DNA from: Candidatus Zixiibacteriota bacterium | Lineage (GTDB): Bacteria > Zixibacteria > MSB-5A5 > GN15 > FEB-12 | Assembly: GCA_035380245.1 (NCBI GenBank) | Contig: DAOSXA010000002.1 | Coordinates: 268,625 to 332,624, forward strand | Direction: 5' to 3' | Length of the DNA: 64,000 nucleotides | Part shown: positions 1 through 64,000 of the stretch, piece by piece | How the letters are laid out: every line of letters begins with the position of its first letter | How positions within the stretch are numbered: position 1 is the first letter of the stretch | Made by a program: the position numbers and the translations under genes | The notes under the pieces: generated by a model | Database searches by the model: none | The model's input: only the letters and a program-made list of their open reading frames with translations | Told to the model about the DNA's origin: nothing

Positions 1-24
1 ATAAAAAGACCGCCGTTGCAAAGC

Positions 25-1674
25 TCAGGAACGATTGCTGTTTTCTTCGGTCGCAGCCAACAGAGCTAGATTACGTCCGGCCTCCTTAGCCTTAAGTAAG
101 GCCATATCGGCAGCATAGATAAGTTTATCTCGATCATCACCGTTATCAGGATAAACCGCTCCTCCAAGGGAAACCGTACAAGAGATCGTACCGACAGCTT
201 CTACTTCAAATTTCCTGCCGGCAATATCCCGCTGGAGTCGTGTCATGAACTTCTCAGCCATCTCACTGTCGGTCTCCGGCATAATAATACAGAACTCATC
301 GCCGCCATAACGCGCGACGATGTCTATCGAACGGATCGACTGCCGCAGTACATAACCCAACTGCTGCAAGACCTGATCCCCGGCTTGATGTCCGTAGCGG
401 TCATTGATCACTTTTAATTCATCAAGGTCAAAGAGAATCAACGTCAGATGGCGCCGATAACGAGATGCCCGCGCTATTTCTTCATCGAGCCGTTTTAGCA
501 GATAGCGTTTGTTCGCCAAACCGGTCAGGTCATCAGTAAATGACATCTCCTCGATCCGATGGTATGAATCGGCTATTTCAAGAATCTGAGTGGCTTGCTC
601 ACGATGCATCGAGAGTCGCTTGTCGTCCAGCACCTTACGATCTCCCGAGAAAGCCAGAATCCCCTCCTGCTGGTCACTTAGTGAAAATGGCGCAACAAAA
701 TCAAATCCGGAATTCTTGAGCTGATCAAGTAACTTATCAGTCGTTTCATTGACTGGTTTAAAGCGCCCCAGATTGGTCGCTTCATCGTTTGCCAGTGACT
801 TGACAAGGGTTTCAAACGACTCAACCGATGGTGTCTCAATCGGTCCCTTTATTCCGCTCTTGACCAGTTTAAGACCGGTTTGACCGGTCCTGTTTCGATA
901 CAGGTAAACGGCCCGCCCTAATCCTAATTCCTCCCGCACTACCTGCAATATCTTGTGTACTAAGGCATCCGAATCGAGCTGTTTGACCAGGTGGAGTATC
1001 GATGTCTGTCCGTTTACCGGTGTTTCAACCGCTTCCACCTTCTGCTTGAGATCATCGACATTCCTCAGCAGTACCTCGCGCTTGGTTTCAAACCATTTGA
1101 TATGATAAGCCGCCGAAAGACATTGAGCCATCGATGCCAGGTGAGCGAGCCCATTTATATTGATCATTTTATCATTGGCGCGAATGAAATATATTCCATA
1201 CAGGTTTTCATGCCAGTATACAGGAAAAAACCAATCGGCCCCGGCCAGTTCCAGATTTGATCGCATAGTCGACGACAAGTGCTCCGAGAGATCACCAATC
1301 GGTCGCGGTCGAAAACTCAACTTAACCGTTTCGAATATCTGACGGCTGTACGCCATGCGGAAATCACGACGATTTAGTCCGATAAGACCATAAGAGTAGT
1401 TACAAATCAGATTCCCACGCTTCTTACGCATGAATACAATCAACTCACAGCCAAGATCCTCAATCATCATGTTCGACACACGTGAGGCAACTTGGGCAAT
1501 ATCCCCTCCCAGGGCATTGGCGCTGAGCAGGGTGAAGAAATCATCCTCTCTCTTAACCGCGCCATACCTGATCGAAGTACTGACGGAATGCAATCTGAAA
1601 TACAGCCATACCACAACACTGACTGCGACAGTCAACGCTATAACCAATAAACTGTCAATTCCGGTTAAACTCAT
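25..1674 (-). CDS. Membrane-anchored diguanylate cyclase (TM helix + GAF-like sensor + GGDEF)
   Basis: 549-aa ORF. N-terminal hydrophobic helix (LLVIALTVAVSVVVWLYF). C-terminal GGDEF domain with an intact active site (ARYGGDEFCI) and an RxxD I-site (RSID) five residues upstream. Confidence 0.85.
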   Translation of the reverse strand: MSLTGIDSLLVIALTVAVSVVVWLYFRLHSVSTSIRYGAVKREDDFFTLLSANALGGDIAQVASRVSNMMIEDLGCELIVFMRKKRGNLICNYSYGLIGLNRRDFRMAYSRQIFETVKLSFRPRPIGDLSEHLSSTMRSNLELAGADWFFPVYWHENLYGIYFIRANDKMININGLAHLASMAQCLSAAYHIKWFETKREVLLRNVDDLKQKVEAVETPVNGQTSILHLVKQLDSDALVHKILQVVREELGLGRAVYLYRNRTGQTGLKLVKSGIKGPIETPSVESFETLVKSLANDEATNLGRFKPVNETTDKLLDQLKNSGFDFVAPFSLSDQQEGILAFSGDRKVLDDKRLSMHREQATQILEIADSYHRIEEMSFTDDLTGLANKRYLLKRLDEEIARASRYRRHLTLILFDLDELKVINDRYGHQAGDQVLQQLGYVLRQSIRSIDIVARYGGDEFCIIMPETDSEMAEKFMTRLQRDIAGRKFEVEAVGTISCTVSLGGAVYPDNGDDRDKLIYAADMALLKAKEAGRNLALLAATEENSNRS

Positions 1675-1701
1675 TGATTGGATTCCTGCCGGGGCACGGC
1701 C

Positions 1702-1878
1702 TTAACCGCGACTGCCCCAAACATATCTGAAACGGGCTCTCTTGGTCAGCAGTCCCCGTTGCCGCAATATATTGAAAACCTGCCACCAGGACAGGATTTC
1801 ACCACCGTCACTATCATTAATTTCACGTTTGATCTGATTGATCGTTGCAAACGGATCATCGCGAATAATCCGCAGCAT
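1702..1878 (-). CDS. Candidate small (58 aa) basic, winged-helix-like protein, below the ORF-track length cutoff
   Basis: Hand translation of the 314-nt gap gives MLRIIRDDPFATINQIKREINDSDGGEILSWWQVFNILRQRGLLTKRARFRYVWGSRG. ATG is preceded by GGAG-N6. It is co-oriented with both neighbours and ends 27 nt before the GGDEF gene start. No homology search was possible. Confidence 0.4.
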   Translation of the reverse strand: MLRIIRDDPFATINQIKREINDSDGGEILSWWQVFNILRQRGLLTKRARFRYVWGSRG

Positions 1879-1988
1879 AATCGACTCCGGGTCATTGGCG
1901 CCGGTCTCCTTGCCGGTCCGGCGTTCAATCCCGACTGCCGTCTCGCCTGATCCGCCGCTGGAGAACTGGTCGACGACAGTAAACCTGG

Positions 1989-2378
1989 TTACATCCTGGT
2001 CTTTTTTTTTACTTCGGTTCCAGTCAGACTGGAAAAATCCGAGCGAGCCTCGTCTACCGAACTATACGCCTTGAGTACTTTATCGAATTCGAGCAAGTCG
2101 TATATCTCGTATACGTTCGGGATCATGTTCGCCAGCTTGATATCACCGGCATTAGCTCGTACGTCACGTATGTTGGAGATAAAAATACCCCAACCAGCCG
2201 AAGAAATATATTCGACCCCCGCCAGATCAACCACAACCCGATAACGCCCGCGCTTCATAAGGGTATCGAATACCTCTTCCAACTCGCGAGCCGTATTTGT
2301 ATCAATCACGCCATCCACACGGACTTCAGATACTTGTCCCGGTCCGGATTCAGACAGTGAGATTGAGATATTTTCCAT
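1989..2378 (-). CDS. STAS-domain anti-sigma-factor antagonist (SpoIIAA/RsbV-like)
   Basis: 129 aa. Contains the conserved phosphorylatable-serine motif region VEYISSAGWG and a typical STAS C-terminal half (IYDLLEFDKVL). Confidence 0.85.
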   Translation of the reverse strand: MENISISLSESGPGQVSEVRVDGVIDTNTARELEEVFDTLMKRGRYRVVVDLAGVEYISSAGWGIFISNIRDVRANAGDIKLANMIPNVYEIYDLLEFDKVLKAYSSVDEARSDFSSLTGTEVKKKTRM

Positions 2379-2466
2379 TTTATAAGACCGTTTTACCCTT
2401 GCGGTTAGACTTCACTAGAATAAAAACGAGTGAATGGGATTGGGCAAGAAAAAACTAGCGGGACAA

Positions 2467-4494
2467 TCAGATCTCCGGATCGTCCGGTGCCGAACTAATG
2501 GTAGCGGGGCCTTCTGTCTGATCAGCCTCCCCGGTAACGACAGCTCGGGCAATAATAAACGAAATATCATCCGCCGGTCCGGCAAATCCGGTAAAATCAT
2601 CCAGCTCCGCAACCAGCGCTTCACTGAGCGTATGAACCCCCTCACTGCCGTTGGCAACCAACCACTGGCGCAGGAACTTGGCGAGTCGATCCATACCGAA
2701 TTGTCGTCCTTCGCGATCGGCTGCTTCTGTAATGCCATCGGTAAAAATGAAGAACAGATCGCCGTTATGAAGCTCCATACGCCTCTCCTCCAGCGAATCA
2801 CCGAATCCCCCCTCTAGCGTGACCGGCATACCCAACGGCATTCCCGAAGGATTTATAGGCCGAACCTCATGGTCTTCAGCGGCAAAATACAGCATCGGAT
2901 TATGCCCGGCCGAAACCAGACTCAAGGAACGCTCGGCGGAATCATAAACCGCCAGCATAACGGTGATAAACATCCCCCCGGGCATATTCTTCTTCAGATA
3001 ACTGTCAACACGTATCAGTATGTTCCGAGCCGATTCCGCCCGCGCGGCGTGAATCTGAATCACCGTCCGGAGCATAGACATTACCAGTGAAGCCGGGACA
3101 CCTTTTCCGGAGACATCGGCCACGACCAGACAATAACGCCCGGGATCGATCTCGAATACATCATAGAGGTCTCCCCCTACCACTGAAGCCGCACGGTAAA
3201 AGGCATCGAGTTCCAGGCCGAAAATATCCGGCAACTCGTGCGGAAGCAGGGTCTGCTGAATCTGTGAAGCGACCTCGATTTCCTTCGCCAGCTTCTCACG
3301 GGCGACGATGTTCTTGCGGTCCTGGCTCAAACGCGTCATCATTTCGTTCAAGGCACGTGATATTTCGAAAAACTCCTCAGCGCCTCCCAGCGGCAATTCC
3401 GATTCCAGGTCACCGCTCGCAAATCGGCGTACCCGTTGCGTGATCCGCACGATCGGCCGGACGAAATAATTGGACAGGACATAAATCCCCAGCACCCCGA
3501 CAGCCAGCAGTAAAACCGTTACCAGTGAAGTTCGCCAGCGAGCTTCCGAGCGCTGTCTTAAAACCTCTTCCGAGGAATAAACGACATGCGCCTCGCCGAA
3601 CTGGCGCCGCCCCGAAAGAATCGGCCAGCTCAGATAGTTCAATTCACGCCCGTCCTCTTCGAACCGGATCGGTCCCGGACCGGCTTCGGTGGTATCGAGT
3701 CCGGGCGGAAGCACGAACGGTTTGCGTATATTGCGAGCGTCATCGCTGTGCGCACGAACGATTCCGAGCGTGTCGGTCAACACCAGCAGGTCCAACTCCG
3801 GATTGGCTCTGACATACGACACAACCAGCTCATCGAACTCGACATCCGAACGACTGCGGATAAAATAACCGGCGGCCTGATCGGCGACGGTCTTCACCAA
3901 CGACTGAACCGTATTGTCCAGACGATCCAGAATTTGATCCGAAGTCTGGCGATCGATATAGTAAAATGCTCCGCCGATAATCACCGAAACGATAAAGAAG
4001 GTCCAGATCGAGAACTTCATCCTCAACGACCACATACGGCGGATCAGTGGTCGCGTGTCGGCTTTCGTCTCCCCTAACCGTTTGATCATGCGAAGTTCAT
4101 TGCGACTGGCGGACGATATATATTCCACCGAGTCCATGATCTTCTGCATCATGTAAAATCCCAACCCTCCCTTACGTCCCGATTCGACCAGTTTCTCCAG
4201 GTCAATTTTCCCGGTCGAGTTGGGCTGAAAAGAACGCCCGAAATCTATAAAAGAGAAAACCACGAACTTGCGATAGATAACTATTCGCAGGCGCAGCACA
4301 CCCTTTTCGTAAAGATAAGCATGGCGAATGATATTTGTCGCCGCCTCCTCGGTTGCCAGTAGTACCGCCGAAATCTCTTTGCGTGACATGTTGGCGGCAA
4401 CACAAGCCTCACGGACGGTGCGTTGAATGCTGTCGAGATATTTCTCTTCGGCGGAGAATTCGGCGTTGATCTCTTTGACCGGTCGGCGAATCAT
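2467..4494 (-). CDS. Fusion sensor: RsbW-like HATPase kinase domain + 2 TM/periplasmic domain + HAMP + PP2C (SpoIIE-type) phosphatase
   Basis: 675 aa. N-terminal ~140 aa has an N-box (ATEEAATNIIRHAY) and a G-box (RKGGLGFYMM). Two TM helices (IWTFFIVSVIIGGAFYYI; LVTVLLLAVGVLGIYVL) flank a ~140-aa loop. A HAMP domain follows (RPIVRITQRVRRFASGDLE...). The C-terminal PP2C has the motifs GGDLYDV, VADVSGKG and FTDGITE. Confidence 0.8.
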   Translation of the reverse strand: MIRRPVKEINAEFSAEEKYLDSIQRTVREACVAANMSRKEISAVLLATEEAATNIIRHAYLYEKGVLRLRIVIYRKFVVFSFIDFGRSFQPNSTGKIDLEKLVESGRKGGLGFYMMQKIMDSVEYISSASRNELRMIKRLGETKADTRPLIRRMWSLRMKFSIWTFFIVSVIIGGAFYYIDRQTSDQILDRLDNTVQSLVKTVADQAAGYFIRSRSDVEFDELVVSYVRANPELDLLVLTDTLGIVRAHSDDARNIRKPFVLPPGLDTTEAGPGPIRFEEDGRELNYLSWPILSGRRQFGEAHVVYSSEEVLRQRSEARWRTSLVTVLLLAVGVLGIYVLSNYFVRPIVRITQRVRRFASGDLESELPLGGAEEFFEISRALNEMMTRLSQDRKNIVAREKLAKEIEVASQIQQTLLPHELPDIFGLELDAFYRAASVVGGDLYDVFEIDPGRYCLVVADVSGKGVPASLVMSMLRTVIQIHAARAESARNILIRVDSYLKKNMPGGMFITVMLAVYDSAERSLSLVSAGHNPMLYFAAEDHEVRPINPSGMPLGMPVTLEGGFGDSLEERRMELHNGDLFFIFTDGITEAADREGRQFGMDRLAKFLRQWLVANGSEGVHTLSEALVAELDDFTGFAGPADDISFIIARAVVTGEADQTEGPATISSAPDDPEI

Positions 4495-4549
4495 ATGGGG
4501 AAACTACCGCAGGAAAGGCCTTGAAGCCAGAAAAAAAGGGTAAAAGCCG

Positions 4550-6502
4550 TTATTGCTCGGACTCCAGCCGGCTTTTTGCCGTAGCGATATCCTCAGCTAC
4601 GGAGGGATGTGAAGGATCGGCACGCAGGACCTTTTCCCAGGTATCGATGGCTTTCTGGTACTCACCGTTACGATAGTAGTTGAGGCCTTCCTGGTAGAGC
4701 AACTGAATCGCAGCATCGGTTTGCGGGGTGGCACTGTCTTTGCCGGCTTGTCCCGATCGCCATTGAGTAACCAGATTGGCGATACGCTGAACCACCCGGC
4801 GACGTCCTTCGAGAGCAGCCTGATATGTGGAATCTAGTAAAAGCGCTCGGTTGTAGCTCTCAATAGCAGTAACTAACGAATCCATCTGTTCAGCCTGCAC
4901 CGCTGATTTTATTGTCATATCTCGATCCATGTTGCGTCGATTGGCAATCGTCTTACGCAATTCCTGTAGCTTCCAGGAAAGCTCCTGCATCCTTTCGCGA
5001 CTCGCAGGGGCAACATGTATATATGCCTGGATATTCTCATCCATTCGGTCAATAATCTTCTCAGCAGAGGTGTATTGGCGATCACGGAAGATACCGTCGG
5101 CGACACCGTAATATCCCTGAATTTGGTCGCCGGCCATAACCAGGGTTAAATCAAGTTCTTTCCGGAGGGAATCAACAATCACGTCGCTTGTTCCGGCTAA
5201 TGAGTCTTGTTGCTTTTTGAACTCCTCGTTCAATTCACGACGCAATTGAGCCATTTCATCCTGAAAACGATTGTGAATATCTTTCTCAGCAAGTGCTTCC
5301 AGAGAATCAGATGCTGCTTTGGAACCATCCACGGCCTCAGTACCACGTCCCGGTTCAGCAAACAGAACTGCTCGGTCAAACGCTTTCTGCGCTTCCCGAT
5401 ACTCGCCTGTTTTCATATACACCTTGCCGTTAGCAATAAGATCCCGATACTGCTCTCTACGATATTCCGCCAGCACCGAATCAGGATTAGGGCCGGTCTT
5501 CGGAATCAACTTCAAAGGTTGTATCTTGACCGACACCGTATGACGGTAATCATCATAACCCATATCATCCTGATTGCGGGCAACGGCATAATCGACACTC
5601 CACCAATTCGTACCTAAGCCGCCCCCGGCAGTCACTCCCTCGCCGTTATAACCACCACGGAGTTTAACATCATACCCCCGCCAGAGACGATAGTCGGATT
5701 CCACTCCGAGCACCAAACGACCGTCATCTTCAGTATCGTCATCGACCATCAGCAAATCCGCTGAAACCAACAGCCCGAGTCTGGGGGCTACCGAAACGTT
5801 CTTATAGCTGGCGCCTACCGCCAATCGCCAGACCGGACTAGCGATATTATCTTCGGATTCAATATCATCAAACGATATGACATCGCAAGTAGCGAGACCT
5901 ATTGCCCAGTGTTGATCGAACTGATAGCGGGCGCCCAGATCCATCGTTACGCCGTATTCAGTCTCACCATCGATCAAGCGACGATTCAGCTTGATTGTGG
6001 ATCCCAACGCATAACCGGTGGGAAACTCGTGAGCAGCCGATAGTTGTACCTGCAATTTCGAGTCATCATAGACCGATACCTGTCGACCCGATTCGAGGAT
6101 GTTCTTACGATCCTGAACTCGCTGCACTGCCAAAGCCAGCACTGTTCTCGAACCGGGGATAAAACGTCCGGCTATAAAACCACCCTCGGAGTTCGTGTAA
6201 CGAGAGAAATAGGAAAAGTCACCCGAGAACCATACCTTGTCGATACTGCCCAGTCCTGCCGGATTGTAAAAACTCGAGGCCGGGTCACCCGTTATAGAAC
6301 TGAACGCTCCCCCCAGAGCTATCGCCCGAGCTCCGAAACCACCCCGATATGCAGTCTCAACACCGTCTTCACCTGCCCAAACCGACATGCCCAGGCACAG
6401 CACCATAGCCAGCAGAAGGCTCGTCCAGAGACAGCGATTGCGTGTGGTGTTTACTACTCTCATTCTCGTGCGGTTCTGACTCGCTTGGTATTGTTGAAAC
6501 AT
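4550..6502 (-). CDS. Secreted outer-membrane beta-barrel-like domain fused to a coiled-coil/TPR C-terminal half
   Basis: 650 aa. Signal peptide (LLLAMVLCLGMSVWAGE). N-terminal FadL/PorV-like signature (GARAIALGGAFSSITGDPASSFYNPAGLG) and alternating beta-strand pattern to about residue 330. Then a helical region with TPR-like repeats (YMKTGEYREAQKAFDRAV; YYRNGEYQKAIDTWEKVLRADP). Confidence 0.6.
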   Translation of the reverse strand: MFQQYQASQNRTRMRVVNTTRNRCLWTSLLLAMVLCLGMSVWAGEDGVETAYRGGFGARAIALGGAFSSITGDPASSFYNPAGLGSIDKVWFSGDFSYFSRYTNSEGGFIAGRFIPGSRTVLALAVQRVQDRKNILESGRQVSVYDDSKLQVQLSAAHEFPTGYALGSTIKLNRRLIDGETEYGVTMDLGARYQFDQHWAIGLATCDVISFDDIESEDNIASPVWRLAVGASYKNVSVAPRLGLLVSADLLMVDDDTEDDGRLVLGVESDYRLWRGYDVKLRGGYNGEGVTAGGGLGTNWWSVDYAVARNQDDMGYDDYRHTVSVKIQPLKLIPKTGPNPDSVLAEYRREQYRDLIANGKVYMKTGEYREAQKAFDRAVLFAEPGRGTEAVDGSKAASDSLEALAEKDIHNRFQDEMAQLRRELNEEFKKQQDSLAGTSDVIVDSLRKELDLTLVMAGDQIQGYYGVADGIFRDRQYTSAEKIIDRMDENIQAYIHVAPASRERMQELSWKLQELRKTIANRRNMDRDMTIKSAVQAEQMDSLVTAIESYNRALLLDSTYQAALEGRRRVVQRIANLVTQWRSGQAGKDSATPQTDAAIQLLYQEGLNYYRNGEYQKAIDTWEKVLRADPSHPSVAEDIATAKSRLESEQ

Positions 6503-6599
6503 CTATTGTTTCGTTCCCCTGTCGCCACTGATTTGCTGTCAGTGATCTACCCCAAAACAGCATCGAAGGTATTTCGACACTATTCCTTGAACAAATAAA

Positions 6600-6614
6600 G
6601 CAAAGATTGTGCCG
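6600..6614 (-). promoter_or_regulatory. Sigma54 (-24/-12) promoter upstream of the OM beta-barrel/TPR gene
   Basis: Minus-strand sequence is cGGCAC-aatct-TTGCt. GG and GC elements have exact consensus spacing (TGGCAC-N5-TTGCW). It lies about 98 nt upstream of the ATG at 6502, in a 339-nt AT-rich gap. Confidence 0.6.
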
Positions 6615-6841
6615 TTCAATAACTTGAGACCTATACAGCTATCGGAAATCCGTTCTCGATATGTATTACTTTATTGAGTCTGCCTAACCTATACAACAAC
6701 AAAAAGATGACACCACGAACATATTCGTGGACGGCATAAATTTCCCACCAGAATCATTGGGCTAATAGTAGTACGGCTGTAGCCGCCGCACCTATGTGCA
6801 ATTATTGCGCAGACACCTGCAACCCACTCCCCTAAATCGAC

Positions 6842-7747
6842 TTACCTGGCCTTCTCCGCGGCCGTAACGGTATTGAACATCAACATGGCGATTGTCATCT
6901 TCCCCACTCCACCTGGAACGGGCGTAATATAAGATGATTTCGGTGCGCATGCTTCGAAATCAACATCACCGACATTCCGATAGCCTTTCTCTTTAGAGGG
7001 ATCTTCAACGCGATTGATCCCGACATCGACAATCACCACTCCATCCTTGATCATATCCGGCTTGATGAAATTCGCCCGGCCAATGGCAGCAATCAAAATA
7101 TCGGCTCGGCGGGTTACCTGAGGCAAATTGCGAGTACGCGAATGAGCAAAGGTGACGGTTGCATTGGCCATCGGAGCTTTCTGCAACAACATCGCTCCAA
7201 TCGGTTTGCCGACAATGTTTGATCGGCCAACAATGACTACTTCCTTGCCTTCCGGATCGATTCCGTAGTATTCCAGGAGTTTTATAATCCCAAAAGGAGT
7301 GCACGGCAACGGTCCCGGTCGTCCGATCAACATGAGACCGACATTGTGCGGATGAAAACCGTCAACGTCCTTTTCCGGTGCGATCGTTAAAGTAACCCCC
7401 AGTTCATCCAGATGACCGGGTAACGGCGACTGTACCAAAATTCCGTGGATTTTCGGATTGGCATTGAGCTTCTTAACGATTCCGATCAATTCTTCCTGAG
7501 AAATATCAGCCGATCGGGTTATCACCTCGGAATACAAACCGAGCTTGGCGCAGGCTTTAGCCTTGCTGTCGACATAAGTCTGCGAAGCCGGATCATCCCC
7601 AATCAGCACCGCTGCCAGACCGGGTATAATCCCGCGTTCGGCTAATGCGGCAATGCGCGCCTTGAGTGATTTTTTGACCTGCGCGGCAACAACTTTGCCG
7701 TCAATCAACTGATATGTCGTCGTCGCTTGATTCATCCTCTTGTTCAC
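6842..7747 (-). CDS. folD: Bifunctional methylenetetrahydrofolate dehydrogenase/cyclohydrolase
   Basis: 301 aa. Begins with an IDGK..AAQ N-terminus typical of FolD and shows full-length FolD-like sequence (GRSNIVGKP, PVPGGVG). The track start is a GTG overlapping ymdB by 47 nt; the ATG at 7735 is an alternative. Confidence 0.9.
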   Translation of the reverse strand: MNKRMNQATTTYQLIDGKVVAAQVKKSLKARIAALAERGIIPGLAAVLIGDDPASQTYVDSKAKACAKLGLYSEVITRSADISQEELIGIVKKLNANPKIHGILVQSPLPGHLDELGVTLTIAPEKDVDGFHPHNVGLMLIGRPGPLPCTPFGIIKLLEYYGIDPEGKEVVIVGRSNIVGKPIGAMLLQKAPMANATVTFAHSRTRNLPQVTRRADILIAAIGRANFIKPDMIKDGVVIVDVGINRVEDPSKEKGYRNVGDVDFEACAPKSSYITPVPGGVGKMTIAMLMFNTVTAAEKAR

Positions 7748-8567
7748 CCAGAATATCTTGAGGTTTGAAAGTATCGATATCGAAATCGAATCGGAACTGC
7801 TCGATCTTAACGGCCTGGCCGTTGGCTGGATTCACATCGACAAAAACTCCGCTGAGTTTGACATCATCGGTGGCGGTCGTGAATCGTTTCGGCATTCCGG
7901 TGAGCAGACGTCCCAGCGAAGGCCCCTTCTGCATCCCGATCACCGAATCGTGCGGTCCGGTCATACCGGCATCGGTCAGATAGGCGGTGCCCCGTTCGCT
8001 GATTTGGTTGTCGACCGTCTGAACATGCGTATGTGAACCGATCAAGGCCGATACCTTACCGTCCAGGAAATGAAACATCGCCTGTTTTTCAGCGGTGGCT
8101 TCGGCATGGAAATCGACGAAAATGATATTCGCTTTCGAACCGATCTTTAGCAATTCTCGATTGGCCGTTTGAAACGGGCAGTCGATTTCCTTCATGTAAA
8201 TACGCCCCTGGAGGTTAAGAACCCCTACGGCAATGTCGCCGACTTTATCGACCATCGAGCCGACTCCCGGAGCGCCAATTGGAAAATTCGCCGGACGCAA
8301 CAGTTTGGGATTCTTTTCGCTGAGATAGTCGAGAATATCAACCCGGTCCCAGATATGATTGCCCGAAGTCTGCATGTCGATACCGTACGAAAACATTTTG
8401 ATCGACATCTCCGGTGTGATCCCGAATCCCCCGGCAGCGTTTTCGACATTGGCGATGACGTAATCCACACCGTGTTTTTCACGCAACGGCTTGATCATGT
8501 GGGAGCAGGCCTGGCGGCCGACGCGACCGCAGACATCGGCCACGTAAAGAATGCGGAAGTTCGACAT
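7701..8567 (-). CDS. ymdB: YmdB-family metallophosphoesterase (2',3'-cyclic-nucleotide phosphodiesterase-like)
   Basis: 288 aa. N-terminus is ILYVADVCGRVGR, followed by GNHIWD and HAEATAEK motifs typical of the YmdB family. It sits immediately downstream of rny, as in Bacillus. Confidence 0.85.
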   Translation of the reverse strand: MSNFRILYVADVCGRVGRQACSHMIKPLREKHGVDYVIANVENAAGGFGITPEMSIKMFSYGIDMQTSGNHIWDRVDILDYLSEKNPKLLRPANFPIGAPGVGSMVDKVGDIAVGVLNLQGRIYMKEIDCPFQTANRELLKIGSKANIIFVDFHAEATAEKQAMFHFLDGKVSALIGSHTHVQTVDNQISERGTAYLTDAGMTGPHDSVIGMQKGPSLGRLLTGMPKRFTTATDDVKLSGVFVDVNPANGQAVKIEQFRFDFDIDTFKPQDILGEQEDESSDDDISVD

Positions 8568-8648
8568 GAGGCGAACTTTCTAAGGTGAGACGAGTTATTC
8601 GCCCGGCCGAGGGCTCCCACCTGTCACCCTGCAGCCCGGTATTATCAG

Positions 8649-8678
8649 AACCCGGCGTCGTCAAAACAATGCCGGGTT
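8649..8678 (-). other. GC-rich inverted repeat just after the rny stop (possible attenuator or processing hairpin)
   Basis: AACCCGGC-N14-GCCGGGTT, an 8-bp perfect stem 5 nt downstream of the rny stop. No U-tract follows, so it is not a canonical terminator. Confidence 0.3.
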
Positions 8679-8682
8679 GTCA

Positions 8683-10251
8683 TTACTTGGCGTATTCGGT
8701 CGAACGTGTTTCGCGAATCACGGTGACTTTAATCTGTCCCGGATACTGCATTTCCCGCTCGATCTTGGCGGCAATATCGCTGGCGAGAATCTGGCTGGCG
8801 AGATCATCGACCGTCTCGTACTCGACAATCACCCGGATCTCACGACCGGCCTGAATCGCATACGCCTTCGACACTCCCTTGAAACTATCAGCCAGCTCTT
8901 CGAGCTGTTGCAAACGTTTGATGTAAGCTTCCAGCGGTTCGCGCCGCGCTCCGGGACGAGCCCCGGAGATGGCATCGGCCGCCTGAACCAGCACCGGGTA
9001 AGGACCGATCATCGGTACATCGCCGTGGTGTGATTCGATGGCGTTAATCACGTAATCGTTCTCTTTATAACGGCGCATGAAATCAGCGCCGATCTGAGTA
9101 TGTGTCCCCTCGGTTTCCCGGTCGATAGCCTTGCCGATATCGTGCAACAGACCCGATCGCTTGGCCAGCATATCGTCCAGTTCCAATTCGGCCGCCATCA
9201 AACCACAGAGCATGGCGACTTCCTTGGAGTGCGCCAGGACATTCTGCCCGTAAGATGTACGGAAATTCAGCTTACCCAGATTCTTTATCACTTCAGGATG
9301 GAGTCCGTGCACGCCCAATTCGAAACAGGCCTGCTCGCCTGCCTCACGAACGATTACCTCCATCTCTTTCTCGGCTTTTTCTACCACCTCTTCGATGCGT
9401 GTCGGATGGATACGACCATCGGTAATGAGCTTTTCCAGAGCCATACGTGCAATTTCACGGCGAACCGGATCGTAACCGGACAGAATCACCGCTTCGGGAG
9501 TATCGTCGACGATCACATCGATCCCGGTAGCGGTTTCGAAAGAGCGGATATTGCGTCCCTCACGGCCGATAATACGCCCCTTCATTTCATCATTGGGGAG
9601 ATTCACTACCGATACCGTAGTCTCCACGGTATGATCGGCAGCGCAACGATAAATAGCCGACAGAATGATTTCCTTGGCTTCTTTGTCGGCGTCAGCCTCA
9701 GCCTTTTCCTTGATTTCTTTTATATGTGCAGCCGCTTCGACCTTAGCCTGCGAGATCATATTATCCATGAGTTGCTTTTTGGCTTCTTCGGGAGTCATCT
9801 GAGCTATCTTCTGAAGTTTCTCGTTTTGACTCTCGATTATCTCATCCAACTCCGCCTCGCGGAAGGCTATCCCTTTTTCACGCTGATTGAGAGATTTTTC
9901 ACGTCCCGAAATTTCTTTCTCACGCACCTGAAGCATATCCAGCTTCTTAACTAACGAAGAGCTTTTCTCTTCCAGATCTTTCTGCAGCGCTTCGAGATTA
10001 TGTCGTTTGGTCTCCGCTTCCCGATCAAAATCGTTTTTCAGCTTCAGCCACTCTTCACGGGCTTCCAGAGCGGCTTCTTTTGTTTTTATCCGGGCCTGGT
10101 TTTCCGCCTCGGCAATGACGGCACGGGCTTTCTCGCGCGCATCTTCGATTTCGGCTCGATTGGATTTCTGGACCATGGAGCGAGTAACGAAGAAAGCGAC
10201 CAGCGCCACCACAACGGCCACGGCAGCAACCAGAATTACATTGGTTAACAT
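8683..10251 (-). CDS. rny: Ribonuclease Y
   Basis: 522 aa. N-terminal TM helix, long coiled coil, KH domain ([15 protein letters not shown]) and HD domain (LLHDIGKA...ESHHGD). Confidence 0.95.
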
Positions 10252-10363
10252 CTACAACCTCCCGCCGAGAGATACTCCCGGCGACAATCTATGTATGAAA
10301 GCAATATGGAAAGGAGAACGACAACCGGATAAAGGCAGCGTTCAGGAGCTTAACTAACGTTGA

Positions 10364-10666
10364 TCATTCAGAGGCCAGCGCCTTATTGAGACGTGACAAT
10401 ATGTCGTCGGCACTGCCGTCAATCTCTGTCCCGAACTCGACTTGACGATCCTGAAGTTCCAGGAGTTCGGAGGCAATTGACATTGCGGCCAGAATAGCCA
10501 CTCGGTCACGGCTCTTCACCCGTGATTGAGAGGCTAATTCTTTCATCCTCTTATCAACGTAGTCGGCGACCCTTGACATGTATGCTGGATCCAAAGCACC
10601 CGTAATAGGGTATTCTTCACCAAATATATGAACCACTACTTTATTCTCGTCACAAGGATCAGACAT
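10364..10666 (-). CDS. zapA: Cell division protein ZapA
   Basis: 100 aa. Pattern VHIFGEEYPITG...YVDKRMKEL...VAILAAMSIASELLE matches ZapA/YshA. It is positioned near pheT, as in Bacillus. Confidence 0.8.
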   Translation of the reverse strand: MSDPCDENKVVVHIFGEEYPITGALDPAYMSRVADYVDKRMKELASQSRVKSRDRVAILAAMSIASELLELQDRQVEFGTEIDGSADDILSRLNKALASE

Positions 10667-10761
10667 GGTAGCCCTGATAAATACCTAATCGGTCGTATTT
10701 CCTATCCTGCTAATTCCCAAGAAATTACGAGCGAGAGAGGGTTAAAGTCAATAAAAAAATG

Positions 10762-11007
10762 TCAGTCCAGAGACTCCAGCTCACCCAGGCGATTCAACAC
10801 CGTCTGTAACTTGGTTCTTACAGCGTTGGTTTGATCGGTGTGTTCAAGCTTAAGGGTACTGAAATCTTTCTCCAGGCGATCGTAAACCGCTCTCAAGTTG
10901 CTGTTTTCCTGCTTAAGTGAACGATTTTCGACTTTGAGGTGCTCCATATCGGTCAGGAGTTTTTCGAGATTCGCTGAAATCTGCTGGAGTTTCTCGCTGG
11001 TACTCAT
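10762..11007 (-). CDS. ZapB-like 81-aa coiled-coil protein
   Basis: Heptad-rich sequence (LEKLLTDMEHLKVENRSLKQENSNLRAV...). Same length and pattern as ZapB-type coiled coils. Overlaps the pheT stop by 4 nt and precedes zapA. Confidence 0.45.
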   Translation of the reverse strand: MSTSEKLQQISANLEKLLTDMEHLKVENRSLKQENSNLRAVYDRLEKDFSTLKLEHTDQTNAVRTKLQTVLNRLGELESLD

Positions 11008-13394
11008 TTATCCCTCACCTCGGCATTAAAGTCACGCTTTAAACGTTCCACTACAATCTTTTGCGTTGCATCAACTTCATCGTGAGATAAACTGCGATCG
11101 GCTGAACGATACGTAACGCTTAAAGCGATTGATTTTTTATCCTTATCGATTTGTTCACCTTGATAAAGGTCAAATATCTCAACCGATTCGGCCAATTCGC
11201 CGGCAGCTTCACGGACGGAATTGACAATATCCCCCGCATTGATCGTTCGTTTCACCACGATAGCCAGATCGCGGGGGGCGGCGGGATAAATCGGCAAAGG
11301 CTTATATTCACTCAGACCTTTACAAGCTTCGAGAAGCGGTAGTAGCTTCATTTCCGCAGCCAGCACGGTCTCTTTTACACCACCGGCTTTTGCTGCTTTA
11401 CGATCAATCAATCCAATCCAGCCAACCTCAGCCTTTCCCAACATGAGCTTGTACGATAGTGACGAATCCAGCCAACCGAAATCAGCCGGCTCGTACCTCA
11501 AATCGCTCCAGCCGAAGTGTTCCGACAACGCTTGCACCGCACCGGCCATATCATAGAAATCAAGATCACGCGGTTTATCTCTCCAGGTGGCTTCAGTACG
11601 TCCGGACAGCAACAGGCTCAATCGCTCTTCTTCAATCCAGTCATCTTCATCCGGTGTACCGGGGAAATAGACTTTGCCTATTTCAAACAATCGAAGATCC
11701 ATATTTCGGTGCGACACGTTATGCCGTACCACTTCCAGCCCGGATTGGAGCAACATGGTCCGCATTACATCCAGATCCTCCGAACTCGGGTTGGTTATTT
11801 TTACCGGGTCCGTATCCGGAGAGATTTTACTTACCAATACAGAGTGCACCAGTCCATGAGTCAGCATTTCATCGAATCCGGAGGCAGTCATTATCTGACG
11901 AATCTCGCGACGGAATCGATCAATCGGAAGGATCGGAGTAAACAACGGTCCGATGCTTGTATGCGAGTCGGGGACAGCATCGAATCCATCTATTCGGACA
12001 ATTTCTTCGATCAGGTCGATTTCTTTTTCGATATCGGGACGAAACGTGGGAACCGTCACTTCCAGGGGATCGCTTCCTTCAACCTCGAACTCGAGCAATC
12101 TGAAGATCTCATGCATCCGGTCGGGATCAATGGTGGTTCCGAGGATGTCATTGCATCGCCGGGGCCGGAAGTTAATTTTCTTGCGCTCGATTTTTTCCGG
12201 GTAGCAATCGACAACCCCCTCAAGCACCTGCCCACCGGCAAGCTGCTGGAACAGCGACGCTGCGCGGTCGACAGCCCAGTCAATACCACCGTTCGGATCG
12301 GCTCCTTTTTCAAACCGTTGTGAAGATTCCGTTACCAATCCCAGGTGTCTGCGGCTGCGACGGATCATCGATGGGTCGAAATAGGCGGCTTCCAGCAGCA
12401 AATTGACAGTGTCGTCCTCGACTTCGGAATTGAGTCCCCCCATTACACCGGCGGCTGCGACGCCATCTTCACCGTTGGTAATAAGCAGCACATCATCAAT
12501 AAGCAGATGTTCTTCACCGTCGAGTGTAGTGAATTTCTCTCCCTCGGCGGCACGGCGCACCACAACCTTATCACTTCCGAATCGATCCAGATCGAAAGCA
12601 TGCAGCGGGTGACCGCACTCGAGCATCACCAGGTTTGAGATATCGACGATATTGTTAATCGGCCGCATACCGGCGATTATCAATTTCTTCTTGATCCACC
12701 AGGGAGACTCGGCCACTTTGACGCCCCTGATAACACGAGCGGCATAACGCGGACAACGCTCTATGTCATCAATCTCAACGGAAATGTAGTCCGAAGCCTT
12801 CTCGTCCGACTCTTCCAGATTGATTTCCGGTTTGATTAGAGTTGTCTTGGCCAGCACCGCCAGATCACGGGCAATTCCAATCGCCGACATGGAGTCAGGA
12901 CGATTCGGGGTTAGCTCAAAGGTAAGCTGAAAATCATCGAAGTCTAGGTAGTCGACAAGCGGCGTCCCCGGGATTGCGTCTTCTCCCAGCACCATAATAC
13001 CGCGGTGGTCATCACTAAGTCCCAGCTCGCGTTCGGAGCAAATCATGCCGCAGGATTCTACCCCGCGTATTTTTGCCTTTTTAATGACGATATCTCCGGC
13101 CAGCCTGGCTCCCAGCATTGCCAGCGGGACTTTTTGCCCTTTGGCTACATTCGGAGCACCACAGACAACATCCATAGTCCCGGAGCCGTTGTTTACCGTC
13201 GCCAGTCGGATTTTGTCTGCTCCCTCGATCGGTTTAAGATCGAGGACTTCGGCCACCACCACCTTATCCATGTAAACTGCGGTCGGTTCTACATATTCAC
13301 AGGCCGTGCCGCACAGCGTCAGGCGATCCGCGACCTCGTCGACCGACCAGTCCAGCCCGGTCAGCTCCATGAGCCATTTATAGGAAATCTTCAT
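11004..13394 (-). CDS. pheT: Phenylalanine--tRNA ligase beta subunit
   Basis: 796 aa. tRNA-binding N-terminus (MKISYKWL...), then B3/4, B5 and FDX-ACB regions. Directly downstream of pheS. Confidence 0.95.
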   Translation of the reverse strand: MKISYKWLMELTGLDWSVDEVADRLTLCGTACEYVEPTAVYMDKVVVAEVLDLKPIEGADKIRLATVNNGSGTMDVVCGAPNVAKGQKVPLAMLGARLAGDIVIKKAKIRGVESCGMICSERELGLSDDHRGIMVLGEDAIPGTPLVDYLDFDDFQLTFELTPNRPDSMSAIGIARDLAVLAKTTLIKPEINLEESDEKASDYISVEIDDIERCPRYAARVIRGVKVAESPWWIKKKLIIAGMRPINNIVDISNLVMLECGHPLHAFDLDRFGSDKVVVRRAAEGEKFTTLDGEEHLLIDDVLLITNGEDGVAAAGVMGGLNSEVEDDTVNLLLEAAYFDPSMIRRSRRHLGLVTESSQRFEKGADPNGGIDWAVDRAASLFQQLAGGQVLEGVVDCYPEKIERKKINFRPRRCNDILGTTIDPDRMHEIFRLLEFEVEGSDPLEVTVPTFRPDIEKEIDLIEEIVRIDGFDAVPDSHTSIGPLFTPILPIDRFRREIRQIMTASGFDEMLTHGLVHSVLVSKISPDTDPVKITNPSSEDLDVMRTMLLQSGLEVVRHNVSHRNMDLRLFEIGKVYFPGTPDEDDWIEEERLSLLLSGRTEATWRDKPRDLDFYDMAGAVQALSEHFGWSDLRYEPADFGWLDSSLSYKLMLGKAEVGWIGLIDRKAAKAGGVKETVLAAEMKLLPLLEACKGLSEYKPLPIYPAAPRDLAIVVKRTINAGDIVNSVREAAGELAESVEIFDLYQGEQIDKDKKSIALSVTYRSADRSLSHDEVDATQKIVVERLKRDFNAEVRDK

Positions 13395-13397
13395 ATC

Positions 13398-14417
13398 TTA
13401 CAGAAACTGCCTGAGGAATCGAATATCATTGTTGAAGAACAATCGGATATCGTTGATCCGATACTTAAGCATCGCCGGACGCGCCACACCGGTTCCGAAA
13501 GCGTATCCGGAGTATTTCTCTGAGTCGATACCGGCATTTTCGAGTACATTCGGATGAATCATCCCGCAACCGAGAATCTCCAGCCAGCCGGATTGCTTAC
13601 AAACACGACAACCCTTGCCGCGGCAGAGGAAACATTGAATGTCTACCTCGGCACTCGGTTCCGTGAACGGGAAATATGACGGACGAAATTTCAGCTTCAG
13701 ACCGGGACCGAAATAGGCTCGGCAAAAAGCCACCAGGGCACCCTTCATATCCGACAGCGTAACGCCTTCATCTACGAGAAAACCATCGACTTGATGAAAT
13801 GCAACATGAGAACGAGTCGAAATGGCTTCATTGCGGAATACCATCCCGGGGGTAATCATCTTGATCGGCGGCTTGCGCTTCTCCAGCATACGGGCCTGAA
13901 CCGGCGTCGTATGTGTGCGCAGTACCCGGCCGCCTTCGACAAACAGGGTATCCTGCATGTCGCGAGCCGGATGATCCGGTTTGAAATTCAACGCCTCGAA
14001 ATTGTAATAATCAGTCTCGACATCGGGACCGTAGGCAATTTCGAATCCCATTCCATGGAACACCTCGCAGATATCCGCAAGGGTCTGATTCAGAAGGTGC
14101 ATCGCTCCGCGACGGGGAATCGTTCCGGGCAAAGTCGGATCGAATTCATTCGTTGAGGATGCTTTTTCGAGGTTACTCCAGGACTCTTTAATCAATCCTT
14201 CCAGTTCCGACCGCAACTGGTTGGCTTCCGCACCGACCTCCTTGCGTTCATCCCCGGTCAAGTCCTTAAGTCCTTTAAGAATCGCCGTCAGGCGACCCTT
14301 TCGACCAAGATACTCTACCTTAAGGTCATTAAGCACTTCGAGCGAATCAGCAAGGCCGATTCGCTCGAGAGCTTCTGACTTCAATTTTTGAACGTCATCA
14401 AGTAGTGACATATACAC
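13398..14417 (-). CDS. pheS: Phenylalanine--tRNA ligase alpha subunit
   Basis: 339 aa. Class II aaRS motifs (HPARDMQDTLF; FRNEAISTRSH; GFAFGTGVARPAML). Confidence 0.95.
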   Translation of the reverse strand: MYMSLLDDVQKLKSEALERIGLADSLEVLNDLKVEYLGRKGRLTAILKGLKDLTGDERKEVGAEANQLRSELEGLIKESWSNLEKASSTNEFDPTLPGTIPRRGAMHLLNQTLADICEVFHGMGFEIAYGPDVETDYYNFEALNFKPDHPARDMQDTLFVEGGRVLRTHTTPVQARMLEKRKPPIKMITPGMVFRNEAISTRSHVAFHQVDGFLVDEGVTLSDMKGALVAFCRAYFGPGLKLKFRPSYFPFTEPSAEVDIQCFLCRGKGCRVCKQSGWLEILGCGMIHPNVLENAGIDSEKYSGYAFGTGVARPAMLKYRINDIRLFFNNDIRFLRQFL

Positions 14418-14427
14418 CCACTACCGA

Positions 14428-14778
14428 TCAGTTCTCGGCCGCGATCTTGACCAGGTTCTCAAACGTAGTCAGATCACGGGCGGCGATATCCGCCAGCGCC
14501 TTGCGGTCCAGGTCAACACCAGCCTTCTTGAGACCGTTCATGAAACTGGAATAGTTGGTCCCGTACATTCTGGCCGCAGCATTGATGCGAGCTATCCAGA
14601 GAGCGCGGAAGACCCTCTTCTTGGCACGGCGGTCGCGATAGGCATATTTGAGGCCCTTGCGAACCGTTTCCAGCGCGGTCCGATAGAGTTTACTCCGAGC
14701 GTTGAAGTTACCGCGCGCCTTTTTCAACACCTTTTTATGGCGACGATGTGCGGCAACACTGTTCATTGCACGTGGCAT
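14428..14778 (-). CDS. rplT: 50S ribosomal protein L20
   Basis: 116 aa. MPRA...[13 protein letters not shown]...YRDRRAKKR is typical of L20. Confidence 0.95.
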
Positions 14779-14810
14779 AACATTAACTCCTTACCAAATC
14801 CGGTCACCGC

Positions 14811-15008
14811 TTACCCGTTGGGTAACAGTGAAGTGATACGCGACATGTCGGCGCTGGAAATCAAGCCGGACTTGCGCAGTTTACGTACACGCTTGGGGCC
14901 CTTCTTACGCATCAGATGGCTTCGATAGGCTTTGCTTCTCTTGAGCTTGCCCGAAGCAGTGCGCTTGAAGCGTTTGGCTGCCCCTTTGTGAGTTTTAATC
15001 TTCGGCAT
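14811..15008 (-). CDS. rpmI: 50S ribosomal protein L35
   Basis: 65 aa. [24 protein letters not shown] is typical of L35. Confidence 0.95.
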
Positions 15009-15052
15009 GGGCCTTTCTCTTACGGTTGTCGGCTGTCTACACAGCCACTGCT

Positions 15053-15688
15053 CTATTGGTCATCGTCAACCGTCGACACAACTTCCTCCGATTCGGAGGA
15101 ATCTGTATCTTCGGCTTTTTTCTTCTCTTTTTGCCCCTGCTTGTCGCCCGACTTATCCTTCAGTTGCTTGACAACTTCCGGTTTCGGACTCAGAATCATC
15201 GCCATATGACGCCCTTCCTGTTTGGGGGGGACATCGATGATGGCTATTTCGGCCATATCCTCGGCGACTCGATCCAGCAGTTCTCGGCCTCTTTCCGTGT
15301 AAGCCATTTCGCGCCCGCGAAACATGACATACGTCCGGACCTTGGCGCCCGACATGAGAAACTCACGAACATGGTTCAATTTGAACTGATAGTCATGTTC
15401 GTCAATTTTAGGCCGGTAGCGCATCTCTTTCATCTGAAAGCTATGCTGCCGTTTCTTCGCGGCCTTCTCTTTTTTCGACTGCTCGTACTTGTACTTCCCG
15501 TAGTCGAGAATTCGACAGACGGGCGGACGGCTGTTCGGTGAAACCTCAACGAGGTCCAGACCGTATTCAACCGCTCGATCCATGGCTTCCTTTATAGGGA
15601 CAATCCCTAGCTGTTCTCCCTCGGGCCCGATAAGCCTGACGGGTGAAACACGGATACGGTGATTGACCCGCGGTTCCTTAGTACTTAT
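15053..15688 (-). CDS. infC: Translation initiation factor IF-3 (non-canonical ATA start)
   Basis: The track ORF (from 15583) lacks the conserved N-domain start. The same frame continues upstream as [35 protein letters not shown], the canonical IF-3 N-terminus. It begins at ATA (15686-15688), 5 nt after AGGAGG. Confidence 0.85.
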
Positions 15689-15712
15689 GAGTCCCTCCTG
15701 TCAAAGCGAATA

Positions 15713-17644
15713 CTAATGTTTCTTCTCCAATCCTTTCGAGGCGACTTCCGCCTGTAATTTTTCAATCGCTTCAGCCACGGTCAAAGTACCCTGATCACCG
15801 ACACCGTGTTGACGTACCGAGACCTTGTCCTCGGCCGCTTCACGTTTACCTACGACAAACATATACGGTACTTTGATCATCTCGGCATCACGTATTTTTG
15901 CGCCCACCTTCTCGGACCTCTCGTCCAGTTCGGCGCGCAAACCGGCCTGTTTGAGACGATCCACAACCGTCTCACCATAATCGTTAAGCTCATCGGTAAT
16001 CGGTAACACCTTGACCTGAACCGGAGCCAGCCAGAGCGGGAAATTCCCGGCATGGTGCTCCACCAGGCAACCGAAGAACCTTTCAATCGAACCCAGTAAC
16101 GCCCGATGAATCATGAAGGGGCGCTGCTGTTGGCCGTCCGCGCCAATATAATGCAGGTCAAACCTTTCCGGCAAGGAAAAATCAAACTGGATGGTCGAAC
16201 ATTGCCATGACCGATTGAGGGCGTCCTTGATCTTGATGTCGATCTTGGGGCCGTAAAAAGCACCGCCGCCTTCATCGACACTGAACTCCAGACCAGCCTT
16301 CTTCAAGGCTGCTTTGAGCCCCTCCTGGGCCCTGTCCCAATCTTTGGGATCGCCGATCGCCTTCTCCGGACGAGTCGACAGGAATATCTCATAATCCGTG
16401 AAACCGAACGAACTTAGAATGTGCACACAGAAATTCAGCAGCCAGACCAGCTCGTCTTCCATTCCCTCCTGGGTGACGAAATGGTGAGCATCATCCTGAG
16501 TGAAACCGCGTACGCGCATCAGGCCGTGCAGCACATCTCCCCGCTCGAAACGATACACCGTTCCGAGCTCCGCCCAACGTAACGGCAGGTCGCGATAAGA
16601 CCACAAACGAGTCTTATACATCGAAATATGGAACGGGCAGTTCATCGGCTTGAGCTGGAACAGCCGTCCCTCCACCTCCATCGGGCTGAACATATCATCC
16701 GAATAAAAACCGGTATGACCGGACTGCTCCCAGAGCTTCAAATTAGCCACGTGAGGCGAGAAAACGAGATCGTATCCGGCCTTAAAATGCTCTTCGCGCC
16801 AGAAGTTTTCGATTTCATTCCGAACTCGCGCGCCTCTAGGCATCCACAGAACCAGGCCGGCGCCGACATCTTCGTTGATGGTAAACAACTCAAGCTGTTT
16901 ACCCAACAAGCGATGGTCGCGTTTTTTGGCTTCTTCGAGCCGATGCAGGTACTCGTCAAGCATTTTCTGCTTGGGAAACGAAACCCCGTAAATCCGCTGA
17001 AGCATCGGGCGGTTCTCGTCTCCGCGCCAGTAAGCCGCGGAACTGGAGATCAGCTTAAAGGCCTTTATTAGACCGGTGCGCGGGATATGAGGACCGCGAC
17101 AAAGGTCTTTGAATCTTGATTGCGTGTAGAAACTGACCGTATCGTCGGGAATATCCTCGAGTAACTCGACCTTATAGTCAGCCCCGGCCGCAGCATACTC
17201 TTTGATAGCTTCTTTTCGGTTTTTTTCTACACGGCAGAAGGGAGCATCCTCGGCGATGATCTCGGCCATACGTTTTTCAATCGCCTCGAGATCCTCAGGT
17301 GAAAACGGGCGGTCAACATCGAAATCGTAATACCAGCCTTCATCGATAGACGGGCCAATTGCCAGCTTGGCGTTCGGGAACAGCTCCACCACTGCCTGAG
17401 CCATGATATGTGAGCTTGAATGCCACATGACCTGGCGCCCTTCGGGCTGGTCGAAAGTCAATATCTCAAGGCCGGCGTCTGCGGTAATCGGCGTAGTCGT
17501 GTCGGTCACCTGGCCGTTGATTTTCACTGCCAGCGCCGCCTTAGCCAATCCCGAAGAAATTGAGGCGGCGACTTCCTGCCCGGTCACACCAGCGTCAAAT
17601 TGCCGCCGGGACCCGTCCGGGAAAGTAATCGTTACCTGCGCCAT
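15713..17644 (-). CDS. thrS: Threonine--tRNA ligase
   Basis: 643 aa. TGS N-terminus, editing-domain region, class II core (FQLKPMNCPFH; RVRGFTQDDAH) and an anticodon-binding C-terminus. Confidence 0.95.
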   Translation of the reverse strand: MAQVTITFPDGSRRQFDAGVTGQEVAASISSGLAKAALAVKINGQVTDTTTPITADAGLEILTFDQPEGRQVMWHSSSHIMAQAVVELFPNAKLAIGPSIDEGWYYDFDVDRPFSPEDLEAIEKRMAEIIAEDAPFCRVEKNRKEAIKEYAAAGADYKVELLEDIPDDTVSFYTQSRFKDLCRGPHIPRTGLIKAFKLISSSAAYWRGDENRPMLQRIYGVSFPKQKMLDEYLHRLEEAKKRDHRLLGKQLELFTINEDVGAGLVLWMPRGARVRNEIENFWREEHFKAGYDLVFSPHVANLKLWEQSGHTGFYSDDMFSPMEVEGRLFQLKPMNCPFHISMYKTRLWSYRDLPLRWAELGTVYRFERGDVLHGLMRVRGFTQDDAHHFVTQEGMEDELVWLLNFCVHILSSFGFTDYEIFLSTRPEKAIGDPKDWDRAQEGLKAALKKAGLEFSVDEGGGAFYGPKIDIKIKDALNRSWQCSTIQFDFSLPERFDLHYIGADGQQQRPFMIHRALLGSIERFFGCLVEHHAGNFPLWLAPVQVKVLPITDELNDYGETVVDRLKQAGLRAELDERSEKVGAKIRDAEMIKVPYMFVVGKREAAEDKVSVRQHGVGDQGTLTVAEAIEKLQAEVASKGLEKKH

Positions 17645-17717
17645 AACCTATTCCTTCTAACAGCGTAAACGCGGATTTCAACCGTCCTTTCGTTCGGCTG
17701 CAACCCGCTTTCTTAAA

Positions 17718-17794
17718 TGGTGGGCGATACTGGAATCGAACCAGTGACCCCTTGCATGTCAAGCAAGTACTCTAACCATCTGAGCTAATCGCCC
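17718..17794 (-). tRNA. tRNA-Val (anticodon GAC), CCA encoded
   Basis: Hand-folded cloverleaf. Acceptor GGGCGAT/ATCGCCC, anticodon stem CTTGC/GCAAG with loop TTGACAT, T-arm ACTGG-TTCGATT-CCAGT, 3' ACCA. Confidence 0.9.
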
Positions 17795-17842
17795 GACCCA
17801 ACCAGTAGCACCGAAGCACTACCCAACTATGTAGAGCATAAC

Positions 17843-17870
17843 AAAATATGCGAGTTAAGGCAGTTGTCAA
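17843..17870 (-). promoter_or_regulatory. Sigma70-type promoter for tRNA-Val (and possibly thrS)
   Basis: Minus strand reads TTGACA-N16-TATTTT, about 40 nt upstream of the tRNA 5' end. Confidence 0.45.
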
Positions 17871-18004
17871 GCCCTAATTGAGCCTGTTTGATGAAATAAT
17901 CGAATTGTGACTCAACAGGTTACGACCGCTCTGCAGCCTCCGATCAATAGTCGGTGTTCTCTTCGAAACACCCCTTCTAAATCGGCCGACTAAACAGACC
18001 GGCT

Positions 18005-18898
18005 TTAACCTATACCAACCATTTGCATGAACGTCTCGGCTTTGGAATATTCTTCTTTTAGCATTTCCGAAAAAGCCACGAGATCATCCGCCTGGAGATT
18101 CATATACTCGAGCACGCCGTCGGCCACATTACCAATCTGATTCGCCTGCTGGACGTGATCATAAAAAGTCCATTTGGCTACGTAGTTGGCCAGATGCACG
18201 ATATAAGCGATCGGTGAGTCATCTTCCGATAATTGCGGAACATGGTGGCAGGTTATCGCTTCTCTCAGCTTATGCGGAAGTTTCCATTGAGCAGCCAACA
18301 CTCCGCCGACCTGAGCATGCGAGTATCCCAACACCAGTTCTTCCAGTTGAACATCGGCCGTATCGGGATTGTTTTCACGAGCCGTCTGAATAGCCAGGAA
18401 TTCATCCGGGAGGAAACATGAAATTACCAATTTGCCTACATCATGAAGCAAACCGGCCGAAAAGGCTGAATCCGGGTCGACGATTCCGCGAGATTTCACT
18501 CGCCGCGCCAACAGCCGACAGCAAAAGGCTGTTGCCAGCGAATGGCGCCAGAACGATTCCTGGTACTCCTGATCGATATTGTCGCTCTTGAACATATCCA
18601 ACACCGATGCCGACAACACCAGGTTCTTGACCGCTTCCATCCCGACAATCTGTACCGCCTGTTTCACCGATTCAATTTCACGAGCCAGGCCGTAGAACGC
18701 CGAGTTGGTGAGCTTGAGCACCTTCACCGACATAGCCGGATCCTCGGCTAAAACCGCGGCAACCTGGACTGCTGAAGAATTTGGATCGTTTATGACCTTC
18801 TGTATCTGGTGAAACACAATCGGCGGTGTGGGCAGATTCCGGATATTCTGCACCACCGACTTCACTTTGTTGTCAACTGTGGCCCCATCAACTGTCAT
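18005..18898 (-). CDS. HDOD-domain signalling protein
   Basis: 297 aa. LPTPPIVFHQIQKVINDPNSSAVQVAAVLAEDPAMSVKVLKLTNSAFYGL plus a degenerate HD region (LLHDVGK) is typical of HDOD. Confidence 0.8.
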   Translation of the reverse strand: MTVDGATVDNKVKSVVQNIRNLPTPPIVFHQIQKVINDPNSSAVQVAAVLAEDPAMSVKVLKLTNSAFYGLAREIESVKQAVQIVGMEAVKNLVLSASVLDMFKSDNIDQEYQESFWRHSLATAFCCRLLARRVKSRGIVDPDSAFSAGLLHDVGKLVISCFLPDEFLAIQTARENNPDTADVQLEELVLGYSHAQVGGVLAAQWKLPHKLREAITCHHVPQLSEDDSPIAYIVHLANYVAKWTFYDHVQQANQIGNVADGVLEYMNLQADDLVAFSEMLKEEYSKAETFMQMVGIG

Positions 18899-19361
18899 CT
18901 TCTATCTCATTATGCTGTGGCTTAGAACCTTCGAATTCATCCGCCAGTTTCTGAGCTATTATTTCCTTAACCGAACGGGACTCATAAAAGCCTTCTGCGA
19001 TTCGTTGCTGCACTAACTCCAACCGAGAGACTCTCCCATAGCCTGAGGTGGATTCCGCCAGCCCTTTGTTTGATCGGGCAACGGCCAGACTATCGGCCAG
19101 GCTATCATAGAGTTGTGCTTCTTCAGCAGCAGTTTCAACCGCATCAACGGTCCCGGCGGCATAGCTGTCACACTGGTTGTCGGTAATAAGGGATAAGTCT
19201 GCCAGGTCGGCAAGTTCGGCACGTGTCTGCGTCCGAATATACTTGTCTTCTACGACCTGTCGGTCTTCTACCCCTTTTTGCCTTGCGGGACTGTCGCAGG
19301 TCCCCTTTCTCAAAGACTCGTTGTTCTGAACCGGTCCTATCTCCATCTTTTCACCTTCCAT
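18888..19361 (-). CDS. flgM: Anti-sigma-28 factor FlgM-like protein
   Basis: 157 aa, low-complexity N-terminal half. The C-terminal LVQQRIAEGFYESRSVKEIIAQKLADEF matches the FlgM sigma28-binding helix pattern (I..G.Y.v....IA.KL). Located next to a FlgN-family gene. Confidence 0.6.
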   Translation of the reverse strand: MEGEKMEIGPVQNNESLRKGTCDSPARQKGVEDRQVVEDKYIRTQTRAELADLADLSLITDNQCDSYAAGTVDAVETAAEEAQLYDSLADSLAVARSNKGLAESTSGYGRVSRLELVQQRIAEGFYESRSVKEIIAQKLADEFEGSKPQHNEIEDDS

Positions 19362-19418
19362 TTCCCATTGGTGGTGATTCGATCTCTTTTCAGTATTGAT
19401 TACAACGCCTCCACCGCC

Positions 19419-19880
19419 TCAGTTTTTACCGTCGACAAACTGCGGTGAGGGGTCGGCGTCACGCATGTATTGCAGGATTTTGTGACTGCTCTTGAGTTCA
19501 CCCAACTCCTGTTTGATCCTACGATAGCGATCACTCAGATACTCTTCACACTCGGCCACCAGAACCATGTTCTTTTTGACCATTGTCGCTATCGAATTCA
19601 CTATCTTTTTCACTTCAGGATGTGCCGCTGCCAGGCGAAAAACCGAAGGATTCCGCGTCCTCATGACCGCTATCTTATCCTCTGATTTTTTGATCCGCTG
19701 ATGGCAGCGCTCGATCTCAGCGAAAAGATCAAGCAACCGCTCATCCCGATTGAACTTGATGGCATCCCGCTGCTTATCCAGCGTTATGTAGAGAGACTGG
19801 TAAAAAGAATACTCTTCCTTCAGGGTCAGAATTAGCTGTCGCTCAAGCTGCGTTATTGCGTTTTTATCCATCGCGTCCAT
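19419..19880 (-). CDS. FlgN-family flagellar export chaperone paralogue (possible FliT analogue)
   Basis: 153 aa, all-helical. LILTLKEEYSFYQSLYITLDKQRDAIKFNRDERLLDLFAEIE resembles the FlgN family. Positioned directly after fliD-fliS. Confidence 0.5.
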   Translation of the reverse strand: MDAMDKNAITQLERQLILTLKEEYSFYQSLYITLDKQRDAIKFNRDERLLDLFAEIERCHQRIKKSEDKIAVMRTRNPSVFRLAAAHPEVKKIVNSIATMVKKNMVLVAECEEYLSDRYRRIKQELGELKSSHKILQYMRDADPSPQFVDGKN

Positions 19881-19884
19881 ATAA

Positions 19885-20334
19885 TTATGCCGAAGTTGTA
19901 AAACTGCCTGTCAGAGCCATCTCCGATTCGGGAACGGCCTTGATCTGTTCAGCCTTCGCGGCCTTACCCTGCTCGCTGAGACCTTGCCAGCCTTCTCGCA
20001 GGTTTTTCAGTACAGTTAAAATATCGTCAATTATCGCCAAATCTTTGGTCGCTTCCAGAACCATTGTTTGACAAATCACATACGAGTAGAGTTTTCCGAG
20101 ATTGGCGGCAATCTCTCCACCCTTCTCAACGTCCAGAGTCGTGTACAAATGGACTATGAAACGCTTGGCCTTTTCCAGCGTATCCCGAAGATCGTTGTAT
20201 TTCTCCTCGCGGATCAGGTCAGCCGCTTGTCCATAGGTTTTAATTGCGCCGTTATAAACCTGCAGAACCAATTCTATCTGCGATTTACCAATGGTGTCCA
20301 TGGTCTGATAGGTTTTCAGCGATTTGTTCATCAT
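19885..20334 (-). CDS. fliS: Flagellin-specific export chaperone FliS
   Basis: 149 aa. QIELVLQVYNGAIK...AKRFIVHLYTTLD...GGEIAANLGKLYSYV...L..L..L.EGW is the FliS pattern. Confidence 0.9.
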   Translation of the reverse strand: MMNKSLKTYQTMDTIGKSQIELVLQVYNGAIKTYGQAADLIREEKYNDLRDTLEKAKRFIVHLYTTLDVEKGGEIAANLGKLYSYVICQTMVLEATKDLAIIDDILTVLKNLREGWQGLSEQGKAAKAEQIKAVPESEMALTGSFTTSA

Positions 20335-20342
20335 AACTCCTA

Positions 20343-22685
20343 TTAGTCCGAACTGTTGAATGACCAGTTGCTGTTGAGGGCATCGATCTGCGTCTCCAGG
20401 TATTCCTGTTCCGCATCCAACTCCGAAAGAATCGTTTCCATCTCGGTAAATTCGTTCGTGAGCGTTTCACGACGAATCTCAAGACGTTCATCGATCTCCT
20501 CGATCCGTTCTTCCTTATCTTCGATCTCCGTCTGGAGAGCCGCCACCTTGCGAGCAAACACACCATCGGTGGAATCGGTCAGGCTGTCGATGAGATCGTC
20601 AAGCTTGGCCGCGACTCCCTTGGTCGGAGTAATCGTTCCCTCCGCACCGTCGACCAGATCTTCTTCCGTTAACGTTATCAGAAGCTTCAAACCGGAAGTA
20701 GTCTCATTGCTGTCGAGAGCGGTCAGGTATTGTCCTACGCCCTCGCATTCTTCGCCGTTGATCGTCCCCTCCACGTCGAGTCCGGCATCGCTCGTGGCTG
20801 AAGACCAGCCGAGTATCGAATAAGCATCGTTGGACACGTTGTCCAGAATACACGATACCGTTGAATTGCTGCCGTACGTTCCGCTGGTGACCTTGATGTA
20901 CCCCTGATTACCTCCGGTATCGACCCATTCGACCTCGATACCGCGACCGCCGATGTTTTCGTCGGCATCGATACCGGCCTGGATCTCGTCGATCAGGGCA
21001 CTGATCGAGTTGTAGGTGCCTTCCGTAAGAGTGATCTCTTCCGAGTTCAATCCGTCGACCTTCAATCGGAAGGTGTTGTAGCTGCTGGTTATTTCAATCG
21101 GGCTGATCGAGGGAGTTGTAAGGACCGACCCCGTCATACTTCCCTGGGTCGCAGCCTGGGTGATATCCACTTCCATCGGTTCGCCGGTTTGAGTCAGCGC
21201 CGTCGAACTCATGAATTCGATTCCGGTTTTGCTGGATTCGCCCGACCCGACAAAAAGGTTGATCACATCCTCGAGATTGTTATTCAGAGCCTCCTGCAGC
21301 TTGGATGAATCATCGATTTCAAGGGTACCGTCGGACTGCGTGTGAATACCGATCGTATAGAGCTGGTTGTATTTCGACGTTATCCCTTCTATCGTCCCGG
21401 AGATGATGCTACGCAGGGACATCTGCATTGACCAGACCGATGTTTCGCCGAACAAAATACCGGTAGTTTCTTCATCTTCATCGTAGGTATTCTGATCGTC
21501 AATGAACTCTACCACTTCGTTGTAGGCATCGATAAAAGATTCAATCGTATCTTCAATGGTAGAGATATCCAGCTCGGACTGAACCGTCACGCTGTCGTCG
21601 GTTCCGGTAACCTTCTTCGTGGTCAGCGTCACCCCGTCGATGACATTCTTGAAGGTGTTCGTGGTTGAGGTAACCGTAATCGGAGAACCCGTTCCGCCTG
21701 CAGAACCGAGCGTGATTTTAGCATCGGTGGCTTCCTGCAAAAGGGGCGTGAAGGTGGAGACTGTAAACTCATCACCGGCCGTCATGATACCGTCACTGAA
21801 AGATAACGTCAAGCCGTCGGCGCCGTCACCGGTCAGAGTCACCTCGGTGTCGCCCGCGCTCACTTCGAAAGAACCGCTATTCGTACCGTCAGTCCAGTTG
21901 ATCGTAATCGTGTCGGTGCCGATCGTTTGTTCGCCGGTCCCGCCCACGGTAAAAGTATAAGTCTTATTCTCGGAGCCCGTATAGGACGCACTGGCTCCGA
22001 GCGAAACTTCCGCCGTCGTCCCCGTACCGCTCGAATACGTTTCAGGCACATCGAAACTGCCCGTATCGAAATTCAGATCGAGACCGCCGCTAAGATCGCA
22101 CGTGATATCTATCTTGTTCTTTCTGCCGGTATTATCACCCGACAGCACCAGACGATAAGCGTTGCTGTCGGTACCGTCGTTCACGAGTGTTGCCGAAATC
22201 CCCATGTCGGCATCGTTGATAGCGTTCTTTATATCGGCCAGACTGTTGTTGGTCGAGTCTACGGTAATGGTCGTAACCGCGCCATCACCGATTTGAAGTG
22301 TAATCGTTCCGGTTCCTAAATCGTTGGAAGTGACGTCGTCAAAACCCTGACTGGCGATTTGATGGTTGCGGGCCAGTGACAACACCTGAATATCATAGGA
22401 ACCTGAAGTGGTCCCGCTGGTGCTGGTGGCCGTAAGATAATCATCATCCGTAACCGTTACACTGTAGTCGTTGAAAGTGGATGAACGCGAAAGGCTGGAT
22501 ACCTGGGTGCTGAGTGAAAGAAAATACGCTTCGAGCGTATTGTAGGCCGTGATAACACTAGTCTTGTATTCGACTTCACTTTCGAGAAGAACGGCGTTTC
22601 CGCGTTCCAACTCGATCATCTGATCAACTATCTCATCTGTGTCGAGACCTGACGATAGACCAACGATTGTTTGTGTGCCTGACAT
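20343..22685 (-). CDS. fliD: Flagellar filament cap protein FliD (HAP2), enlarged
   Basis: 780 aa. N-terminus SGLDTDEIVDQMIELER and a C-terminal coiled coil (TLTNEFTEMETILSELDAEQEYL) are FliD termini. The long S/T/G-rich centre includes an IN-type motif (SLADIKNAINDADMGISATLVNDG). Confidence 0.9.
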   Translation of the reverse strand: MSGTQTIVGLSSGLDTDEIVDQMIELERGNAVLLESEVEYKTSVITAYNTLEAYFLSLSTQVSSLSRSSTFNDYSVTVTDDDYLTATSTSGTTSGSYDIQVLSLARNHQIASQGFDDVTSNDLGTGTITLQIGDGAVTTITVDSTNNSLADIKNAINDADMGISATLVNDGTDSNAYRLVLSGDNTGRKNKIDITCDLSGGLDLNFDTGSFDVPETYSSGTGTTAEVSLGASASYTGSENKTYTFTVGGTGEQTIGTDTITINWTDGTNSGSFEVSAGDTEVTLTGDGADGLTLSFSDGIMTAGDEFTVSTFTPLLQEATDAKITLGSAGGTGSPITVTSTTNTFKNVIDGVTLTTKKVTGTDDSVTVQSELDISTIEDTIESFIDAYNEVVEFIDDQNTYDEDEETTGILFGETSVWSMQMSLRSIISGTIEGITSKYNQLYTIGIHTQSDGTLEIDDSSKLQEALNNNLEDVINLFVGSGESSKTGIEFMSSTALTQTGEPMEVDITQAATQGSMTGSVLTTPSISPIEITSSYNTFRLKVDGLNSEEITLTEGTYNSISALIDEIQAGIDADENIGGRGIEVEWVDTGGNQGYIKVTSGTYGSNSTVSCILDNVSNDAYSILGWSSATSDAGLDVEGTINGEECEGVGQYLTALDSNETTSGLKLLITLTEEDLVDGAEGTITPTKGVAAKLDDLIDSLTDSTDGVFARKVAALQTEIEDKEERIEEIDERLEIRRETLTNEFTEMETILSELDAEQEYLETQIDALNSNWSFNSSD

Positions 22686-22744
22686 GATTACCTCCTGTAT
22701 TAGGCGACATCAATGTCTCGCTGAGCCCATTGTTGTTTATTTAC

Positions 22745-22775
22745 CCTTCGGGAGAGCTTTTAGCTCTCCCGAAGG
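22745..22775 (-). terminator. Strong hairpin after the flagellin gene (terminator or attenuator before fliD)
   Basis: CCTTCGGGAGAGCT-ttt-AGCTCTCCCGAAGG, a 14-bp perfect stem 36 nt after the flagellin stop. The trailing sequence on the minus strand is A/U-rich but has no clean U-tract. Confidence 0.55.
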
Positions 22776-22810
22776 TATTTGCTCGGAAAGCTTAAGAGCT
22801 TTCTTACTTA

Positions 22811-24994
22811 TTAACCGAACAGTGACAGAACCACCTGCGGAACCTGGTTGGCCTGAGCGAGCATAGCCGTACCGGCCTGCATCAGGATCTGGTTCTTGGT
22901 GAATTCCGACATTTCGGAGGCCATATCGGTGTCACGGATCGACGACTCAGAAGAAGTCAGGTTCTGAGCGGCGATACGGAGGTTCCGGAGGTTGGATTCC
23001 AGAGTGTTCTTCTGGAAGCTACCGAGAGTACCACGAGTCGTGGACACTTCATTAATGGCCTGGTCAATAATAGCCTGCGCATCCTGAGCGCCTTCGGCGG
23101 TGGTTACGTCAATCTCGGACAGCGATGAGAACATGTTGCCCGCGATGTTCATACCAAGAGCCGTAGCGGCCATGTTGCGCAGCGAAATGTTAGCCGTCTG
23201 ACCAACGTTACCACCGATCTGGAAGACCAGTGACTGGTCAGTGTTGCTGATCGTCTCGTTGCCGCCTTCAGAGGTCAGGCCGTAGTTGACCGTGATCCAC
23301 TCACTGCGATCCGCAGAGTAAACCACCGCATCCACGCCGGCTGTGGCCTCAACCGCGGTACCGCCATCGAGCTGGACGGCGAACTTGGTCGCGGTCGTGG
23401 TGAGCAGCATATTGCCGGTGTCGATACCGTTGGCCGCCGAAGCCAGGATGACATCCAGCGTTCCCTGATCGGCTTCACCGTAATCGGCTGTCCACAGCGT
23501 CGCCGTACCGGTCTGACCGTACTCGACGGACGTAATGGTGTTGGCATAACCGTTGAAGTCGATAATGGCATCGGTACCGGCGTTGGCCTGAGTATCCGCA
23601 GTCAGACCAAGCACATTACCCAGATCTTCGGAGTTGTTGCCGGCTTCGGCCTCGAACTTGATCGAGTAGTCCGAACCCTCGTCGAGGGTGCTGAACTGCA
23701 GACGGTTGTTGTTGGAAACCGCAACCGAAATATCATTCTCGCCCGAACCGTTGGCAACGGTTCCGAAAATAGCAAGCAACTGGGTGTTGATCTCATCGGC
23801 CAGATCGGACATGGTCGTATAAGTGCCGTTGGTCACGTCGATCTGCTGAGAGGTCTGGGTGCCGTTGGCTGTGACTGTCGTAAAGGTCAGGTGAGCGTCG
23901 GAAGCGCCGCGGTTGGACTGCTGAGCGAAGTTCAGAGTGGACGCGGTAGCGTCGGTGGATGAAGCCTCAGCGCGCAACGAATACTGGGCGCCCTCGTCGG
24001 CATAGCTGAACGAGAACTTGGTACCGCCGCTGGAAGCGTCGTAAGAAGTACCCACCTCGATATTGGAGAGTTCACTATTGGCACCGATGGCGCTCTCCAG
24101 CTTGGTCTTCACCGTTGAGGCGGTATCGGACGCGCCAATGGAGATCGTGAATGACTGATTGCCGATCGGCGTGGAGCCATTTTCCTGCACGTTCAGGATG
24201 AAGGTGTAGGTACCGGTATTGCCGGCGCCGGCGGTGAACTGACCGGTGGCACTGACGGTCGCCTTAGTGGCAGCACCGTCGATGACCTGCAGACCGTTGC
24301 CCCAGGCATCCGTGATGGACATAGCCGAGCCGGTTTTGCTCGCTACATCGGAGGACTGCACGACGTCAAGGTTGTGAACACCTTCATCGAGGTTGTACGG
24401 ATCACCGTCGGTGTTAGCGAGGGAGATACCGTAGGAAGTGGTGTTCAACTCAGCGGTGGCATCGGCGGTCTTGACCGCGGACAGCGAGTAGGTACCATCA
24501 CGCAGGTTGGAGTTGGTCAGGGTCACGTCCGAAATGTTCGGGCTGGTGATCGTGGCCACGTTCTCCTTCGAACCGTCGAGCAGGTTCTTGGTACCGAACT
24601 GGGTGTTGGCAGCAATACGATTGATCGTGGCAATCGCGTTGCGAATTTCTGCCTGGTCGGCAGCGAGCTGGTCAGCGTCGTTGAAGCCTTCGTTCGCGGC
24701 GTGAATAGCCAGTTCTCTCATCGAAGTCAACAGCGAGTTGATTTCGGTCAGAGCACCTTCAGCCGTCTGAATCATGCTGACGCTACCTTCCGAGTTGCTG
24801 ATCGCGCGCTCGAGACCGGCGATCTGCGCCCGGAACTGTTCAGAAATTACCAAACCGGCCGGATCGTCCGAGCCTTTGTTGATCCGGTAACCGGATGACA
24901 GCTTCTGCATCGAATCGTTAAGATCGGAAGTAGTGTTGATCAGGTTCCGATGCGCGTTCAAAGCCGCCAGGTTGTGATTAATGCGAAGTGACAT
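22811..24994 (-). CDS. fliC: Flagellin (large, 727 aa, S/T-rich hypervariable centre)
   Basis: N-terminus MSLRINHNLAALNAHRNL...LSSGYRINKGSDDPAG and C-terminus MSEFTKNQILMQAGTAMLAQANQVPQVVLSLF are canonical flagellin D0/D1 segments. Confidence 0.95.
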   Translation of the reverse strand: MSLRINHNLAALNAHRNLINTTSDLNDSMQKLSSGYRINKGSDDPAGLVISEQFRAQIAGLERAISNSEGSVSMIQTAEGALTEINSLLTSMRELAIHAANEGFNDADQLAADQAEIRNAIATINRIAANTQFGTKNLLDGSKENVATITSPNISDVTLTNSNLRDGTYSLSAVKTADATAELNTTSYGISLANTDGDPYNLDEGVHNLDVVQSSDVASKTGSAMSITDAWGNGLQVIDGAATKATVSATGQFTAGAGNTGTYTFILNVQENGSTPIGNQSFTISIGASDTASTVKTKLESAIGANSELSNIEVGTSYDASSGGTKFSFSYADEGAQYSLRAEASSTDATASTLNFAQQSNRGASDAHLTFTTVTANGTQTSQQIDVTNGTYTTMSDLADEINTQLLAIFGTVANGSGENDISVAVSNNNRLQFSTLDEGSDYSIKFEAEAGNNSEDLGNVLGLTADTQANAGTDAIIDFNGYANTITSVEYGQTGTATLWTADYGEADQGTLDVILASAANGIDTGNMLLTTTATKFAVQLDGGTAVEATAGVDAVVYSADRSEWITVNYGLTSEGGNETISNTDQSLVFQIGGNVGQTANISLRNMAATALGMNIAGNMFSSLSEIDVTTAEGAQDAQAIIDQAINEVSTTRGTLGSFQKNTLESNLRNLRIAAQNLTSSESSIRDTDMASEMSEFTKNQILMQAGTAMLAQANQVPQVVLSLFG

Positions 24995-25001
24995 GTGTCA
25001 A

Positions 25002-25034
25002 TCCTCCTTGAATGGTCCGGGGTATCCTTACCCC
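25002..25034 (-). promoter_or_regulatory. Predicted CsrA binding sites in the flagellin 5' leader
   Basis: Leader RNA reads ...GGGGUA-AGGA-UACCCC GGACCAUUC AAGGAGGA UUGACAC AUG. One GGA sits in the loop of a 6-bp hairpin (25019-25034). A second GGA overlaps the SD (25002-25009). This is the same two-site layout as the B. subtilis hag leader. Confidence 0.6.
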
Positions 25035-25211
25035 ATTTTGTCTATTGGATTTCCTTGTTTTCATCACAACGTCACTTCCGATGACAAACGTGCCAGAGTT
25101 ACAGTCCCATCGTACCCCGGTTTGACGGTAGTTAACCTGCGTCTGATCCTCCTTTCCAGGAATCATCGTGTTTATCCATAAAATGGTTCAATCGCTTTCT
25201 TAAGGTCATAA

Positions 25212-25236
25212 ATCGGCAGAACCTTTAACAACTTTA
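25212..25236 (-). promoter_or_regulatory. Sigma28 (FliA-type) promoter of the flagellin gene
   Basis: Minus strand reads TAAAG-N14-GCCGATTT (TAAA-N15-GCCGAT). This predicts a leader of about 205 nt. Confidence 0.7.
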
Positions 25237-25259
25237 TGGGGTAAATCCTATTGATTGTG

Positions 25260-25299
25260 AAAAAAGCAGGCAGTTGACCTTCCAGATCGAAGAGCTGCT
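25260..25299 (-). terminator. Probable intrinsic terminator after the TPR-GT2 gene
   Basis: Imperfect hairpin GCAGCUCUUC-GAUCUG-GAAGGUCAACUGC followed by CUGC-UUUUUU on the minus strand. Confidence 0.4.
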
Positions 25300-25306
25300 C
25301 CGGAGA

Positions 25307-27910
25307 TCAGATCTTCGCTGCTTTAGCTATTTCAGTCAATCTTTGTCGAGCAGGTGCGAAATCAGGATTGATTTGAAGTGCCCGGCGGTACCCCATAGCC
25401 GCGGAGTCATTGTGCCCCATAGCTTTATAACACTCCGCCAGCTTAAATAAAGCTTCGGTATCGTTTGGATTCGCTTGTAAAAAGCGCTCAAAATGTACTA
25501 AGGCGTGCTCCGGTTGACCGGTGATTATGTAAAGCTCACCCAACGCACTAACCGCTTGCAAATCATCCGGTTCTACAGCCAGATAAGACTCCAGCGCCGC
25601 TATCGCCTGTTCGGGTTGCCCTTGCCGGAATCGAGCCAGACCAAGATTACGCAAGCTGTGGGCTGGAGCTTCTTCGGTCTCAGTCGCCTGAAGGTAGCAC
25701 GCCACCGCATGGTCGTAATCCTCGAGGCGATAGTGGCAGTTGCCCAGATCGTTAATCAGCGCTGCATCCGACCAGTTACGCTCCACGAGACTCTGGTAAA
25801 GATCCCGCGCCCGTGCGAAGTCTCCGGCTTCGAAACAGACCTCGGCCAGTCGGCGCGTCAATTGCGGTTGATTTTCATCAATGGATATGACCTGCTCTAG
25901 CATTTGTCGCGCCCGATCTAGGTCGCCGCTTTCTGCAAAAAACAGTCCCGCATTGGTCAGCACCGTGAGGTCGTTCGGTTCCAGCTCAACCGCCTTGAGA
26001 TAGTACGTCTCAGCCTCAGCAAGATTGTTCTGCAATGCACATATATAACCGATACCGGCCGCCGCCATACCGGCAGGTTGGCGACTCGCCAACTGCGCCT
26101 CAAATTGGGCCCTGGCTTCCGGTAATTTGTTCTCCTTCAGATAGATATTCCCAAGTCGCAAGGCCGCCTGCAAGTATCCCGGTGTATGTTCGAGAGCCCG
26201 GCGATAGAACTCGGCCGCATCCTCACGCCGGCCCAGTGATTCCGCGGCCAGTCCCTGTCCATACAGGGCGCCGCCCCGGCTGTCCGGATGATAGAGAATC
26301 ACCGGTAACGTTTCTCGATGTTCATTATAAGTCGCCTGAGTATCGAGGTACTTCTGATAAGCGACAATGGCCTGCTCGTAGTTTTTCTTACGGCTCTCGA
26401 CATTTCCCAGAAGGAGCAGCGGATCGAGATAATCCGGCTTGAAACTGAGAGCTCTCAGAGCATACTCCTCGGCCTCCTCCAGGTCACCGGCAACGATCGC
26501 AATCCAGCCAACATGGTTCAAAGACATGACATGCAGACCGAGCTCGCGCGAAACATCAGGATCGTTCAGACGCACCGCCTTGAGCGCCGCCTCGCGGGCC
26601 CGCTGCATGAGGGCCGGATCGTTTTCATCAAGTCTCCCCCGCAACGCCTGGGTCACATTGAACCAGGCAAAACCGTTGTCGGGATTTTTGGTAATTTGCT
26701 CTTCGAGCAACGCCATCGTGCGTTCGAATTTGGCCTGCATCTTTTCCGGTGACAGATCGTACCCCAAATGCTCCAGGCTGATCGGCGCTCGCGTTATGTG
26801 AGAGCCCTCCGGCACCTGCAGGCTGTTGTGGACAATCCCCTCATACCGGAAGTCCAACTTACGCCGCCACAGTCTCACCGAATTGGCACAGGTGATACGA
26901 TGATCGGAACGACCGTACAAATTGAATACATTAATAGAGATGATTTCATGCTCGTCGCTGTTGATCAGGTCGAGCAGCAGCGGGACTTCTTTTTGGTTAA
27001 CCCGCTCATCGGCATCTATAATGAAAACCCAATCGCTTGTAGCCAACTCCAACGTATAATTACGATGCTTCGAGAAATTATTCTCCCACGGCTGATGAAA
27101 CAGTTTTGCTCCATAAGACTCGGCAATGGCGCAGGTGTTGTCGGTGGAACCGGTATCGACGACGATAATCTCATCAACCCAGTCCCGCACCGACTCCAGC
27201 GCTCCCGGCAGAAGTTCTTCCTCGTTCTTGACCATCATGCACGCTGAAACAGTTGCTTTCTGTTTCAACACTTTTTGGGTCATTCGCAGCTCTTCTACCG
27301 CGCTACATAGCTGCGTACCCACCTCAGCCACTTGTCCAGCGGCTTCAATATCTTCTCCATCGCGATAAAGTTGAATCAACTCCAGGTAAATGCGCTGATC
27401 AGTCGGGTTTAAAAGAACGCAACGTTCCAGATATTCTCGGGCTTTTTCCTGCCGTCCGATTTGAAGCGAAGCGCGTCCGGCGGTTAAACAGGCTTCAAAG
27501 GTTCTCCGGCATGCCGCTTGCGACGGAGCTTCTTCCCATCCGGATAAAAACAACTCTGCTTGTTGCAGAGCATTGGCCCAGTCGCGCATTTTCCAATAAG
27601 CCTTGGCCAGCGCCAGATTGAGCGGCCCGGGGTATTTATCGTTGACATAAGCAGCAAAACGATCGATCACATCGCCGTATTTCTTGTCGTAAAGCCAGCC
27701 CTCGCACAGCATTGCTTTCAGGCGTCCAGACTGCTCCGACTTATCGTCAAGGGCTATAATTCGCTCGCTATAAGGATCGAGGAGGTCATTGATTTTTACC
27801 AGTTCATCATTGACCAGATATCGCTCCGCGCGATCTATTAGCTCTTCGATATCAAACGGGATATCGCCGGAAGTTTTCGGCGGTGATGTTTTACTGCGTG
27901 TTTTACTCAT
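25307..27910 (-). CDS. TPR - family-2 glycosyltransferase - TPR protein (candidate flagellin glycosyltransferase)
   Basis: 867 aa. The central GT2 core is VSACMMVKNEEELLPGALESVRDWVDEIIVVDTGSTDNT...FIIDADE. It is flanked by about 5 N-terminal and at least 10 C-terminal TPR-like repeats. It is the last gene before the flagellin promoter. Confidence 0.75.
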   Translation of the reverse strand: MSKTRSKTSPPKTSGDIPFDIEELIDRAERYLVNDELVKINDLLDPYSERIIALDDKSEQSGRLKAMLCEGWLYDKKYGDVIDRFAAYVNDKYPGPLNLALAKAYWKMRDWANALQQAELFLSGWEEAPSQAACRRTFEACLTAGRASLQIGRQEKAREYLERCVLLNPTDQRIYLELIQLYRDGEDIEAAGQVAEVGTQLCSAVEELRMTQKVLKQKATVSACMMVKNEEELLPGALESVRDWVDEIIVVDTGSTDNTCAIAESYGAKLFHQPWENNFSKHRNYTLELATSDWVFIIDADERVNQKEVPLLLDLINSDEHEIISINVFNLYGRSDHRITCANSVRLWRRKLDFRYEGIVHNSLQVPEGSHITRAPISLEHLGYDLSPEKMQAKFERTMALLEEQITKNPDNGFAWFNVTQALRGRLDENDPALMQRAREAALKAVRLNDPDVSRELGLHVMSLNHVGWIAIVAGDLEEAEEYALRALSFKPDYLDPLLLLGNVESRKKNYEQAIVAYQKYLDTQATYNEHRETLPVILYHPDSRGGALYGQGLAAESLGRREDAAEFYRRALEHTPGYLQAALRLGNIYLKENKLPEARAQFEAQLASRQPAGMAAAGIGYICALQNNLAEAETYYLKAVELEPNDLTVLTNAGLFFAESGDLDRARQMLEQVISIDENQPQLTRRLAEVCFEAGDFARARDLYQSLVERNWSDAALINDLGNCHYRLEDYDHAVACYLQATETEEAPAHSLRNLGLARFRQGQPEQAIAALESYLAVEPDDLQAVSALGELYIITGQPEHALVHFERFLQANPNDTEALFKLAECYKAMGHNDSAAMGYRRALQINPDFAPARQRLTEIAKAAKI

Positions 27911-27990
27911 TGTCTCTTCCTATGGGACAGCTCATTCGAGAGAAGTGCCGCATCCCGGACTCCACCCGAGTCAAAGCTCTGTTCTTTTCT

Positions 27991-28467
27991 TCAGACCAGC
28001 GCCGGTTCTCGACGTCGAACAGGTTCGGGTTTCCGGTCCGGAATGGCCTCGACCAGAGAATGCTTGACTTCGTAACGAGAGTTCACCAGGACCAACTGCT
28101 TGGCGAAACCATTCTCGGTATTAATGAGAATCGGCCCCTGCAGGTTGGCGGTGATGTTCTCCATACGATCCGCAAGCGTCACGATGACATAAGTCTCGAC
28201 GGCGCGAACATCGTCTATTTCCAACTCAGCGATTTCATTGGGATTCACCTCGATACGATAATCGGGGTAAAATACCGCCGGGTTGACCACGACAAATGCC
28301 ACACCTTCGTTTTCCGTCGAATGGAGCCAGAGAAACGGACTCAACTCCTCTCTCTCGATCAGACAAAAACCGGTCAGGTGTTCGAAACCGAGGATCGGCC
28401 GTTTCATTGCTATCAGCTTGTCCTCGGGGATATCGAGCTGACCGAATTTGATGCTTTTAATCAGCAT
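27991..28467 (-). CDS. fliW: Flagellar assembly factor FliW
   Basis: 158 aa. FGQLDIPEDKLI...ILGFEHL..F.L......PFLWLHS.E...VAFVVVNP..F.PDY is the FliW pattern. Confidence 0.9.
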   Translation of the reverse strand: MLIKSIKFGQLDIPEDKLIAMKRPILGFEHLTGFCLIEREELSPFLWLHSTENEGVAFVVVNPAVFYPDYRIEVNPNEIAELEIDDVRAVETYVIVTLADRMENITANLQGPILINTENGFAKQLVLVNSRYEVKHSLVEAIPDRKPEPVRRREPALV

Positions 28468-28489
28468 GTTTCCTATCCTTGCTGCTTCG

Positions 28490-30442
28490 TCAATCCAGGA
28501 AGTTCAGAAGCGACGGTTGTATGATTTTGGCAGCCGCAGCGAGCGACGCCTGATAATTGTTTTCTTGTGTTGCTAAAGTCGTTACCAGTTCAGCGAGATC
28601 GGCATCCTCGACTTCGGAAAGACGTTCCGTGTAAGCCAAATCGAGTTCGGACAACCTGGAATCGGTTATCTCCAATCTCTTGGCCTTGGCCCCGACAGAG
28701 GAGCGCGCTGTCAGGAGATTCTCAATCGCGGCATCGAAGTCGTCGAGGAGCCCCTGTATAGCTTCCTCGTCGTTATTACGCAATGCGTTTTCGAGCAACT
28801 TCACCGTGCCAATCGTATCGGATGCTCCGTACAGTTCGAGGCCCTTGGCGGTTTCCGTATCATCGCCGTCCTCGATCGTAAATGAACGAGTGGTATCGTT
28901 GTTCACGATTTGAATCCCGGTACCGGCATCGTTTATGGAAGCAGTTACATCCATACCCGTAGCGTGAACAGCATCTATGAAGTCCTGTACCGTGATTATC
29001 GAGGGGTCGCTCAGATCGATAGTCCGCATCCGCTCACCCTGCCAGATCACAATCTCGCCTAGTTCCATACCGTTGCCGTTGACCGCATCAGCCAGACGAC
29101 TGTCGGCAGTGAGACACGGATCGAGATCGGTCCCGGAGATGGTGTTATAATACTCACCGGCGATACCCAGATCGGCTGCTGTCGTTCCGGATGTATCGGC
29201 AATTTCGATACTGATCGACGGAGACAAATCCTCACCGGTAAGAGTCGGATTGATGTTTCCTAAAATACCCAGATCGGCCGCCAGGGTATCGGTCGAACTG
29301 CTTTCGACGATACTCAATCCCAGCGGTGTGCCGTTGGTATCGGTAATTTCCAATGCTGTACCGGCAGCATTGATTTGCATCGAGACATTAGCCAGATCAG
29401 GATTAGGATTGGAGGCCATGGCAGCGTTGAACTTGCTTACGATATCGCCGATTGTGGTCGAGCCTGAAAGATCCACTTCGATATTACTTCCGGAGCCATC
29501 GGAGATATTGAGGGTTGCCGGATTCATATCGACACCCTCACGATTGCGCAGTACCGACAACGCCGTATCGGATGTGATCTGCCCGCTCGGATTGGCTTCG
29601 AACATGATGTTGTTACCGGTAACTCCGATCTGAGCCGTGATATCAGTGATACCGTCGGCCGCCAGTTGGGCATTGATGGCGTCGATAGTATCCTGCACGG
29701 TTGTTGCGCCGGCGGTGGCTAAATCGATCGTCGAGGTGATATTCAGATTCCGATCGGTGATAGTAATCGTTCCGGGAGTAGCTCCCGACGTAAGATCGAC
29801 ACCGCTGCCGCCATTGAGATCAGCCAACAACGTATCGGAGACTACGCCGATGTTATAATCCGAATTCTCGCCCAGGGTGGTCAATTGCTTGAAGAATACA
29901 TCGGAACCAAGGAGATTTACGCTCATCCGCGAGTCGCTTTCGATCTGCAATTCGACCACGCCGTCATCTCCCAGATAGCGAGCCCCATTGCCCGTAGCGA
30001 CAACGGCGTCCGATCCGGTGCGATAACCGGCGAAAATCGACCGACCACCGTACTCGTTGTTGGCCAGTTGCAATATCCTCTCATATATATCGAGGATTTC
30101 GTTGGCTTCGGATTCACGCACCGTCCCGTCGTCATCAGCCTGGGGATTAGCCATCGAAATAGCTATCTCTTTAGCGCTGGTTACCATGTCTTTCAGGTCG
30201 GCCAGAACGCTGTCGTAGGTTTCCAGAAGATTGATGCCCTCGCTTACTGTCGTACGATACTGAGCTATCTGCGACAGTTCGGCCCGGTAGTCGAGATCTC
30301 GCATGGTTCCGACCGGATCATCGGAAGCCTTGTTAATCCGCTTCCCTGACGACATCTGCGTTTCCATATCGAGAAATTTCGCCAGCGCTCGCTGCACGTT
30401 GAAGACCACCTGGCCGGTGATCATGTTGCTGCTTACCCGCAT
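28490..30442 (-). CDS. flgL: Flagellar hook-filament junction protein FlgL (HAP3), enlarged
   Basis: N-terminus MRVSSNM...SSGKRINKASDDPVG and a flagellin-like C-terminus. The centre carries several IN-type repeats (TVQDTIDAINAQLAADGI; TIGDIVSKFNAAM; TVQDFIDAVHATGMDVTASINDAG). I prefer the ATG at 30442 (GAGGA-N8) over the track's TTG at 30457. Confidence 0.9.
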   Translation of the reverse strand: MRVSSNMITGQVVFNVQRALAKFLDMETQMSSGKRINKASDDPVGTMRDLDYRAELSQIAQYRTTVSEGINLLETYDSVLADLKDMVTSAKEIAISMANPQADDDGTVRESEANEILDIYERILQLANNEYGGRSIFAGYRTGSDAVVATGNGARYLGDDGVVELQIESDSRMSVNLLGSDVFFKQLTTLGENSDYNIGVVSDTLLADLNGGSGVDLTSGATPGTITITDRNLNITSTIDLATAGATTVQDTIDAINAQLAADGITDITAQIGVTGNNIMFEANPSGQITSDTALSVLRNREGVDMNPATLNISDGSGSNIEVDLSGSTTIGDIVSKFNAAMASNPNPDLANVSMQINAAGTALEITDTNGTPLGLSIVESSSTDTLAADLGILGNINPTLTGEDLSPSISIEIADTSGTTAADLGIAGEYYNTISGTDLDPCLTADSRLADAVNGNGMELGEIVIWQGERMRTIDLSDPSIITVQDFIDAVHATGMDVTASINDAGTGIQIVNNDTTRSFTIEDGDDTETAKGLELYGASDTIGTVKLLENALRNNDEEAIQGLLDDFDAAIENLLTARSSVGAKAKRLEITDSRLSELDLAYTERLSEVEDADLAELVTTLATQENNYQASLAAAAKIIQPSLLNFLD

Positions 30443-30453
30443 AACCGAAGTCC

Positions 30454-30798
30454 TCAACCGTTCGTGGGATGATCTTCGCCGTTTTGGTGCGGTGTACGGC
30501 GACGTCCACGATCGTCTTTCTTGTAATCAATCTCCGGAGGCTTCGCTTTTTCAGCGCCCGTCCCGGATAGTTTTCCCTTGAGCATGCTGACCATACCCAT
30601 TAAATCATCCTTGATCGACTTTGAAGCACGTCGGTTTTCAGCCTGTATTTTCACATAGACTTCTTCCCGATGCACTACAACATTCATGGGGGCGTCAATA
30701 CCCAGCCGGACCTGGCGTCCATGAACACCCAGGACCGAAACTTTGATATTGTCACCGATTGTTATCGATTCCCCCAACTTCCTTGTCAGAATTAGCAC
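30454..30798 (-). CDS. csrA: Carbon storage regulator CsrA with a ~50-aa C-terminal extension
   Basis: [48 protein letters not shown] is a canonical CsrA core. It is followed by a K/R/G/D-rich tail, giving 114 aa in total. Confidence 0.9.
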
Positions 30799-30839
30799 GT
30801 AACCCTCCGTGGTGTTACTTTTTTATCTTCTTCTTATTC

Positions 30840-32234
30840 TCAACGTCCAACTATGCCCATGCCGCTAATTACCGTGTCAAGCGCTTCATCCATAGTCGTT
30901 ATGACCCGGGCTGCGGCATCGTAGGCATGCTGGAATTTCACTAAATTCGTCATTTCTTCATCAAGAGAGACTCCCTCAACCGATTGTCGAGCATTCTCAA
31001 CCTGATTGACCAGTAATTCATAATTTGAGGTGAAGCTCTGGGCTTCATAGGTCATAACGCCCAGTGAGCCTATCATACTGTTGTAATAATCACTGATTGA
31101 GCTGGCGCCGTTGTCGAGGACACGAGCATCAGCCAGATCAGCTATTTCGAGCGCGACGCGGTTATCTCCTTCCTCACCGCTGGTTCCCGACATAATTAAA
31201 GACTCATCGAGCGTGATTGCTGTATTGATGCGGATATCGGAAGCATTCGTATAATTGGGATCGAAGAACGAAACCGCCGTCTGACCGCTGGATGCAGTTC
31301 CGGTTTCGTGCAGTGCGTTGACTTGGGTCACTACAGCTTCGGCCAGAAGATTGAGTTCTTCCAGTTGTTCCGGGATAATATCATCCCGAGAATCGATAAT
31401 CCCCTTGAGTTTCCCGTTAGTATTGCGAACCTCGATATCCGTTCCTTCCCATACGAGAATATGGCGAGGATTTCCATCGACATTCTCGGTCTGAGCCTCG
31501 ATATAATGTGGTTCGTTGCCGTCGACAATTGCCATCGATCCGACATAAACGATCATATCGCCGTTGCTGCTCTCGTGGGTGTTGACATCCAGGTAACCCG
31601 ACAGCTCATCGATAACCAGATCGCGAGCATCACGAAGGTCATTGGCATCAACACCTCCGACTTCAGCCACCTTTATTTCATGATTCAGACTGGCGATATC
31701 GGACAACATGAGATTGATCTCACTCACCGTTGCCACCAGATCGGAATCGATACTGCTCTGGAGGCGAGTTAACTGAGACGACATGTCGTGAAAACTGTTG
31801 ATCAGCGTATTGGCCTGCGATAGAATCTCCGTCCTGACCGAAGAACTATCCGGATTGGCTGCCAGATCGGACCAGGCCGACCAGAACTCATTCAACCGAT
31901 CGGACAGTGTGTCATCAGCCGGTTCGGAATAGAGCGCTTCGATCTGACTTAAGGTCTTTTCCTTGTATGACCATTGCCCGAGCGACTTGTTTTCCTGCCG
32001 GTATTGATCACCGAGGAAAAGATCCTTTACCTGGCGGATATCAGTCGCGGTCACTCCGGTTCCGACGGAGTAATTAGCCGACGTATCCGGTGTGGTCGTA
32101 GTGGTGATCACCCGCTGGCGCGTATACCCTTCGGTATCCACGTTGGCGATGTTGTGACTAATTGTCTGAAGACTGACCTGATGGGTCAGCAGGGCTCGCT
32201 TACCCAGTTCCAGTCCTTGAAATAATCCAGACAT
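30840..32234 (-). CDS. flgK: Flagellar hook-associated protein FlgK (HAP1)
   Basis: 464 aa. N-terminus L..GKRAL..HQV.L.TISHNIANV.TEGYTRQRV and C-terminus ISDYYNSMIG.LG...EEMTNLVKFQHAYDAAARVITTMDE. Confidence 0.9.
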   Translation of the reverse strand: MSGLFQGLELGKRALLTHQVSLQTISHNIANVDTEGYTRQRVITTTTTPDTSANYSVGTGVTATDIRQVKDLFLGDQYRQENKSLGQWSYKEKTLSQIEALYSEPADDTLSDRLNEFWSAWSDLAANPDSSSVRTEILSQANTLINSFHDMSSQLTRLQSSIDSDLVATVSEINLMLSDIASLNHEIKVAEVGGVDANDLRDARDLVIDELSGYLDVNTHESSNGDMIVYVGSMAIVDGNEPHYIEAQTENVDGNPRHILVWEGTDIEVRNTNGKLKGIIDSRDDIIPEQLEELNLLAEAVVTQVNALHETGTASSGQTAVSFFDPNYTNASDIRINTAITLDESLIMSGTSGEEGDNRVALEIADLADARVLDNGASSISDYYNSMIGSLGVMTYEAQSFTSNYELLVNQVENARQSVEGVSLDEEMTNLVKFQHAYDAAARVITTMDEALDTVISGMGIVGR

Positions 32235-32719
32235 TACGCACTCCTATCCACGACGACATTGTCGCCTATTGCGGCATTGGCTCCATCGCGGGCATAAGTG
32301 GGACGCGGTCCGTTGACTCGTGACAACATTTCCATCATGCGGGCGATTGACTCACGGGAACGGTTTATCAGAAGTGCATTCTGATTTCGCGTCCGTGTGA
32401 TTTTATTGTGAAGTGAATAGACTAAATCACGCAGGCGGGTTAACTGGTCCGCCCGAGTGCTGTCGATCAGTTCGAGCAAGCGAGTGACGTTCAGATCACC
32501 CTCGATCGCATTAACGACCTTAATCCGTTCGATCTCTTCCTCGCGCTGCCGGTTTAGCAGTTGGCTCTCGATCGTTTTCTCGCGGAGTGTCTCGGTCAAA
32601 GCGCTGAGTCCGTCCCGGTCGTTTGCCACCAGCAACTCTTGTTGTCGCTGGAGTAACGACAAGAAGGTCTCGAATAACTCGACTTCTTTGGAGAGTATTT
32701 TAACCAGGCGATCTGTCAT
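32234..32719 (-). CDS. flgN: Flagellar export chaperone FlgN
   Basis: 161 aa, helical. ILSKEVELFETFLSLLQRQQELLVAND fits the FlgN family. It is immediately upstream of flgK, overlapping by 1 nt. Confidence 0.65.
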   Translation of the reverse strand: MTDRLVKILSKEVELFETFLSLLQRQQELLVANDRDGLSALTETLREKTIESQLLNRQREEEIERIKVVNAIEGDLNVTRLLELIDSTRADQLTRLRDLVYSLHNKITRTRNQNALLINRSRESIARMMEMLSRVNGPRPTYARDGANAAIGDNVVVDRSA

Positions 32720-32757
32720 AACATCCCATATTCCGTGATCGGGTTCTTGTATTCTTT

Positions 32758-32784
32758 ATGTCGGTATTCCGTTACTGCACTTTA
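32758..32784 (-). promoter_or_regulatory. Weak sigma28-like promoter upstream of flgN-flgK
   Basis: Minus strand reads TAAA-N15-ACCGACAT, matching 5 of 8 positions in the -10 element. The -35 lies inside the flgJ 3' end. Confidence 0.25.
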
Positions 32785-33719
32785 GCTTCACTGTGGGAAA
32801 CGCTTTTTCGTATAGCACGAAATTCCGTCATTACTTTTTCCACATATTCCTGTGTTTCGCGATACGGCGGCACACCGCCGTATTTCTTGACATTCTCCGG
32901 ACCCGCATTGTAAGCGGCCAGAGCCTGCTCGGTATCGCCGAAGCGATCTATCATTTTTTTCAGATAACGACTGCCGCCGGCGATATTTTCCTTTGGATCA
33001 AAAACTTCGGTCACATCCATATCGGTTGCCGTGCTGTCGACCAACTGCATCAGTCCTTTAGCGCCGGCCTTTGAAACAGCCGAGGCATCGCCGTTTGACT
33101 CAGCTTTGATGACCGCCGTAATGAGGGCCGGGTCGATCTCGTTTTCACGCGCCGCCGACCGAATGTGGCGGCCGTATTGTGATATTATCTCGGCTGTATC
33201 GAGCGGCCCCGAAGTCGTTTGTGGAGTTATCGAGATACTTGTTGAACTAGATTCAGGCAGTCCTATCGGCTGCTCCTCTGATTCAACATCTCTGAATTCA
33301 TCTTGATTGAGCTCGATCGGGATTGACTCACTGCCGTTCAAGGGATTCAGTTCCGTGTTATCACTTCCCACTCCGTATTCGGCTTCGATCAGCGGCAGCA
33401 TGGAATTGTACAACATATCCCCGATAGATCGACTCCCCCCTCCAGCCATCTGACGGGCTACCTCCATATCGAACAAGTCGGTAAAAATGTCCTTGCCGTT
33501 GGAACTAGACAGCATCCCTTCATCTTCGAATGGAGAATCCGGGATCGTTTCGCGCATCGTTTTCAACATGTAATGCGTGAAAAACGCCTCAAACTCCTGG
33601 GTAGCCTTTTTCAGCCGTTCCTTTTCCGCCTCGAGCGTCTTCCCTTTCGATGCGCCCAGACGTTCGATAACGCTGTTGGAGACGGCCGCCCCGGCCGCTG
33701 TCGGATCCATTGGAGTCAT
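32772..33719 (-). CDS. flgJ: FlgJ-type protein: rod-binding domain fused to a lytic transglycosylase (SLT) domain
   Basis: N-terminus ATQEFEAFFTHYMLKTMRETIP...DLFDMEVARQMA matches the rod-binding domain. C-terminus AVIKAESNGDASAVSKAGAKGLMQLV...AYNAGPENV matches the SLT catalytic-Glu motif. Confidence 0.8.
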   Translation of the reverse strand: MTPMDPTAAGAAVSNSVIERLGASKGKTLEAEKERLKKATQEFEAFFTHYMLKTMRETIPDSPFEDEGMLSSSNGKDIFTDLFDMEVARQMAGGGSRSIGDMLYNSMLPLIEAEYGVGSDNTELNPLNGSESIPIELNQDEFRDVESEEQPIGLPESSSTSISITPQTTSGPLDTAEIISQYGRHIRSAARENEIDPALITAVIKAESNGDASAVSKAGAKGLMQLVDSTATDMDVTEVFDPKENIAGGSRYLKKMIDRFGDTEQALAAYNAGPENVKKYGGVPPYRETQEYVEKVMTEFRAIRKSVSHSEAKVQ

Positions 33720-34855
33720 TACATAATCACCAACTCCGAACGCAATGCGCCGGCCTGCTTAAGAGCCTGGAAAATTGCGATAATGTCGCGGGGAGTAGCG
33801 CCAATCTTGTTGAGTGCCGCAGCTATATCCTTCAGATAAACCGCCCCCTGCATATGTGTCACACGCGCCTTTTCGGCTTCGACATTGAGTCGCGATTGCT
33901 GTGTGATCACCGTCTGACCAGAACTGAACGGTTCCGGTTGCGAAATCAGAGGAGTCGATTGAATACTGACCGTAATCGTGCCGTGGGCAATCGCCACCGG
34001 CTCGATCGTCACATGCTGACCGGCGACAATGGTTCCGGTCTTTTCATTTATCACTACCCGGGCAGTGTTATCCGGGACGATTTCCAATTGACCGATATCC
34101 GAAATGAACTTGATTCGTGTCGACGGATAAGCTAGTGAATCCGGCACCATGATTCGCACGGTACCGGCATCAACGGGATAAGCCGCCAGGCCATAGGTTA
34201 TGTTGATCCGCTCCGAAACTCGGTAAGCGGTGGTAAAATCAGGATTATGGAGAGCCAGGCGAATTTCCCGGCCGTTCTCCTCGGTTGACGTCAGCTCGTT
34301 GGTTACTTTCGCTCCGTCCGGCACCCGGCCGACCAGAGTGTAGTTATTCACAATTTTATTGGCGTCGTCGACCTTGACGTTGAATCCGCCGATGGAAACC
34401 GGTCCCTGCGCCAGGGCATAAACAGAACCGTCAATTCCCGCCATGGGCGTCATAAGAAGTGTCCCACCCTGAAGACTGGAGGCATCTCCGACCGACGATA
34501 CGGTTACATCGAAACGCGCCCCCTGAGTCATATGACTGGATACTTTTCCGGTCACCATTACCGCCGCGACGTTTTTCACTTTGAGTTTGTCCGGATCGAC
34601 CGTCAGCCCCATACGCTCCATCATATTGGTCAACGACTGAACCGTGAATTGAGCACCGGTCCCGTCCCCGGTTCCGTCCAGACCGATCACCAGACCGTAA
34701 CCGATCAGGTCCTGCTCTTCCATGTTCTGGAACGAACAGACATCCTTTATTCTGACCTTGGTGGCGTTGACATCAGGCACGAGCAACAACATGATCGACA
34801 GGAGCACGATCAGGCCGGTTGGAGTAGCCAGCCGATTCAATAATGTAGCAATCAT
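33719..34855 (-). CDS. flgI: Flagellar P-ring protein FlgI
   Basis: 378 aa. Signal peptide, then RIKDV....N.L.GYGLV.GL.GTGD and C-terminus AAL...GATPRDIIAIFQALK.AGAL. Confidence 0.95.
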   Translation of the reverse strand: MIATLLNRLATPTGLIVLLSIMLLLVPDVNATKVRIKDVCSFQNMEEQDLIGYGLVIGLDGTGDGTGAQFTVQSLTNMMERMGLTVDPDKLKVKNVAAVMVTGKVSSHMTQGARFDVTVSSVGDASSLQGGTLLMTPMAGIDGSVYALAQGPVSIGGFNVKVDDANKIVNNYTLVGRVPDGAKVTNELTSTEENGREIRLALHNPDFTTAYRVSERINITYGLAAYPVDAGTVRIMVPDSLAYPSTRIKFISDIGQLEIVPDNTARVVINEKTGTIVAGQHVTIEPVAIAHGTITVSIQSTPLISQPEPFSSGQTVITQQSRLNVEAEKARVTHMQGAVYLKDIAAALNKIGATPRDIIAIFQALKQAGALRSELVIM

Positions 34856-34865
34856 CGCAGCCCCC

Positions 34866-35474
34866 TTAAAACAACCAGTTGATCAATCGCGTCACCAGCC
34901 CCGGACGAGCGGCCGTGTTGGCAGCTCCTTTGCCGGTGTAAGCGATTTTGGCGTCGGCGATCAGATAGCTGTCCACCGTGTTGTCCGGATTAACGTCTCT
35001 CTGGCGGACTACCCCGGAGAGGTTGAGAATTTCTTCATCACCCGACACGCCTACGGTACGTGAGCCCTCGACGATCAGATCACCGTTGGGTTTCAAACCG
35101 ACAACGGTAACGGTCATCTTGGCTTTGAGACTCCCGTTGCGCGAATGCTCGCCCTTGCCGTCATGAGTGAGCGAGGCATCGCCGTCGACACTGAACAATG
35201 GAATGAAATCCAGGGGGCCGACACCGGGACCGCCCGAGGTCGAAGCCTGCGTCGTTTTTTCGGTCTTGGTCTCCGCGGTTTGTGAAGCCTGACTCGCCTC
35301 ATAAATGAGAACGGTCAATATATCGCCCACGCGGTTGGCCTTGATATCCGTAAACAAAGACTGCCCCTGGCCAAATCCCTGACCGCGCACTTCCAGTGCA
35401 AACGGCAGCAACAACAACACGAACAAAATAATCACCATCTTTTTGAAGCTCATCATGTGCTCCTTTGCATCCAT
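34866..35474 (-). CDS. flgH: Flagellar L-ring protein FlgH (no lipobox cysteine)
   Basis: 202 aa. SLFTDIKANRVGDILTVLI and NGDLIVEGSR.V.V...E.I.LSGVVR..D match the FlgH pattern. There is no Cys anywhere in the ORF. Confidence 0.9.
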   Translation of the reverse strand: MDAKEHMMSFKKMVIILFVLLLLPFALEVRGQGFGQGQSLFTDIKANRVGDILTVLIYEASQASQTAETKTEKTTQASTSGGPGVGPLDFIPLFSVDGDASLTHDGKGEHSRNGSLKAKMTVTVVGLKPNGDLIVEGSRTVGVSGDEEILNLSGVVRQRDVNPDNTVDSYLIADAKIAYTGKGAANTAARPGLVTRLINWLF

Positions 35475-35475
35475 C

Positions 35476-36162
35476 CTATGGCTCTACCGCCACGGCGCTG
35501 TGATCAACGACCCTGGCGACAATGATCTTATTGGAAGAAGTGTTCTTGACTTTGACATACTCTCCGGCGATACCGGTCTGCATGACCTTGCCGGGAGCGG
35601 TAATGCGACAAAGACCGTCGCTGTAAACGATTTGCACATCGGAACCGGGTTCCACATCGGGAATCTGCTCCACATCGCCGCTGGTCAGTATGTCGCCGAC
35701 CCGTAAGTTGCGACGGGCGCGGCATCCCTGCAGTTCCTCCATCGACATAATCGTTTTCTCTTGAAGGTTGGTTACTTCCATACGTCGATGCATGAGATCG
35801 TCGGGCTCGAACAGATCGCTCCGGCCGACTTTGTCGGTCAACACCAGCACATCGGCGTACTTCTTTATCTTTAGTCGAATCTGACCCGACTCAATCTCTT
35901 GACCGTCAACCGTAACGATCGCCTTCACGGCAAACAATCCCAGTGGATCCTTCTGCGTCAAAGGTCGTACCGACAACTCATCGAGCGTTACTTCGGCCAT
36001 ACGCAAAGGATTGTTCAGGATTTCGATTTCATAGACGGTAGAATCGAGCTGGTACATCTGAGCGATATGTCTGACAACCGCTTCATCGGTGGTCATAGCC
36101 CCCACGACTGTCCCCATCAGGAGCAGTATCGATAAAAACGTTATTCGCCGCATGATACTCAT
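35476..36162 (-). CDS. flgA: Flagellar P-ring assembly chaperone FlgA
   Basis: 228 aa. Signal peptide, with a C-terminal SAF-like region (GDILTSGDVE...PGSDVQIVYSDGLCRITAPGKVMQTG..GEYVKVKN). Confidence 0.8.
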   Translation of the reverse strand: MSIMRRITFLSILLLMGTVVGAMTTDEAVVRHIAQMYQLDSTVYEIEILNNPLRMAEVTLDELSVRPLTQKDPLGLFAVKAIVTVDGQEIESGQIRLKIKKYADVLVLTDKVGRSDLFEPDDLMHRRMEVTNLQEKTIMSMEELQGCRARRNLRVGDILTSGDVEQIPDVEPGSDVQIVYSDGLCRITAPGKVMQTGIAGEYVKVKNTSSNKIIVARVVDHSAVAVEP

Positions 36163-36163
36163 C

Positions 36164-36952
36164 CTATCGCTTCAGGCTGTTGGCCAGCGAAGCCATATCG
36201 TCGGCTGTTTGAATCGCCTTCGAGTTCATTTCGTAGGCGCGTTGGGCTACGATCATATTGACCATCTCGTCGACCACCTGCACGTTGGACATTTCGAGAT
36301 ACCCCTGGTCAACCTGCCCTAGTCCGGACTGGGTCGGGATATCCGTTATCGGGTCTCCTGAGGCGCTGGTGGCCCGGTAGAGATTCCGCCCGAGGGCTTC
36401 CAGACCGGCCGGATTAGTGAATCGTGCCAGTTCTATCTGTCCCACGTCGGTTGCCGTATCACTGCCGTATTGGATCACCTGCACCGAACCATCAGTCCCC
36501 ACCGCGATGCTGGTAGTGTCTTCGGGAATCGTTACTTCCGGTAAAAGGTAATAGCCGTCCGAATTGACCAATCGTCCATCGGAGGACATCTTAAACCCGC
36601 CGTCACGAGTGTAAACGGTAGTCCCGTCCGGATGCTGTATCTGGAAAAAGCCGTCGCCCGAAATAGCCAGATCGAGCGCGTTGCCGGTCGAGCTCAAATC
36701 TCCACCAGTGAACTCTCGGACCGTTGACACCGCTTTGGTGCCGTATCCGATCGATAACTCGTTGGGAACCCGGGAGCCAACCGCCGAGGTTACCCCGGCC
36801 GTCCGATACTTCTGATAGAGTACATCCTGAAACTCTACTCGGCTTTTCTTGAAACCGGACGTGTTGATGTTGGCCAGGTTGTTGGCAATGTTGTCAACGT
36901 TCATCTGCTGTCCGAGCATTCCCGAAGCAGCCGTGCGCATGGCCTTTATCAT
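36164..36952 (-). CDS. flgG: Flagellar distal rod protein FlgG
   Basis: 262 aa. MIKAMRTAASGM..QQ..VDNIANNLANINTSGFKKSR and C-terminus GYLEMSNV.VVDEMVNMI.AQRAYE.NSK. Confidence 0.9.
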   Translation of the reverse strand: MIKAMRTAASGMLGQQMNVDNIANNLANINTSGFKKSRVEFQDVLYQKYRTAGVTSAVGSRVPNELSIGYGTKAVSTVREFTGGDLSSTGNALDLAISGDGFFQIQHPDGTTVYTRDGGFKMSSDGRLVNSDGYYLLPEVTIPEDTTSIAVGTDGSVQVIQYGSDTATDVGQIELARFTNPAGLEALGRNLYRATSASGDPITDIPTQSGLGQVDQGYLEMSNVQVVDEMVNMIVAQRAYEMNSKAIQTADDMASLANSLKR

Positions 36953-36978
36953 CGCAAACTCCTATTTGTAGCGATCAT

Positions 36979-37710
36979 TTACTGGTTACCACCCACCCGA
37001 TTGAAAAGGTCGTCAAGAGATTTGTCCTGGGACTGCACCGACGCGGCGTTAGCCTCGTAAGAGCGATAAGAGATAATCATATCTACCATCTCCCGGACAA
37101 TATCCACGTTGGATTCCTCGACATATCCCTGACGAATCTGGGCATTCTCGACCGGCGTGGTCGTTACCCCGTCAGGCACCACGAAGGAACCATTCCCGAC
37201 CTTTTCCAGTTGAGTAAGGTCTTCCACCGTTTGCGGAATAATTCGTCCGACAGCTTGTCCGTTGACCTGGATCTCGCCGTCAGCGGAGACATCTACCTGA
37301 CCGGACCCGACTGTTATCGGTCCCCCTTCTCCCATCACCAGAGCTCCTCCCGGGAAAGCCAAAAAGCCGTCGCCGTCCACGGTGAAACTGCCGGAGCGAG
37401 TCAAAACGGTGCTGCCGTCTTCGAATTGAAGGGTGAAAAAGCCGTCGCCGTCGATTGCCATATCGAGCGACGCACCGGTCTTGTTGAATGTCCCCTGGGT
37501 GAAGTCGACATAGACTTCGTCGACCATGGGTTGTTCCCAATCAGTTATCTTAGCCGCCTGTCGTCTGGTGGCCTTGGACAACTCCTGGGTAAACACGCCG
37601 TCTTTTTTGTATCCGACGGTACCGACATTGGCCAGGTTGTTGGCCGAAGCTTCCTGCTTCCTTAGGTGCGGTATCATACCGGATGCGGATGTATAAAGTC
37701 CCTTTATCAT
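36979..37710 (-). CDS. flgF: Flagellar proximal rod protein FlgF
   Basis: 243 aa. MIKGLYTSASGM...ANNLANVGTVGYKKD and C-terminus GYVEESNVDIVREMVDMI...R.YEAN. Confidence 0.85.
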   Translation of the reverse strand: MIKGLYTSASGMIPHLRKQEASANNLANVGTVGYKKDGVFTQELSKATRRQAAKITDWEQPMVDEVYVDFTQGTFNKTGASLDMAIDGDGFFTLQFEDGSTVLTRSGSFTVDGDGFLAFPGGALVMGEGGPITVGSGQVDVSADGEIQVNGQAVGRIIPQTVEDLTQLEKVGNGSFVVPDGVTTTPVENAQIRQGYVEESNVDIVREMVDMIISYRSYEANAASVQSQDKSLDDLFNRVGGNQ

Positions 37711-37732
37711 ACAAACCTCCGCTTTACCTATA

Positions 37733-37748
37733 GCGAAGACTGTGCCAA
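37733..37748 (-). promoter_or_regulatory. Sigma54 promoter of the flgF-...-fliW operon
   Basis: Minus strand reads tTTGGCAC-agtct-TCGCtATAGG with exact -24/-12 spacing. The predicted TSS is about 12 nt before the ATG and includes GGAGG. Confidence 0.7.
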
Positions 37749-37879
37749 ACGCTGGATCGCACAGCTAAGCGGCTGATATGCAGGACTTTACGCAACCGCC
37801 CGACAAGTCCGAAGGGACTCGGAACGGAAACATGATCGGTGCTTACCCGGAAAATTTTATCTAGCTGAGTGTCACGACA

Positions 37880-38092
37880 TTAGTCTTGTGGCAGACCATA
37901 CTTGGCGAGTGTTTTATTAATCAGTCGATCCATTGCCTCGTTAAAACGTTCTTCATCAAAATAGGTACCGGTTGTTTTTTGATAAAGCGGGCAATCGGTT
38001 TTATAACCGAAACACTTCAATTCTTCGGCCATGTAGCAAGCCTTGAGATAGGCACAGCGGACTAGTTTGCGGGAAGTTTGATTGGTATTCAT
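37880..38092 (-). CDS. 70-aa four-cysteine protein of unknown function
   Basis: ORF MNTNQTSRKLVRCAYLKACYMAEELKCFGYKTDCPLYQ..., with cysteine spacing C-x5-C-x7-C-x6-C and a helical acidic/basic C-terminal half. No obvious SD. Lies between two flagellar operons. Confidence 0.4.
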   Translation of the reverse strand: MNTNQTSRKLVRCAYLKACYMAEELKCFGYKTDCPLYQKTTGTYFDEERFNEAMDRLINKTLAKYGLPQD

Positions 38093-38226
38093 AGACTGTC
38101 AGTCGGCACAATTCGGGTAAACTTGAATCGCCGCTCAATCTTTGAACAGAGACGTCTCTGCAGTGTATACCATACATGTGAAGCGGCTTGCAGGAGCACG
38201 GAAACAAGCAAGAAACCGGTTGCCAG

Positions 38227-38251
38227 ATCGGCGCCGAGCAGCTATATTTGA
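38227..38251 (-). promoter_or_regulatory. Sigma28-like promoter upstream of the 70-aa Cys4 ORF
   Basis: Minus strand reads TCAA-N15-GCCGATCT. This predicts a leader of about 130 nt. Confidence 0.4.
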
Positions 38252-38368
38252 AATGCTTGAAGATATAGACTGACAGTTACTTACAGCGTACACACTTAGC
38301 AGCGACGAAATTTCACAGATGTAGCACTGTTTTTGCTTGACCAGAGATCAAAGCAAAGGGAAAAGCAT

Positions 38369-39127
38369 ATGACCAAGTGCGTTAGACTAGTTACCACCAT
38401 TCTGGCTTTATTCGTTATTTGTTGCGGGAGTTCAGCCCTGGCTCAAGGAACTGATCCCGGCACACCTGACACACTCAGGATCGAATCGATTACCGCCTAT
38501 CAGGGTTCTCCGGCTGAAGTGCCCGTTTATTTCTATAACGATGAGAATCTGGGCGGTGTCGAGATAACCCTGGAATTCAATTCATCCGACATTTACATCG
38601 ATTCCGTATCGTTTGTCGGTAGTCGTGTCGAGACCATGTCGTCGACCGGCTACACCGCCGGCGGCACTACGGTTACATTCTACGTGATTGGATTCTCCGA
38701 TGTTATCGAACCGGGCTCGGGACTTCTGGCCACCCTGCACTGCGGTTACCCCTCCACTATCACGCCTCAGATCGTTTCCTTCGACACCACTACGATCATT
38801 TCGGGAGACGTAGAATACTCAACGACTTTTTCCGATGAATTGGCTCAGTATTACATCCCCGAGTTCGTGTCCGGACAGATCGACATTCAAGAATCAGGCT
38901 GTTGTATTGGCGATCGCGGGAATATCAACAATAGTGAAGACGACGTTCTGGACATATCCGATGTTGTTTACCTGGTCAATTATATGTTTCAACAGGGGCC
39001 TGCCCCGGTTTGTATGGATGAAGCCAACGTCAACGGCAGTGAATTACCGGAGCCTGATATTTCCGACCTCGTTTATCTTGCGTCTTATATGTTCAACCAG
39101 GGACCGCCGCCGGTGCCTTGTCATTAG
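38369..39127 (+). CDS. Secreted protein with a cohesin-like N-domain and two dockerin-like C-terminal repeats
   Basis: This is the only plus-strand gene. Signal peptide MTKCVRLVTTILALFVICCGSSALA-QG. Cohesin-like beta segment (LRIESITAYQGSPAEVPVYFYNDENLGGVEITLEFN). Tandem repeats GDRGNINNSEDDVLDISDVVYLVNYMFQQGPAP and EANVNGSELPEPDISDLVYLASYMFNQGPPP. I prefer the ATG at 38369 over the track's TTG at 38333. Confidence 0.65.
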   Translation: MTKCVRLVTTILALFVICCGSSALAQGTDPGTPDTLRIESITAYQGSPAEVPVYFYNDENLGGVEITLEFNSSDIYIDSVSFVGSRVETMSSTGYTAGGTTVTFYVIGFSDVIEPGSGLLATLHCGYPSTITPQIVSFDTTTIISGDVEYSTTFSDELAQYYIPEFVSGQIDIQESGCCIGDRGNINNSEDDVLDISDVVYLVNYMFQQGPAPVCMDEANVNGSELPEPDISDLVYLASYMFNQGPPPVPCH

Positions 39128-39155
39128 TACCGACTGTCGCAGACAACAAATACAT

Positions 39156-39185
39156 GAAACGGCTCGTCACAAGACGAGCCGTTTC
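39156..39185. terminator. Bidirectional hairpin terminator between convergent genes
   Basis: GAAACGGCTCGTC-acaa-GACGAGCCGTTTC, a 13-bp perfect stem lying between the plus-gene stop (39127) and the fliJ stop (39216). Confidence 0.7.
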
Positions 39186-39215
39186 TATTGTGGGAATAGG
39201 ACTGGGTCAGAGAAC

Positions 39216-39659
39216 TTATTCTTTACGCCGGAAACTCACTACCGCGGTTTCGTCGTCTTCTTTCGTCTCAAGTCGATGGACTTCCTTGTTGAACTTCTTC
39301 TGCTGGCGCTCCTTGAGTTTTTCGAACACCTTCTTTTCACGCGAGGCTTCTACCAGTTTCATCCGTTTTTCTTCTGCTTCATGATCGAGTGCCTGCAGAA
39401 GCTGTTTTCCCACGAGTTGATCGCGCTTGAGTTTCATCAAATACCTGGAATAAACCAGCATTTCCGCTACTGACATCTTGCCAATCAGGACATCACGCTG
39501 TTCATCGTAGGTTGTCAGCCGCTTCTTTTCGATATCGGTCAACTGATCCCGCTGGCGCATGACTTTTCGAACCGCCTCACCATGATCCTTCTGACGTTCC
39601 CGTTCGAGATGCTCTTTTACTTTCAGCAAGGCTTCCAAGCGATATTTGAACTTCTTCAT
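39216..39659 (-). CDS. fliJ: Flagellar export protein FliJ
   Basis: 147 aa coiled coil. MKKFKYRLEALLKVKEHLERERQ is a typical FliJ start. It directly follows fliI. Confidence 0.8.
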   Translation of the reverse strand: MKKFKYRLEALLKVKEHLERERQKDHGEAVRKVMRQRDQLTDIEKKRLTTYDEQRDVLIGKMSVAEMLVYSRYLMKLKRDQLVGKQLLQALDHEAEEKRMKLVEASREKKVFEKLKERQQKKFNKEVHRLETKEDDETAVVSFRRKE

Positions 39660-40988
39660 TTACTTACTCTTTCCATCGACCAGGATTTCTCCCAGCCGCT
39701 TGACAGATTCCTCGTGGTCAACCTCTTCCATGATCGCCTGTCGAAACAATCCGTTCAACTCATCCATTTTGGTGATCGCTCGATCTATCCGTGGGTTTGA
39801 TCCTTTGGCGTAGGCTCCGATATTGATCAGGTCTTCAGCCTCGCGATAAACCGACATTATCTCGCGTGCTTCAGCCGCCAGGGCAGCTTCTTCCGGCTTA
39901 CTGATATCCTTCATCAATCGTGAGATAGAATCCAGGACATCCACCGCCGGATACTGATTCAACGAAGCCAGACGACGCGAAAGAGCAACATGGCCATCGA
40001 GAATCGAGCGGACGGCATCGGAGATCGGTTCGTTGAAATCATCTCCTTCCACCAACACCGTATAAAGACCGGTGATCGAGCCCTTGTCGTTCAAGCCGGC
40101 TCGTTCCAGAAGGTTCGGCAGGAGCGCAAACACCGAGGGTGTATACCCCTTGGTCGTTGGCGGTTCACCAATCGCAATGCCGATTTCGCGTTGCGCCATG
40201 GCGATTCGCGTCAGGGAATCCATCATCAACATGACGTCCATTCCCAGATCACGGAAGTATTCCGCTATCGTAGTCGCCAGCATGGCCCCCTTGATTCTTA
40301 TCAGGGCCGGTTCATCCGAGGTTACCGCGACTACCACCGTATTTTTCATTCCTTCGGGCCCCAGGTCACGCTCGATAAACTCGCGCACCTCACGACCGCG
40401 CTCACCGATTAAAGCTACCACGTTGACATCGGCGCTCGAACCCCGGGCTATCATCCCCAGTGTGACCGATTTACCCACACCGCTGCCGGAGAAGATTCCC
40501 ATACGCTGACCCTTCCCCACTGTACAGGTCAGATCAATCACCCTGATACCTGTCCTGACCGGTTCTGCGATACGGCGACGTTTCAACGGTGAAATCGGAC
40601 GGCCGTTGATCGGTCGAGTCGCTGTCGTGGCAATCGGTCCGTGCCCGTCAATCGGCTGACCGAGCCCGCCTAGAATGCGCCCGATCAACTCCTTCCCTAC
40701 CGGCAGGCGCAGTTGTTCGAAAGTTGAGGTAACGATGGCTCCCGGACTGATGCCGGAAATCGGCCCTAACGGCATCAGCAAAATGCGATCATCACGAAAA
40801 CCGACCACTTCAGCCAGCACCCGCGTATCGGAATCGTAGTTTTCTATCTGGCACAGCCGGCCTATCGAAACCGCCGGTCCCGCCGACTCGATTACCAGCC
40901 CAATCACCTGCGTAACCTTACCGAAATGCTTGACCGTGCGAGTATTGGCGATTCGCTCGGAATACATGTCATAGGCGACATCGATCAT
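39660..40988 (-). CDS. fliI: Flagellum-specific ATPase FliI
   Basis: 442 aa. Walker A GIFSGSGVGKS, Walker B VMLMMDSLTR, and overall F1/T3SS ATPase sequence. Confidence 0.95.
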   Translation of the reverse strand: MIDVAYDMYSERIANTRTVKHFGKVTQVIGLVIESAGPAVSIGRLCQIENYDSDTRVLAEVVGFRDDRILLMPLGPISGISPGAIVTSTFEQLRLPVGKELIGRILGGLGQPIDGHGPIATTATRPINGRPISPLKRRRIAEPVRTGIRVIDLTCTVGKGQRMGIFSGSGVGKSVTLGMIARGSSADVNVVALIGERGREVREFIERDLGPEGMKNTVVVAVTSDEPALIRIKGAMLATTIAEYFRDLGMDVMLMMDSLTRIAMAQREIGIAIGEPPTTKGYTPSVFALLPNLLERAGLNDKGSITGLYTVLVEGDDFNEPISDAVRSILDGHVALSRRLASLNQYPAVDVLDSISRLMKDISKPEEAALAAEAREIMSVYREAEDLINIGAYAKGSNPRIDRAITKMDELNGLFRQAIMEEVDHEESVKRLGEILVDGKSK

Positions 40989-41701
40989 TGTTCCGACTCG
41001 CTTCGGCTAATTACTTCTTCGATTACATCCATCTGCGATTCAAGCCGTGCATCCACGTCGCCGGTAGGTGTTTCGATGAAACAACCGCCGAACTTCACAC
41101 GCGGATCAGCCTGGAAGGTAATTTCCTTAATTGTTGCATTCCCCTTGAGGAATTCGTTCAGATGCTGTTCCACCAGCGGCAGATGGTCGGGATTGACTTT
41201 GATTTTGAGACGGCTGCGATCGATAAGAGTGTCGATCACTCCGGATATCATCCCGATAGTGGTTTCGGGATCGACTTCCACGGCTTCGAACGTCACTTTG
41301 CGGCTGATTTGAATTACCAGATCGAAAATCTTCTGCTTGGCTTGTTGGAGCATACTTTCGCGTTGATTCACGGCAGCTTTGATCGCTGCTTCGAAATTCT
41401 GCACCACTTCACCGGATTTGGTCAGTCCCTCACTCTTACCGCGGCTGTAACCGTCCTGATACCCTTCCTCACGTCCTCTACGGAAGGCTCCATCTCGTTC
41501 ACTGTCGATAAAACGACTGATCCGTTCGATCTCCTGGATCGGGATCAACTTGGCTCCGTGAATATCGGTGAGCACTTCGATCTCCGGCAGGATGTGGCGA
41601 AGCTGTTGCTCCGCCTTATCCTGACGCGAGAGATTGATCTGACTCTCACCGATCGAAACGCTGCTCTGCGCTTCGATAACATGACGCAGTACTCTAGACA
41701 A
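40985..41701 (-). CDS. fliH: Flagellar assembly protein FliH
   Basis: FliH-like centre and C-terminus (GREEGYQDGYSRGKSEG...VNPDHLPLVEQHL...DPRVKFGGCFIETPTGDVDARLESQ). The track ATG at 41800 overlaps fliG by 107 nt. The TTG at 41701, preceded by GAGGA-N5, overlaps by only 8 nt, so I prefer it. Confidence 0.8.
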   Translation of the reverse strand: MSRVLRHVIEAQSSVSIGESQINLSRQDKAEQQLRHILPEIEVLTDIHGAKLIPIQEIERISRFIDSERDGAFRRGREEGYQDGYSRGKSEGLTKSGEVVQNFEAAIKAAVNQRESMLQQAKQKIFDLVIQISRKVTFEAVEVDPETTIGMISGVIDTLIDRSRLKIKVNPDHLPLVEQHLNEFLKGNATIKEITFQADPRVKFGGCFIETPTGDVDARLESQMDVIEEVISRSESEQ

Positions 41702-42704
41702 TGATATCCTCTTTGCCGCCGCGGCCGGAGATGATAATCTGGCCTTCTTCTTCGAGTCGCCTGACGGCTTCGACAATTCTTCCCTGGGCCGCTTCGACAT
41801 CGGACAGACGCGTCGGCCCCATGAACTCCATCTCTTCCTTGATCATGACCGACACACGTTCGGAAACGTTGCTGAAGATCTTGTCGCGGACCTCTTCGCT
41901 GGCCGCCTTGAGCGCCAGTGACAGATCCTTGGTCTCAACCTCCTTAAGCAGACGCTGGACGGAGCGGTCATCGAGAAGAACGATATCGTCAAAGACGAAC
42001 ATCATATTTTTGATCTCAGCCGCCAGATCGGGGTCTTCCGCTTCGAGCGACTGGAGAATGTTCTTTTCTGCGGAGCTGTCGATCAGATTGAGGATTTCGG
42101 CAATAGCCTTGGCGCCGCCGGAGATCGACATTTCTCCGGTTCCGGTGCGTTCGAAATGTCCTTCCAGGGTTTGTTCTATCTCGCGTAGAATCTCCGGAGC
42201 GATCTTTTCCATAGTCGCCACTCTCAGGGCAACTTCCGACTGCAACTCAGGACTTAATTCGGAAAGAACCGCCGCCGCATGTTGAGGATTCAGTTGCGTG
42301 ATGATAAGCGAAATGGTTTGCGGATGCTCGTTTTGCAGGAAACCGGTCAACTGCTTGGCATCGATGTCCTTCAGTAATGAGAATCCGGTCGTGGTGATCG
42401 ATGACTCAAGGCGCTTCATGATCTCCTGCGCCTTGTTCATCCCTACCGCCTTCTCCAGAATCGACTGGGCGAAATCGACACCACCCTGAGAAATGTACTG
42501 CCGAGCCATGAAGATCTGATGACATTCTTCCATCACCTTCTCTTCGATCTCGGGCGGGACATCGCGCAGATTGGCGATTTCAACCGTGATCTGTTCCAGG
42601 TCGGCTTCCGGCATACCCTGAAGCACCAGCGCCGAGACTTCCGATCCAAACGCCACCAGGGCAACCGCCGCCTTTTGCAGACTTGTCATGTCTTCATAGT
42701 TCAT
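41694..42704 (-). CDS. fliG: Flagellar motor switch protein FliG
   Basis: 336 aa. LQKAAVALVAFG....A..VL..M......I..EIA and a C-terminal MFVFDDI motif. Confidence 0.95.
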   Translation of the reverse strand: MNYEDMTSLQKAAVALVAFGSEVSALVLQGMPEADLEQITVEIANLRDVPPEIEEKVMEECHQIFMARQYISQGGVDFAQSILEKAVGMNKAQEIMKRLESSITTTGFSLLKDIDAKQLTGFLQNEHPQTISLIITQLNPQHAAAVLSELSPELQSEVALRVATMEKIAPEILREIEQTLEGHFERTGTGEMSISGGAKAIAEILNLIDSSAEKNILQSLEAEDPDLAAEIKNMMFVFDDIVLLDDRSVQRLLKEVETKDLSLALKAASEEVRDKIFSNVSERVSVMIKEEMEFMGPTRLSDVEAAQGRIVEAVRRLEEEGQIIISGRGGKEDIIV

Positions 42705-42717
42705 GAATCAAATCTCC

Positions 42718-44271
42718 TCAGTCGGCCATCATGGTCTTGATGACTCGGGCTATTTCCTCAGGCTGCTCCTTGGCCGCTTCCTGCATACGGTCGACCAATC
42801 TCGGCTGCCGTTTTCTCATATCGAATTTGTCTTCTATCGATTCCGCTTCGGTCTGCTCGGCTGACGGTTCCGGCGAAACTATCGTTCGCGGCGCCTGATT
42901 GGCAATACGACCGATACCGGCCCAGAATTTCTTGAGCTTCTTCCTCGCCCAAAGAAGAGCGATGGCCAGCAACAAGAAATAACCTACCTTGCGGGCAATG
43001 TCGTAATAGAACTCGCGGGTGTACATCGAATCGAGCGCCTGACGGTCTTGATCCAGATTTTGACGGTCGAAAGCGATGTTGACCATTTCGATCTGGTCAT
43101 TACGTTCCTGGCTGAATCCCACCGCATTCTTAACGATCGATTGCAGTCGATCCAGTTCCTCGGGCGAACGCGGCTGGTAAACCATTTCTCCGCTTTCATC
43201 CGCAGCCGGCGTATAGACACCGTCGACCAAAACCGCGATGGACATCCGGTCTAGCGTTCCCATCGCGTCGATGACATGCTCAACCGTTTTGTTCAACTCG
43301 TAATTGGTAATGGTCGTTTCCGACTCGTCCTCCGAAGAACTTTCCTGATCCTCGGGGGCTTTGTCGGAATCGGCGCTGCTGGTCTTGGTGCGTTCTTCCG
43401 ACCGTACTGACGGGTTGTTCGCATCGAACAACTCCGAGGTTCGTTCGAGTTGCTTGAAATTCAACTCGGCCGCGATTCGCACCACCGACTTGCCCGTACC
43501 GAGCACCTCGTCAAGCATCGACTGGGCTTTGCTGGCCAGGTGCTTCTCCACTTCCTGAGTCAGCTCCAACTGCGAGGCGCTGAGCCCGACCACCGGATCG
43601 GAATCGGTTCCTGACGAAAGCATATTACCACCGTAATCAACGATAGTGATATTATCCGGTGTCAGTCCCTCAACCGATGATGCTACCAGATGTGAAATCC
43701 CCGCTACCTGGTGTTTGGTTATTCCGCCGGGGCTTTTCAGTTTGAGCACCACGGAAGCGGTCGCCGCCTTTTGATCCTCACGGAACAACCGTTCCTTGGG
43801 CATCACGATATGCACCCGGGCCGCTTGAACCTCATCCAACTGCATGATCGTCTTGGTTAACTCGCCCTCCAAGGCCCTGCGAAAATTCAGGTTTTGCAGA
43901 AAGTCGGTCATGCCGAGGTTGTTCTTGTCAAAGATCGAATAACCCATCGAACCGTTGCGCGGGAGCCCTTCGGTTGCCAATGCGATACGAGTCTTGTAGA
44001 CATCGGACGAAGGCACCTCAATCGTGCGTCCTCCGTTCGTCAACTGATACTCGATCTTGTTGTCGTTAAGCCAGGCGGCGATTTCTCCCGCTTCCTGTTC
44101 GTCCAGATCGGAGTACAGGCGGGTATAGGTCACGGTATTCAACCAGCCTACCAGAAAAACCACACCTACCAGCGTCCCGGCAATAACACCCAATAGCATC
44201 ATTACCTGACTGGCGGACAATCGCCCGACAAAATCGGTTAAGTTCTTAAGAAGTTTTTTAGTCCCTTCCAT
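42718..44271 (-). CDS. fliF: Flagellar MS-ring protein FliF
   Basis: 517 aa. N-terminal TM helix, YSDLDEQEAGEIAAWL...IEY..., ARVHIVMP and a second TM helix near the C-terminus. Confidence 0.95.
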   Translation of the reverse strand: MEGTKKLLKNLTDFVGRLSASQVMMLLGVIAGTLVGVVFLVGWLNTVTYTRLYSDLDEQEAGEIAAWLNDNKIEYQLTNGGRTIEVPSSDVYKTRIALATEGLPRNGSMGYSIFDKNNLGMTDFLQNLNFRRALEGELTKTIMQLDEVQAARVHIVMPKERLFREDQKAATASVVLKLKSPGGITKHQVAGISHLVASSVEGLTPDNITIVDYGGNMLSSGTDSDPVVGLSASQLELTQEVEKHLASKAQSMLDEVLGTGKSVVRIAAELNFKQLERTSELFDANNPSVRSEERTKTSSADSDKAPEDQESSSEDESETTITNYELNKTVEHVIDAMGTLDRMSIAVLVDGVYTPAADESGEMVYQPRSPEELDRLQSIVKNAVGFSQERNDQIEMVNIAFDRQNLDQDRQALDSMYTREFYYDIARKVGYFLLLAIALLWARKKLKKFWAGIGRIANQAPRTIVSPEPSAEQTEAESIEDKFDMRKRQPRLVDRMQEAAKEQPEEIARVIKTMMAD

Positions 44272-44332
44272 ACCAAATCCTATTTATTCCCGATCAGCGA
44301 CCTGTCCATGGCCGCTAAAACCAGCCGCTAGC

Positions 44333-44653
44333 CTACATCGGCATTTGCGACAGTTCGTTATATGCGCTAACCAATTTATCCCGAATTTCCAGAAGCAGCT
44401 CCATGGCTACTCCCGCTTCCTCGGCCTTGATCATCACCTGATGCAGCTCTACCGGATCCCCGTTCAAGAACGCTTCCTGCATCTTGTTGGAATCCATTTG
44501 CAGATCGTTGACCGAATCGATCAGCTTCGACAATTCTTTGGCGAAGCCGCCGCCGTCCGTTATCTCGGAACCGCTGCCGGTCTTCTGCGTCGGGTTTAAT
44601 TTCTCGATCAGACCGGGAACGACCCGGTTGATATTGATTGCGCCCGGTTTCAT
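44333..44653 (-). CDS. fliE: Flagellar hook-basal body protein FliE
   Basis: 106 aa. FAKELSKLIDSVNDLQ......FLNGDPVELHQVMIKAEEA.....LLEIR.KLV.AY.E is the FliE pattern. Confidence 0.9.
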   Translation of the reverse strand: MKPGAININRVVPGLIEKLNPTQKTGSGSEITDGGGFAKELSKLIDSVNDLQMDSNKMQEAFLNGDPVELHQVMIKAEEAGVAMELLLEIRDKLVSAYNELSQMPM

Positions 44654-44655
44654 GG

Positions 44656-44979
44656 TTAGGCCTTTACGTCAATCCAGGCGCCTACACTATTGGAAGCGCC
44701 GGAATCATCGGCCGTCTCGGTCACAAAACGCTCATGCCCGCGGAATCGCGAGAAGAGCAAATCGAGCGCCTGGCGCTCTTCGACCGAAAGGAACTCATCA
44801 TAGGAACCTTTTTCAGCCTTTACAGCTATGCGAGAACTGCCGGTGGAGTCCGACGCATCGATCGCAACCTTGTCGGTCGTTTGCGTTGTCTCCGTTGCCG
44901 TCTGCTGCTGCTGGGCCGCCGGATTATCCCGGCGTATCAGTTCCTGGTAAGACTGAATGCCAAGAGGGTTGATCTTCAT
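44656..44979 (-). CDS. 107-aa unknown protein inserted between flgC and fliE (FlgM-like features)
   Basis: MKINPLGIQSYQEL..., then a Q/T-rich low-complexity stretch, DKVAIDAS, and RIAVKAEKGSYDEF. The start resembles the B. subtilis FlgM N-terminus, and the central motif resembles the FlgM (K/R)(I/V)A..K....G.Y pattern. Tight junctions: 18 nt after flgC and 2 nt before fliE. Confidence 0.5.
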   Translation of the reverse strand: MKINPLGIQSYQELIRRDNPAAQQQQTATETTQTTDKVAIDASDSTGSSRIAVKAEKGSYDEFLSVEERQALDLLFSRFRGHERFVTETADDSGASNSVGAWIDVKA

Positions 44980-44997
44980 CTTTCTGTCCTATTCCTA

Positions 44998-45492
44998 TTA
45001 GATATCCAAAGCATCTTTTGCCATATTCTTCGCCGCCGAAATCGCTACCGTATTGGCTTCATAAGCCCTTGAGGCGGCCATCATGTCCACCATCTCGGTT
45101 ACGATTTCGACATCCGGCATCTGAACGTAGCCGTCCTCATCGGCGTCCGGATGCGACGGATCATAGACCAGTCTGAATTTTGCATCGGGGTCGACGACCG
45201 CGTCTCCCTCGACTGTAGGCAAATCCACGCCATCGGTTGAACGATAGCCATGACTGGTCATGTGGCGGTCGGAAGTACGCGCCAGTTTGACTGAAGCGGT
45301 GTTGAGCATTGAATTGAAAGTACCCTTAACCTCATCCTGTTCCACTACCACCCTTTGGCGACGGTAGGGACCACCTTCGGGCGTTCGCGTCGTTTCCGCG
45401 TTGGCCATATTTTCGGCCACCACGTTCATCTTTTTGCGCTGAACCGAAAGGCCCTGCGATGAGATTTCAATCGCTCCAAGTATTCCCGACAT
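44998..45492 (-). CDS. flgC: Flagellar proximal rod protein FlgC
   Basis: 164 aa. ..GL..QR.KMNVVAENMANAETTRTPEGGPYRR and C-terminus GYVQMPDVEIVTEMVDMM.ASRAYEAN. Confidence 0.95.
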   Translation of the reverse strand: MSGILGAIEISSQGLSVQRKKMNVVAENMANAETTRTPEGGPYRRQRVVVEQDEVKGTFNSMLNTASVKLARTSDRHMTSHGYRSTDGVDLPTVEGDAVVDPDAKFRLVYDPSHPDADEDGYVQMPDVEIVTEMVDMMAASRAYEANTVAISAAKNMAKDALDI

Positions 45493-45506
45493 AACCTATA
45501 CCCAGT

Positions 45507-45920
45507 CTACGGTGTCTCGATTGCCTTCCTAAGGCTATCGAATTTATCCTTGAGCAAACGCGCTCCGACGGTGTAGATCAACTCATTCTGAGCCAGACCG
45601 GAGATTTCCTTGTCGGCATCGACTGAGTTCATTTCTCCGTCGGTCACTTTGGCTTCGTTGACTTCCGGAGCCTTGCTCGCATGATTTCCCAGCGGTATGT
45701 GATTCTCGTGAGTCATGGTTCCACTTAGCTCATCCGAGGATTCGGTTACACGGCGGAACTCCTCAAAAAAGTTGATATCCTTACTCTGATAGCCGGGCGT
45801 TGAGGCATTGGCAATGTTCCCGCTAATCAATTTGTGGCGAAACGAAGCCACATCCATGAACTTGCCGAGGTTGCTCACTCCGGACTTTTGAAACATGAAA
45901 TCAGCAATTTTATCAGCCAT
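45507..45920 (-). CDS. flgB: Flagellar proximal rod protein FlgB
   Basis: 137 aa. SFRHKLISGNIANASTPGYQSKDI and C-terminus E...LAQNEL.Y.......LK.KF..L..AI. Confidence 0.9.
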   Translation of the reverse strand: MADKIADFMFQKSGVSNLGKFMDVASFRHKLISGNIANASTPGYQSKDINFFEEFRRVTESSDELSGTMTHENHIPLGNHASKAPEVNEAKVTDGEMNSVDADKEISGLAQNELIYTVGARLLKDKFDSLRKAIETP

Positions 45921-45960
45921 ACAGAATCACTCATCCACAGTTTTTCTCGCTCGAACCTAT

Positions 45961-45976
45961 TGCAAGGTCCGTGCCA
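45961..45976 (-). promoter_or_regulatory. Consensus sigma54 promoter of the flgB-...-fliJ operon
   Basis: Minus strand reads tTTGGCAC-ggacc-TTGCAATAGG, a full match to TGGCAC-N5-TTGCA. It lies about 40 nt upstream of the flgB ATG. Confidence 0.8.
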
Positions 45977-46095
45977 AACACTTCCCCAATGCGATAACAT
46001 ACTGGTTTACAAGATATTACGAGCAACAGAAAGCACCCGAGCTATGTTTATTGGCTCGCTGCGAAGGCTCCTGTTTCCAATGCGATGGGAAAAGA

Positions 46096-46842
46096 TTACT
46101 CACCTGATGCGAGATTATAGATATTTGCGGTCGGTTCCTTCATGGATAACTCCATAGTAAGAATGACCACATCCACTCGCCGGTTAACCGCTCGATTTTC
46201 AATTGAATTGTTGGGACGAATCGGTCGGTACTCACCATACCCCAGGGCCGATACGCGCCAGGGATCGATACCGTAGTTCTCGATGAAGAACTTAACCACT
46301 TCCGTCGCGCGTGAGGACGACAATTCCCAGTTCGACGGAAACCGTACCGTATGGATATCGCGATCGTCGGTGTGCCCCTCCACCCGGACATGGTTGGGAA
46401 TATCGACAATTTCTTCTGCGACCATATCAAGAATATCGAGAGCCCGCCCTTGCAAATCGGCCGAACCCTCTTCGAACAAGGCCGACTCCATTATATGTAC
46501 CACCAGACCGCGTTCGGTAATCTCGGTCTTGAGTTCCTGATCACGACCGAGCTTATCGAAACGTTTCTCAATTTTGTTCTGAATCATCCGCAGGTTGCCC
46601 AGCTTAAGCAAGCCGTGTCCTTTGCTGGGATCCGGTTCGTCGAATTTGGATACGACATTGTCGCCGCCCCGCAGAACGCCGTTGAGCGCCTCGGCCATTT
46701 TGCCGAATTTCTTGGCGTCAACCGCGGACATTGAATACATAACGATAAAAAACGCCAGCAACAACGTGATCATATCGGCATAGGTCAGCAGCCAGCGCTC
46801 CTGGTTTTCTTTGGGATCAGCTTTGGAACGGTGTCGGGGCAT
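46096..46842 (-). CDS. motB: Flagellar stator protein MotB
   Basis: 248 aa. WLLTYADMITLLLAFFIVMY is the TM helix with the conserved Asp. OmpA-like C-terminus (VEGHTDD...NRRVDVVI). Confidence 0.9.
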   Translation of the reverse strand: MPRHRSKADPKENQERWLLTYADMITLLLAFFIVMYSMSAVDAKKFGKMAEALNGVLRGGDNVVSKFDEPDPSKGHGLLKLGNLRMIQNKIEKRFDKLGRDQELKTEITERGLVVHIMESALFEEGSADLQGRALDILDMVAEEIVDIPNHVRVEGHTDDRDIHTVRFPSNWELSSSRATEVVKFFIENYGIDPWRVSALGYGEYRPIRPNNSIENRAVNRRVDVVILTMELSMKEPTANIYNLASGE

Positions 46843-46843
46843 C

Positions 46844-47608
46844 TTACAGCTCGTTGCGTCGTTTTTGCGGAGCCACGAACGAGATCAGTCTGGTGCGGAT
46901 ATTTCTCGGCGTTTCACCGGACTGTAACGCGATTACACCTTCCATTATCAGCTCCAGGTGAGTCACTTCTTCTTCATGGCGAAGTTTCAGCTTGTCTGAA
47001 ATCGGCAAAAAGAACAGGTTAGCCAGACCTACACCCCAGAGCGTGGCAATAAACGCGCTGGCTATCGAAGCGGCCATGCGGTCGGCTTCGGTGGCATTGG
47101 CCAGGGTATGAACCAGCCCCAGAACTGTTCCGAGGATACCCATCGTGGGGGCAAATCCGCCGGCTTTGTTGAACAAATAGATCCCGACCTTATGACGTTC
47201 TTCTTTATAGGCGATCTCCGTTTCGAGAATCTCCCGCAACGCCGTCACCTCCGTGCCGTCAATCACCAACTGCATCGCTTTTTTGAAAAACTTGTCACGC
47301 ATACCGCGCGTTAGCGTCTCGAGACCAAGAATGCCGTCGCGACGGGCTTTCTCGGCCAGATGAACGATCAGGTCGATAGTGCGGTTGGCATCGAAGCGCC
47401 GACGAAAAGCCGCAATCCTCAGATAAGTCGGAATCTTAAGAACGGCTGTCATCGAGGTTGTGATCGTCGTCGCCCCGAGTGTTCCGCCGACCACTATTAA
47501 TATAGGGGCGGTTAAAAAGATGGCATCAAGCGAGCCGCCTTCCAGCACAAAAGCGCCGGTAATAGCTCCTATAGCGGTGATGATGCCGAGAATCGTAGCT
47601 AGATCCAT
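46844..47608 (-). CDS. motA: Flagellar stator protein MotA
   Basis: 254 aa, four TM segments. C-terminal region AFIATLWGVGLANLFFLPI is typical of MotA/TolQ/ExbB. Followed by motB after 1 nt. Confidence 0.9.
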   Translation of the reverse strand: MDLATILGIITAIGAITGAFVLEGGSLDAIFLTAPILIVVGGTLGATTITTSMTAVLKIPTYLRIAAFRRRFDANRTIDLIVHLAEKARRDGILGLETLTRGMRDKFFKKAMQLVIDGTEVTALREILETEIAYKEERHKVGIYLFNKAGGFAPTMGILGTVLGLVHTLANATEADRMAASIASAFIATLWGVGLANLFFLPISDKLKLRHEEEVTHLELIMEGVIALQSGETPRNIRTRLISFVAPQKRRNEL

Positions 47609-47673
47609 GCTATCCGTTCCTTAATGCGAACATGTTCCATAACGTTGGGCAGATTTCTGCCTCATGTAAGGAG

Positions 47674-47699
47674 TTATCGGCAGGGCTTTAGCTTTTTGA
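47674..47699 (-). promoter_or_regulatory. Sigma28-type promoter of motAB
   Basis: Minus strand reads TCAA-N14-GCCGATAA, a perfect -10 element. It lies about 60 nt upstream of the motA ATG and just downstream of the terminator. Confidence 0.6.
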
Positions 47700-47747
47700 A
47701 GCGGAAATGATCAAAAAACGAACAGAATTTTCGTATCACATTCCATG

Positions 47748-47771
47748 AAAAAACCCCGGACAAGCCGGGGT
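47748..47771 (-). terminator. Rho-independent terminator ending the che/two-component string
   Basis: Minus strand reads ACCCCGG-cuugu-CCGGGGU followed by UUUUUU, 26 nt after the EBP stop codon. Confidence 0.8.
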
Positions 47772-47797
47772 CGTTTTCTATGCGATGACCGCAACGG

Positions 47798-49153
47798 TCA
47801 TTTGAAGGCATCCTTCATATTATATTCCGCCAGTTTGTTGCGGATAGTGCGCGTAGTAATCCCGAGTGCTTCGGCCGCTCGTGTTTTGTTGCCGTTATAC
47901 TTCTCGAGCGTCTTGAGAATCAGATACTTACTGCCTTCTTCGAGCTTCATCGGCACTTTCAGGGCCGGAACGTCATCGGCAATCGGACCAAGCGCCAGAT
48001 CGGCCGGGAAGTCATCATCGGTTAACATGTTGGTTTTCGAGGTAACCACCGCCCGCTCCACCAGATTTTCCAGTTCGCGGACATTACCGGGCCAATGGTA
48101 ACTCATGAACAAACGCAGGGCATCCGGTTCGATTCCCCGAATCTCCTTGTCGTTCTCAGTGTTGTATTTATCGATGAAATGCTGTACCAGCAGCGGGATA
48201 TCCTCAGCTCGCTCTTCGAGCGGACAAAGATGGATCGGGATTACGTTCAGACGATAGAAAAGATCCTCACGGAATTTGCCCGCAGCGATATACTCTTTGA
48301 GGTTGCGATTGGAAGTGGCAATCAGGCGCACATCAACCTGGATCGTTTCACTCGAGCCAACCCGTTCGAACTCGCGCTCCTGAATAACGCGCAACAACTT
48401 GGATTGCAGATTCAAGGGCATCTCGGAGATTTCATCGAGCAACAATGTCCCGCCGTCGGCCAGTTCAAAACGACCTCGACGCGTCTTCTTGGCATCGGTA
48501 AAAGCTCCCTTTTCAAATCCGAAAAGCTCTGCCTCAACCAGATTCTCCGGCAAAGCGGCACAGTTAAGCTTGATAAAGGGTGCTTCGGACCGATTGGAGG
48601 TCTGGTGAATCGCCCGTGCCACCAATTCCTTTCCGGTACCGGAAGGACCGGTAATCATAACCGTCGAGCGAGCCGAGGCAACCGATTCGATCAGGTCAAA
48701 CACCTCTTTCATCACTTTTGACTTACCGACGATATTCTGATACTTGGAAGCTAAATCACGACGCAACGAGGCATTTTCCGAGCGGAGAGTGAGTGTCTCG
48801 GTGATGCGATTCATCATATTTTCGAGCGGCTCGGGCATAACCGGCTTGAGCAGGAAATCATACGCCCCAAGCTTGATTGCCCTGACTGCGGTCTCGATCG
48901 TTCCGAACGCGGTCATCATAACCACGGCCGTTTCGGGAGAACGCTCCTTGATTGCCTCAATCACCTCCAGACCGTCCATTCCATCCATTTTATAGTCAGT
49001 CAGGACTATGTCCGTCGGGCGTTGTTCGAACTCCTCAATGGCCTCTTCCCCGGAATAGACACCGCGACAGTCGTAATCTGCCCGCTGCAGCGTTTCGATG
49101 AGGAAGTCATGCACCAGCCTGTCGTCGTCTACCACCAACACTGAGTATTTCAT
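47798..49153 (-). CDS. Sigma54-dependent response regulator (REC + AAA+ + Fis-type HTH), FlgR/FlrC-like
   Basis: 451 aa. Receiver (VLVVDDD...VLTDYKMDGMDG...LLKP). Walker A GPSGTGKE, sigma54-contact loop GAFTDA, C-terminal HTH (RAAEALGITTRTIRNKL). Confidence 0.9.
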   Translation of the reverse strand: MKYSVLVVDDDRLVHDFLIETLQRADYDCRGVYSGEEAIEEFEQRPTDIVLTDYKMDGMDGLEVIEAIKERSPETAVVMMTAFGTIETAVRAIKLGAYDFLLKPVMPEPLENMMNRITETLTLRSENASLRRDLASKYQNIVGKSKVMKEVFDLIESVASARSTVMITGPSGTGKELVARAIHQTSNRSEAPFIKLNCAALPENLVEAELFGFEKGAFTDAKKTRRGRFELADGGTLLLDEISEMPLNLQSKLLRVIQEREFERVGSSETIQVDVRLIATSNRNLKEYIAAGKFREDLFYRLNVIPIHLCPLEERAEDIPLLVQHFIDKYNTENDKEIRGIEPDALRLFMSYHWPGNVRELENLVERAVVTSKTNMLTDDDFPADLALGPIADDVPALKVPMKLEEGSKYLILKTLEKYNGNKTRAAEALGITTRTIRNKLAEYNMKDAFK

Positions 49154-50487
49154 TTAGTTTGCTCCATGCTTACTGAATCGCATCGGGCCGGCAGCAACAG
49201 GTGAAAAGCTGCCCCTCCCAACGGTCCGTCGTCGACAAAAACCTCGCCTCCATGAGCTTTGACAACTTTCCAGACAACGGCCAATCCCAGGCCGTTGCCG
49301 CCTTTTCTAATCGAGAAAAAGGGCGAGAATACTCGCTCCCGGTATTCGCGTTTTATTCCCGGGCCGGAATCGTGAACAATCACCTCGACTACGGTTTCGT
49401 CGTTGTCAAGCAGCAGCCGCTCACCTAGCTCACGGCGTGCTTCGATCACCGACCAGCGTTTGACTTCCAGACCCACAACGCCTTCCCCTTTGATCGCCTG
49501 GACTGCGTTTTGAAGAAGATTAATCACAGCCTGCTTGATCAGAATGGGATCAAATTGCAACGACAACGACTCATTATTAACTGAACGATCGACCTCAAAA
49601 CTGACATCACCGATTTTCCCTCGATTTTCAGCGGTATACCGATCAACCGTATCCACCAGGAATTTTCGCATATCGAGGTAAGTCTTATTAATTTCTTCGA
49701 AACGTGTATAATTTAAAAGGGTCGACACCGTTTTATTCAGTGTCTCTACCCCCTTCACTATCTTGGTCGCGGTTTTGTGACGGCTATCCTCCTCATCCAG
49801 ATCCCGCTGGAGCAACGCCGCAAATCCGGCTATCCCGTTTAGAGGATTGCGGACCTCATGGGCAATCGTGGCCGCCATTTCACCCAGCGCCGCCAGGGTA
49901 TTCAGGCGCGCCAGCTCACTCTCCATTCGCTTTACCCGAGTCAGGTCGTGAAGGACCTCAACCGCACCCGACAACTGACCCTCAGCATCACGCATGAGAG
50001 TCGTTGAAACCGATAGATGCACCGACCGACCGTTCGTCAGCACCACCTGCCGCTCGACAGAATCTACCGTCTCACCCGTTTCAGTTGCTCGTAAGGCGCT
50101 GGCTTTGGGGGCATTTCCCAGGGGAATAGTCTTGCGGTATGACTTCCCCAGCACTGCCGCCTGTCCTATTTGCAGAATCGCAGCCGCGGCCGGATTAAAA
50201 TGAGTGATACAACCGTCACGATCAACTGCGATCACACCGGCCGACAACGAGTTAAGAATTCCATTCAGAAACTCCGTGGCAACCAGGTTGCGCTCGCTCA
50301 ATTCCACCAGGCGTTGATTAGCGCGTGCCAACTGCTCGTTTTGAGCACTAAACTCATCCTTGAGTTCAATATACTGACGCTGGAGTGAGTTGATTACTCG
50401 ATTGAAAGCAGCATAGGAATCTGTAAAACGGGAAATATCTTCCGTGTTCTCGGGGCGTGTTAACGTTACTTTTTTTGTGTTGTCCAT
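49150..50487 (-). CDS. Cytoplasmic coiled-coil/PAS sensor histidine kinase, FlgS/FlrB-like
   Basis: 445 aa with no TM segment. PAS-like region (GVIAVDRDGCITHFNPAAAAIL), H-box TIAHEVRNPLNGI, and HATPase (DSGPGI...GNGLGLAVV). Overlaps the EBP start by 4 nt. Confidence 0.85.
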   Translation of the reverse strand: MDNTKKVTLTRPENTEDISRFTDSYAAFNRVINSLQRQYIELKDEFSAQNEQLARANQRLVELSERNLVATEFLNGILNSLSAGVIAVDRDGCITHFNPAAAAILQIGQAAVLGKSYRKTIPLGNAPKASALRATETGETVDSVERQVVLTNGRSVHLSVSTTLMRDAEGQLSGAVEVLHDLTRVKRMESELARLNTLAALGEMAATIAHEVRNPLNGIAGFAALLQRDLDEEDSRHKTATKIVKGVETLNKTVSTLLNYTRFEEINKTYLDMRKFLVDTVDRYTAENRGKIGDVSFEVDRSVNNESLSLQFDPILIKQAVINLLQNAVQAIKGEGVVGLEVKRWSVIEARRELGERLLLDNDETVVEVIVHDSGPGIKREYRERVFSPFFSIRKGGNGLGLAVVWKVVKAHGGEVFVDDGPLGGAAFHLLLPARCDSVSMEQTK

Positions 50488-50555
50488 CTACCTTCCCAAC
50501 CTCTTATCAGGGGGCACGAAGCGCACTTATGGGAAAGCAATCAACAAAAACTTGA

Positions 50556-51674
50556 TCAGAAGTAAGAGAGTAATTCGTCCGCGATCTCATCAATGGGAAC
50601 AATATGATCAGCTAGACCGGCGTTGATCGCCGCTTTTGGCATGCCATAAACCACGCAGGTAGCCTCGTTTTGTGCTATTACGATGCCTCCCTTGTTTTTG
50701 ACATCCTTAAGACCATCCAGACCATTACTCCCCATTCCGGTCAGGATAGCGGCCATCGTAAACTTACCGTAGCGCTCGGCTACCGACTTTAAGGTATTGT
50801 CAATACATGGCTTATAGATCGCTGATGGCGGATAATCGCTGACTACTACATGTTGCCCCGTACTGGAGCGTGCCAGCGCCATCTGCTTACCACCGGGTGC
50901 TATCAGGACTGTTCCCGGACTTACCGGATCGCCGCTGATTGCCAGCCGAACCGTTACCTTTGAAACCCGGTCCAACCGATCAGCCAGCGGCTGAGAAAAA
51001 GCAGCCGGCATGTGTTGAACGACAATTACTCCCACCGGAAGATTCCGCGGCAACCGGGCAATCACGGCTTCCAGAGCTGGCGGGCCACCGGTAGATGCGC
51101 CAATAACTATCACGTTGATATGATGATAGCGGTGCTGGTGTCTCCTGCGAGGTTTCCATTCCGGCGCTGCCGCTTGTCCTGAAATCAGTTTTGCCGACTC
51201 GTCGTGTGCTTTCTTCAATTGCAGTATCTGACGACTGCGATACATTGCCATCAGGAGGCTTTTACGACGGCCGATATCCTTAATTTTGGCCAGTAATTCA
51301 TCCTTAATTTTGACAATGTCAATGCTGACAAACGACTGCCCTTTAGCAATATAGTCTATTGCCCCCATCGCCAGGGCATCCAGGGTGGCGCCGGCGCCTT
51401 CCGTAGTCATGGAAGAAACCATTAATACCGGAGTAGGATTGTGTTGCATGATTTGTCGAAGAGCGGCGATACCGTCCATGCGTGGCATCTCCACATCCAT
51501 CGTGACCAGGTCAGGCTTCAGACGTTTGGTTTTCTCCACTGCCTCTTCCCCGTCACGGGCCGTGCCGATCACCTTAATCGCCGGATCGGATTCCAGCATT
51601 ATCGTTAAGGCCTTCCGCATGAAAGCGGAGTCATCGACTACGAGAACACTTACTTGTCCGGCTGTTTGTTGCAT
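50556..51674 (-). CDS. cheB: Chemotaxis response regulator protein-glutamate methylesterase CheB
   Basis: REC (VLVVDDSAFMR...TMDVEMPRMDG), a long basic linker, and the catalytic domain (VIGASTGGPPAL...QHMP...DGMP). I place the start at the ATG at 51674 (MQQTAGQ...). The track start at 51737 would overlap cheA by 59 nt. Confidence 0.9.
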   Translation of the reverse strand: MQQTAGQVSVLVVDDSAFMRKALTIMLESDPAIKVIGTARDGEEAVEKTKRLKPDLVTMDVEMPRMDGIAALRQIMQHNPTPVLMVSSMTTEGAGATLDALAMGAIDYIAKGQSFVSIDIVKIKDELLAKIKDIGRRKSLLMAMYRSRQILQLKKAHDESAKLISGQAAAPEWKPRRRHQHRYHHINVIVIGASTGGPPALEAVIARLPRNLPVGVIVVQHMPAAFSQPLADRLDRVSKVTVRLAISGDPVSPGTVLIAPGGKQMALARSSTGQHVVVSDYPPSAIYKPCIDNTLKSVAERYGKFTMAAILTGMGSNGLDGLKDVKNKGGIVIAQNEATCVVYGMPKAAINAGLADHIVPIDEIADELLSYF

Positions 51675-51678
51675 GTTT

Positions 51679-53415
51679 TCAGGCTGGAACGTGTGAGGTT
51701 TGCTTTTTAACGAGATTGAACAGCCCCACCAAATCAACGATCAAGCGAACTCGGCCATCCCCCATAATGGTGGCGCCGGTTATCCCGGAGTCATTCCCGA
51801 TGAGATCACCCATCGACTTGATTACGACCTCTTCCTGTCCCTGAAAGCGGTCTATCATAATTCCCATCTTTTTATCGGCTAATCCGACCACTACCACATA
51901 CGGCTTCTCAGTGAGTACGTTGTTTGAAGATACTTTGCCGTAAACCGAGGCGAGGTTGACAATCGGGATTACTTCATCGCGAAGCCTCAATACCGGTCGA
52001 CGGTTCATCTGGTGCACGGCGGATGCTTCCATCCGGATCGTTTCAATCACCGATGCCAGCGGCAATACATACACTTCCCCGTCAGTCTCCACCAGCAATC
52101 CCCTGATAATCGCCAGTGTCAGCGGCAGTTTTATTGTCATCGTGGTTCCCACGAACGGCTCTGACTGAAGCTCGATAATCCCGTTCAGCTTCTCGATATT
52201 GGTCCGCACCACATCCATCCCTACCCCTCGTCCGGATATCCCGGTGACGGCTCTGGCGGTAGAGAATCCCGCTTGAAACACGAAATCGAATACCTGTCGC
52301 TCGGTGAGTTTCTCCGACTCGATCGGATCGATCATACCGCGCTCTATCGCTTTCAGACGTACCGCCTCGTGATTTATCCCCCGCCCGTCATCTCGCACGG
52401 TCACGACGATGTTGGAACCTTCTTGTCGGGCATCGAGCCAGATATTCCCGACTTCGGATTTCCCATGCTTCAAGCGCATCTCGGGTGATTCGATACCATG
52501 ATCGCAGGCATTACGAATGACATGCATCAGCGGATCACTGATTTCCTCGATGACGGTTTTATCCAGCTCCGTCTCCTGTCCCGAGATATGAAGATCGATT
52601 TGCTTTCCGACTTCCCTTGAAAGGTCACGCACCTGGCGCGGGAAACGAGCGAATACCCGACCGATCGGCAACATACGCATCTTCATGACCGCCATCTGTA
52701 TTTCAGTAGTCAGGAAACTGACTGTGGTCGAGGCTTGCCCTACGGCTTCGAGACGATGTTGATTTGGCATCTCAACCGAAGCCTGTGAAACGCTCTGTAC
52801 CAGGCTGTTTCGTCCGAGAACCAGTTCTCCGATCAGGTTTATCAGATGATCCAGACGATCGACATCCACCCGTATGGTATGATCGGCAGATTTACTGCGC
52901 CCGGCTGTTTCTTCTTTCGACTGCCTGGCTTCTTCTACATCCGATTCGGATTGGACCGTTTCGGCAACTGCCGCGTCATTCGGTTCGACCGGATCGGGCT
53001 CCGATCTTTCGCTCTGGTAAATCGCATCCAGACGTTTCAGGATATTATCCTGGTCAGGAGGAGAAAGCGATTCGTCTCTTATCGAATCGAGCGTGACCTT
53101 AAGTAAATCAAGCCCTTCAAGCAGAGTATCCATTATTATGGGAGTAAGACTCAGGCTATGCTTGCGCAACCGATTCAGAACATCTTCCATTTTGTGGGTT
53201 AGCCCGGTAACGGCTTCAAGACCAAGAAAACTGGAAGTGCCTTTGATAGTATGAACTGCGCGGAATATCTCGTTAAGCAGATCGGGATTATCGGGTGATG
53301 CTTCGAGGTCAACGAACCTGCTGTCCAGCGTTTCGGCCAATTCATCCGCTTCGATCAGGAAATCACCGATAATTTCCTGCATTTGCTCCATGTCAAGATC
53401 GGTATTGTTTCCCAT
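51679..53415 (-). CDS. cheA: Chemotaxis histidine kinase CheA (P1-P3-P4-P5, no P2)
   Basis: 578 aa. Hpt domain with FRAVHTIKGTS, an acidic linker, a dimerisation region (IRVDVDRLDHLINLIGELV), HATPase (HVIRNACDHGIE...DDGRGI...GRGVGMDV) and a CheW-like C-terminus. Confidence 0.9.
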   Translation of the reverse strand: MGNNTDLDMEQMQEIIGDFLIEADELAETLDSRFVDLEASPDNPDLLNEIFRAVHTIKGTSSFLGLEAVTGLTHKMEDVLNRLRKHSLSLTPIIMDTLLEGLDLLKVTLDSIRDESLSPPDQDNILKRLDAIYQSERSEPDPVEPNDAAVAETVQSESDVEEARQSKEETAGRSKSADHTIRVDVDRLDHLINLIGELVLGRNSLVQSVSQASVEMPNQHRLEAVGQASTTVSFLTTEIQMAVMKMRMLPIGRVFARFPRQVRDLSREVGKQIDLHISGQETELDKTVIEEISDPLMHVIRNACDHGIESPEMRLKHGKSEVGNIWLDARQEGSNIVVTVRDDGRGINHEAVRLKAIERGMIDPIESEKLTERQVFDFVFQAGFSTARAVTGISGRGVGMDVVRTNIEKLNGIIELQSEPFVGTTMTIKLPLTLAIIRGLLVETDGEVYVLPLASVIETIRMEASAVHQMNRRPVLRLRDEVIPIVNLASVYGKVSSNNVLTEKPYVVVVGLADKKMGIMIDRFQGQEEVVIKSMGDLIGNDSGITGATIMGDGRVRLIVDLVGLFNLVKKQTSHVPA

Positions 53416-53433
53416 ACGCCCGCTGTCCCGGCG

Positions 53434-54027
53434 CTACGATTCGTCCTTGGGTGAGAACAGGTTGTCGATATCCTCCTGTGCGGTGCGCTTGGTCACCAGA
53501 TCGGCATTGGGATCGAACACTCGTTCGCGGTGGCGATCATTATCCTCACCCTGGTCATCGTAACCCTGCATCACCGTTAGAATACGGCGCAACTTGTTCT
53601 CGATATCTTCAAGCAACCAGGCGGCATGGTTCATTTGTTGAGCGGTAATATCCTGAAACTGGAGGTTGTCGACCAACGTGTAAGTATCATCGAGATTATG
53701 ATTGGCATGTTCGATGAGTCTGTCAATCAGATCTCGGAAATGGGTCATATCTTTTCCTTCGATCTGTGGTCTCAAATGACTTAGCCCATCGATCGTAGCC
53801 TCTTCGCGTGCTTGAATCTGTTCGATCATATCCAACATTCGCTGGGTCGCGGCTTCCGTCTGTTCGTTGATCTTGTCCAGTTGTCTGGTTGCTTTGGGGA
53901 CTTTGGCCTGACTTTCAGCCAACGGTCGCTGGATATCACGAAACTGACCAACCACGTTGTTAATCGACTTGGCCAGTTCGAACACCTCGTTTTGTATCTG
54001 GTTCTGCAGATTACTGGAATCCGACAT
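53434..54027 (-). CDS. cheZ: CheZ-like CheY-P phosphatase
   Basis: 197 aa, helical. The motif LQFQDITAQQMNH matches the CheZ catalytic FQDLTGQ region. The acidic C-terminal tail EDIDNLF resembles the CheY-binding peptide. Confidence 0.6.
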   Translation of the reverse strand: MSDSSNLQNQIQNEVFELAKSINNVVGQFRDIQRPLAESQAKVPKATRQLDKINEQTEAATQRMLDMIEQIQAREEATIDGLSHLRPQIEGKDMTHFRDLIDRLIEHANHNLDDTYTLVDNLQFQDITAQQMNHAAWLLEDIENKLRRILTVMQGYDDQGEDNDRHRERVFDPNADLVTKRTAQEDIDNLFSPKDES

Positions 54028-54053
54028 CTTTATCTCCTTACCTGCCCTAAGCC

Positions 54054-54431
54054 TCAGTCGGCCAGGATCTGCTCTATTTTTTGTTTCAGGGTATCCGGCG
54101 TGAACGGTTTTACGATATAGTTGTTCACTCCGGCTTTCAGGGCCTGCACGATGTCATCCTTGACCGAACGCGTCGTCACCATCAGGATCGGCAAGGTTTT
54201 ATACTCTTCGGTTGCACGAAGCGTATGAACAAAAGTCAGGCCGTCCATTTCCGGCATATTCCAGTCGGTAATAATAAAATCGTAATTATCTATCTTCATC
54301 TTGGCCAGGGCATCCTTGCCGTCGGTGGCTTCTTTGATATCGTTGTAGCCGGCTCGTCTGAGCGTGTTGATAATTATGCGCCGCATCGTCGGGCTGTCAT
54401 CCACGGCTAGTATTTTTATATCGTGCACCAT
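54054..54431 (-). CDS. cheY: Chemotaxis response regulator CheY
   Basis: 125 aa. ILAVDDSPTMRRI...ITDWNMPEMDG...MVTT...VKPFT is the classical CheY pattern. Confidence 0.9.
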   Translation of the reverse strand: MVHDIKILAVDDSPTMRRIIINTLRRAGYNDIKEATDGKDALAKMKIDNYDFIITDWNMPEMDGLTFVHTLRATEEYKTLPILMVTTRSVKDDIVQALKAGVNNYIVKPFTPDTLKQKIEQILAD

Positions 54432-54436
54432 ACCTC

Positions 54437-54856
54437 CTATTGTGCTTCATCTGCCTGCTTCAGGAATTTGGACACTTCCTCCAGGAGCAACGAGCTCTTG
54501 AATGGTTTGACCAGATAAGATGTCGCTCCGACTTCCATGCCGCGATCGATATCCGAGTCCTCGGATTCCGAACTGAGAATGATAATCGGTGTTTCCCGAT
54601 GCATTTCATTGGCGCGAAGAGTGGAGATTAGGCCGTAGCCGTCAAGGTTCGGCATATTGAGATCGGTTATGACGAGATCAACCCGCCCCCCCTGATTCGA
54701 GAGCTTCTCGACCGCATCCATTCCATCACAGGCAGTGATAACCTCGTACCCACTTTGTTTGAGCGAAAACGCTACGAACTTCACCAAAGTAGGAGAGTCA
54801 TCGACAATCATGATTGTCTGTGACATCGCATTTCGTCCTGTATCTGCGTTGTTCAT
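54437..54856 (-). CDS. Stand-alone receiver (CheY-like) protein
   Basis: 139 aa. IMIVDDSPT...VITDLNMPNLDG...ILSS...LVKPF. All phospho-acceptor pocket residues are present. Confidence 0.85.
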   Translation of the reverse strand: MNNADTGRNAMSQTIMIVDDSPTLVKFVAFSLKQSGYEVITACDGMDAVEKLSNQGGRVDLVITDLNMPNLDGYGLISTLRANEMHRETPIIILSSESEDSDIDRGMEVGATSYLVKPFKSSLLLEEVSKFLKQADEAQ

Positions 54857-55845
54857 TTTGTTCCTGCTGTTACCGGCTTGACTTTACTCAAGAGGTCCAA
54901 GGCGCGAGAGGCTCCGCTGGTTGTCCCGATCGAGGTTGTCGTATTCATGCCTCTCAAACCATTGGAACGATTTTCGACCTTCAGGTTTTCTTTGTGGTAA
55001 ACCAACGAGTTTTTCAGATAGACCAGCTTGAATGCCTTCGTCAAACCGTGTAAGGTCTCCGAATGGCCTATATAGAAATGACCGCCGGGGCGTAATGAAT
55101 TGTAAAAGCCTCTGACGATTTGACTTTTCATCTGATCCGAGAAATAGATCATCACATTCCGACAGAAGATAATATCGATATCGGAATGCCTGGCAACCTG
55201 ACGCTGGTCGGCGAGATTGATATGCGAGAATCTGACCATCGAGCGCACCTCGGGCTTGATCAGATACACTTCACTGTTTTCCTTGCGAGTGAAATGCTTT
55301 GCCAACACATTGGGCTTGACATAACGTAAAGTCTGACCGGTATATTCCCCCACTCGGGCTTTCTTGAGAACCTGTTCGGAAATATCATTGGCAATTATTT
55401 CGAACTGCAGGTTGTTCCTGGGGCCGAGTTTGTCCAGAATAAGCATCGCCAGCGTATATGGTTCTTCACCCGTAGAACAACCGGCCGACCATATTTTAAT
55501 CGGTCGCTTAAAGCGACTACCTTCAGCTTGTTTTACCAATTGCGGCAGCAGCTCTTCTGAGAACGAGCGAAGTTGGGGTTCGTTACGGAAGAAATAGGTC
55601 TCGTTGGTCGTCACCAAATTGATCAACTGACCGAACTCGGTATTAGACGAGTCATACTTAACGGCGTAGAAATAATCACGATAAGTCTTGATATTCAACT
55701 CGGACATACGCGTGATCAAACGGTTCTTGAGCAAATACATTTTGCTCTCGGCGAAATAGATGCCGCACCGCTGATGAATGAAATCGCGAATCATCACGAA
55801 TTCTTCCGGCGTCATATCCGGGGTCATATCGGGATTATTCAGCAT
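54853..55845 (-). CDS. cheR: Chemotaxis protein methyltransferase CheR (with ~50-aa C-terminal extension)
   Basis: 330 aa. FVMIRDFIHQRCGIYF...TNETYFFRNEPQ...IWSAGCSTGEEPYTLAM. It ends in an S/T/G-rich tail. Confidence 0.9.
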   Translation of the reverse strand: MLNNPDMTPDMTPEEFVMIRDFIHQRCGIYFAESKMYLLKNRLITRMSELNIKTYRDYFYAVKYDSSNTEFGQLINLVTTNETYFFRNEPQLRSFSEELLPQLVKQAEGSRFKRPIKIWSAGCSTGEEPYTLAMLILDKLGPRNNLQFEIIANDISEQVLKKARVGEYTGQTLRYVKPNVLAKHFTRKENSEVYLIKPEVRSMVRFSHINLADQRQVARHSDIDIIFCRNVMIYFSDQMKSQIVRGFYNSLRPGGHFYIGHSETLHGLTKAFKLVYLKNSLVYHKENLKVENRSNGLRGMNTTTSIGTTSGASRALDLLSKVKPVTAGTK

Positions 55846-55914
55846 TGCCGTTACTCCGCAACATTTCCCTGCAATCTGTCTTAAAGACCGTCATTACGTA
55901 TCCCAACACTCCTG

Positions 55915-56361
55915 TCAATCAACTCTAAGATCATCCCCGACCGGATGACGTGATACCGACGGATTAATCGTACGCTGATAACGCCGCACTCCGCGCTGAA
56001 CAGCTCCAATCAATTCCTGGAGATCGAATGGTTTTGTTAATAGATCACATGCTCCATGACGCATCGCTTCCACTACCCCATCCAGAGTCGGACAACCTGA
56101 AAGAAGGATAACCGATGACTCCGGGCAGTATTCCTGTAAGCGGACAAGGAGCTCAGTATTGCTCATCCCCGGAAGGTCGACATCGATCATTATGACCGAC
56201 CAGCCGTCGGTAGCCGTCCGTTCGAGCACATGCCCGCAATTGGCAGCCGTCTCGGCATGATAACCGGACTCGATCAAAGCCTCGAGTACATTATCGCAGA
56301 CCTCAGGATTGGCGTCAGCCACCAGAATGCGATCGGCTTCTGTGATATTGTTGCTTTTCAC
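55915..56361 (-). CDS. Stand-alone receiver protein (variant acidic pocket)
   Basis: 148 aa. ILVADANPE (AD in place of DD), IMIDVDLPGMS, LLSG, LTKPF, plus a ~25-aa tail. Confidence 0.75.
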   Translation of the reverse strand: MKSNNITEADRILVADANPEVCDNVLEALIESGYHAETAANCGHVLERTATDGWSVIMIDVDLPGMSNTELLVRLQEYCPESSVILLSGCPTLDGVVEAMRHGACDLLTKPFDLQELIGAVQRGVRRYQRTINPSVSRHPVGDDLRVD

Positions 56362-56744
56362 TGCTGCGGTACGTCCTTGTCAATATGCGATTTAATGATC
56401 CTGAACAGCTCATTGATATTGAACGGCTTGGTAACATAATCAGAGATCTTGCTTCGTAACGCGGCAACGGCCGACTCCACCGATGGAAATCCCGTCATGA
56501 TAACCACCGGCATGTCCGGATGCTCTTCTCGAACCAGACGAGCCAGATCAAGTCCGTCCATTTGAGGCATTCTGAGATCGGTCAAAACCAGATCTATTTC
56601 CTTTTCCTTGAGTATCCCGAGCGCTTTCTCTCCGGTGTCGGCAATGGCGATTTGCCAACCCTGTCCCGCGAAGAAATCGTAAAGCAGATCGCGGATCAGA
56701 AGCTCATCGTCCACCACCAGAATCGAGGGTTGCTCGTGCATCAT
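56358..56744 (-). CDS. Stand-alone receiver protein
   Basis: 128 aa. ILVVDDELLIRD...VLTDLRMPQMDG...IMTG...VTKPF. Confidence 0.85.
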   Translation of the reverse strand: MMHEQPSILVVDDELLIRDLLYDFFAGQGWQIAIADTGEKALGILKEKEIDLVLTDLRMPQMDGLDLARLVREEHPDMPVVIMTGFPSVESAVAALRSKISDYVTKPFNINELFRIIKSHIDKDVPQQ

Positions 56745-58678
56745 CGTCCTCCTAGTTCCGCGAGGGCCAGTTCGGCTGCCTGCGCCACATCCTTGTTCTT
56801 ATCGCTGGTCATGTCCTGTATCTGGAGACGATACTCGGCGGCCGTCATGGCAGCCAGCGCCTTGACCGCTGCTATACGCAGGACATCTTCTCGAACTGAA
56901 AGCATGGGAGCGATTAAATCGGCATACTCCCGTTGACCCAGTTCACCGATACAATTCACGGTGTGATACCGGACCCAGATGTCGTCATCATCCAGCATGA
57001 AACGGATATCAGGAACAGCCGCCGTACCTTTGATAGAGATCAAGGCTGAAACGGCGGCCTTGCGGACGGATGAATCCTCGTCCGAAAGCGACACCAGGAG
57101 GGGTTTTTCATCGATAATCTGCCCGATACGACCCAGCGAGCGGATAGCCAGCTTACGCACGGTCGCATCAGGATGATTGAGAGCTTCCGAAAGCGGGGCC
57201 ACTACCGATGAATCGCCGATCATTCCTAAAGCCTTCACGGCCAGGCGCTGCCTCTCCAATCCGGCGCTATGTAATTCCTGGGTGAATCTATCTACCGCTT
57301 TCATGCCGCCGACGACTATTAGCGCCCCCATCACCGCCTCTCGCACGTCCGGGTACGGATCCGCGAGCCCTTCGAAAAGGAAATCAACGTCCTCTTCTCG
57401 ACAAAGCCAACCAAGAGCCGCATAGGCTGCTCGACGAACATGTCCGTTGTCGTCCCGAGTCATGCGACGCAGATGACCAACAGCCTCTTCCCATCCGGAG
57501 ATTCCCATAATATGAGCTATCCGCTGCTTGATACCCGGATTGTCGATATTGATATATTTAACCAATCCCCGGGCTACACCGGGATCGATATTCTGACGCA
57601 GGACATCCAGAATCAGCAGTTTCGTCTCGTCATCGGTGGTTTCAAACCGGTCGAGAAGACAACCGACCGCTATCGGTCCGGCATCTTCCAGGATATCCAT
57701 GATACGTCGTCGTTCCGTGTCGCCGACAACCGGCAGGACATCGACGAGCGAATAGAGTACATCCCGGCCGTACCAGTGCTTCAGACGCGTCAGCGTGAAA
57801 TCGGTAATCCTTTTATTGCCGGCGCGAATTCCCTCAAAGAGAAAATCCTTGAATCTATCCAACGGCAAATCGTAGTCGATACGGCCGCGGTTAGCCAGCG
57901 CTATATTGATCACTGACATCATAGCCGTCTCGGCAATGGTTCGGTCCCGGTTATCGAGAAACGGCATTAACCTCTCGATTGCAGCGACATTCCCGATATA
58001 CCCAATCGCCTCCAGGGCAGCGAAAACCACCATCGGATCATCAGCCTGCAAATGCTCATAGAGATGCTCCAGGGTTTGTTCACCTCCGCACTTCCCGAGC
58101 GCTTCGATCAACGGCAGGAGGGCATCATCGCCCCGACTCATAGCCGCCTGCAACGCAGGAACGGCCTCGGCATTGCCTATCTCACCGAGCGCCTCGGCCG
58201 CGGAGCAAACCACGTTGAGATTCTCATCATCGAGCATTCCACAAAGCGTCAGGACTGCTCGTGGATCCTTGATCATACCCAGCACATCAGCCACGAATTT
58301 CCGTACATCCGCATCGGCGTTCCGACACTCCTCCACCAGCGGTATGACGGCATCATCGCCGATTTTAACCAGGATCTCAGCCGCCAGATTGCGTGCCCCG
58401 ATTTCGTCATGACCAAGGAATCGGATGAGCAGCCGACAGGCCAGCTCCCCTTTCCTCTCGGTTAGCTGATGAGCCGCCAGTTCACGAATTCCAAGATCGG
58501 GATCTTCGATAGCCAGGACCAACCCGGCCACCGCTTCATCCTCACTGAAATTGCCCAGCTCACGCACGGCCTCCTCCCGCTCGTAGAAGTCGGGAGACTG
58601 CAACTGCGAAAGCAACTCGCTGATCTTATCAACGACCGTAGTTATCATCACTCGATAGCCCCGTTCCAGCCGGGACAT
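56741..58678 (-). CDS. HEAT-repeat (PBS-lyase-type) protein, 645 aa
   Basis: About 18 tandem ~30-aa repeats of the form D.D..VR..A..ALG.IG...A...L, for example EREEAVRELGNFSEDEAVAGLVLAIEDPDLGIRELAAHQL. No other domain is recognisable. Confidence 0.8.
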   Translation of the reverse strand: MSRLERGYRVMITTVVDKISELLSQLQSPDFYEREEAVRELGNFSEDEAVAGLVLAIEDPDLGIRELAAHQLTERKGELACRLLIRFLGHDEIGARNLAAEILVKIGDDAVIPLVEECRNADADVRKFVADVLGMIKDPRAVLTLCGMLDDENLNVVCSAAEALGEIGNAEAVPALQAAMSRGDDALLPLIEALGKCGGEQTLEHLYEHLQADDPMVVFAALEAIGYIGNVAAIERLMPFLDNRDRTIAETAMMSVINIALANRGRIDYDLPLDRFKDFLFEGIRAGNKRITDFTLTRLKHWYGRDVLYSLVDVLPVVGDTERRRIMDILEDAGPIAVGCLLDRFETTDDETKLLILDVLRQNIDPGVARGLVKYINIDNPGIKQRIAHIMGISGWEEAVGHLRRMTRDDNGHVRRAAYAALGWLCREEDVDFLFEGLADPYPDVREAVMGALIVVGGMKAVDRFTQELHSAGLERQRLAVKALGMIGDSSVVAPLSEALNHPDATVRKLAIRSLGRIGQIIDEKPLLVSLSDEDSSVRKAAVSALISIKGTAAVPDIRFMLDDDDIWVRYHTVNCIGELGQREYADLIAPMLSVREDVLRIAAVKALAAMTAAEYRLQIQDMTSDKNKDVAQAAELALAELGGR

Positions 58679-58684
58679 CTATCC

Positions 58685-59035
58685 CTAACCGGCCTGCACT
58701 GTTTGATATGAGTTGACCGCTTCTTCTTCGGTGTTGAAAATCTCGAAGATGTGCGACAACTGCGTTATATCAAAAATCTCCTGGACATAGGAAGCCAGAT
58801 CAGAGAGCGTCAACCGCCCTTTACGCAAACGGACTTCCTTCATGATCGATACAAGCGCCCCCAAACCGGAGCTGTTGATAAACTCCACCCGGGACAGGTT
58901 GAGATGGATCGAGGTTCGTTCTTTTTCGAACAGATTCTTGATCTCTTCTTTCAGCGTAGCACCACTGGCGAGGTCAAGACGACCACGTAGTTCCATGACA
59001 CTCACTTCACCGGATTCTTTGGTAACGATCTCCAT
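58685..59035 (-). CDS. STAS-domain anti-sigma-factor antagonist (RsbV/SpoIIAA-like)
   Basis: 116 aa. VMELRGRLDL....L...I....E......L.LS.VEFINSSGLGALV, including the conserved phosphorylatable Ser motif. Confidence 0.9.
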   Translation of the reverse strand: MEIVTKESGEVSVMELRGRLDLASGATLKEEIKNLFEKERTSIHLNLSRVEFINSSGLGALVSIMKEVRLRKGRLTLSDLASYVQEIFDITQLSHIFEIFNTEEEAVNSYQTVQAG

Positions 59036-59057
59036 TACATCCTCCGTCTCTCATCGT

Positions 59058-59495
59058 TTATTCGCATATTTCTTTCATTTTCTCACTTATATCCAAACTC
59101 ACCGATACAATGAGTCCGCCATGTTCAGCTTCGGCGAACTCAACGTTACTGGCACAATGGCATACGATATCGATCCCACGGCCTCCTTCGGACATCGAAT
59201 CGGCCTGTGGACGCCGTTGGATACGTTCAAGGCCGCCATGCCCTTGATCAATTATATCGGCCGTAATGCGCTCCTCATTAATAGCGAACCTGACTTCAAT
59301 CTTGCGATTTGCATCTGATTTGTTGCCGTGGATCACGGCATTGGTGAACACTTCCGAGACAATTAAGAGGAACCGCCGCGTAGTGGTATCGTCGACTCCG
59401 GCTGCCTCCAGGCGTTCGGTAAGAACCTGGACAAGCTCTCGCTCAGCTTCTAAAGTTGATGGATATGTGAATCGCTCTATCACGGAATCACTCAA
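59058..59495 (-). CDS. RsbW/SpoIIAB-like anti-sigma factor / serine protein kinase
   Basis: 145 aa. N-box VSEVFTNAVIHGN, G1 box DQGHG, G2 box GGRGIDIV. Confidence 0.85.
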   Translation of the reverse strand: MSDSVIERFTYPSTLEAERELVQVLTERLEAAGVDDTTTRRFLLIVSEVFTNAVIHGNKSDANRKIEVRFAINEERITADIIDQGHGGLERIQRRPQADSMSEGGRGIDIVCHCASNVEFAEAEHGGLIVSVSLDISEKMKEICE

Positions 59496-60828
59496 CCTTC
59501 GTCAACAGAATAGTGAAATCATCATGGCTGTCCTCCGTCGAGCCTTCCTGAAACTTATCAACCCATTCTTTAACTCTCAGGCAGAACTCCTTGGGCGCCA
59601 ACATGCCTTCGACTACGAATACTTGCTCCGCCCGCTCTCGGCCGAATAAATTGCCGTCGGAATCTTCAGCTTCAGTCAACCCATCGGTAAACAAGAAAAG
59701 CCTGTCACCCGGTCTGAGCGGCCTCCGTCCCTGGACAAATTTAAGCCCTTCAAACTGCCCCACGATCGGTCCCCCCTCGGCTAATTGCACCACTGTACGA
59801 TCCTGCGAATCCCAGAATAGGCCAGGCAAATGTCCGGCATTGCAAAAATCCAGATAGCCCTGTTCGAAATCGAACTTGGCAAAGAAAAGAGTCGCAAACA
59901 TTTCCCGCTCACGAACGATTTCTCGAACCAGCAGATCATTGAGGGTTGCCGCCAGATCCGAGACCGAGATGTCGGGACGGTGATATAGCGTCGACTTGAT
60001 AATACCCGAAGCGGCCGACATGATCAGAGCCGCCGGGACGCCTTTGTTTGAGACATCACCGATCACCACCAGGTACTGCCGCTCGGCGATCTTGATTACA
60101 TCGTAAAAATCACCACCGACTTCACGCGCCGGGAAATAGGCCGCTCCGATCTCCAGACCCGGTAACTTCTCGAATCCGCGCGGCAGAATCGTTTCTTGAA
60201 TTTGCCCGGCTATCGCCATTTCCTGCTTGATCTTCTGTTGCTTCAGGCGCTCTTTCATCAGCCGCGAATTATCGATTGCCACAGCTAAGAAATCTAGCAA
60301 CATCTCCAGGCCGGAGCGATCGGCAACGGTGAATCCACCCTCTCCTCTCTTGTTGATAATCATTATCACCCCCAGGGATGCTTTCTGGGTGCGGATGGGC
60401 AGACAAATAATCTCATTGATCCGGGTGCCGTTATCGTCGACGATCCCGACCTCGTTTAAAACCACTATCTCTTTATTGGCATGGCAATAAGTAGGAAGAT
60501 CCTGCTGATCGACATATTTGAGACTTCGGGCAAAAGTCTCATCGACCCCCCAGGCTACTTCCATGGTTAACTCCCCGTTCTTTTCGAGCATGATCAGGCC
60601 GACTTCACCCTGGACCAGACGAACCGCCATATCCATAACGAGAGGCAGGACGGTATTCAGATCGAGCACCGAAGTAATCGCGGCTCCCATCGTGGCCAGG
60701 TCGGCGAGTTGATTACGAGTGATTTCAAGTTCTCGTTCCAACTCGCGGCAGGTCACGGATGTATTGGTCGTAATTCCGTCCATATCGGTATTTATCGGCC
60801 GACCAGGCCGATTTCTTACCGATTTCAC
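59488..60828 (-). CDS. GAF-domain PP2C (SpoIIE/RsbU-type) serine phosphatase
   Basis: 446 aa. GAF-like N-terminal half (LNTVLPLVMDMAVRLVQGEVGLIML...). PP2C motifs GGDFYDV, IGDVSNKG and FTDGLTEA. Confidence 0.85.
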   Translation of the reverse strand: MKSVRNRPGRPINTDMDGITTNTSVTCRELERELEITRNQLADLATMGAAITSVLDLNTVLPLVMDMAVRLVQGEVGLIMLEKNGELTMEVAWGVDETFARSLKYVDQQDLPTYCHANKEIVVLNEVGIVDDNGTRINEIICLPIRTQKASLGVIMIINKRGEGGFTVADRSGLEMLLDFLAVAIDNSRLMKERLKQQKIKQEMAIAGQIQETILPRGFEKLPGLEIGAAYFPAREVGGDFYDVIKIAERQYLVVIGDVSNKGVPAALIMSAASGIIKSTLYHRPDISVSDLAATLNDLLVREIVREREMFATLFFAKFDFEQGYLDFCNAGHLPGLFWDSQDRTVVQLAEGGPIVGQFEGLKFVQGRRPLRPGDRLFLFTDGLTEAEDSDGNLFGRERAEQVFVVEGMLAPKEFCLRVKEWVDKFQEGSTEDSHDDFTILLTKVE

Positions 60829-60855
60829 CGGATACGGCGATTGTAAACAGTGGGA

Positions 60856-62166
60856 TTATCTACGGAATTTGAGTCGGATCGGCACGCCGGCAAAGCCGTA
60901 AGTCTGCCGCAATTGGTTGGTCAGATAGCCGATATATGATTTATCGATAAGCTCCGGGTGATTTACGAAAAACACGAAAGTTGGGGGTTCTATCTCACTC
61001 TGAGTAAGATACCTGATTTTAATATATTTCCCACGGCGTGCCGGCGGGTGTTTACGTTCGATTGTCCGCTCCAAAAACTCGTTCAGATCAGGCGTTGAGA
61101 TACGTTTACGGTTCTCTTCGTACACCTGCCGCACCAGCGTCAACACTTTCGGCACACGTTGGCCGGTCAGCGCTGAAATGTAGATAACGGGTAAAAAAGC
61201 AACACGGGCCAGCACATCGGTTATTTCTCGGGTGAATCCATCGGCCGTATTGCTGTCCTTCTCAATCAGATCCCACTTGTTCACCGCCAGCACGGCCGGG
61301 CGACGAGCCGTTACGACCTGTTCGAGCACTTTTTGATCCTGAGCGGTTACACCGTCCTTGGCATCGATCAACACGATCGCGACATTGCAGTTATCGATCG
61401 CTTTGGAAGCCCGAAGCGTGGTGTAAAACTCGATATCTTCATATACTCGGAATTTTTTACGCAATCCGGCGGTATCGACCAAAATATACTTCTGACCGTC
61501 ATGTTCGAACGGCGTATCGACCGAATCCCTGGTCGTACCCGCCACAGGTGACACGATATGCCGCTCCCGACCGATCAGTTTATTGATAAACGATGACTTG
61601 CCCACATTGGGACGACCAACCAGGGCAACTCGGATAACATCCGCTTCCTCGGTCGGCTCCGCTTCCGGCTCCGGCAACAAAGCCACAAGCGCATCGAGTA
61701 ACTCGCCCATCCCGCGTCCGGCTGTTACCGAGACAGCCATCGGCTCCCCCATCCCTAACTTGAGAAATTCGAAGCGATCGCGTTCGAATTCTTCGTTATC
61801 GGATTTGTTAGCCGTCAACAGGCAACTCTTCCCGGATCGATTCAAAGACCGGGCAATAGCCAGATCGGTCGGGTCCACTCCGACCTGAGCATCGACCACG
61901 AACAACACGACATCGGACTCTTCAATGGCGATATTGGCGTGGTTGACAATCTGCGACTCCATCGCATCGGGACGAGCGTCCACTATTCCCCCGGTGTCGA
62001 CCAGTCGAAATTGCCGTCCCGCCCATTCGGCAACGGCGTAGTTGCGATCACGCGTCACGCCCGGTTGTTCCGCCACTACCGCAAGTCGCTTTTGAAGAAT
62101 ACGGTTGAACAGCGATGATTTGCCGACATTGGGTCGGCCCACAATGGCAACTGTCGGGATGCTCAT
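60856..62166 (-). CDS. der: Ribosome-associated GTPase Der/EngA
   Basis: 436 aa. Two G domains (GRPNVGKSSLFN...DTGG; GRPNVGKSSFIN...DTAG...NKWD) and a KH-like C-terminus. Confidence 0.95.
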   Translation of the reverse strand: MSIPTVAIVGRPNVGKSSLFNRILQKRLAVVAEQPGVTRDRNYAVAEWAGRQFRLVDTGGIVDARPDAMESQIVNHANIAIEESDVVLFVVDAQVGVDPTDLAIARSLNRSGKSCLLTANKSDNEEFERDRFEFLKLGMGEPMAVSVTAGRGMGELLDALVALLPEPEAEPTEEADVIRVALVGRPNVGKSSFINKLIGRERHIVSPVAGTTRDSVDTPFEHDGQKYILVDTAGLRKKFRVYEDIEFYTTLRASKAIDNCNVAIVLIDAKDGVTAQDQKVLEQVVTARRPAVLAVNKWDLIEKDSNTADGFTREITDVLARVAFLPVIYISALTGQRVPKVLTLVRQVYEENRKRISTPDLNEFLERTIERKHPPARRGKYIKIRYLTQSEIEPPTFVFFVNHPELIDKSYIGYLTNQLRQTYGFAGVPIRLKFRR

Positions 62167-63449
62167 GAATACACCTCAAGCAGAGTATCGACCAAATCGT
62201 AACTCCCCACCAGCACCGGACGGTTCACCTGGCGGGCAAATTCATCAAGAGAGAGATCATCCAGAAAAAGATCGTCATGGTTCAGACAATTGGGTGGAAG
62301 AACCACGGTGTCCTGTTTCCGGGTATTTTTCTTAATTGCCTTGACCAGATCCTGTCCGGTAAGAAGGCCCGAAACTGTTACCGATTGACCCCAGAAATCG
62401 TTTGCCACCGGTCGAACAACAACCTCCAGCCCGAGCTTATCTCGCAGAAACGGCTCGATCTGCCCTTTCATAAAACTTCCGGCCGATTGCCCTGTCAGCA
62501 ACACCGCCCGCTTACCGGATTTTATCTTTTTCAACGTATTACGACGACGGTTGAAGTCGGTTATGAATTGCCGCGCCATCCCCACGCCGTTCTCGAACTG
62601 CGGCATCTCTTCATAGGATGACAACGACGGTAATTGCCTTCCAGCGACAATATAGAACTCATCCGCCGCCCAGACAAACCGACTACCGATCTTTTTGATG
62701 TTTACTCGCTGCATCTTCTCGATGAACTCCACCACTTCGCTGGCCTCCTCAGGGGTATGTAACCGGAGCTTGGGAAGATGTTCGCGATAGCGAGTCAGAC
62801 CAACCGGTACTACCGCCAGCGATGAAACTCCCGGAAACAGCGGTGTCAGATCCTCAATCGTTTTCTTTAACGCCGGGCCGTTGTTCAGATCGGGACACAA
62901 CACTACCTGGGTATGGACGGTGATGCCGTTTTCTACCAGAAACCGTAAATGAGGCAGAATCGGAGTCAGTTTCTCGTTACGCAGCATACAGCGACGCAGA
63001 CGATCGTCGGTGGTATGAACTGAAATATAGATAGGAGAGAGCCGTTGTTCTACAATTCGTTGAAGGTCTTCCTCGGTGATATTTGACAGCGTAATGAAAT
63101 TCCCATGAGTGAAGGAGAGCCGAAAATCTTCATCTTTTACATATAATGCCCGACGCATCCCCTTCGGCTGTTGATGGATAAAGCAAAATACGCAGTTACA
63201 TTTACAACGCTTGATCTTATCATCTTCGAACGTGATTCCGAGAGAACCGGGATAAAGCTCGTTGAAACTATAATCGAGACGATGGCCGTGGGCGTCATCG
63301 AACACCAGTTCGAGTCGTTCATCGGACGACTTGAACTGAAAGTCCAGATTATCAACCACCTCTCGCCCGTTGATTGCAATCAGCCGGTATCCCGGACGAA
63401 TCTGCCCGAACAACGGAGAGTCGGGGTCTACGGCTCTAATCTTCAGCAT
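62163..63449 (-). CDS. PDZ + radical-SAM-like (CX3CX2C) + DUF512-type protein
   Basis: 428 aa. N-terminal PDZ-like region (GYRLIAINGREV), the cluster motif CKCNCVFCF, and a C-terminal half typical of DUF512 proteins. It overlaps the der start by 4 nt; this pairing with der is recurrent in other phyla. Confidence 0.7.
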   Translation of the reverse strand: MLKIRAVDPDSPLFGQIRPGYRLIAINGREVVDNLDFQFKSSDERLELVFDDAHGHRLDYSFNELYPGSLGITFEDDKIKRCKCNCVFCFIHQQPKGMRRALYVKDEDFRLSFTHGNFITLSNITEEDLQRIVEQRLSPIYISVHTTDDRLRRCMLRNEKLTPILPHLRFLVENGITVHTQVVLCPDLNNGPALKKTIEDLTPLFPGVSSLAVVPVGLTRYREHLPKLRLHTPEEASEVVEFIEKMQRVNIKKIGSRFVWAADEFYIVAGRQLPSLSSYEEMPQFENGVGMARQFITDFNRRRNTLKKIKSGKRAVLLTGQSAGSFMKGQIEPFLRDKLGLEVVVRPVANDFWGQSVTVSGLLTGQDLVKAIKKNTRKQDTVVLPPNCLNHDDLFLDDLSLDEFARQVNRPVLVGSYDLVDTLLEVYS

Positions 63450-63467
63450 TTTCTACCCATAAAAAAG

Positions 63468-63539
63468 AGCGGGCGATGGGGCTCGAACCCACGACGTCCA
63501 GCTTGGGAAGCTGACATTCTACCACTGAATTACGCCCGC
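63468..63539 (-). tRNA. tRNA-Gly (anticodon CCC), CCA not encoded
   Basis: Hand-folded cloverleaf. Acceptor GCGGGCG/CGCCCGC with discriminator U, anticodon loop TTCCCAA, T-arm GTGGG-TTCGAGC-CCCAT. Confidence 0.85.
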
Positions 63540-63562
63540 TTGAATCTCTGTTCAGCGCCGTA

Positions 63563-63591
63563 AAGGTAGTCTTCGCCCGGTCGCTTGTCAA
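63563..63591 (-). promoter_or_regulatory. Sigma70-type promoter for tRNA-Gly
   Basis: Minus strand reads TTGACA-N17-TACCTT, about 20 nt upstream of the tRNA 5' end. Confidence 0.35.
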
Positions 63592-63822
63592 GAACGACAA
63601 TTTGGGACGGGGATCATAAGCCGGATTTTGGCCAACGTCCGGTGCCAATTAGGCTGTAGGCGGGCCCCCTTCGAATCCACCCTTGACATACCCCGGTAAT
63701 TGCAGGTCGAAATCCCCTTGTCGCCGAAGGCGACACGCGAAGCGAGGTTTCGACAATACGAATCGTTGTTATCGTCACAGATCGGGGTCCGGATTGAGCG
63801 AGGGCATCGCTCCCCCGCCCGG

Positions 63823-64000
63823 TTAGTCCTTCTTCTTGGGATAAGTAACTCGAGCTACGATAATCGAGACTTCGTAGAGCAAATAGACCGGTCCGGCCAG
63901 CAGAAGCTGTGTGAACACATCCGGGGGAGTTAGAATAGCCCCAATAATCAAAATGCCGACAATTGCATAGCGTCTGGCTTTAGCCAGCGCCTGCGGTGAG
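63823..64000 (-). CDS. tatC: Twin-arginine translocase subunit TatC, 3' end (truncated by the window edge)
   Basis: Hand translation gives ...RRYAIVGILIIGAILTPPDVFTQLLLAGPVYLLYEVSIIVARVTYPKKKD*. This contains the conserved TatC C-terminal LTPPDV..Q...A.P...LYE motif. Confidence 0.8.
   Translation of the reverse strand, partial: SPQALAKARRYAIVGILIIGAILTPPDVFTQLLLAGPVYLLYEVSIIVARVTYPKKKD

Follow-up and report, generated by a model that had tools for sequence, protein, structure and literature searches.

Closest described systems and the locus compared here

In Vibrio fischeri, SypE combines an N-terminal RsbW-like kinase with a C-terminal PP2C phosphatase and acts on a single-domain STAS protein, SypA (PMC10120452, PMC8256260). 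In the SiaABCD system of Pseudomonas aeruginosa, a kinase and the phosphatase SiaA act in opposition on a small protein of STAS fold, and this protein in turn controls a neighboring diguanylate cyclase (PMC7647112, PMC8457831). Phosphatase-kinase fusions with a STAS partner are also found in HsbR-HsbA-HsbD of P. aeruginosa, CrsR-CrsA of Shewanella, and Rv1364c of Mycobacterium tuberculosis, and HsbA also binds a diguanylate cyclase (PMC6482189). The locus described here, which likewise pairs such a fusion with a STAS partner, lies in a 64-kb stretch of DNA from a Zixibacteria bacterium (the window), and we compared it with 58 related loci, 48 of which have a STAS match. Reading these sequences together, we propose, with a probability of about 0.6, that the block would be the regulatory head of a conserved Zixibacteria signaling route from the envelope to biofilm, built from a two-domain enzyme and a STAS gene with two products. 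The genes of the block are as follows.

4550..6502, minus strand: PorV/PorQ-like outer-membrane barrel gene, 650 aa, with a coiled-coil/TPR C-terminus (NCBIfam and Pfam matches)
2467..4494, minus strand: fused kinase/transmembrane sensor/phosphatase gene, 675 aa (ORF and domain matches)
1989..2378, minus strand: STAS ORF of the anti-sigma-antagonist type, zero frame, 129 aa (ORF, PF01740, TIGR00377)
25..1674, minus strand: membrane-anchored GGDEF diguanylate cyclase gene, 549 aa (PF00990, E 7e-47)

The 650-aa upstream protein matches the NCBIfam model PorV_fam below its cut-off (E 6e-11, 42.5 bits against 90) and the Pfam model TPR_2 (E 1.5e-13). Its gene ends 55 nt before the kinase-phosphatase gene and lies directly upstream of the enzyme gene in 53 of the 58 related loci, the other 5 being interrupted by contig ends or an assembly gap. 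The STAS ORF starts 88 nt downstream of the 675-aa ORF, and 48 of the 58 Zixibacteria loci have a STAS match after the enzyme gene, as do two distant relatives, L064 and L065. The genes folD and ymdB are also syntenic with the block in some loci. Within one phylum, inherited order can mimic functional linkage, as folD and ymdB illustrate.

A predicted kinase and a predicted phosphatase in one transmembrane protein

A candidate division Zixibacteria protein, listed by NCBI as "SpoIIE family protein phosphatase," is 100% identical to the 675-aa enzyme, whose AlphaFold2 model has a mean pLDDT of 78.5. From the N- to the C-terminus, the enzyme has the following parts.

4081..4458, minus strand: RsbW/SpoIIAB-type GHKL serine-kinase domain, aa 13-138 (HATPase_c_2, invariant motifs)
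3952..4020, minus strand: TM1, aa 159-181 (Kyte-Doolittle 19-aa mean 1.8, K/R-rich N-terminal flank)
3538..3951, minus strand: periplasmic sensor domain, single-Cache/PDC-like, aa 182-319 (weak sCache_3_2, AlphaFold2)
3457..3537, minus strand: TM2, aa 320-346 (Kyte-Doolittle mean 2.4)
3325..3477, minus strand: HAMP domain, aa 340-390 (PF00672, E 1.4e-10)
3217..3324, minus strand: helical linker between HAMP and PP2C, aa 391-426 (AlphaFold2 helix)
2542..3216, minus strand: PP2C (SpoIIE/RsbU-type) phosphatase domain, aa 427-651 (PF07228, metal-binding Asp, Foldseek)

The N-terminal domain matches HATPase_c_2 in Pfam across model positions 1-127/127 (E 1.2e-21, 77.5 bits against a cut-off of 27.4), and the motifs NIIRHAY and GGLGFYMM, by which the initial annotation had recognized such a domain in the ORF, are both present. 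Its N-box (E49/E50/N54), G1 (D84-F-G86), and G2 (G109-G-L-G112) motifs are invariant in 38 to 48 orthologs, and it matches the solved structures of RsbW (6m36, E 1.4e-7) and SpoIIAB (1th8, E 5e-4). Profile, homology to solved members, and intact N, G1, and G2 boxes all place the domain among the RsbW/SpoIIAB-type GHKL kinases. The C-terminal half falls within the SpoIIE/RsbU type of the PPM/PP2C phosphatases on its profile (SpoIIE, PF07228, aa 450-650, E 1.7e-44, 152.5 bits against a cut-off of 25), on four metal-binding aspartates (D442, D460, D586, and D643) invariant in 38 to 48 orthologs, and on its PP2C fold, for which the best Foldseek match is SiaA-PP2C (6k4e, E 6e-14, TM 0.82). Rv1364c, a solved PP2C-kinase fusion, is among the best structural matches of the enzyme. 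From these sequence features we infer that the N-terminal domain is an RsbW-type serine kinase, of predicted activity, that opposes the phosphatase. The JGI automatic annotation already names both enzyme activities.

The NCBI pipeline name, which mentions the phosphatase alone, would fit a different enzyme, namely, a SiaA-like sensor phosphatase whose GHKL domain does not antagonize PP2C on the STAS serine and serves as a binding or regulatory module or as a kinase of some other substrate. The ATP-lid region (aa 87-120), which AlphaFold2 models at a pLDDT of <50, is compatible with such a role. We regard this reading as very improbable, however, since every ATP-binding and catalytic motif is invariant and the kinase domain ranks with the most strongly conserved regions of the protein (mean conservation of 0.77 versus 0.57 for PP2C). 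Against it, too, the ORF list and the Pfam and NCBIfam scans showed no RsbW-like kinase gene apart from the enzyme within the block, and relatives with an unfused layout (L090, L098, L118, L134, and L137) have a kinase gene beside PP2C and STAS.

The opposing-kinase reading must also be weighed against a membrane-anchored version of the classical partner switch, in which the RsbW-like domain would be mainly an anti-sigma factor holding a sigma factor at the membrane; the signal-activated PP2C domain would produce unphosphorylated STAS, this STAS would displace the sigma factor, and the kinase would merely reset the system. The best NCBIfam matches of the N-terminal domain are indeed anti-sigma-B factor RsbW and anti-sigma-F factor SpoIIAB, its nearest solved structure is RsbW, and the HsbR kinase domain also binds RpoS (PMC6482189). 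The match of 54.9 bits nevertheless falls far under the RsbW equivalog cut-off of 145, we saw no sigma-factor gene in the ORF list for window positions 1..9000, and scans of the four block genes with Pfam and NCBIfam returned no sigma-like family. The conserved neighbors are instead an outer-membrane protein, the STAS gene with the hidden C-terminal (CT) domain described below, a GGDEF protein, and polysaccharide-export genes, and we consider an anti-sigma role improbable.

Exactly two hydrophobic segments bracket a loop of 138 aa, in agreement with the two transmembrane helices and the extracytoplasmic loop of ~140 aa that had been read from the sequence at the outset; TM1 recurs at the equivalent position in about 90 distant relatives. 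The flank on the N-terminal side of TM1 has 4 K/R versus 2 D/E, and that on the C-terminal side of TM2, where VRPIVRITQRVRR (5 K/R) follows directly, has 5 versus 1. This enrichment of Lys and Arg before TM1 and after TM2 points to an N-in, loop-out, C-in topology. Both catalytic domains are thus predicted to be cytoplasmic, which fits the earlier argument from the position of the kinase before TM1 and the phosphatase after TM2. The loop of the window protein matches sCache_3_2 under the cut-off (E 5e-4, 20.6 bits against 28.4), those of relatives exceed it (34 to 45 bits, E 2e-11 to 3e-8), and about half of the enzyme orthologs carry a precomputed PF17203 annotation. AlphaFold2 models the periplasmic domain at a pLDDT of >90, with two helices, the first of them long, and five strands.

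HAMP is the best-conserved segment of the enzyme (mean of 0.81). In the AlphaFold2 model, TM2 leads into HAMP, a helix unbroken over 47 residues (aa 370-416), and the PP2C fold; the linker has a conservation of 0.77, and a coiled-coil linker is known to control PPM dimers (PMC12143880). The initial annotation had read a HAMP domain, a coiled coil, and a SpoIIE-type PP2C in this part of the protein; HAMP (340-390), a helical segment (370-416), and the SpoIIE-type PP2C (450-650) are recovered, and topology prediction and HMM domain annotation both confirm the architecture as a whole. Mechanistically, a periplasmic or envelope cue would act on the Cache-like domain, and the signal, carried by HAMP and the helical linker, would determine how active the PP2C dimer is. 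With the kinase countering the phosphatase, the phosphorylation state of STAS Ser60 would thus report the cue. For the earlier idea of a SypE-like switch tuned by an envelope signal through HAMP, then, motifs, topology, and domain order all speak in favor, and the mechanism itself stays at the level of prediction.

Likeness to SypE, SiaABCD, and the reversed fusions

With SypE, the enzyme shares an N-terminal kinase, a regulatory module, a C-terminal PP2C domain, a STAS partner, and a polysaccharide locus, the last of these in relatives, 37 of whose loci carry Wza- and Wzz-like genes. The central module of SypE is a receiver, whereas a TM-Cache-TM-HAMP envelope sensor occupies that place here, and Pfam finds no REC match between kinase and PP2C, so that we do not assign the enzyme to the SypE family. 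The SypE-SypA pair differs further in that the STAS gene here has both a slippery run and an additional C-terminal domain and lies next to a GGDEF gene.

SiaA resembles our enzyme in its two membrane-spanning segments, HAMP, and PP2C, and its PP2C domain gives the C-terminal half its best match both in NCBIfam and in fold. The SiaB kinase, however, is a separate protein, whereas the kinase here is fused; SiaC is phosphorylated on threonine T68, whereas the predicted site here is a canonical STAS-domain serine; and the cyclase here is membrane anchored and 549 aa long. Membership in SiaABCD is not supported, as every NCBIfam Sia model stays well short of its cut-off (the SiaA model at 79.9 bits against 700 and the SiaD model at 162 against 290), and the partner is a canonical PF01740 STAS protein, with the SiaC-type family absent from the Pfam and NCBIfam matches. 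HsbR, CrsR, and Rv1364c are soluble and ordered sensor-PP2C-kinase, whereas the kinase comes first here and the sensor is transmembrane. By analogy, the adjacency of the GGDEF gene would make SiaABCD and HsbR/HsbA/HsbD closer functional parallels than SypE.

The initial annotation had allowed that the architecture might be rare. It is instead widespread, occurring in at least 120 clusters (90% identity) within Zixibacteria, with the core architecture in about 90 of the best 150 cluster representatives (50% identity), whose hosts span 28 to 72% GC. Our literature search found no paper on the fused architecture.

A conserved A run in the STAS gene and a hidden domain beyond it

The STAS ORF matches PF01740 (E 1.3e-15, 57.4 bits against 22.6) and TIGR00377 (62.2 against 53.45), and its orthologs are 58 to 82% identical. 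Residues Y57, S59-S60-A-G-W-G, and I67 are invariant in 48 orthologs; S60, the predicted phospho-serine (codon 2199..2201, minus strand), occupies the position of SpoIIAA S58 and, with the profile, marks the protein as a SpoIIAA/RsbV-type antagonist. Some relatives have STAS domains fused onto the enzyme itself. Both the 129-aa ORF and the 88-nt gap of the initial annotation stand, but the gene is not a plain one, nor is the 314-nt stretch that follows it intergenic. Two further features lie there.

2002..2010, minus strand: A9 run (T9 on the plus strand) in the 3' end of STAS (context GT-A AAA AAA AAG-ACC)
1705..2001, minus strand, stop at 1702..1704: CT domain, 99 codons, -1 frame relative to STAS (tblastx conservation)

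The run is the sole homopolymer of at least 8 bases in the 64-kb window. Runs of at least 9 bases number 47 in the 644,636 nt of related loci, of which 46 sit at the STAS-CT junction and 1 lies elsewhere, and a run of A9 to A11 is kept in all 47 loci with STAS and CT matches. Lys codons of the neighboring genes comprise 74 AAA versus 86 AAG. For the window's species, three assemblies made independently each give A9, with the qualification that consensus assemblies mask minority run lengths.

The CT frame, open in the window from position 2061, is conserved in 46 of 47 other STAS-bearing loci (tblastx, E 1e-5 to 3e-23, and 5e-12 or better for all except two), and its motifs DPF..I, WW.VF..L, LL, and RF vary little or not at all. 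Relative to STAS, it lies in the -1 frame in 37 loci, in the +1 frame in 4, and in frame in 6 (47 loci); STAS and CT thus share one frame in six Zixibacteria loci, as they do in the distant relatives L064 and L065. The four +1 loci may be sequencing noise. Among the 41 frame-split loci, 30 have no start codon upstream of the conserved CT motif LTVxD, 11 lack ATG from the CT frame entirely, and all have a zero-frame stop 1 to 9 codons past the run, at varying positions and with varying codons. Four loci keep the CT frame closed up to a point 2 nt inside the run. When one A is added or removed in silico, the resulting virtual fusions are stop-free and align at a conserved KKK-x4-LTVxD junction.

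The identity of the CT domain is less certain. Pfam HTH profiles match it at E 0.002 to 0.01, under their cut-offs; AlphaFold2 places three helices at a pLDDT of about 80 (mean pLDDT of 63, from an alignment of 6 sequences); and the best Foldseek E value is 0.34. We call it a three-helix, helix-turn-helix-like domain, the HTH assignment being a weak one drawn from profile and model. It has almost escaped annotation, appearing only as six short "hypothetical" fragments in a protein database of 5.8 billion clusters.

Slippage as the probable link between STAS and CT

Under the proposed scheme, normal decoding would end 3 codons past the A9 run and yield the 129-aa STAS protein, while slippage in the run would shift decoding into the -1 frame and add the 99-residue HTH-like domain, for a total of about 225 aa. 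The favored route is the insertion of one extra A by RNA polymerase, for which the known threshold is a run of at least 9 bases (PMC1088944, PMC5009743), a length that the run here attains. Two further properties are those of transcriptional slippage: an A/T run of at least 9 bases is conserved although synonymous interruption is possible, and the downstream frame is conserved without initiation of its own and is preceded by a nearby zero-frame stop. Transcriptional rather than ribosomal slippage thus probably gives both STAS and the STAS-HTH-like fusion, as judged from these sequence patterns. In Thermus thermophilus dnaX (A9) and Shigella flexneri mxiE, an in-gene run of at least 9 bases likewise leads to two protein forms (PMC1088944, PMC5009743); an alternative-frame stop near the run is common to these cases, and the longer product needs a slip, as in mxiE. 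The differences are that this gene family is new to recoding and that the run is phylum-wide here, with a frame relation of -1, 0, or +1. A 2016 recoding review contains no STAS or anti-sigma case.

The same two products could arise from a programmed -1 ribosomal frameshift on A_AAA_AAG or A_AAA_AAA in the style of Escherichia coli dnaX. The window has A_AAA_AAG in the STAS zero frame, which is the dnaX shift site (PMC5009743), any A run of at least 9 bases holds an in-phase -1 slippery heptamer (A_AAA_AAA), the base after the run is G in most loci, and a -1 shift is required in 37 of 41 split loci. Yet the in-phase AAG is present in only 16 of the 37 -1 loci, and the run is never shorter than 9 bases, whereas 7 suffice for the ribosome. 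We found no conserved RNA structure upstream of the run or downstream of it (mean z of -0.13 downstream), and the run is also kept where CT lies in the +1 frame or continues the STAS frame, which fits a mechanism that makes insertions as well as deletions. We view ribosomal frameshifting as unlikely, though deserving of serious attention.

Polymerase slippage also has to be set against explanations at the level of DNA, according to which the run is a phase-variation tract, giving a fused "ON" and a truncated "OFF" form, or a homopolymer assembly error, with slippage of neither RNA polymerase nor the ribosome. Run length (A9, A10, A11) and frame (-1, 0, +1) do vary between species, long A/T runs are hypermutable in replication (PMC1088944), and some contig names suggest long-read data, which miscount homopolymers. 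The same -1 relation nevertheless holds in 37 of 47 loci, most assemblies have MEGAHIT- or SPAdes-style contig names, and the A9 count is the same in each assembly of the window's species. The L043-L047 group of loci, from one assembly set, yields in-frame A10 runs, which indicates that such runs can be correctly assembled. None of 10 virtual in-frame STAS-CT fusions is present among about 15 billion predicted proteins. The zero-frame stop, moreover, is never more than 9 codons from the run in the 41 split loci, and its differing position and codon suggest that a stop is maintained. An origin in phase variation or error is, in our estimation, distinctly improbable.

On balance, we lean slightly toward a history in which, over much of the phylum, an ancestral STAS plus HTH-like regulator was split at the coding level by the A9-A11 run, polymerase slippage would fix the ratio of free STAS to fusion, and both forms would be substrates of the enzyme.

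A cyclase and polysaccharide-export genes as candidate outputs

The GGDEF gene begins 27 nt past the CT stop codon and encodes a protein with an N-terminal hydrophobic helix, an intact GGDEF motif, and an intact RxxD I-site (RSIDIVARYGGDEF). It comes next after STAS/CT in 45 of the 48 STAS-bearing loci, and at least two of the 3 loci without it end at a contig edge just beyond STAS. This linkage is confined to Zixibacteria, as the distant relatives L064 and L065 have STAS-CT without an adjacent GGDEF gene. Wza- and Wzz-like polysaccharide-export genes come after GGDEF in the 37 related loci noted above; the window ends before that region.

The STAS forms would bind partners according to phosphorylation state, with the adjacent GGDEF cyclase as a candidate; SiaC-SiaD (PMC8457831) and HsbA-HsbD (PMC6482189) are precedents for such a STAS-cyclase output. 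The added CT domain would bring the STAS fusion to DNA or to another partner. Of the whole scheme, this output is the least certain part. Because polysaccharide-export genes follow the block in relatives, we propose that the block probably controls the production of exopolysaccharide or biofilm.

Significance

In many bacteria, STAS-based partner switches govern responses to stress, the formation of biofilms, and c-di-GMP. If our reading of the STAS gene is true, partner-switching pathways would gain their first described recoding event, and the conserved run would be a rare case of programmed slippage that is cellular rather than part of a mobile element. The conserved CT domain escapes standard annotation and nearly all gene callers. 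The enzyme itself, widespread yet unstudied, would offer a compact system in which one transmembrane signal biases two opposing activities, and the linkage to a cyclase and to polysaccharide-export genes suggests a route of biofilm regulation in the uncultured phylum Zixibacteria.

Predicted kinase and phosphatase domains in one membrane-spanning chain

The initial annotation described a protein with an N-terminal HATPase_c_2-type domain, two transmembrane helices around a loop of about 140 aa, a HAMP domain and a SpoIIE-type PP2C, next to a small STAS gene. Our ORF listing, profile searches and hydropathy analysis recovered every one of these elements.

Features of the enzyme, its partner gene and its upstream neighbor
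2467..4494 (-): enzyme, single ORF of 675 aa
enzyme aa 13-138: HATPase_c_2 (Pfam, E 1.2e-21, whole model)
enzyme aa 159-181 and 320-346: exactly two membrane segments with a 138-aa loop between them (hydropathy)
enzyme aa 340-390: HAMP (Pfam, E 1.4e-10)
enzyme aa 450-650: SpoIIE/PP2C (Pfam, E 1.7e-44)
1989..2378 (-): STAS gene, 129 aa, after a gap of 88 nt (Pfam STAS, E 1.3e-15)
4550..6502 (-): PorV/PorQ-like outer-membrane barrel with a long coiled-coil/TPR region, upstream of the enzyme

The topology and HMM checks proposed with that annotation return two membrane segments, four Pfam domains and positive charge on the sides expected to be cytoplasmic for an N-in/C-in protein. The loop of the window protein matches sCache_3_2 weakly, and its relatives score above the cut-off. 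An AlphaFold2 model of the enzyme (mean pLDDT 78.5) has a GHKL-ordered N-domain; TM1 extends into the periplasm as a long helix, followed by another helix and five strands (pLDDT above 90), and TM2 leads through HAMP and a 47-residue helix to a PP2C fold whose closest structure is SiaA-PP2C (E 6e-14, TM 0.82).

The N-domain can be aligned to the solved RsbW and SpoIIAB, and it keeps the kinase motifs (N-box E49/E50 and N54; G1 D84-x-G86; G2 G109-G-L-G112), just as the phosphatase keeps all of its metal-binding aspartates (D442, D460, D586, and D643). Alignments of 48 sequences taken from the loci and of 38 database orthologues show no variation in these motifs or in the four aspartates; mean conservation is higher for HAMP (0.81) and the kinase domain (0.77) than for the PP2C (0.57) and the periplasmic domain (0.50). 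The STAS motif S59-S60-A-G-W-G is likewise invariant (n = 48), and we take S60, by motif, to occupy the position of the phosphorylated serine in SpoIIAA and RsbV. The PP2C motif DVSGKG carries an invariant lysine, K464 (3103..3105, -), whereas SiaA (6k4e) and Rv1364c (3ke6) have the histidine of D-x-x-G-H-G at that place.

SypE likewise joins a kinase, a regulator and a PP2C in one chain, acts with the STAS substrate SypA, and belongs to a polysaccharide locus (PMC10120452, PMC8256260). The logic of the two systems is alike, with an envelope sensor in the enzyme where SypE has a receiver. The SypE-like bifunctional switch proposed in the initial annotation is thereby partly supported: it is plausible as a logic, its activities being predicted from sequence. 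Without a REC domain, the system is not a SypE family member. Nor does it fall within the Sia families, since all Sia models score far below their cut-offs; SiaA resembles the C-terminal two-thirds of the enzyme, and the adjacent cyclase gene recalls SiaC-SiaD and HsbA-HsbD (PMC7647112, PMC8457831, PMC6482189). We read the enzyme on the model in which HAMP signals to the PPM domain via a helical linker (PMC12143880).

A widespread architecture

A public protein from candidate division Zixibacteria is 100% identical to the enzyme, which NCBI names 'SpoIIE family protein phosphatase' and JGI 'RsbU / anti-sigma regulatory factor (Ser/Thr protein kinase)'. The full architecture occurs in at least 120 database clusters at the 90% identity level, 58-93% identical to the enzyme. 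Among the best 150 matches from a search, made with no word index, of 1.84 billion cluster representatives, 98 have both kinase and PP2C, and ~90 of these have an N-terminal kinase and membrane segments at matching positions at 26-42% identity. Metagenome relatives lie on DNA of 28-72% GC, the sole measure from which we judge the spread of distant relatives across organisms. Taken together, these data indicate that the predicted kinase-TM-Cache-like-TM-HAMP-PP2C architecture is widespread. It is thus not the rarity that the proposed database check might have revealed; it is common but not already characterized, in that our literature search found no paper characterizing HATPase_c_2-TM-TM-HAMP-SpoIIE. 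A metagenome scan with distant relatives, run on generic PP2C patterns, found the fused kinase-PP2C core as a single ORF in only 4 of 80 loci (L063-L066). In one related locus, L057, the kinase domain seems to be missing only because of a 100-N assembly gap.

In many relatives the chain continues C-terminally past the PP2C, first with an HTH (HTH_28/23/29) directly behind it and next with either TPR repeats or a set of three STAS domains. Such proteins (P0126, P0129, P0134, P0150, P0135, P0138, P0153, and P0180), which reach 2253 aa, are complete partner-switch modules within a single membrane protein. The enzyme gene of L065, a distant relative at 43% GC, contains a T10 run (L065:6504-6513); ORF translation alone suggests that it reads in frame as Phe-Phe-Phe, within the TM1 region.

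A conserved neighborhood at the head of a polysaccharide-export locus

The gene order in 58 Zixibacteria loci is PorV-like/TPR outer-membrane protein, enzyme, STAS, and GGDEF. The outer-membrane gene lies upstream of the enzyme in 53 of them, a STAS match follows the enzyme in 48, and GGDEF is next in 45 of these 48. Three loci (L008, L040, and L058) keep the enzyme and its upstream gene and have unrelated genes in place of STAS and GGDEF; another (L019) has only a weak 11-residue STAS-like match (L019:10633-10665, E 2.1) ~2.6 kb downstream, at a contig end. Despite this synteny, the PorV/PorQ-like protein is only 21-28% identical over full-length matches; it could partner the periplasmic Cache-like domain in the envelope. 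The 549-aa GGDEF protein (25..1674, -) has an N-terminal membrane helix and an intact GGDEF motif and RxxD I-site. Directly 3' of its gene, 37 related loci, including one contig from the window's own species, carry Wza-like (Poly_export/SLBB) and Wzz-like genes (e.g., L060:4998-6177 and L001:10810-13332), which places the regulatory block at the head of a polysaccharide-export locus; the window stops 24 nt beyond the GGDEF gene, short of these genes. Farther upstream, a FolD-like ORF (6842..7747, GTG start) shares 47 nt (7701..7747) with the end of a YmdB-like ORF (7701..8567), and the true FolD start probably lies downstream of the listed GTG. Promoter and terminator scans gave counts not above shuffled controls and so carry no information on operon structure.

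A hidden domain behind an A run

The 314 nt from STAS to GGDEF are coding rather than intergenic: they hold a frame of 99 codons (1705..2001, -; stop at 1702..1704), which we call CT and which is conserved in 46 of 47 other STAS-bearing loci (tblastx, E from 1e-5 down to 3e-23, with just two loci above 5e-12). We rejected a riboswitch or small RNA in this gap, as the stretch encodes protein and an Rfam search of 1..7000 at E up to 1 gave no match. CT is nearly unannotated, given that in a database of 5.8 billion protein clusters the sequence alone matched one short ORF and a 26-sequence profile only six (55-78 aa, hypothetical); for the window, public annotation of it amounts to the 58-aa 'hypothetical protein PLF13_06310' (P0276; 1702..1878, -), which starts at an internal ATG. 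Weak profile matches (HTH_Tnp_Tc3_2, E 0.003; HTH_21, 0.002; HTH_24, 0.011), an AlphaFold2 model from a thin alignment with three helices at pLDDT ~80 behind a 35-residue disordered linker, and a Foldseek list with nothing significant but dominated at the top by winged-helix/HTH DNA-binding domains (E 0.3-4) make a helix-turn-helix-like fold likely, with DNA binding putative. A CT HMM also matches, weakly but consistently, the segment just past HTH_28 in the long enzyme relatives.

In the window, the CT frame is -1 with respect to STAS and stays open as far back as 2061, through the STAS 3' end. The two meet at GT-A AAA AAA AAG-ACC, an A9 run (2002..2010, -) that is the sole homopolymer of at least 8 bases in the 64 kb. 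All 47 loci with STAS and CT have an unbroken run at the junction (A9 in 12, A10 in 34, A11 in 1), which accounts for 46 of the 47 runs of at least 9 bases in related loci (644,636 nt); nearby lysine codons are AAA 74 times and AAG 86 times. The frame of CT is -1 in 37 loci and +1 in 4; the other 6, all Zixibacteria, have CT in frame, encode 223-227 aa and retain A10. In each of the 41 split loci, a zero-frame stop comes 1-9 codons beyond the run, and its position varies. We rejected the reading of CT as a small gene in its own right (the 58-aa ORF), because in 30 of these 41 the conserved stretch begins before any start codon, with no ATG, GTG, or TTG in the CT frame 5' of the conserved LTVxD motif, and 11 have no ATG in that frame at all. 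In four loci a stop keeps the CT frame closed, and it opens only 2 nt into the run. When one A is added or removed, stop-free fusions of 219-230 aa result (a 271-aa outlier was left out of the alignment), and their junction is conserved as KKK-x4-LTVxD. One MAG, WJKG01 (candidate division GN15 Bin_210), has two enzyme-STAS-CT copies (L012 and L027) that differ in the CT frame, -1 with A10 in one and +1 with A9 in the other; the copies may be paralogues or strain variants.

RNA polymerase slippage at the run is the mechanism that we favor from these sequence comparisons. The run always has at least 9 bases, the length for efficient slippage by bacterial RNA polymerase, as in T. thermophilus dnaX (PMC1088944, PMC5009743), and it is retained even where CT is in frame or +1. 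Ribosomal -1 frameshifting is possible, as an A_AAA_AAG heptamer is in phase in the window; the phase varies among loci, however, with AAG in phase in just 16 of the 37 -1 loci, and we found no conserved RNA structure flanking the run (mean z -0.13 and -0.05), both of which argue for the polymerase. Phase variation at the DNA level, or an assembly error, is unlikely: A9 is present in three independent assemblies of the window's species, the -1 relation is common to 37 loci from many studies, and not one of 10 virtual in-frame fusions has an exact match among ~15 billion proteins.

Behind the enzyme gene of two distant relatives, L064 and L065, lies a gene that encodes STAS and CT in one frame (216 and 232 aa, respectively), with the YISSAGWGIFIS motif as in Zixibacteria and without the A run. 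From this we infer that the two-domain protein is ancestral and that the frame split is a feature of Zixibacteria. The slippery run that leads from STAS to the hidden domain, at the edge of the interval first annotated, is phylum-wide and is our most interesting result.

Follow-up and report, generated by a model that had tools for sequence, protein, structure and literature searches.

The uncultured phylum Zixibacteria carries a signalling gene string that is a real cluster, its order kept across the phylum, in which a serine phosphatase/kinase/STAS partner switch, a HEAT-repeat protein, stand-alone receivers, a Che core and a PAS kinase/sigma54 activator pair lie end to end. On balance, we read it as a motility-signalling supra-operon of flagellated Zixibacteria, composed of a fixed 11–12-gene block and the kinase/activator pair and acting by the mechanism proposed below. 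The window analysed comprises 64,000 nt of a Zixibacteria genome (GCA_035380245.1, contig DAOSXA010000002.1, positions 268,625–332,624).

Gene content and conservation of gene order

An earlier note, made from the letters of this DNA, listed 14 consecutive minus-strand ORFs. All were recovered where it had placed them, its 13 junctions (-8, 22, 6, -4, -4, 69, -4, 5, 26, 18, 4, 68 and -4 nt) were recomputed from the coordinates, and Pfam profile searches bore out the domain make-up of all 14 proteins, four of them single-domain receivers. The 4-nt CheA/CheB junction presupposes that CheB starts at ATG 51674, not TTG 51737. In order of transcription the genes are:

59488..60783, minus strand: GAF-PP2C (SpoIIE-family) serine phosphatase, 431 aa (Pfam SpoIIE 147.6 bits, GAF 33.9 bits)
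59058..59495, minus strand: RsbW/SpoIIAB-like serine kinase (HATPase_c_2, Pfam 70 bits)
58685..59035, minus strand: STAS protein, anti-sigma-antagonist type (Pfam STAS 78.7 bits; TIGR00377 79.4 bits, exceeding the cut-off)
56741..58678, minus strand: 645-aa HEAT/alpha-solenoid protein (Pfam HEAT_2 237 bits, 8 stretches)
56358..56744, minus strand: REC1, NtrC/AtoC-type single-domain receiver (Response_reg 104 bits), overlapping the HEAT stop codon
55915..56361, minus strand: REC2, divergent, dispensable receiver (Response_reg 63.7 bits)
54853..55845, minus strand: CheR methyltransferase (CheR 201 bits, CheR_N 53.7 bits)
54437..54856, minus strand: REC3, second CheY-like receiver (Response_reg 97 bits)
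54054..54431, minus strand: CheY, likely the motor-binding response regulator (49% identical to E. coli CheY)
53434..54027, minus strand: CheZ phosphatase (Pfam CheZ 39.3 bits, above the 30.7-bit cut-off)
51679..53415, minus strand: CheA, P1-P3-P4-P5 without P2 (Hpt, H-kinase_dim, HATPase_c and CheW domains)
50556..51674, minus strand: CheB methylesterase, start ATG 51674 (CheB_methylest 207 bits, REC 84 bits)
49150..50487, minus strand: cytoplasmic PAS-HisKA-HATPase histidine kinase (Pfam; no hydrophobic segment)
47798..49153, minus strand: REC-AAA+(sigma54)-HTH_8 enhancer-binding protein (Sigma54_activat 245 bits)

The order GAF-PP2C, RsbW-like kinase, STAS, HEAT, receiver(s), CheR, receiver, CheY, CheZ, CheA, CheB is collinear in 78 of 80 species-level relatives, including loci with HEAT identity as low as 30%, and so exceeds chance; loss of this order in relatives had been named beforehand as a refutation, and the order held. 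The HEAT gene is present in every locus, CheR comes after the HEAT/REC genes in all of them, and motAB and flgB follow the string in most genomes. In deep clades (loci L064–L083) the block occurs without der, DUF512 or flagellar neighbours, and in L084 unrelated genes lie on either side, indicating that it travels as a unit into other genomic contexts; wherever both flanks differ, the stretch from PP2C to CheB is unbroken.

Part of this conservation is inertia, since the housekeeping genes der and DUF512 are equally syntenic in most relatives (45–55 loci), and co-orientation is nothing special here, as all 58 supported genes of the 64 kb lie on the minus strand. Both observations suit a reading in which the modules are independent and merely adjacent (a che operon, an unrelated switch with the HEAT gene and a FlgSR-like pair), held together by slow genome rearrangement with no signal passing between them, as does the occurrence of another, unrelated partner switch within the same window. 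We regard this as unlikely, though worth serious weight: the block stays whole where both flanks have changed, and the HEAT-CheR adjacency is seen again in another phylum.

Junctions and transcription signals

The following signals were located in or beside the string:

50541..50553, minus strand: conserved AAGTTTTTGTTGA element in the gap between CheB and the histidine kinase, kept in 48 of 55 loci
47752..47772, minus strand: intrinsic terminator closing the string (8-bp stem with 6 GC pairs, then a T-run)
47674..47681, minus strand: GCCGATAA, sigma28-type -10 element (CCGATAW) ahead of motA, where the next unit starts
45961..45976, minus strand: consensus sigma54 promoter TGGCACGGACCTTGCA before flgB, with zero mismatches to TGGCAC-N5-TTGCW
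37732..37747, minus strand: sigma54 promoter TGGCACAGTCTTCGCT 22 nt upstream of flgF, with one mismatch

Junctions across module borders are short throughout (STAS-HEAT, median 29 nt; HEAT-REC1, median -1 nt in 77 loci; REC-CheR, 41–61 nt), and they are overlapping or very short in 58–78 loci, depending on the junction, which argues against independent modules. So does the lack of any terminator-like hairpin at the internal junctions (17–78 loci per junction); the hairpin that the earlier note saw after the activator gene was confirmed, and one occurs at that place in 16 of 33 relatives. Beyond it, 17 of 32 loci carry CCGATAW at a distance of 66 to 81 nt ahead of motA. In front of the block itself, the search brought up no conserved promoter.

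The kinase/activator pair forms a semi-detached module: five loci (L047, L059, L072, L074 and L079) lack it after CheB, and in 48 of 55 loci it is preceded by the AAGTTTTTGTTGA element, which from its sequence is probably the -35 region of an internal promoter: the element is unique within the window, TAnnnT follows 16–18 nt downstream in 29 of 48 loci, the gap itself is of conserved length (median 69 nt), and the ~150 further matches in 2.6 Mb include none at a consistent position relative to another gene. Motif and absences together make the pair semi-independent, as a reading of merely adjacent modules would have it. Of the internal signals proposed as able to split the string, terminators are therefore lacking, in favour of unity, but a promoter-like motif does precede the pair. 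The activator scores under every NCBIfam equivalog cut-off (AtoC best, FlgR/FlbD lower), and its sigma54-contact loop reads GAFTDA. The sigma54 sites reported ahead of flgB and flgF are both confirmed by sequence, and the flgB promoter is likely a target of this activator.

Partner-switch genes and HEAT protein

The phosphatase gene is present as described, although its start is most likely ATG 60783 (431 aa) and not GTG 60828 of the longest ORF, because 431 aa matches the length of its orthologues (~120 are of 430 aa, and public records include one identical protein called at 431 aa); this start leaves 72 nt between der and the phosphatase gene. PP2C is fused to the RsbW-like kinase in L055, L057, L061, L062, L078 and L085, and kinase-STAS fusions are also found among relatives. 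In the kinase, N-box E48/N52 and G2 G105-R106-G107 are 100% conserved and G1 D83 92%, with a median identity of just 39% (71 sequences), whereas STAS has a median identity of 71% (80 sequences) and retains FINSSGLG, including the phosphorylatable Ser, at 97–100%. The disparity suggests, at the level of sequence, that STAS has additional conserved partners. No sigma factor gene was found near the RsbW-like gene. In one deep clade a receiver gene lies immediately upstream of the PP2C gene, recalling the REC-PP2C fusions of CrsR and RsbY.

The AlphaFold model of the HEAT protein (pLDDT 91.5, 38 helices) shows no domain besides the solenoid, and the protein is accordingly modelled as a pure solenoid scaffold of 19 repeats. 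Its nearest folds are SF3B1, CAND1, PP2A-A and karyopherins, its sequence matches in the PDB are alphaRep and CpcE, and a scan for an MCP-type methylation consensus found none.

Receivers, Che core and missing receptors

Among the receivers, REC1 groups with the activator's receiver (its closest in-window relative, 36%) and REC3 with CheY (nearest to CheY4 and E. coli CheY, 36–37%). D12, D13, D56, T84 and K106 of REC1 are conserved, as are the active-site residues of REC3 (97–100%). REC2 has Ala in place of D13 and is recognisable in 17 loci only, with a median identity of 31%.

No other protein of the cluster is as conserved as CheY (median identity 78%), which, by sequence, likely binds the motor; it scores 139 bits with the NCBIfam CheY model, under the 189-bit cut-off. 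In CheZ, every residue of FQDITxQQ apart from the variable x (residue 129), and with them the catalytic Asp and Gln, is 100% conserved across 67 sequences. CheA carries the phospho-His motif HTIKG and, as first noted from the sequence, has no P2 match in Pfam; its P1-P3 linker is an acidic, low-complexity stretch of 73 residues. CheB retains Ser and His of the catalytic triad, with Asp replaced by Asn in this genome as in 38 of 59 orthologues. This replacement, the two extra receivers and a locus without MCP or CheW would fit a Che core with an alternative function, the true output being the partner switch (cf. Shewanella Che1/CrsRA) while another Che system steers the flagellum; switch genes in che clusters are a usual feature of F7 stage 1-2 systems, and these occur alongside another system devoted to the flagellum (PMC7184735; PMC9855816). 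We think this improbable in view of the E. coli-like, highly conserved CheY, the intact CheZ active site and the motAB and flgB genes that follow in most genomes; nor did another che cluster come to light in the loci covered.

No MCP signalling domain or stand-alone CheW was detected in any window ORF of at least 100 aa by profile search, nor by tblastn, in agreement with the earlier note, and none occurs in the 10 kb on each side of the cluster in any of the 80 genomes. The description 'MCP-less and CheW-less' thus holds for the locus and does not extend to the genome, as the data cover the locus only. MCP genes dispersed over the genome are the norm in bacteria. With P5 retained in CheA and both CheR and CheB conserved, the simplest reading is that receptors lie elsewhere, and MCP and CheW are likely encoded at other sites in the genome. 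A receptor-independent core, with CheA organised on the HEAT solenoid instead of MCP/CheW arrays and gated by the GAF-PP2C switch, would account for the empty surroundings, the constant HEAT gene and the missing P2, but is very improbable: besides the conserved CheR, CheB and P5, the HEAT protein has no methylation-site consensus, and its Nitrospirota homologue co-occurs with three MCPs and CheW.

Proposed mechanism

The sequences establish the composition of the supra-operon, its conservation, its intact catalytic motifs and its probable transcription layout; every phosphotransfer and binding step is what we infer. Its fixed block comprises PP2C, RsbW-like kinase, STAS, HEAT, an NtrC-type receiver (sometimes joined by a second, degenerate one), CheR, a CheY-like receiver, CheY, CheZ, CheA and CheB. 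CheA would take its input from receptors and CheW encoded elsewhere and phosphorylate CheY for motor control, with CheZ resetting, and CheB for adaptation, with CheR. A stand-alone receiver might carry a second branch: REC3, supplied by CheA, and/or REC1, supplied by the PAS kinase, would bind to the HEAT solenoid much as CheY7 binds Cpc7, and the PP2C/kinase/STAS switch would be scaffolded or regulated by the HEAT protein. Whether STAS is phosphorylated would set the output, candidates being a motile/sessile decision or a sigma/anti-sigma factor for late flagellar genes. The FlgS/FlgR-like PAS kinase/sigma54 activator pair, usually after the block and with its own putative promoter, is the probable activator of the flgB and flgF operons, acting at their sigma54 promoters.

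The supra-operon is favoured by conserved order, short junctions, no internal terminators, conserved motifs, PP2C-kinase and kinase-STAS fusions, the Nitrospirota HEAT homologue flanked by CheW and CheR, and the sigma54 sites ahead of flgB and flgF. Against it stand der/DUF512 synteny, the separable pair, the lack of a sigma factor gene near the RsbW-like gene and of a conserved promoter upstream of the block, the Asp to Asn change of CheB in most close relatives, and the absence of MCP and CheW from all loci covered. The single integrated signalling unit first proposed for all 14 genes is plausible for the first 12 (78 of 80 loci collinear, no internal terminators), the pair being semi-independent (own motif, absent in five loci); cross-talk between CheA, partner switch and sigma54 transcription is something we infer.

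Comparison with known systems

Partner-switch genes within che clusters are known from F7 stage 1-2 systems (Vibrio cholerae cluster III, Pseudomonas aeruginosa Che2, Shewanella oneidensis Che1 with CrsR/CrsA), which combine a STAS anti-sigma-factor antagonist with a serine phosphatase or anti-sigma kinase and whose Che output has been proposed to feed the switch (PMC7184735; PMC9855816). These are proteobacterial, contain MCPs (Aer2, McpA), CheW and CheD but neither CheZ nor a HEAT protein, and leave the flagellum to a separate F6 system. CrsR is a REC-PP2C-kinase fusion, whereas in Zixibacteria GAF is on the phosphatase, the kinase is separate and the receivers stand alone.

HEAT proteins in che pathways are likewise known (PMC2666748; Cpc7 as relayed in PMC11514114). 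Compared by description, Myxococcus xanthus Che7 has a HEAT-only protein, Cpc7, beside a single-domain receiver, and CheY7 binds Cpc7, this receiver-HEAT interaction being the pathway output (Darnell 2014, cited in PMC11514114). Cpc7 has 27 helices according to the same secondary account, against 38 here, and Che7 controls development, not motility, and has no partner switch. Halobacterium salinarum OE2401F, a HEAT_PBS-type protein whose gene lies in the che/fla region, has Che proteins as interaction partners and is needed for motor switching (PMC2666748), but is archaeal, much shorter, works with CheF and the archaellum, and has no partner switch.

Uncharacterised Nitrospirota che clusters found here (MCP-MCP-MCP-CheW-HEAT-CheR-CheB-GAF-REC) place a HEAT homologue of ~30% identity over 92–97% of its length directly before CheR, and a GAF protein and receiver after CheB. 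They differ in containing MCPs and CheW, in lacking PP2C, kinase and STAS, and in encoding GAF separately. Neither CheZ nor CheY was seen within the cluster, and L087 alone has two single-domain receivers and a CheA gene ~2–8 kb downstream.

FlgS/FlgR (Campylobacter, Helicobacter), FlrB/FlrC (Vibrio) and FleS/FleR (Pseudomonas) resemble the kinase/activator pair in joining a soluble PAS kinase to a sigma54 enhancer-binding regulator beside flagellar genes, with sigma54 promoters on rod genes. The Zixibacteria pair differs in falling short of every NCBIfam equivalog cut-off (AtoS/AtoC best), in its GAFTDA loop and in its linkage to the che block even without adjacent flagellar genes (L084).

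The Pseudomonas protein HsbA is linked to FlgM. HptB-HsbR-HsbA and Bacillus cereus RsbK-RsbY-RsbM, the latter including a CheR-like methyltransferase, pass His-Asp signalling to a PP2C/kinase/STAS switch affecting motility (PMC12848376); their receiver is fused to the phosphatase and they have neither a CheA core nor a HEAT protein. The claim of an unprecedented combination therefore stands for the full set, which is undescribed, and falls for the components (PMC7184735; PMC9855816; PMC2666748; PMC11514114), every pairing having a precedent: the cluster recombines known signalling modules and is not a new kind of system.

Organisation of the gene string

The 14 consecutive minus-strand ORFs at 47798-60828 lie where the earlier note had placed them, all junction lengths were reproduced, and the domain calls made from the sequence were borne out by Pfam across the 14 proteins: GAF-SpoIIE/PP2C, HATPase_c_2 (RsbW-like serine kinase), STAS, HEAT_2 (eight stretches), four single-domain receivers (REC1, REC2, REC3 and CheY4, the CheY of the string), CheR, CheZ, CheA (Hpt, dimerisation, HATPase and P5), CheB, PAS-HisKA-HATPase and REC-Sigma54_activat-HTH_8. 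The part from the phosphatase to CheB is termed the block, and the last two genes the kinase/activator pair. The main features are:

60792-60815, minus: perfect 7-bp hairpin (ATCGGCC-TGGTC-GGCCGAT), 8 nt before the phosphatase ATG, containing the sigma28-like -10 element GCCGATAA; not conserved in relatives
56741-58678, minus: 645-aa HEAT protein
54054-54431, minus: CheY4
50556-51674, minus: CheB
50541-50553, minus: AAGTTTTTGTTGA, in the gap between CheB and the PAS kinase
49150-50487, minus: PAS kinase
47798-49153, minus: sigma54 activator

The most likely start of CheB is ATG 51674, which gives the 4-nt gap originally proposed, the longest ORF beginning at TTG 51737. For the GAF-PP2C phosphatase, first gene of the string, the start had to be revised: ATG 60783 fits better and is most likely, giving 431 aa, the length found in ~120 orthologues and in one identical public protein. 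Eight proteins of the string (PP2C, RsbW, STAS, HEAT, CheZ, CheA, PAS kinase and activator) were checked for membrane segments, and none has one. Among ten of the 14 proteins compared with NCBIfam, only the STAS protein exceeded a cut-off (superfamily model TIGR00377), and no equivalog-level name was obtained.

A tRNA, a DUF512 radical-SAM gene and der lie upstream of the string; downstream are motAB, flgBC, fliE-J, flgF-L, csrA, fliW, the flagellin gene, fliD and fliS, then housekeeping genes. Rfam matches in the window were limited to two tRNAs. As all 58 supported genes of the 64-kb window (58/58) are on the minus strand, co-orientation carries no weight here. Two minus-strand ORFs inside flagellar operons have no family match, one of 107 aa between flgC and fliE (44656-44979) and one of 157 aa upstream of an HDOD gene (18888-19361). 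The interval of ~1.5 kb that separates the flgF promoter from fliJ (37711-39215) contains no supported gene; a plus-strand ORF within it (38333-39127; 264 aa) has no family match, and its start is overlapped by a plus-strand sigma54-like site (38322-38337).

Conservation across Zixibacteria

The earlier note had proposed looking for the same gene order in related genomes, and it recurs. A scan with one genome per species yielded 80 loci, essentially all from Zixibacteria MAGs, and when the ORFs of these were assigned by blastp with the window proteins as reference, 78 of these species-level loci proved collinear (PP2C-kinase-STAS-HEAT-REC1-(REC2)-CheR-REC3-CheY-CheZ-CheA-CheB). This order is kept as HEAT identity falls to 30%, and also in deep clades that have lost der, DUF512 and all flagellar neighbours; in one locus (L084) unrelated genes lie on either side of the block. 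RBG-1, the first Zixibacteria genome, was reported to be non-flagellated. Junctions are short everywhere, including at module borders (STAS-HEAT, median 29 nt; HEAT-REC1, median -1 nt, 77 loci), with 41-61 nt between REC and CheR. ENA, JGI and Logan assemblies contain identical contigs, and the homologues that have a name belong to candidate division Zixibacteria. We regard the cluster as a real unit, present phylum-wide. In searches for outgroup contexts with the phosphatase and with a Nitrospirota HEAT protein, within-phylum orthologues took up the matches listed for either query.

In L010, an 8.8-kb contig (CBDUZQ010000088.1), REC2 is directly followed by CheB, with CheR through CheA missing; the Che core may have been lost by natural deletion, or the gap may be an artefact of assembly.

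Transcription and the kinase/activator pair

Under a strict rule (hairpin plus T-run), no terminator was found at any string junction (17 to 78 loci per junction), and one follows the activator gene in 16/33 loci. The terminator that had been predicted at this position in the window is a hairpin at 47752-47772, and the two sigma54 sites proposed from the sequence were likewise recovered, at 45961-45976 before flgB (perfect match) and at 37732-37747 before flgF (one mismatch). motA is preceded by a sigma28-type GCCGATAA element whose position is conserved among relatives (17 of 32), so that a new transcription unit begins there.

The gap between CheB and the PAS kinase is conserved in length (median 69 nt) and contains AAGTTTTTGTTGA in 48/55 loci; of these 48, 29 also carry a TAnnnT hexamer 16-18 nt further downstream. 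The motif occurs once in the window, and elsewhere it has no systematic placement ahead of another gene. Its conservation is well above that of an ordinary -35 region, and it could alternatively be a regulator-binding site. In five loci (L047, L059, L072, L074 and L079) the string stops at CheB and unrelated genes follow; in evolution, the kinase/activator pair and the block are separable. The layout is best read as one long operon lacking internal terminators, in which an internal promoter allows separate expression of the pair.

No conserved promoter motif emerged when the sequences preceding the phosphatase gene and cheR were aligned. A sigma28-type candidate for the block promoter, TAAGAAAT-N11-GCCGATAA (60792-60799, just upstream of the phosphatase gene), was rejected because relatives do not conserve it and it lies within the local hairpin.

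The soluble PAS kinase adjoins the activator (REC, AAA+ and DNA-binding domains), their genes overlapping by 4 nt. The activator scored 338 bits with the NCBIfam FlgR model and 361 bits with FlbD (cut-offs 750), and AtoC was the best match. Its sigma54-contact loop ELFGFEKGAFTDA reads GAFTDA rather than GAFTGA, as in 37/49 orthologues; GAFTGA, GAFTNA or GAFTSA stands at this place in other clades.

The partner switch

By Pfam, the PP2C phosphatase, the HATPase_c_2 serine kinase (N, G1 and G2 boxes) and a STAS protein with a phosphorylatable serine form a complete partner-switch set. The FINSSGLG motif of STAS, containing this serine, is 97-100% conserved (n=80 sequences); in the kinase, conservation is 100% for the N-box and G2 box and 92% for the G1 Asp. 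Over the whole protein, median identity is 71% for STAS versus 39% for the kinase, a gap that suggests additional conserved partners of STAS. Fusions of PP2C with the kinase (578-602 aa; L055, L057, L061, L062, L078 and L085) and of the kinase with STAS (single ORF, ~276-298 aa; L045, L046 and L048) are as expected of a working partner switch. In the deepest clade (L084, at 7421-7807; L075, L076 and L080), one or two receiver genes lie directly upstream of GAF-PP2C, and L084 lacks a receiver after HEAT, an order suggesting that a receiver is functionally tied to the phosphatase. No sigma factor gene was found in the window or in relatives' flanks.

A second partner-switch operon (L089; 25-6614, minus strand) is present in the window, similar to HsbR-HsbA-HsbD or SiaABCD-type biofilm switches and followed, beyond the window, by polysaccharide export genes:

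6599-6614: sigma54-like site CGGCACAATCTTTGCT, upstream
4550-6502, minus: TPR protein
2467-4494, minus: RsbW-HAMP-PP2C fusion
1989-2378, minus: STAS protein
25-1674, minus: GGDEF cyclase

The HEAT protein

The predicted structure of the HEAT protein, of high confidence (pLDDT 91.5), is an uninterrupted 38-helix solenoid, whose closest folds are scaffold proteins (PP2A-A, CAND1, SF3B1 and karyopherins). Its gene adjoins that of a single-domain receiver within the che cluster. A role as CheR/CheB substrate was rejected, the MCP-type methylation consensus being absent in 14 homologues. Nitrospirota carry a large family of HEAT proteins (~663 aa, ~30% identity), encoded between CheW and CheR in MCP-MCP-MCP-CheW-HEAT-CheR-CheB-GAF-REC clusters. 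Since HEAT is beside CheR there too, the HEAT-CheR link predates the Zixibacteria arrangement. This indicates a large HEAT solenoid family, as yet uncharacterised, whose genes neighbour CheR in two or more phyla (Zixibacteria and Nitrospirota).

The Che core

CheA contains P1 (with its His, in an HTIKG motif), P3, P4 and P5 (Pfam Hpt, H-kinase_dim, HATPase_c and CheW), and lacks P2 as first described: the 73 residues from P1 to P3 are an acidic, low-complexity linker. Absence of P2 from CheA is common and not defining. CheY4 has D12, D13, D57, T87, Y106 and K109, all 100% conserved in 69 orthologues; it is 49% identical to E. coli CheY and the most conserved protein of the cluster (median 78%). 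The FQDxTxQQ motif of CheZ is invariant. REC3 is CheY-like, REC1 is nearest to the activator's own receiver and those of AtoC/NtrC, and REC2, recognisable in only 17 loci, lacks D13. The CheB triad is incomplete, with Ser (GASTGG) and His (QHMP) kept and the Asp of GMGxDG replaced by Asn in the window (TGMGSNGLDG), as it is in 38 of the 59 orthologues from Zixibacteria. The Asp is retained in deeper clades and in Nitrospirota, and the Asn may alter esterase activity.

The description of this core as MCP-less and CheW-less is limited to the locus: neither an MCP signalling domain nor a stand-alone CheW was found in the window (Pfam; tblastn queried with MCP and CheW of Nitrospirota) or in the 10-kb flanks of the cluster across 80 genomes, and the 10 kb past the left end of the window contained only polysaccharide export genes.

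Functional interpretation

The single signalling unit envisaged in the earlier note stands in part. Comparative evidence gives good support to a functional linkage of the switch, the HEAT protein, the receivers and the Che core. The sigma54 kinase/activator pair is semi-independent of the block. We infer all of the cross-talk among the modules. Should the block function as a single unit, it would be a naturally occurring example of a chemotaxis kinase core with two outputs, fast motor control and a slow serine-phosphorylation switch via the HEAT scaffold. It is rather unlikely that a HEAT-scaffolded PP2C/kinase/STAS switch, driven by a stand-alone receiver fed by CheA or the kinase, replaces FlgM-type control of the late flagellar genes (sigma28); were this true, flagellar gene expression would be under direct feedback from chemosensory activity throughout the phylum. 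A more extreme version would have CheA assembled on the HEAT solenoid with neither MCP nor CheW, and the Nitrospirota HEAT proteins, which occur alongside receptors and CheW, count against HEAT replacing these. The cluster provides a phylum-wide marker and a defined protein set for in vitro phosphotransfer and binding work; as Zixibacteria are uncultured, testing is confined to heterologous or biochemical systems.

Comparison with known systems

In agreement with the earlier note, which knew of no described system with this exact combination, the literature searched contained no description of the full combination, nor of Zixibacteria chemotaxis genes. Soluble PAS kinase/sigma54 activator pairs governing rod and hook genes follow the FlgSR and FlrBC paradigm. 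The pair described here resembles FlgS/FlgR and FlrB/FlrC in its soluble PAS kinase and in the sigma54 promoters at rod/hook operons of the window, but differs in an activator below the FlgR and FlbD cut-offs and in the GAFTDA loop.

F7 stage 1-2 systems are defined by partner-switch genes within che clusters (PMC7184735) and include the Shewanella CrsR/CrsA switch for RpoS (PMC9855816). The Zixibacteria cluster shares STAS and a serine phosphatase with these and with Che1-CrsRA, but lacks their Aer2/McpA receptors, CheW and CheD, and has CheZ. Functional hints for the HEAT solenoid family come only from OE2401F, a Halobacterium HEAT protein required for motor switching (PMC2666748), and from Cpc7, a HEAT protein in a Myxococcus Che pathway that binds CheY7, according to the account cited in PMC11514114. 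Compared by description, Cpc7/CheY7 and the Zixibacteria cluster have in common a HEAT-only protein next to a receiver in a che cluster.

What the first reader, a model, noticed from the sequence alone, without database searches (positions are those of the whole stretch)
58685..60828. An RsbU/RsbW/RsbV-type partner switch with no cognate sigma factor nearby, embedded in flagellar and che genes, may target sigma28
Seen in sequence:
- A complete trio is present: a GAF-PP2C phosphatase, a 145-aa RsbW-like kinase with intact N, G1 and G2 boxes, and a STAS protein with the INSSGLG phospho-Ser motif.
- The 64 kb contains no sigma factor gene.

Established knowledge: RsbW and SpoIIAB sequester group-3 sigma factors (SigB, SigF). 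FliA/SigD (sigma28) belongs to the same group. The window contains at least three sigma28-type promoters (flagellin, motAB and a small ORF) and a separate FlgM-like gene.

Inference: the RsbW-like protein could be a second anti-sigma28 factor, independent of secretion. That would make late flagellar gene expression respond to the GAF-sensed ligand or to the Che receivers. Alternatively, the STAS protein may be the output itself, as in sigma-independent partner switches.
Basis: inference. Interest (0 to 1): 0.6.

Follow-up and report, generated by a model that had tools for sequence, protein, structure and literature searches.

The report
Flagellar-operon partner-switch module in Zixibacteria
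A standard three-protein phosphorylation switch (phosphatase, kinase, small STAS protein) starts a late flagellar/chemotaxis operon in an uncultured Zixibacteria genome and in about 80 related species, apparently transcribed by the flagellar sigma factor, but what the switch controls is still unknown.

Summary
Three adjacent minus-strand genes encode a GAF-PP2C phosphatase, an RsbW-type serine kinase with intact ATP-binding boxes, and a STAS protein with the phosphorylatable serine. No sigma factor gene lies in the window, in 18 kb of extra flank, or within 10 kb of the trio in 80 related species.

New findings:
- The trio is conserved across Zixibacteria and is always followed by an NtrC-type stand-alone receiver (REC128).
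- The HEAT-repeat gene and the che genes are optional inserts. A FlgS/FlgR-like kinase and sigma54 activator with their own sigma70-type promoter follow.
- A sigma28-type promoter (TMAA-N15-GYCGATA) ends 7-9 nt before the phosphatase ATG in about 70 of 77 loci, which predicts a leaderless late-flagellar transcript.
- STAS is the most conserved trio member (72% identity) and the kinase the least (41%). Five species fuse kinase and STAS.

The link to sigma28 is therefore real at the transcriptional level. Whether the kinase sequesters sigma28 is untested and not favoured. An HsbA-like model, with STAS as the output, fits slightly better.

Verdict: a new member of a known kind, of moderate interest.

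The parts
60792..60818 (-). Sigma28-type promoter TAAGAAAT-N11-GCCGATAA. The -10 box ends 8 nt before the phosphatase ATG, which predicts a leaderless transcript.
   Evidence: - The pattern TAAR-N15-GCCGATWW has 2 hits in the window against 0.05 expected.
- It is the top hit (19.2 bits) of a PWM built only from other species.
- The same box at the same distance occurs in 70 of 77 loci. The -35 T (58/70) and A (64/70) were not used for selection.
- With the strict pattern, 23 of 29 operon-strand matches in 1.19 Mb lie at this site, and the opposite strand has none.
- A Shine-Dalgarno-like motif precedes the ATG in only 5/76 loci, against 74/75 for STAS.
59488..60783 (-). GAF-PP2C (SpoIIE-family) serine phosphatase, 431 aa. 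The longest ORF runs up to a GTG at 60828.
   Evidence: - Pfam SpoIIE 5.5e-43 and GAF 5.5e-8.
- More than 120 orthologues at 55-64% identity, mostly 430 aa.
- Catalytic aspartates are invariant.
59058..59483 (-). RsbW/SpoIIAB-type GHKL serine kinase, 141 aa (145 aa from the TTG at 59495)
   Evidence: - Pfam HATPase_c_2 2.5e-19.
- Best PDB relatives are RsbW 6m36 (4.4e-6) and SpoIIAB.
- N, G1 and G2 boxes are conserved in 73 orthologues.
- Scores fall below all NCBIfam equivalog cut-offs.
- Median identity among species is 41%.
58685..59035 (-). Single-domain STAS protein (anti-sigma-antagonist type), 116 aa, with phospho-acceptor Ser56 in FINSSGLG
   Evidence: - Pfam STAS 3.2e-22 and TIGR00377 1.6e-22, above cut-off.
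- PDB relatives are TM1442, SpoIIAA and RsbV.
- Median identity is 72%, and the C-terminal half is nearly invariant.
- It is fused in frame to the kinase in L029, L046, L078, L082 and L084.
56741..58678 (-). HEAT-repeat protein, 645 aa. An accessory insert between STAS and REC128.
   Evidence: - Pfam HEAT_2 1.4e-71.
- Present in 20 of 36 loci that reach the kinase gene.
- Every locus with the che block also has it.
56358..56744 (-). REC128: stand-alone NtrC-type receiver domain, the invariant fourth gene of the module
   Evidence: - Pfam Response_reg 5.3e-30.
- Best NCBIfam matches are receivers of AtoC, NtrX, ZraR and NtrC, not CheY.
- 36% identical to the receiver of the downstream sigma54 activator.
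- Present after STAS in all 67 loci that extend far enough.
- Median identity is 65%.
55915..56361 (-). REC148: second, poorly conserved receiver (optional)
   Evidence: - Pfam Response_reg 2.2e-17.
- Found in 20 loci, with a median identity of 32%.
50556..55845 (-). Optional chemotaxis block: CheR, REC139, CheY, CheZ, CheA, CheB
   Evidence: - Pfam and gene calls in L001.
- Absent in 19 of 36 complete loci.
50525..50553 (-). Sigma70-type promoter with an A/T-rich upstream element (AAGTTTTTG-TTGATT-N17-ATAAGT) in front of the histidine kinase gene
   Evidence: The motif AAAGTTTTTGTTGAA, followed after 17 nt by a TAATAT-like box, is conserved upstream of the kinase gene in nearly all loci, whatever gene precedes it.
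47798..50487 (-). PAS histidine kinase (49150-50487) and sigma54-dependent response regulator (47798-49153), FlgS/FlgR- or FlrB/FlrC-like
   Evidence: - Pfam and NCBIfam, including FlbD 8e-108 and FlgR 8.5e-101.
- They always follow the module.
- Sigma54-type promoters lie upstream of flgB (45961-45976) and flgF (37732-37747).
47752..47772 (-). The only strong intrinsic terminator on this strand between 62300 and 45800, marking the end of the transcription unit
18888..19361 (-). Candidate divergent FlgM (anti-sigma28). A possible partner of STAS in an HsbA-like model.
   Evidence: - The protein itself has no family hit.
- Remote homologue P0128 hits Pfam FlgM at 3.6e-11, and P0123 and P0127 at 0.003.
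- A shared C-terminal R-x6-R-x3-G-x-Y...IA motif is present.
- It lies after fliD, fliS and a flgN-like gene.

Best explanation
The three genes form a working partner-switch phospho-module that heads a late (sigma28-dependent) flagellar operon.

Proposed mechanism:
- The RsbW-type kinase phosphorylates STAS on Ser56.
- The GAF-PP2C phosphatase removes the phosphate when its GAF domain senses a still unknown ligand.
- The invariably co-encoded NtrC-type receiver REC128 probably biases the kinase/phosphatase balance in trans. It would do what the fused receiver does in HsbR, CrsR, SypE and RsbY, with the neighbouring PAS kinase or CheA as phosphodonor.
- The output is the phosphorylation state of the very conserved STAS protein. 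STAS would then bind a partner outside the trio. The FlgM-like anti-sigma28 protein is the leading candidate, followed by the FlgS/FlgR-like sigma54 system.
- Motility gene expression would thus be tuned after sigma28 has switched on.

Shown here:
- domain content and intact catalytic motifs;
- phylum-wide synteny;
- kinase-STAS fusions;
- the conserved sigma28-type promoter with no Shine-Dalgarno motif;
- the separate sigma70-type promoter of the downstream kinase and activator genes;
- the absence of any nearby sigma gene.

Inferred:
- the phosphotransfer reactions;
- the role of REC128;
- the identity of the STAS target.
For: - Domains and motifs.
- Synteny in 80 species, with REC128 in 67 of 67 informative loci.
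- Kinase-STAS fusions in 5 species.
- Sigma28-type promoter. Missing Shine-Dalgarno motif.
- Relative conservation is STAS 72%, REC128 65%, PP2C 57% and kinase 41%. This suggests STAS has constrained surfaces beyond the kinase interface.
- REC128 is NtrC-like rather than CheY-like.
- Precedent: unphosphorylated HsbA binds FlgM and frees FliA in P. aeruginosa. The hsbAR genes sit in the flagellar cluster with a weak FliA-dependent promoter.
- A probable divergent FlgM lies in the window.
Against: - No interaction was tested.
- The FlgM assignment is weak.
- In P. putida the HsbA-FlgM link could not be reproduced.
- Many strongly conserved STAS positions belong to the general STAS fold pattern.
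- A fast-evolving protein can still be an anti-sigma factor, as FlgM itself shows, so the conservation argument is only suggestive.
- No fliA gene was seen, so the existence of sigma28 in these genomes rests on promoter motifs alone.
Confidence: 0.4

Rival explanations
1. The RsbW-like kinase is itself a secretion-independent anti-sigma28 factor. It sequesters FliA unless unphosphorylated STAS displaces it. Because the operon is sigma28-driven, this would form a negative feedback loop gated by the GAF ligand.
For: - The kinase is of the RsbW/SpoIIAB type, and its nearest solved relatives are anti-sigma B and anti-sigma F factors.
- Sigma28 is a group-3 sigma factor, like sigma B and sigma F (established knowledge).
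- The conserved sigma28-type promoter in front of the module mirrors the autoregulated sigB and spoIIA operons.
- No other sigma gene lies nearby in 80 species.
- Fused kinase-STAS proteins do not exclude the model: Rv1364c-type fusions regulate a sigma factor (from memory; the PDB hit 3ke6 appears).
Against: - The kinase is the least conserved trio member (41%), although sigma28 is normally well conserved.
- NCBIfam RsbW and SpoIIAB scores of 27-37 bits are far below the cut-offs of 135-155.
- Membership of the sigma28 regulon is shared by ordinary che and mot genes, so it does not identify the target.
- Orphan RsbW proteins have had unexpected targets, such as sigma66 in Chlamydia.
- No fliA sequence could be examined.
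Confidence: 0.25
2. The module controls the chemosensory pathway rather than transcription. STAS or the kinase would act on the HEAT-repeat protein, the chemoreceptor array or the extra CheY-like receivers.
For: - In the window and in 17 of 36 complete loci, the trio is co-transcribed with the HEAT gene and cheR-Y-Y-Z-A-B.
- STAS and HEAT are separated by 6 nt.
- A review notes STAS-only proteins in motility and chemotaxis operons with unknown roles.
Against: - HEAT and the che block are missing in 16 of 36 complete loci, while the trio, REC128 and the promoter remain unchanged.
- They therefore cannot be the obligatory target.
Confidence: 0.1
3. The kinase sequesters a different sigma factor encoded elsewhere (housekeeping, stress-type or ECF). 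Alternatively the module, together with REC128, acts as a late-stage brake on the FlgS/FlgR-like sigma54 system, with REC128 as a phosphate sink. Middle flagellar genes would then shut off once sigma28 is active.
For: - Chlamydial RsbW binds sigma66.
- The kinase domains of HsbR and CrsR bind RpoS.
- REC128 resembles the activator's own receiver (36% identity) and always lies between STAS and the kinase-activator pair.
- Rod genes carry sigma54-type promoters.
Against: - This is purely contextual, with no direct evidence.
- No known partner switch acts on a sigma54 activator.
Confidence: 0.15

Closest known systems
HptB-HsbR-HsbA partner switch of Pseudomonas (PA3345-PA3347; PP_4362-4364)
   Same: - It uses receiver, PP2C, RsbW-type kinase and STAS functions.
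- It is encoded inside the flagellar cluster, next to che and fli genes.
- It has partly FliA-dependent transcription.
- STAS Ser56 is the phospho-site.
- No sigma gene lies in the operon.
- STAS is the output (FlgM, diguanylate cyclases).
   Different: - Here the functions are split over four proteins (GAF-PP2C, kinase, STAS, REC128) instead of a REC-PP2C-kinase fusion plus STAS.
- A GAF sensor is added, and no separate Hpt protein is present.
- The promoter is a strong, phylum-wide conserved sigma28 type and is leaderless.
- The organisms are Zixibacteria.
- Sequence similarity is only at domain level.
RsbU-RsbV-RsbW-sigma B (Bacillus) and SpoIIE-SpoIIAA-SpoIIAB-sigma F
   Same: - The same three domain families are present.
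- The kinase has the same boxes.
- The phospho-serine motif in STAS is the same.
- The operon is preceded by a promoter for an alternative group-3 sigma factor.
   Different: - No sigma gene lies in or near the operon in any of 80 species.
- NCBIfam equivalog scores are far below the cut-offs.
- The input domain is GAF instead of the RsbU N-domain or a membrane domain.
- STAS is far more conserved than the kinase.
Chlamydia RsbU-RsbW-RsbV1/V2
   Same: It is an orphan partner switch in an organism with sigma28 and sigma54, and its target sigma was not obvious from gene context.
   Different: - The chlamydial genes are dispersed.
- The reported target is the housekeeping sigma66.
- There is no flagellar context.
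FlgM-sigma28 checkpoint
   Same: It is a post-translational control of late flagellar transcription whose own gene belongs to the sigma28 regulon (established knowledge).
   Different: - FlgM is a secreted, disordered protein with no kinase or STAS chemistry.
- The window seems to carry its own divergent FlgM candidate as well.

Membership tests
Partner-switching module (RsbU/RsbW/RsbV type) | PPM/PP2C (SpoIIE-family) phosphatase with catalytic aspartates | tested here: met
   Pfam SpoIIE 5.5e-43. D225, D243, D367, D421 and D422 are invariant in 25 orthologues.
Partner-switching module (RsbU/RsbW/RsbV type) | Small GHKL serine kinase (HATPase_c_2) with N, G1 and G2 boxes | tested here: met
   Pfam 2.5e-19. 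The boxes are conserved in 73 orthologues. PDB relatives are RsbW and SpoIIAB.
Partner-switching module (RsbU/RsbW/RsbV type) | Single-domain STAS with a phosphorylatable Ser in a DSSGLG-like loop | tested here: met
   TIGR00377 at 79.4 bits against a cut-off of 53.45. FINSSGLG is invariant, and Ser56 aligns with the SpoIIAA phospho-site.
Partner-switching module (RsbU/RsbW/RsbV type) | The three genes are linked and inherited together | tested here: met
   The order is the same in 80 species. Kinase-STAS fusions occur in 5 species.
Partner-switching module (RsbU/RsbW/RsbV type) | The kinase phosphorylates STAS and the phosphatase reverses it | not testable with these tools
   This needs biochemistry.
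Partner-switching module (RsbU/RsbW/RsbV type) | The kinase binds and inhibits a sigma factor, and the cognate sigma gene is in the same locus | tested here: not met
   The locus criterion fails: no sigma70-family ORF was found in the window or within 10 kb in 80 species. Binding itself is not testable here.
RsbW (sigma B) and SpoIIAB (sigma F) equivalogs | Score above the NCBIfam equivalog cut-off | tested here: not met
   TIGR01925 scores 36.5 against a cut-off of 135. TIGR01924 scores 28.4 against 155. NF003144 scores 27.1 against 145.
HptB-HsbR-HsbA system | REC-PP2C-kinase fused response regulator | tested here: not met
   The functions lie on separate proteins, and the phosphatase carries GAF instead of REC.
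HptB-HsbR-HsbA system | Encoded in the flagellar cluster, with a receiver input and a STAS Ser56 output | tested here: met
   Gene map. REC128 is invariant. Ser56 is present.
HptB-HsbR-HsbA system | Unphosphorylated STAS binds FlgM | not testable with these tools
   A FlgM candidate is present but weakly supported.
Sigma28 (FliA) regulon, late flagellar operon | TAAA-N15-GCCGATAA-type promoter at a functional distance from the first gene | tested here: met
   This is in silico evidence only.
Sigma28 (FliA) regulon, late flagellar operon | The genome encodes FliA, and transcription depends on it | not tested
FlgM (for ORF 18888-19361) | Match to Pfam PF04316 or TIGR03824 | tested here: inconclusive
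   The protein has no hit itself. Remote homologue P0128 hits at 3.6e-11, and two others are sub-threshold. hhalign against E. coli FlgM was uninformative.

The most novel reading that the evidence does not exclude
Throughout the Zixibacteria, late flagellar gene expression would be governed by a second checkpoint that does not depend on secretion. A sigma28-transcribed, leaderless operon encodes an RsbW-type anti-sigma28 factor, or a STAS antagonist of FlgM. Its activity would be set by a GAF-sensed metabolite and by an NtrC-type receiver fed from the FlgS/FlgR-like system. Sigma54 (middle) and sigma28 (late) tiers would thus be coupled through serine phosphorylation.
Probability: 0.2. Interest if true: 0.6.

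Novelty: new member of a known kind. Interest (0 to 1): 0.4.

Why it matters
Partner switches without a neighbouring sigma gene are common in genomes, but few have a known output. This orthologous group is conserved across an entire uncultured phylum. It has a clear regulatory address (a sigma28-type leaderless promoter) and a fixed fourth partner (REC128). That gives a well-defined set of candidate interactions: kinase with FliA, STAS with FlgM, STAS with REC128, and STAS with the activator. All of these can be tested with recombinant proteins or co-folding. If the module acts on sigma28 or FlgM, it would show that metabolic or phosphorelay gating of the flagellar late checkpoint, so far reported only for P. 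aeruginosa and disputed there, is an ancient and widespread design. If it does not, this remains an ordinary uncharacterised signalling module.

Tried and rejected
Searches that led nowhere:
- Word-indexed homologue searches with the kinase and with the 157-aa FlgM candidate returned only the protein itself. Context had to be reached through the phosphatase instead.
- An exact look-up of the 145-aa kinase ORF failed because public gene calls start 4 codons later.
- hhalign of the FlgM-candidate alignment against E. coli FlgM gave a meaningless alignment.
- Literature searches for an RsbW-type anti-sigma28 in a flagellated bacterium, and for STAS/PP2C/HEAT modules in che clusters, found nothing specific. 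Nothing on Zixibacteria motility regulation was found either.

What could not be done:
- fliA could not be located. It is not in the window, in 18 kb of extra flank, or in any of the 80 loci.
- Structure prediction was not used. Single-chain folds would add nothing beyond the Pfam and PDB matches.

Readings considered and rejected:
- Chance ORFs or a degenerate kinase. All catalytic motifs are conserved in more than 70 species.
- Dependence of the FlgS/FlgR-like pair on sigma28 alone. These genes have their own conserved sigma70-type promoter.
- HEAT or the che genes as the obligatory target. They are absent in 16 of 36 complete loci.
- Cross-talk with the second partner switch at 1989-4494 by close paralogy. 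STAS identity is only 25% and kinase identity 22%.
Full report
**1. Observation**

Three tightly packed minus-strand ORFs occupy the reported interval.

| ORF | Pfam assignment | Probable start |
|---|---|---|
| 59488-60828 | GAF + SpoIIE/PP2C, E=5.5e-43 | ATG at 60783, 431 aa |
| 59058-59495 | HATPase_c_2, E=2.5e-19 | 59483, 141 aa |
| 58685-59035 | STAS, E=3.2e-22 | as listed |

- The probable starts are taken from public gene calls.
- The window comes from a candidate division Zixibacteria genome (names).
- The nearest solved relatives of the kinase are RsbW (6m36) and SpoIIAB. Those of STAS are TM1442, SpoIIAA and RsbV.
- STAS Ser56, in FINSSGLG, aligns with the SpoIIAA phospho-serine position.
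- In 73-75 orthologues the kinase N, G1 and G2 boxes and the STAS serine loop are conserved.
- The PP2C metal-binding aspartates are invariant.
- The kinase is not an equivalog of RsbW or SpoIIAB. Its scores of 27-37 bits fall far below the cut-offs of 135-155.

**2. No sigma factor nearby**

- All large ORFs of the window were assigned by eye or by Pfam. They are flagellar, chemotaxis, translation and housekeeping genes.
- phmmer with E. coli FliA, RpoS and RpoE against every ORF of at least 60 aa in the window and in 86 fetched loci (1.3 Mb) found nothing at E<=0.01.
- The flanks beyond both ends of the window also lack a sigma gene.
- This part of the observation therefore holds, and it extends to the whole phylum.

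**3. Comparative anatomy**

The phosphatase has hundreds of orthologues at 55-64% identity. A scan of species-representative genomes returned 80 loci, nearly all labelled Zixibacteria, GN15 or unclassified FCB-group MAGs. BLAST annotation with the window proteins gives an invariant order:

(der) - GAF-PP2C - kinase - STAS - [HEAT] - REC128 - [REC148] - [cheR-REC-cheY-cheZ-cheA-cheB] - PAS histidine kinase - sigma54 activator - motA - motB

Among the 36 loci that reach the histidine kinase gene:
- 17 have HEAT plus the che block.
- 3 have HEAT only.
- 16 have neither.
- All 36 have REC128.

A further 31 truncated loci also show STAS followed by REC128. The constant companions are REC128 and the FlgS/FlgR-like pair.

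- REC128 is a stand-alone receiver whose best matches are receivers of NtrC-family activators, not CheY.
- REC128 is 36% identical to the receiver of the downstream activator.
- In five species the kinase and STAS are fused in frame into a protein of 265-276 aa. This is classical fusion evidence that they work as a pair.

**4. Promoters and transcription unit**

A sigma28-type promoter sits directly upstream of the trio.
- The pattern TAAR-N15-GCCGATWW occurs twice in the window against 0.05 expected. One match is upstream of flagellin (25210-25236). The other is at 60792-60818, where the box ends 8 nt before the phosphatase ATG.
- The same arrangement recurs in 70 of 77 related loci. The consensus is T-[A/C]-A-A, 15 unconserved bases, then G-[C/T]-CGATA.
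- The -35 T (58/70) and A (64/70) were not used to pick the sites. The gap from box to ATG is 7-9 nt in 57 of 70 loci.
- A weight matrix built only from other species ranks 60792-60820 first in the window, at 19.2 bits. Shuffled windows reached maxima of 12.7-17.6.
- With the strict pattern, 23 of 29 operon-strand matches in 1.19 Mb lie at the phosphatase start, and the opposite strand has no match.
- A Shine-Dalgarno-like motif precedes the phosphatase ATG in 5 of 76 loci, against 74 of 75 for STAS.
- Taken together, this predicts a leaderless or nearly leaderless sigma28-dependent mRNA.

Other signals define the rest of the unit.
- The only strong terminator on this strand lies after the sigma54 activator, at 47752-47772.
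- A separate, strongly conserved sigma70-type promoter with an A/T-rich upstream element lies in front of the histidine kinase gene in nearly all loci (AAAGTTTTTG-TTGAAn-N17-TAATAT-like; window 50525-50553).
- Sigma54-type promoters precede flgB (45961-45976, perfect match) and flgF (37732-37747).
- motA has its own sigma28-type promoter.

The picture is a three-tier hierarchy:
- Housekeeping promoter: the FlgS/FlgR-like pair.
- Sigma54: rod and hook genes.
- Sigma28: flagellin, stators, and the partner-switch/REC128(/che) operon.

In the species without inserts, the sigma28 unit proper is just phosphatase, kinase, STAS and REC128 (with or without REC148).

**5. Constraint pattern**

Median identity to the window proteins across species:

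| Protein | Median identity |
|---|---|
| CheY | 78% |
| STAS | 72% |
| Sigma54 activator | 72% |
| REC128 | 65% |
| Phosphatase | 57% |
| Kinase | 41% |
| REC148 | 32% |

- STAS is thus as constrained as CheY, while its kinase drifts.
- This is what one expects if STAS has additional conserved partners and the kinase mainly has to recognise STAS.
- The argument is only suggestive. FlgM itself is a poorly conserved anti-sigma factor, and part of the STAS conservation is fold-intrinsic.

**6. What it most likely does**

- High confidence: it is a functional partner-switch phospho-module, in which the kinase phosphorylates STAS Ser56 and the GAF-PP2C reverses this. It is expressed as a late flagellar operon together with REC128.
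- Moderate confidence (0.4): STAS is the output. REC128 modulates the kinase/phosphatase balance in trans, as the fused receivers of HsbR, CrsR, SypE and RsbY do.
- The leading target candidate is the FlgM-sigma28 axis, by analogy with P. aeruginosa HsbA. Unphosphorylated HsbA binds FlgM and frees FliA.
- The window has a plausible but weakly supported FlgM at 18888-19361. It has no family hit itself, but remote homologue P0128 matches Pfam FlgM at 3.6e-11.
- A possible sigma28-type site inside fliS (20021-20049, 17.9 bits) lies upstream of the FlgM candidate.
The sigma28 promoter supports it by analogy with the autoregulated sigB and spoIIA operons. The conservation pattern and the sub-threshold family scores do not favour it.
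- Caution comes from the literature. In P. putida the flagellar-cluster hsbAR-hptB genes do not affect FliA activity, and HsbA acts on diguanylate cyclases. Chlamydial RsbW targets sigma66.

**7. Novelty and verdict**

- The parts are canonical, and switches embedded in flagellar clusters are known from Pseudomonas.
- I found no description of this Zixibacteria orthologous group, or of an RsbW-type anti-sigma28 in a flagellated bacterium.
- I classify it as a new member of a known kind.
- Its noteworthy features are the phylum-wide sigma28-type leaderless promoter, the invariant NtrC-type receiver, and the kinase-STAS fusions.
- Interest is 0.4.

Noticed in passing
window 1989-4494 (minus), with 25-1674; L087: A second, unrelated partner switch lies in the window. 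It consists of a 675-aa fusion of RsbW-type kinase, Cache-like/TM region, HAMP and PP2C (2467-4494) and a 129-aa STAS (1989-2378). These are followed by a 58-aa ORF, a GGDEF diguanylate cyclase (25-1674) and Wza/Wzz-type polysaccharide export genes. The arrangement recalls HsbA-HsbD or SiaABCD control of biofilm. Its STAS is only 25% identical to the flagellar one.
   Followed up: partly
L029 1738-2535, L046 1624-2454, L078 11293-12093, L082 3097-3909, L084 11266-12072: Five species have natural in-frame fusions of the RsbW-like kinase and STAS (265-276 aa), joined by a linker of about 25-30 residues.
   Followed up: partly
window 50525-50553 (minus) and the equivalent site in about 35 loci: A strongly conserved motif, AAAGTTTTTGTTGAA, is followed 17 nt later by a TAATAT-like box. 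It lies upstream of the FlgS-like histidine kinase gene whatever gene precedes it. It is probably a housekeeping promoter with an UP-like element.
   Followed up: partly
window 45961-45976 and 37732-37747 (minus): Sigma54-type promoters (TGGCAC-N5-TTGC) lie upstream of flgB (perfect match) and flgF (1 mismatch). This fits the FlgR/FlrC-like activator at 47798-49153.
   Followed up: partly
window 20021-20049 (minus), inside fliS: This is the second-best match (17.9 bits) to the sigma28 matrix. It lies about 140 nt upstream of the flgN-like ORF (19419-19880) and the FlgM candidate. The score is close to the best value from shuffled sequence (17.6), so it may be chance.
   Followed up: no
window 27991-28467 and 30454-30798 (minus): FliW-like and CsrA-like genes flank flgL, assigned by eye from the translations. 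They would form the flagellin-FliW-CsrA translational partner switch known from Bacillus, a further post-transcriptional layer in the same cluster.
   Followed up: no
window 22811-24994 and 25307-27910 (minus): The flagellin is unusually long (727 aa). An 867-aa TPR/glycosyltransferase-like protein lies next to it, which suggests flagellin glycosylation (the 867-aa ORF was assigned by eye only).
   Followed up: no
window 59488-60783, GAF domain residues about 144-160: N144-K145 is invariant and is followed by [F/Y]-x3-D (NKRGEGGFTVAD). From memory, this resembles the NKFDE signature of cyclic-nucleotide-binding GAF domains. It may hint at the ligand class.
   Followed up: no
window 56741-58678; loci: Every locus with the che block also has the 645-aa HEAT-repeat protein, while three loci have HEAT without the che block. 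HEAT may be a chemosensory-array accessory in this phylum.
   Followed up: partly
window 38333-39127 (plus): This is the only sizeable plus-strand gene within the flagellar cluster. It encodes a secreted protein with a weak cohesin-like hit and dockerin-like C-terminal repeats.
   Followed up: no
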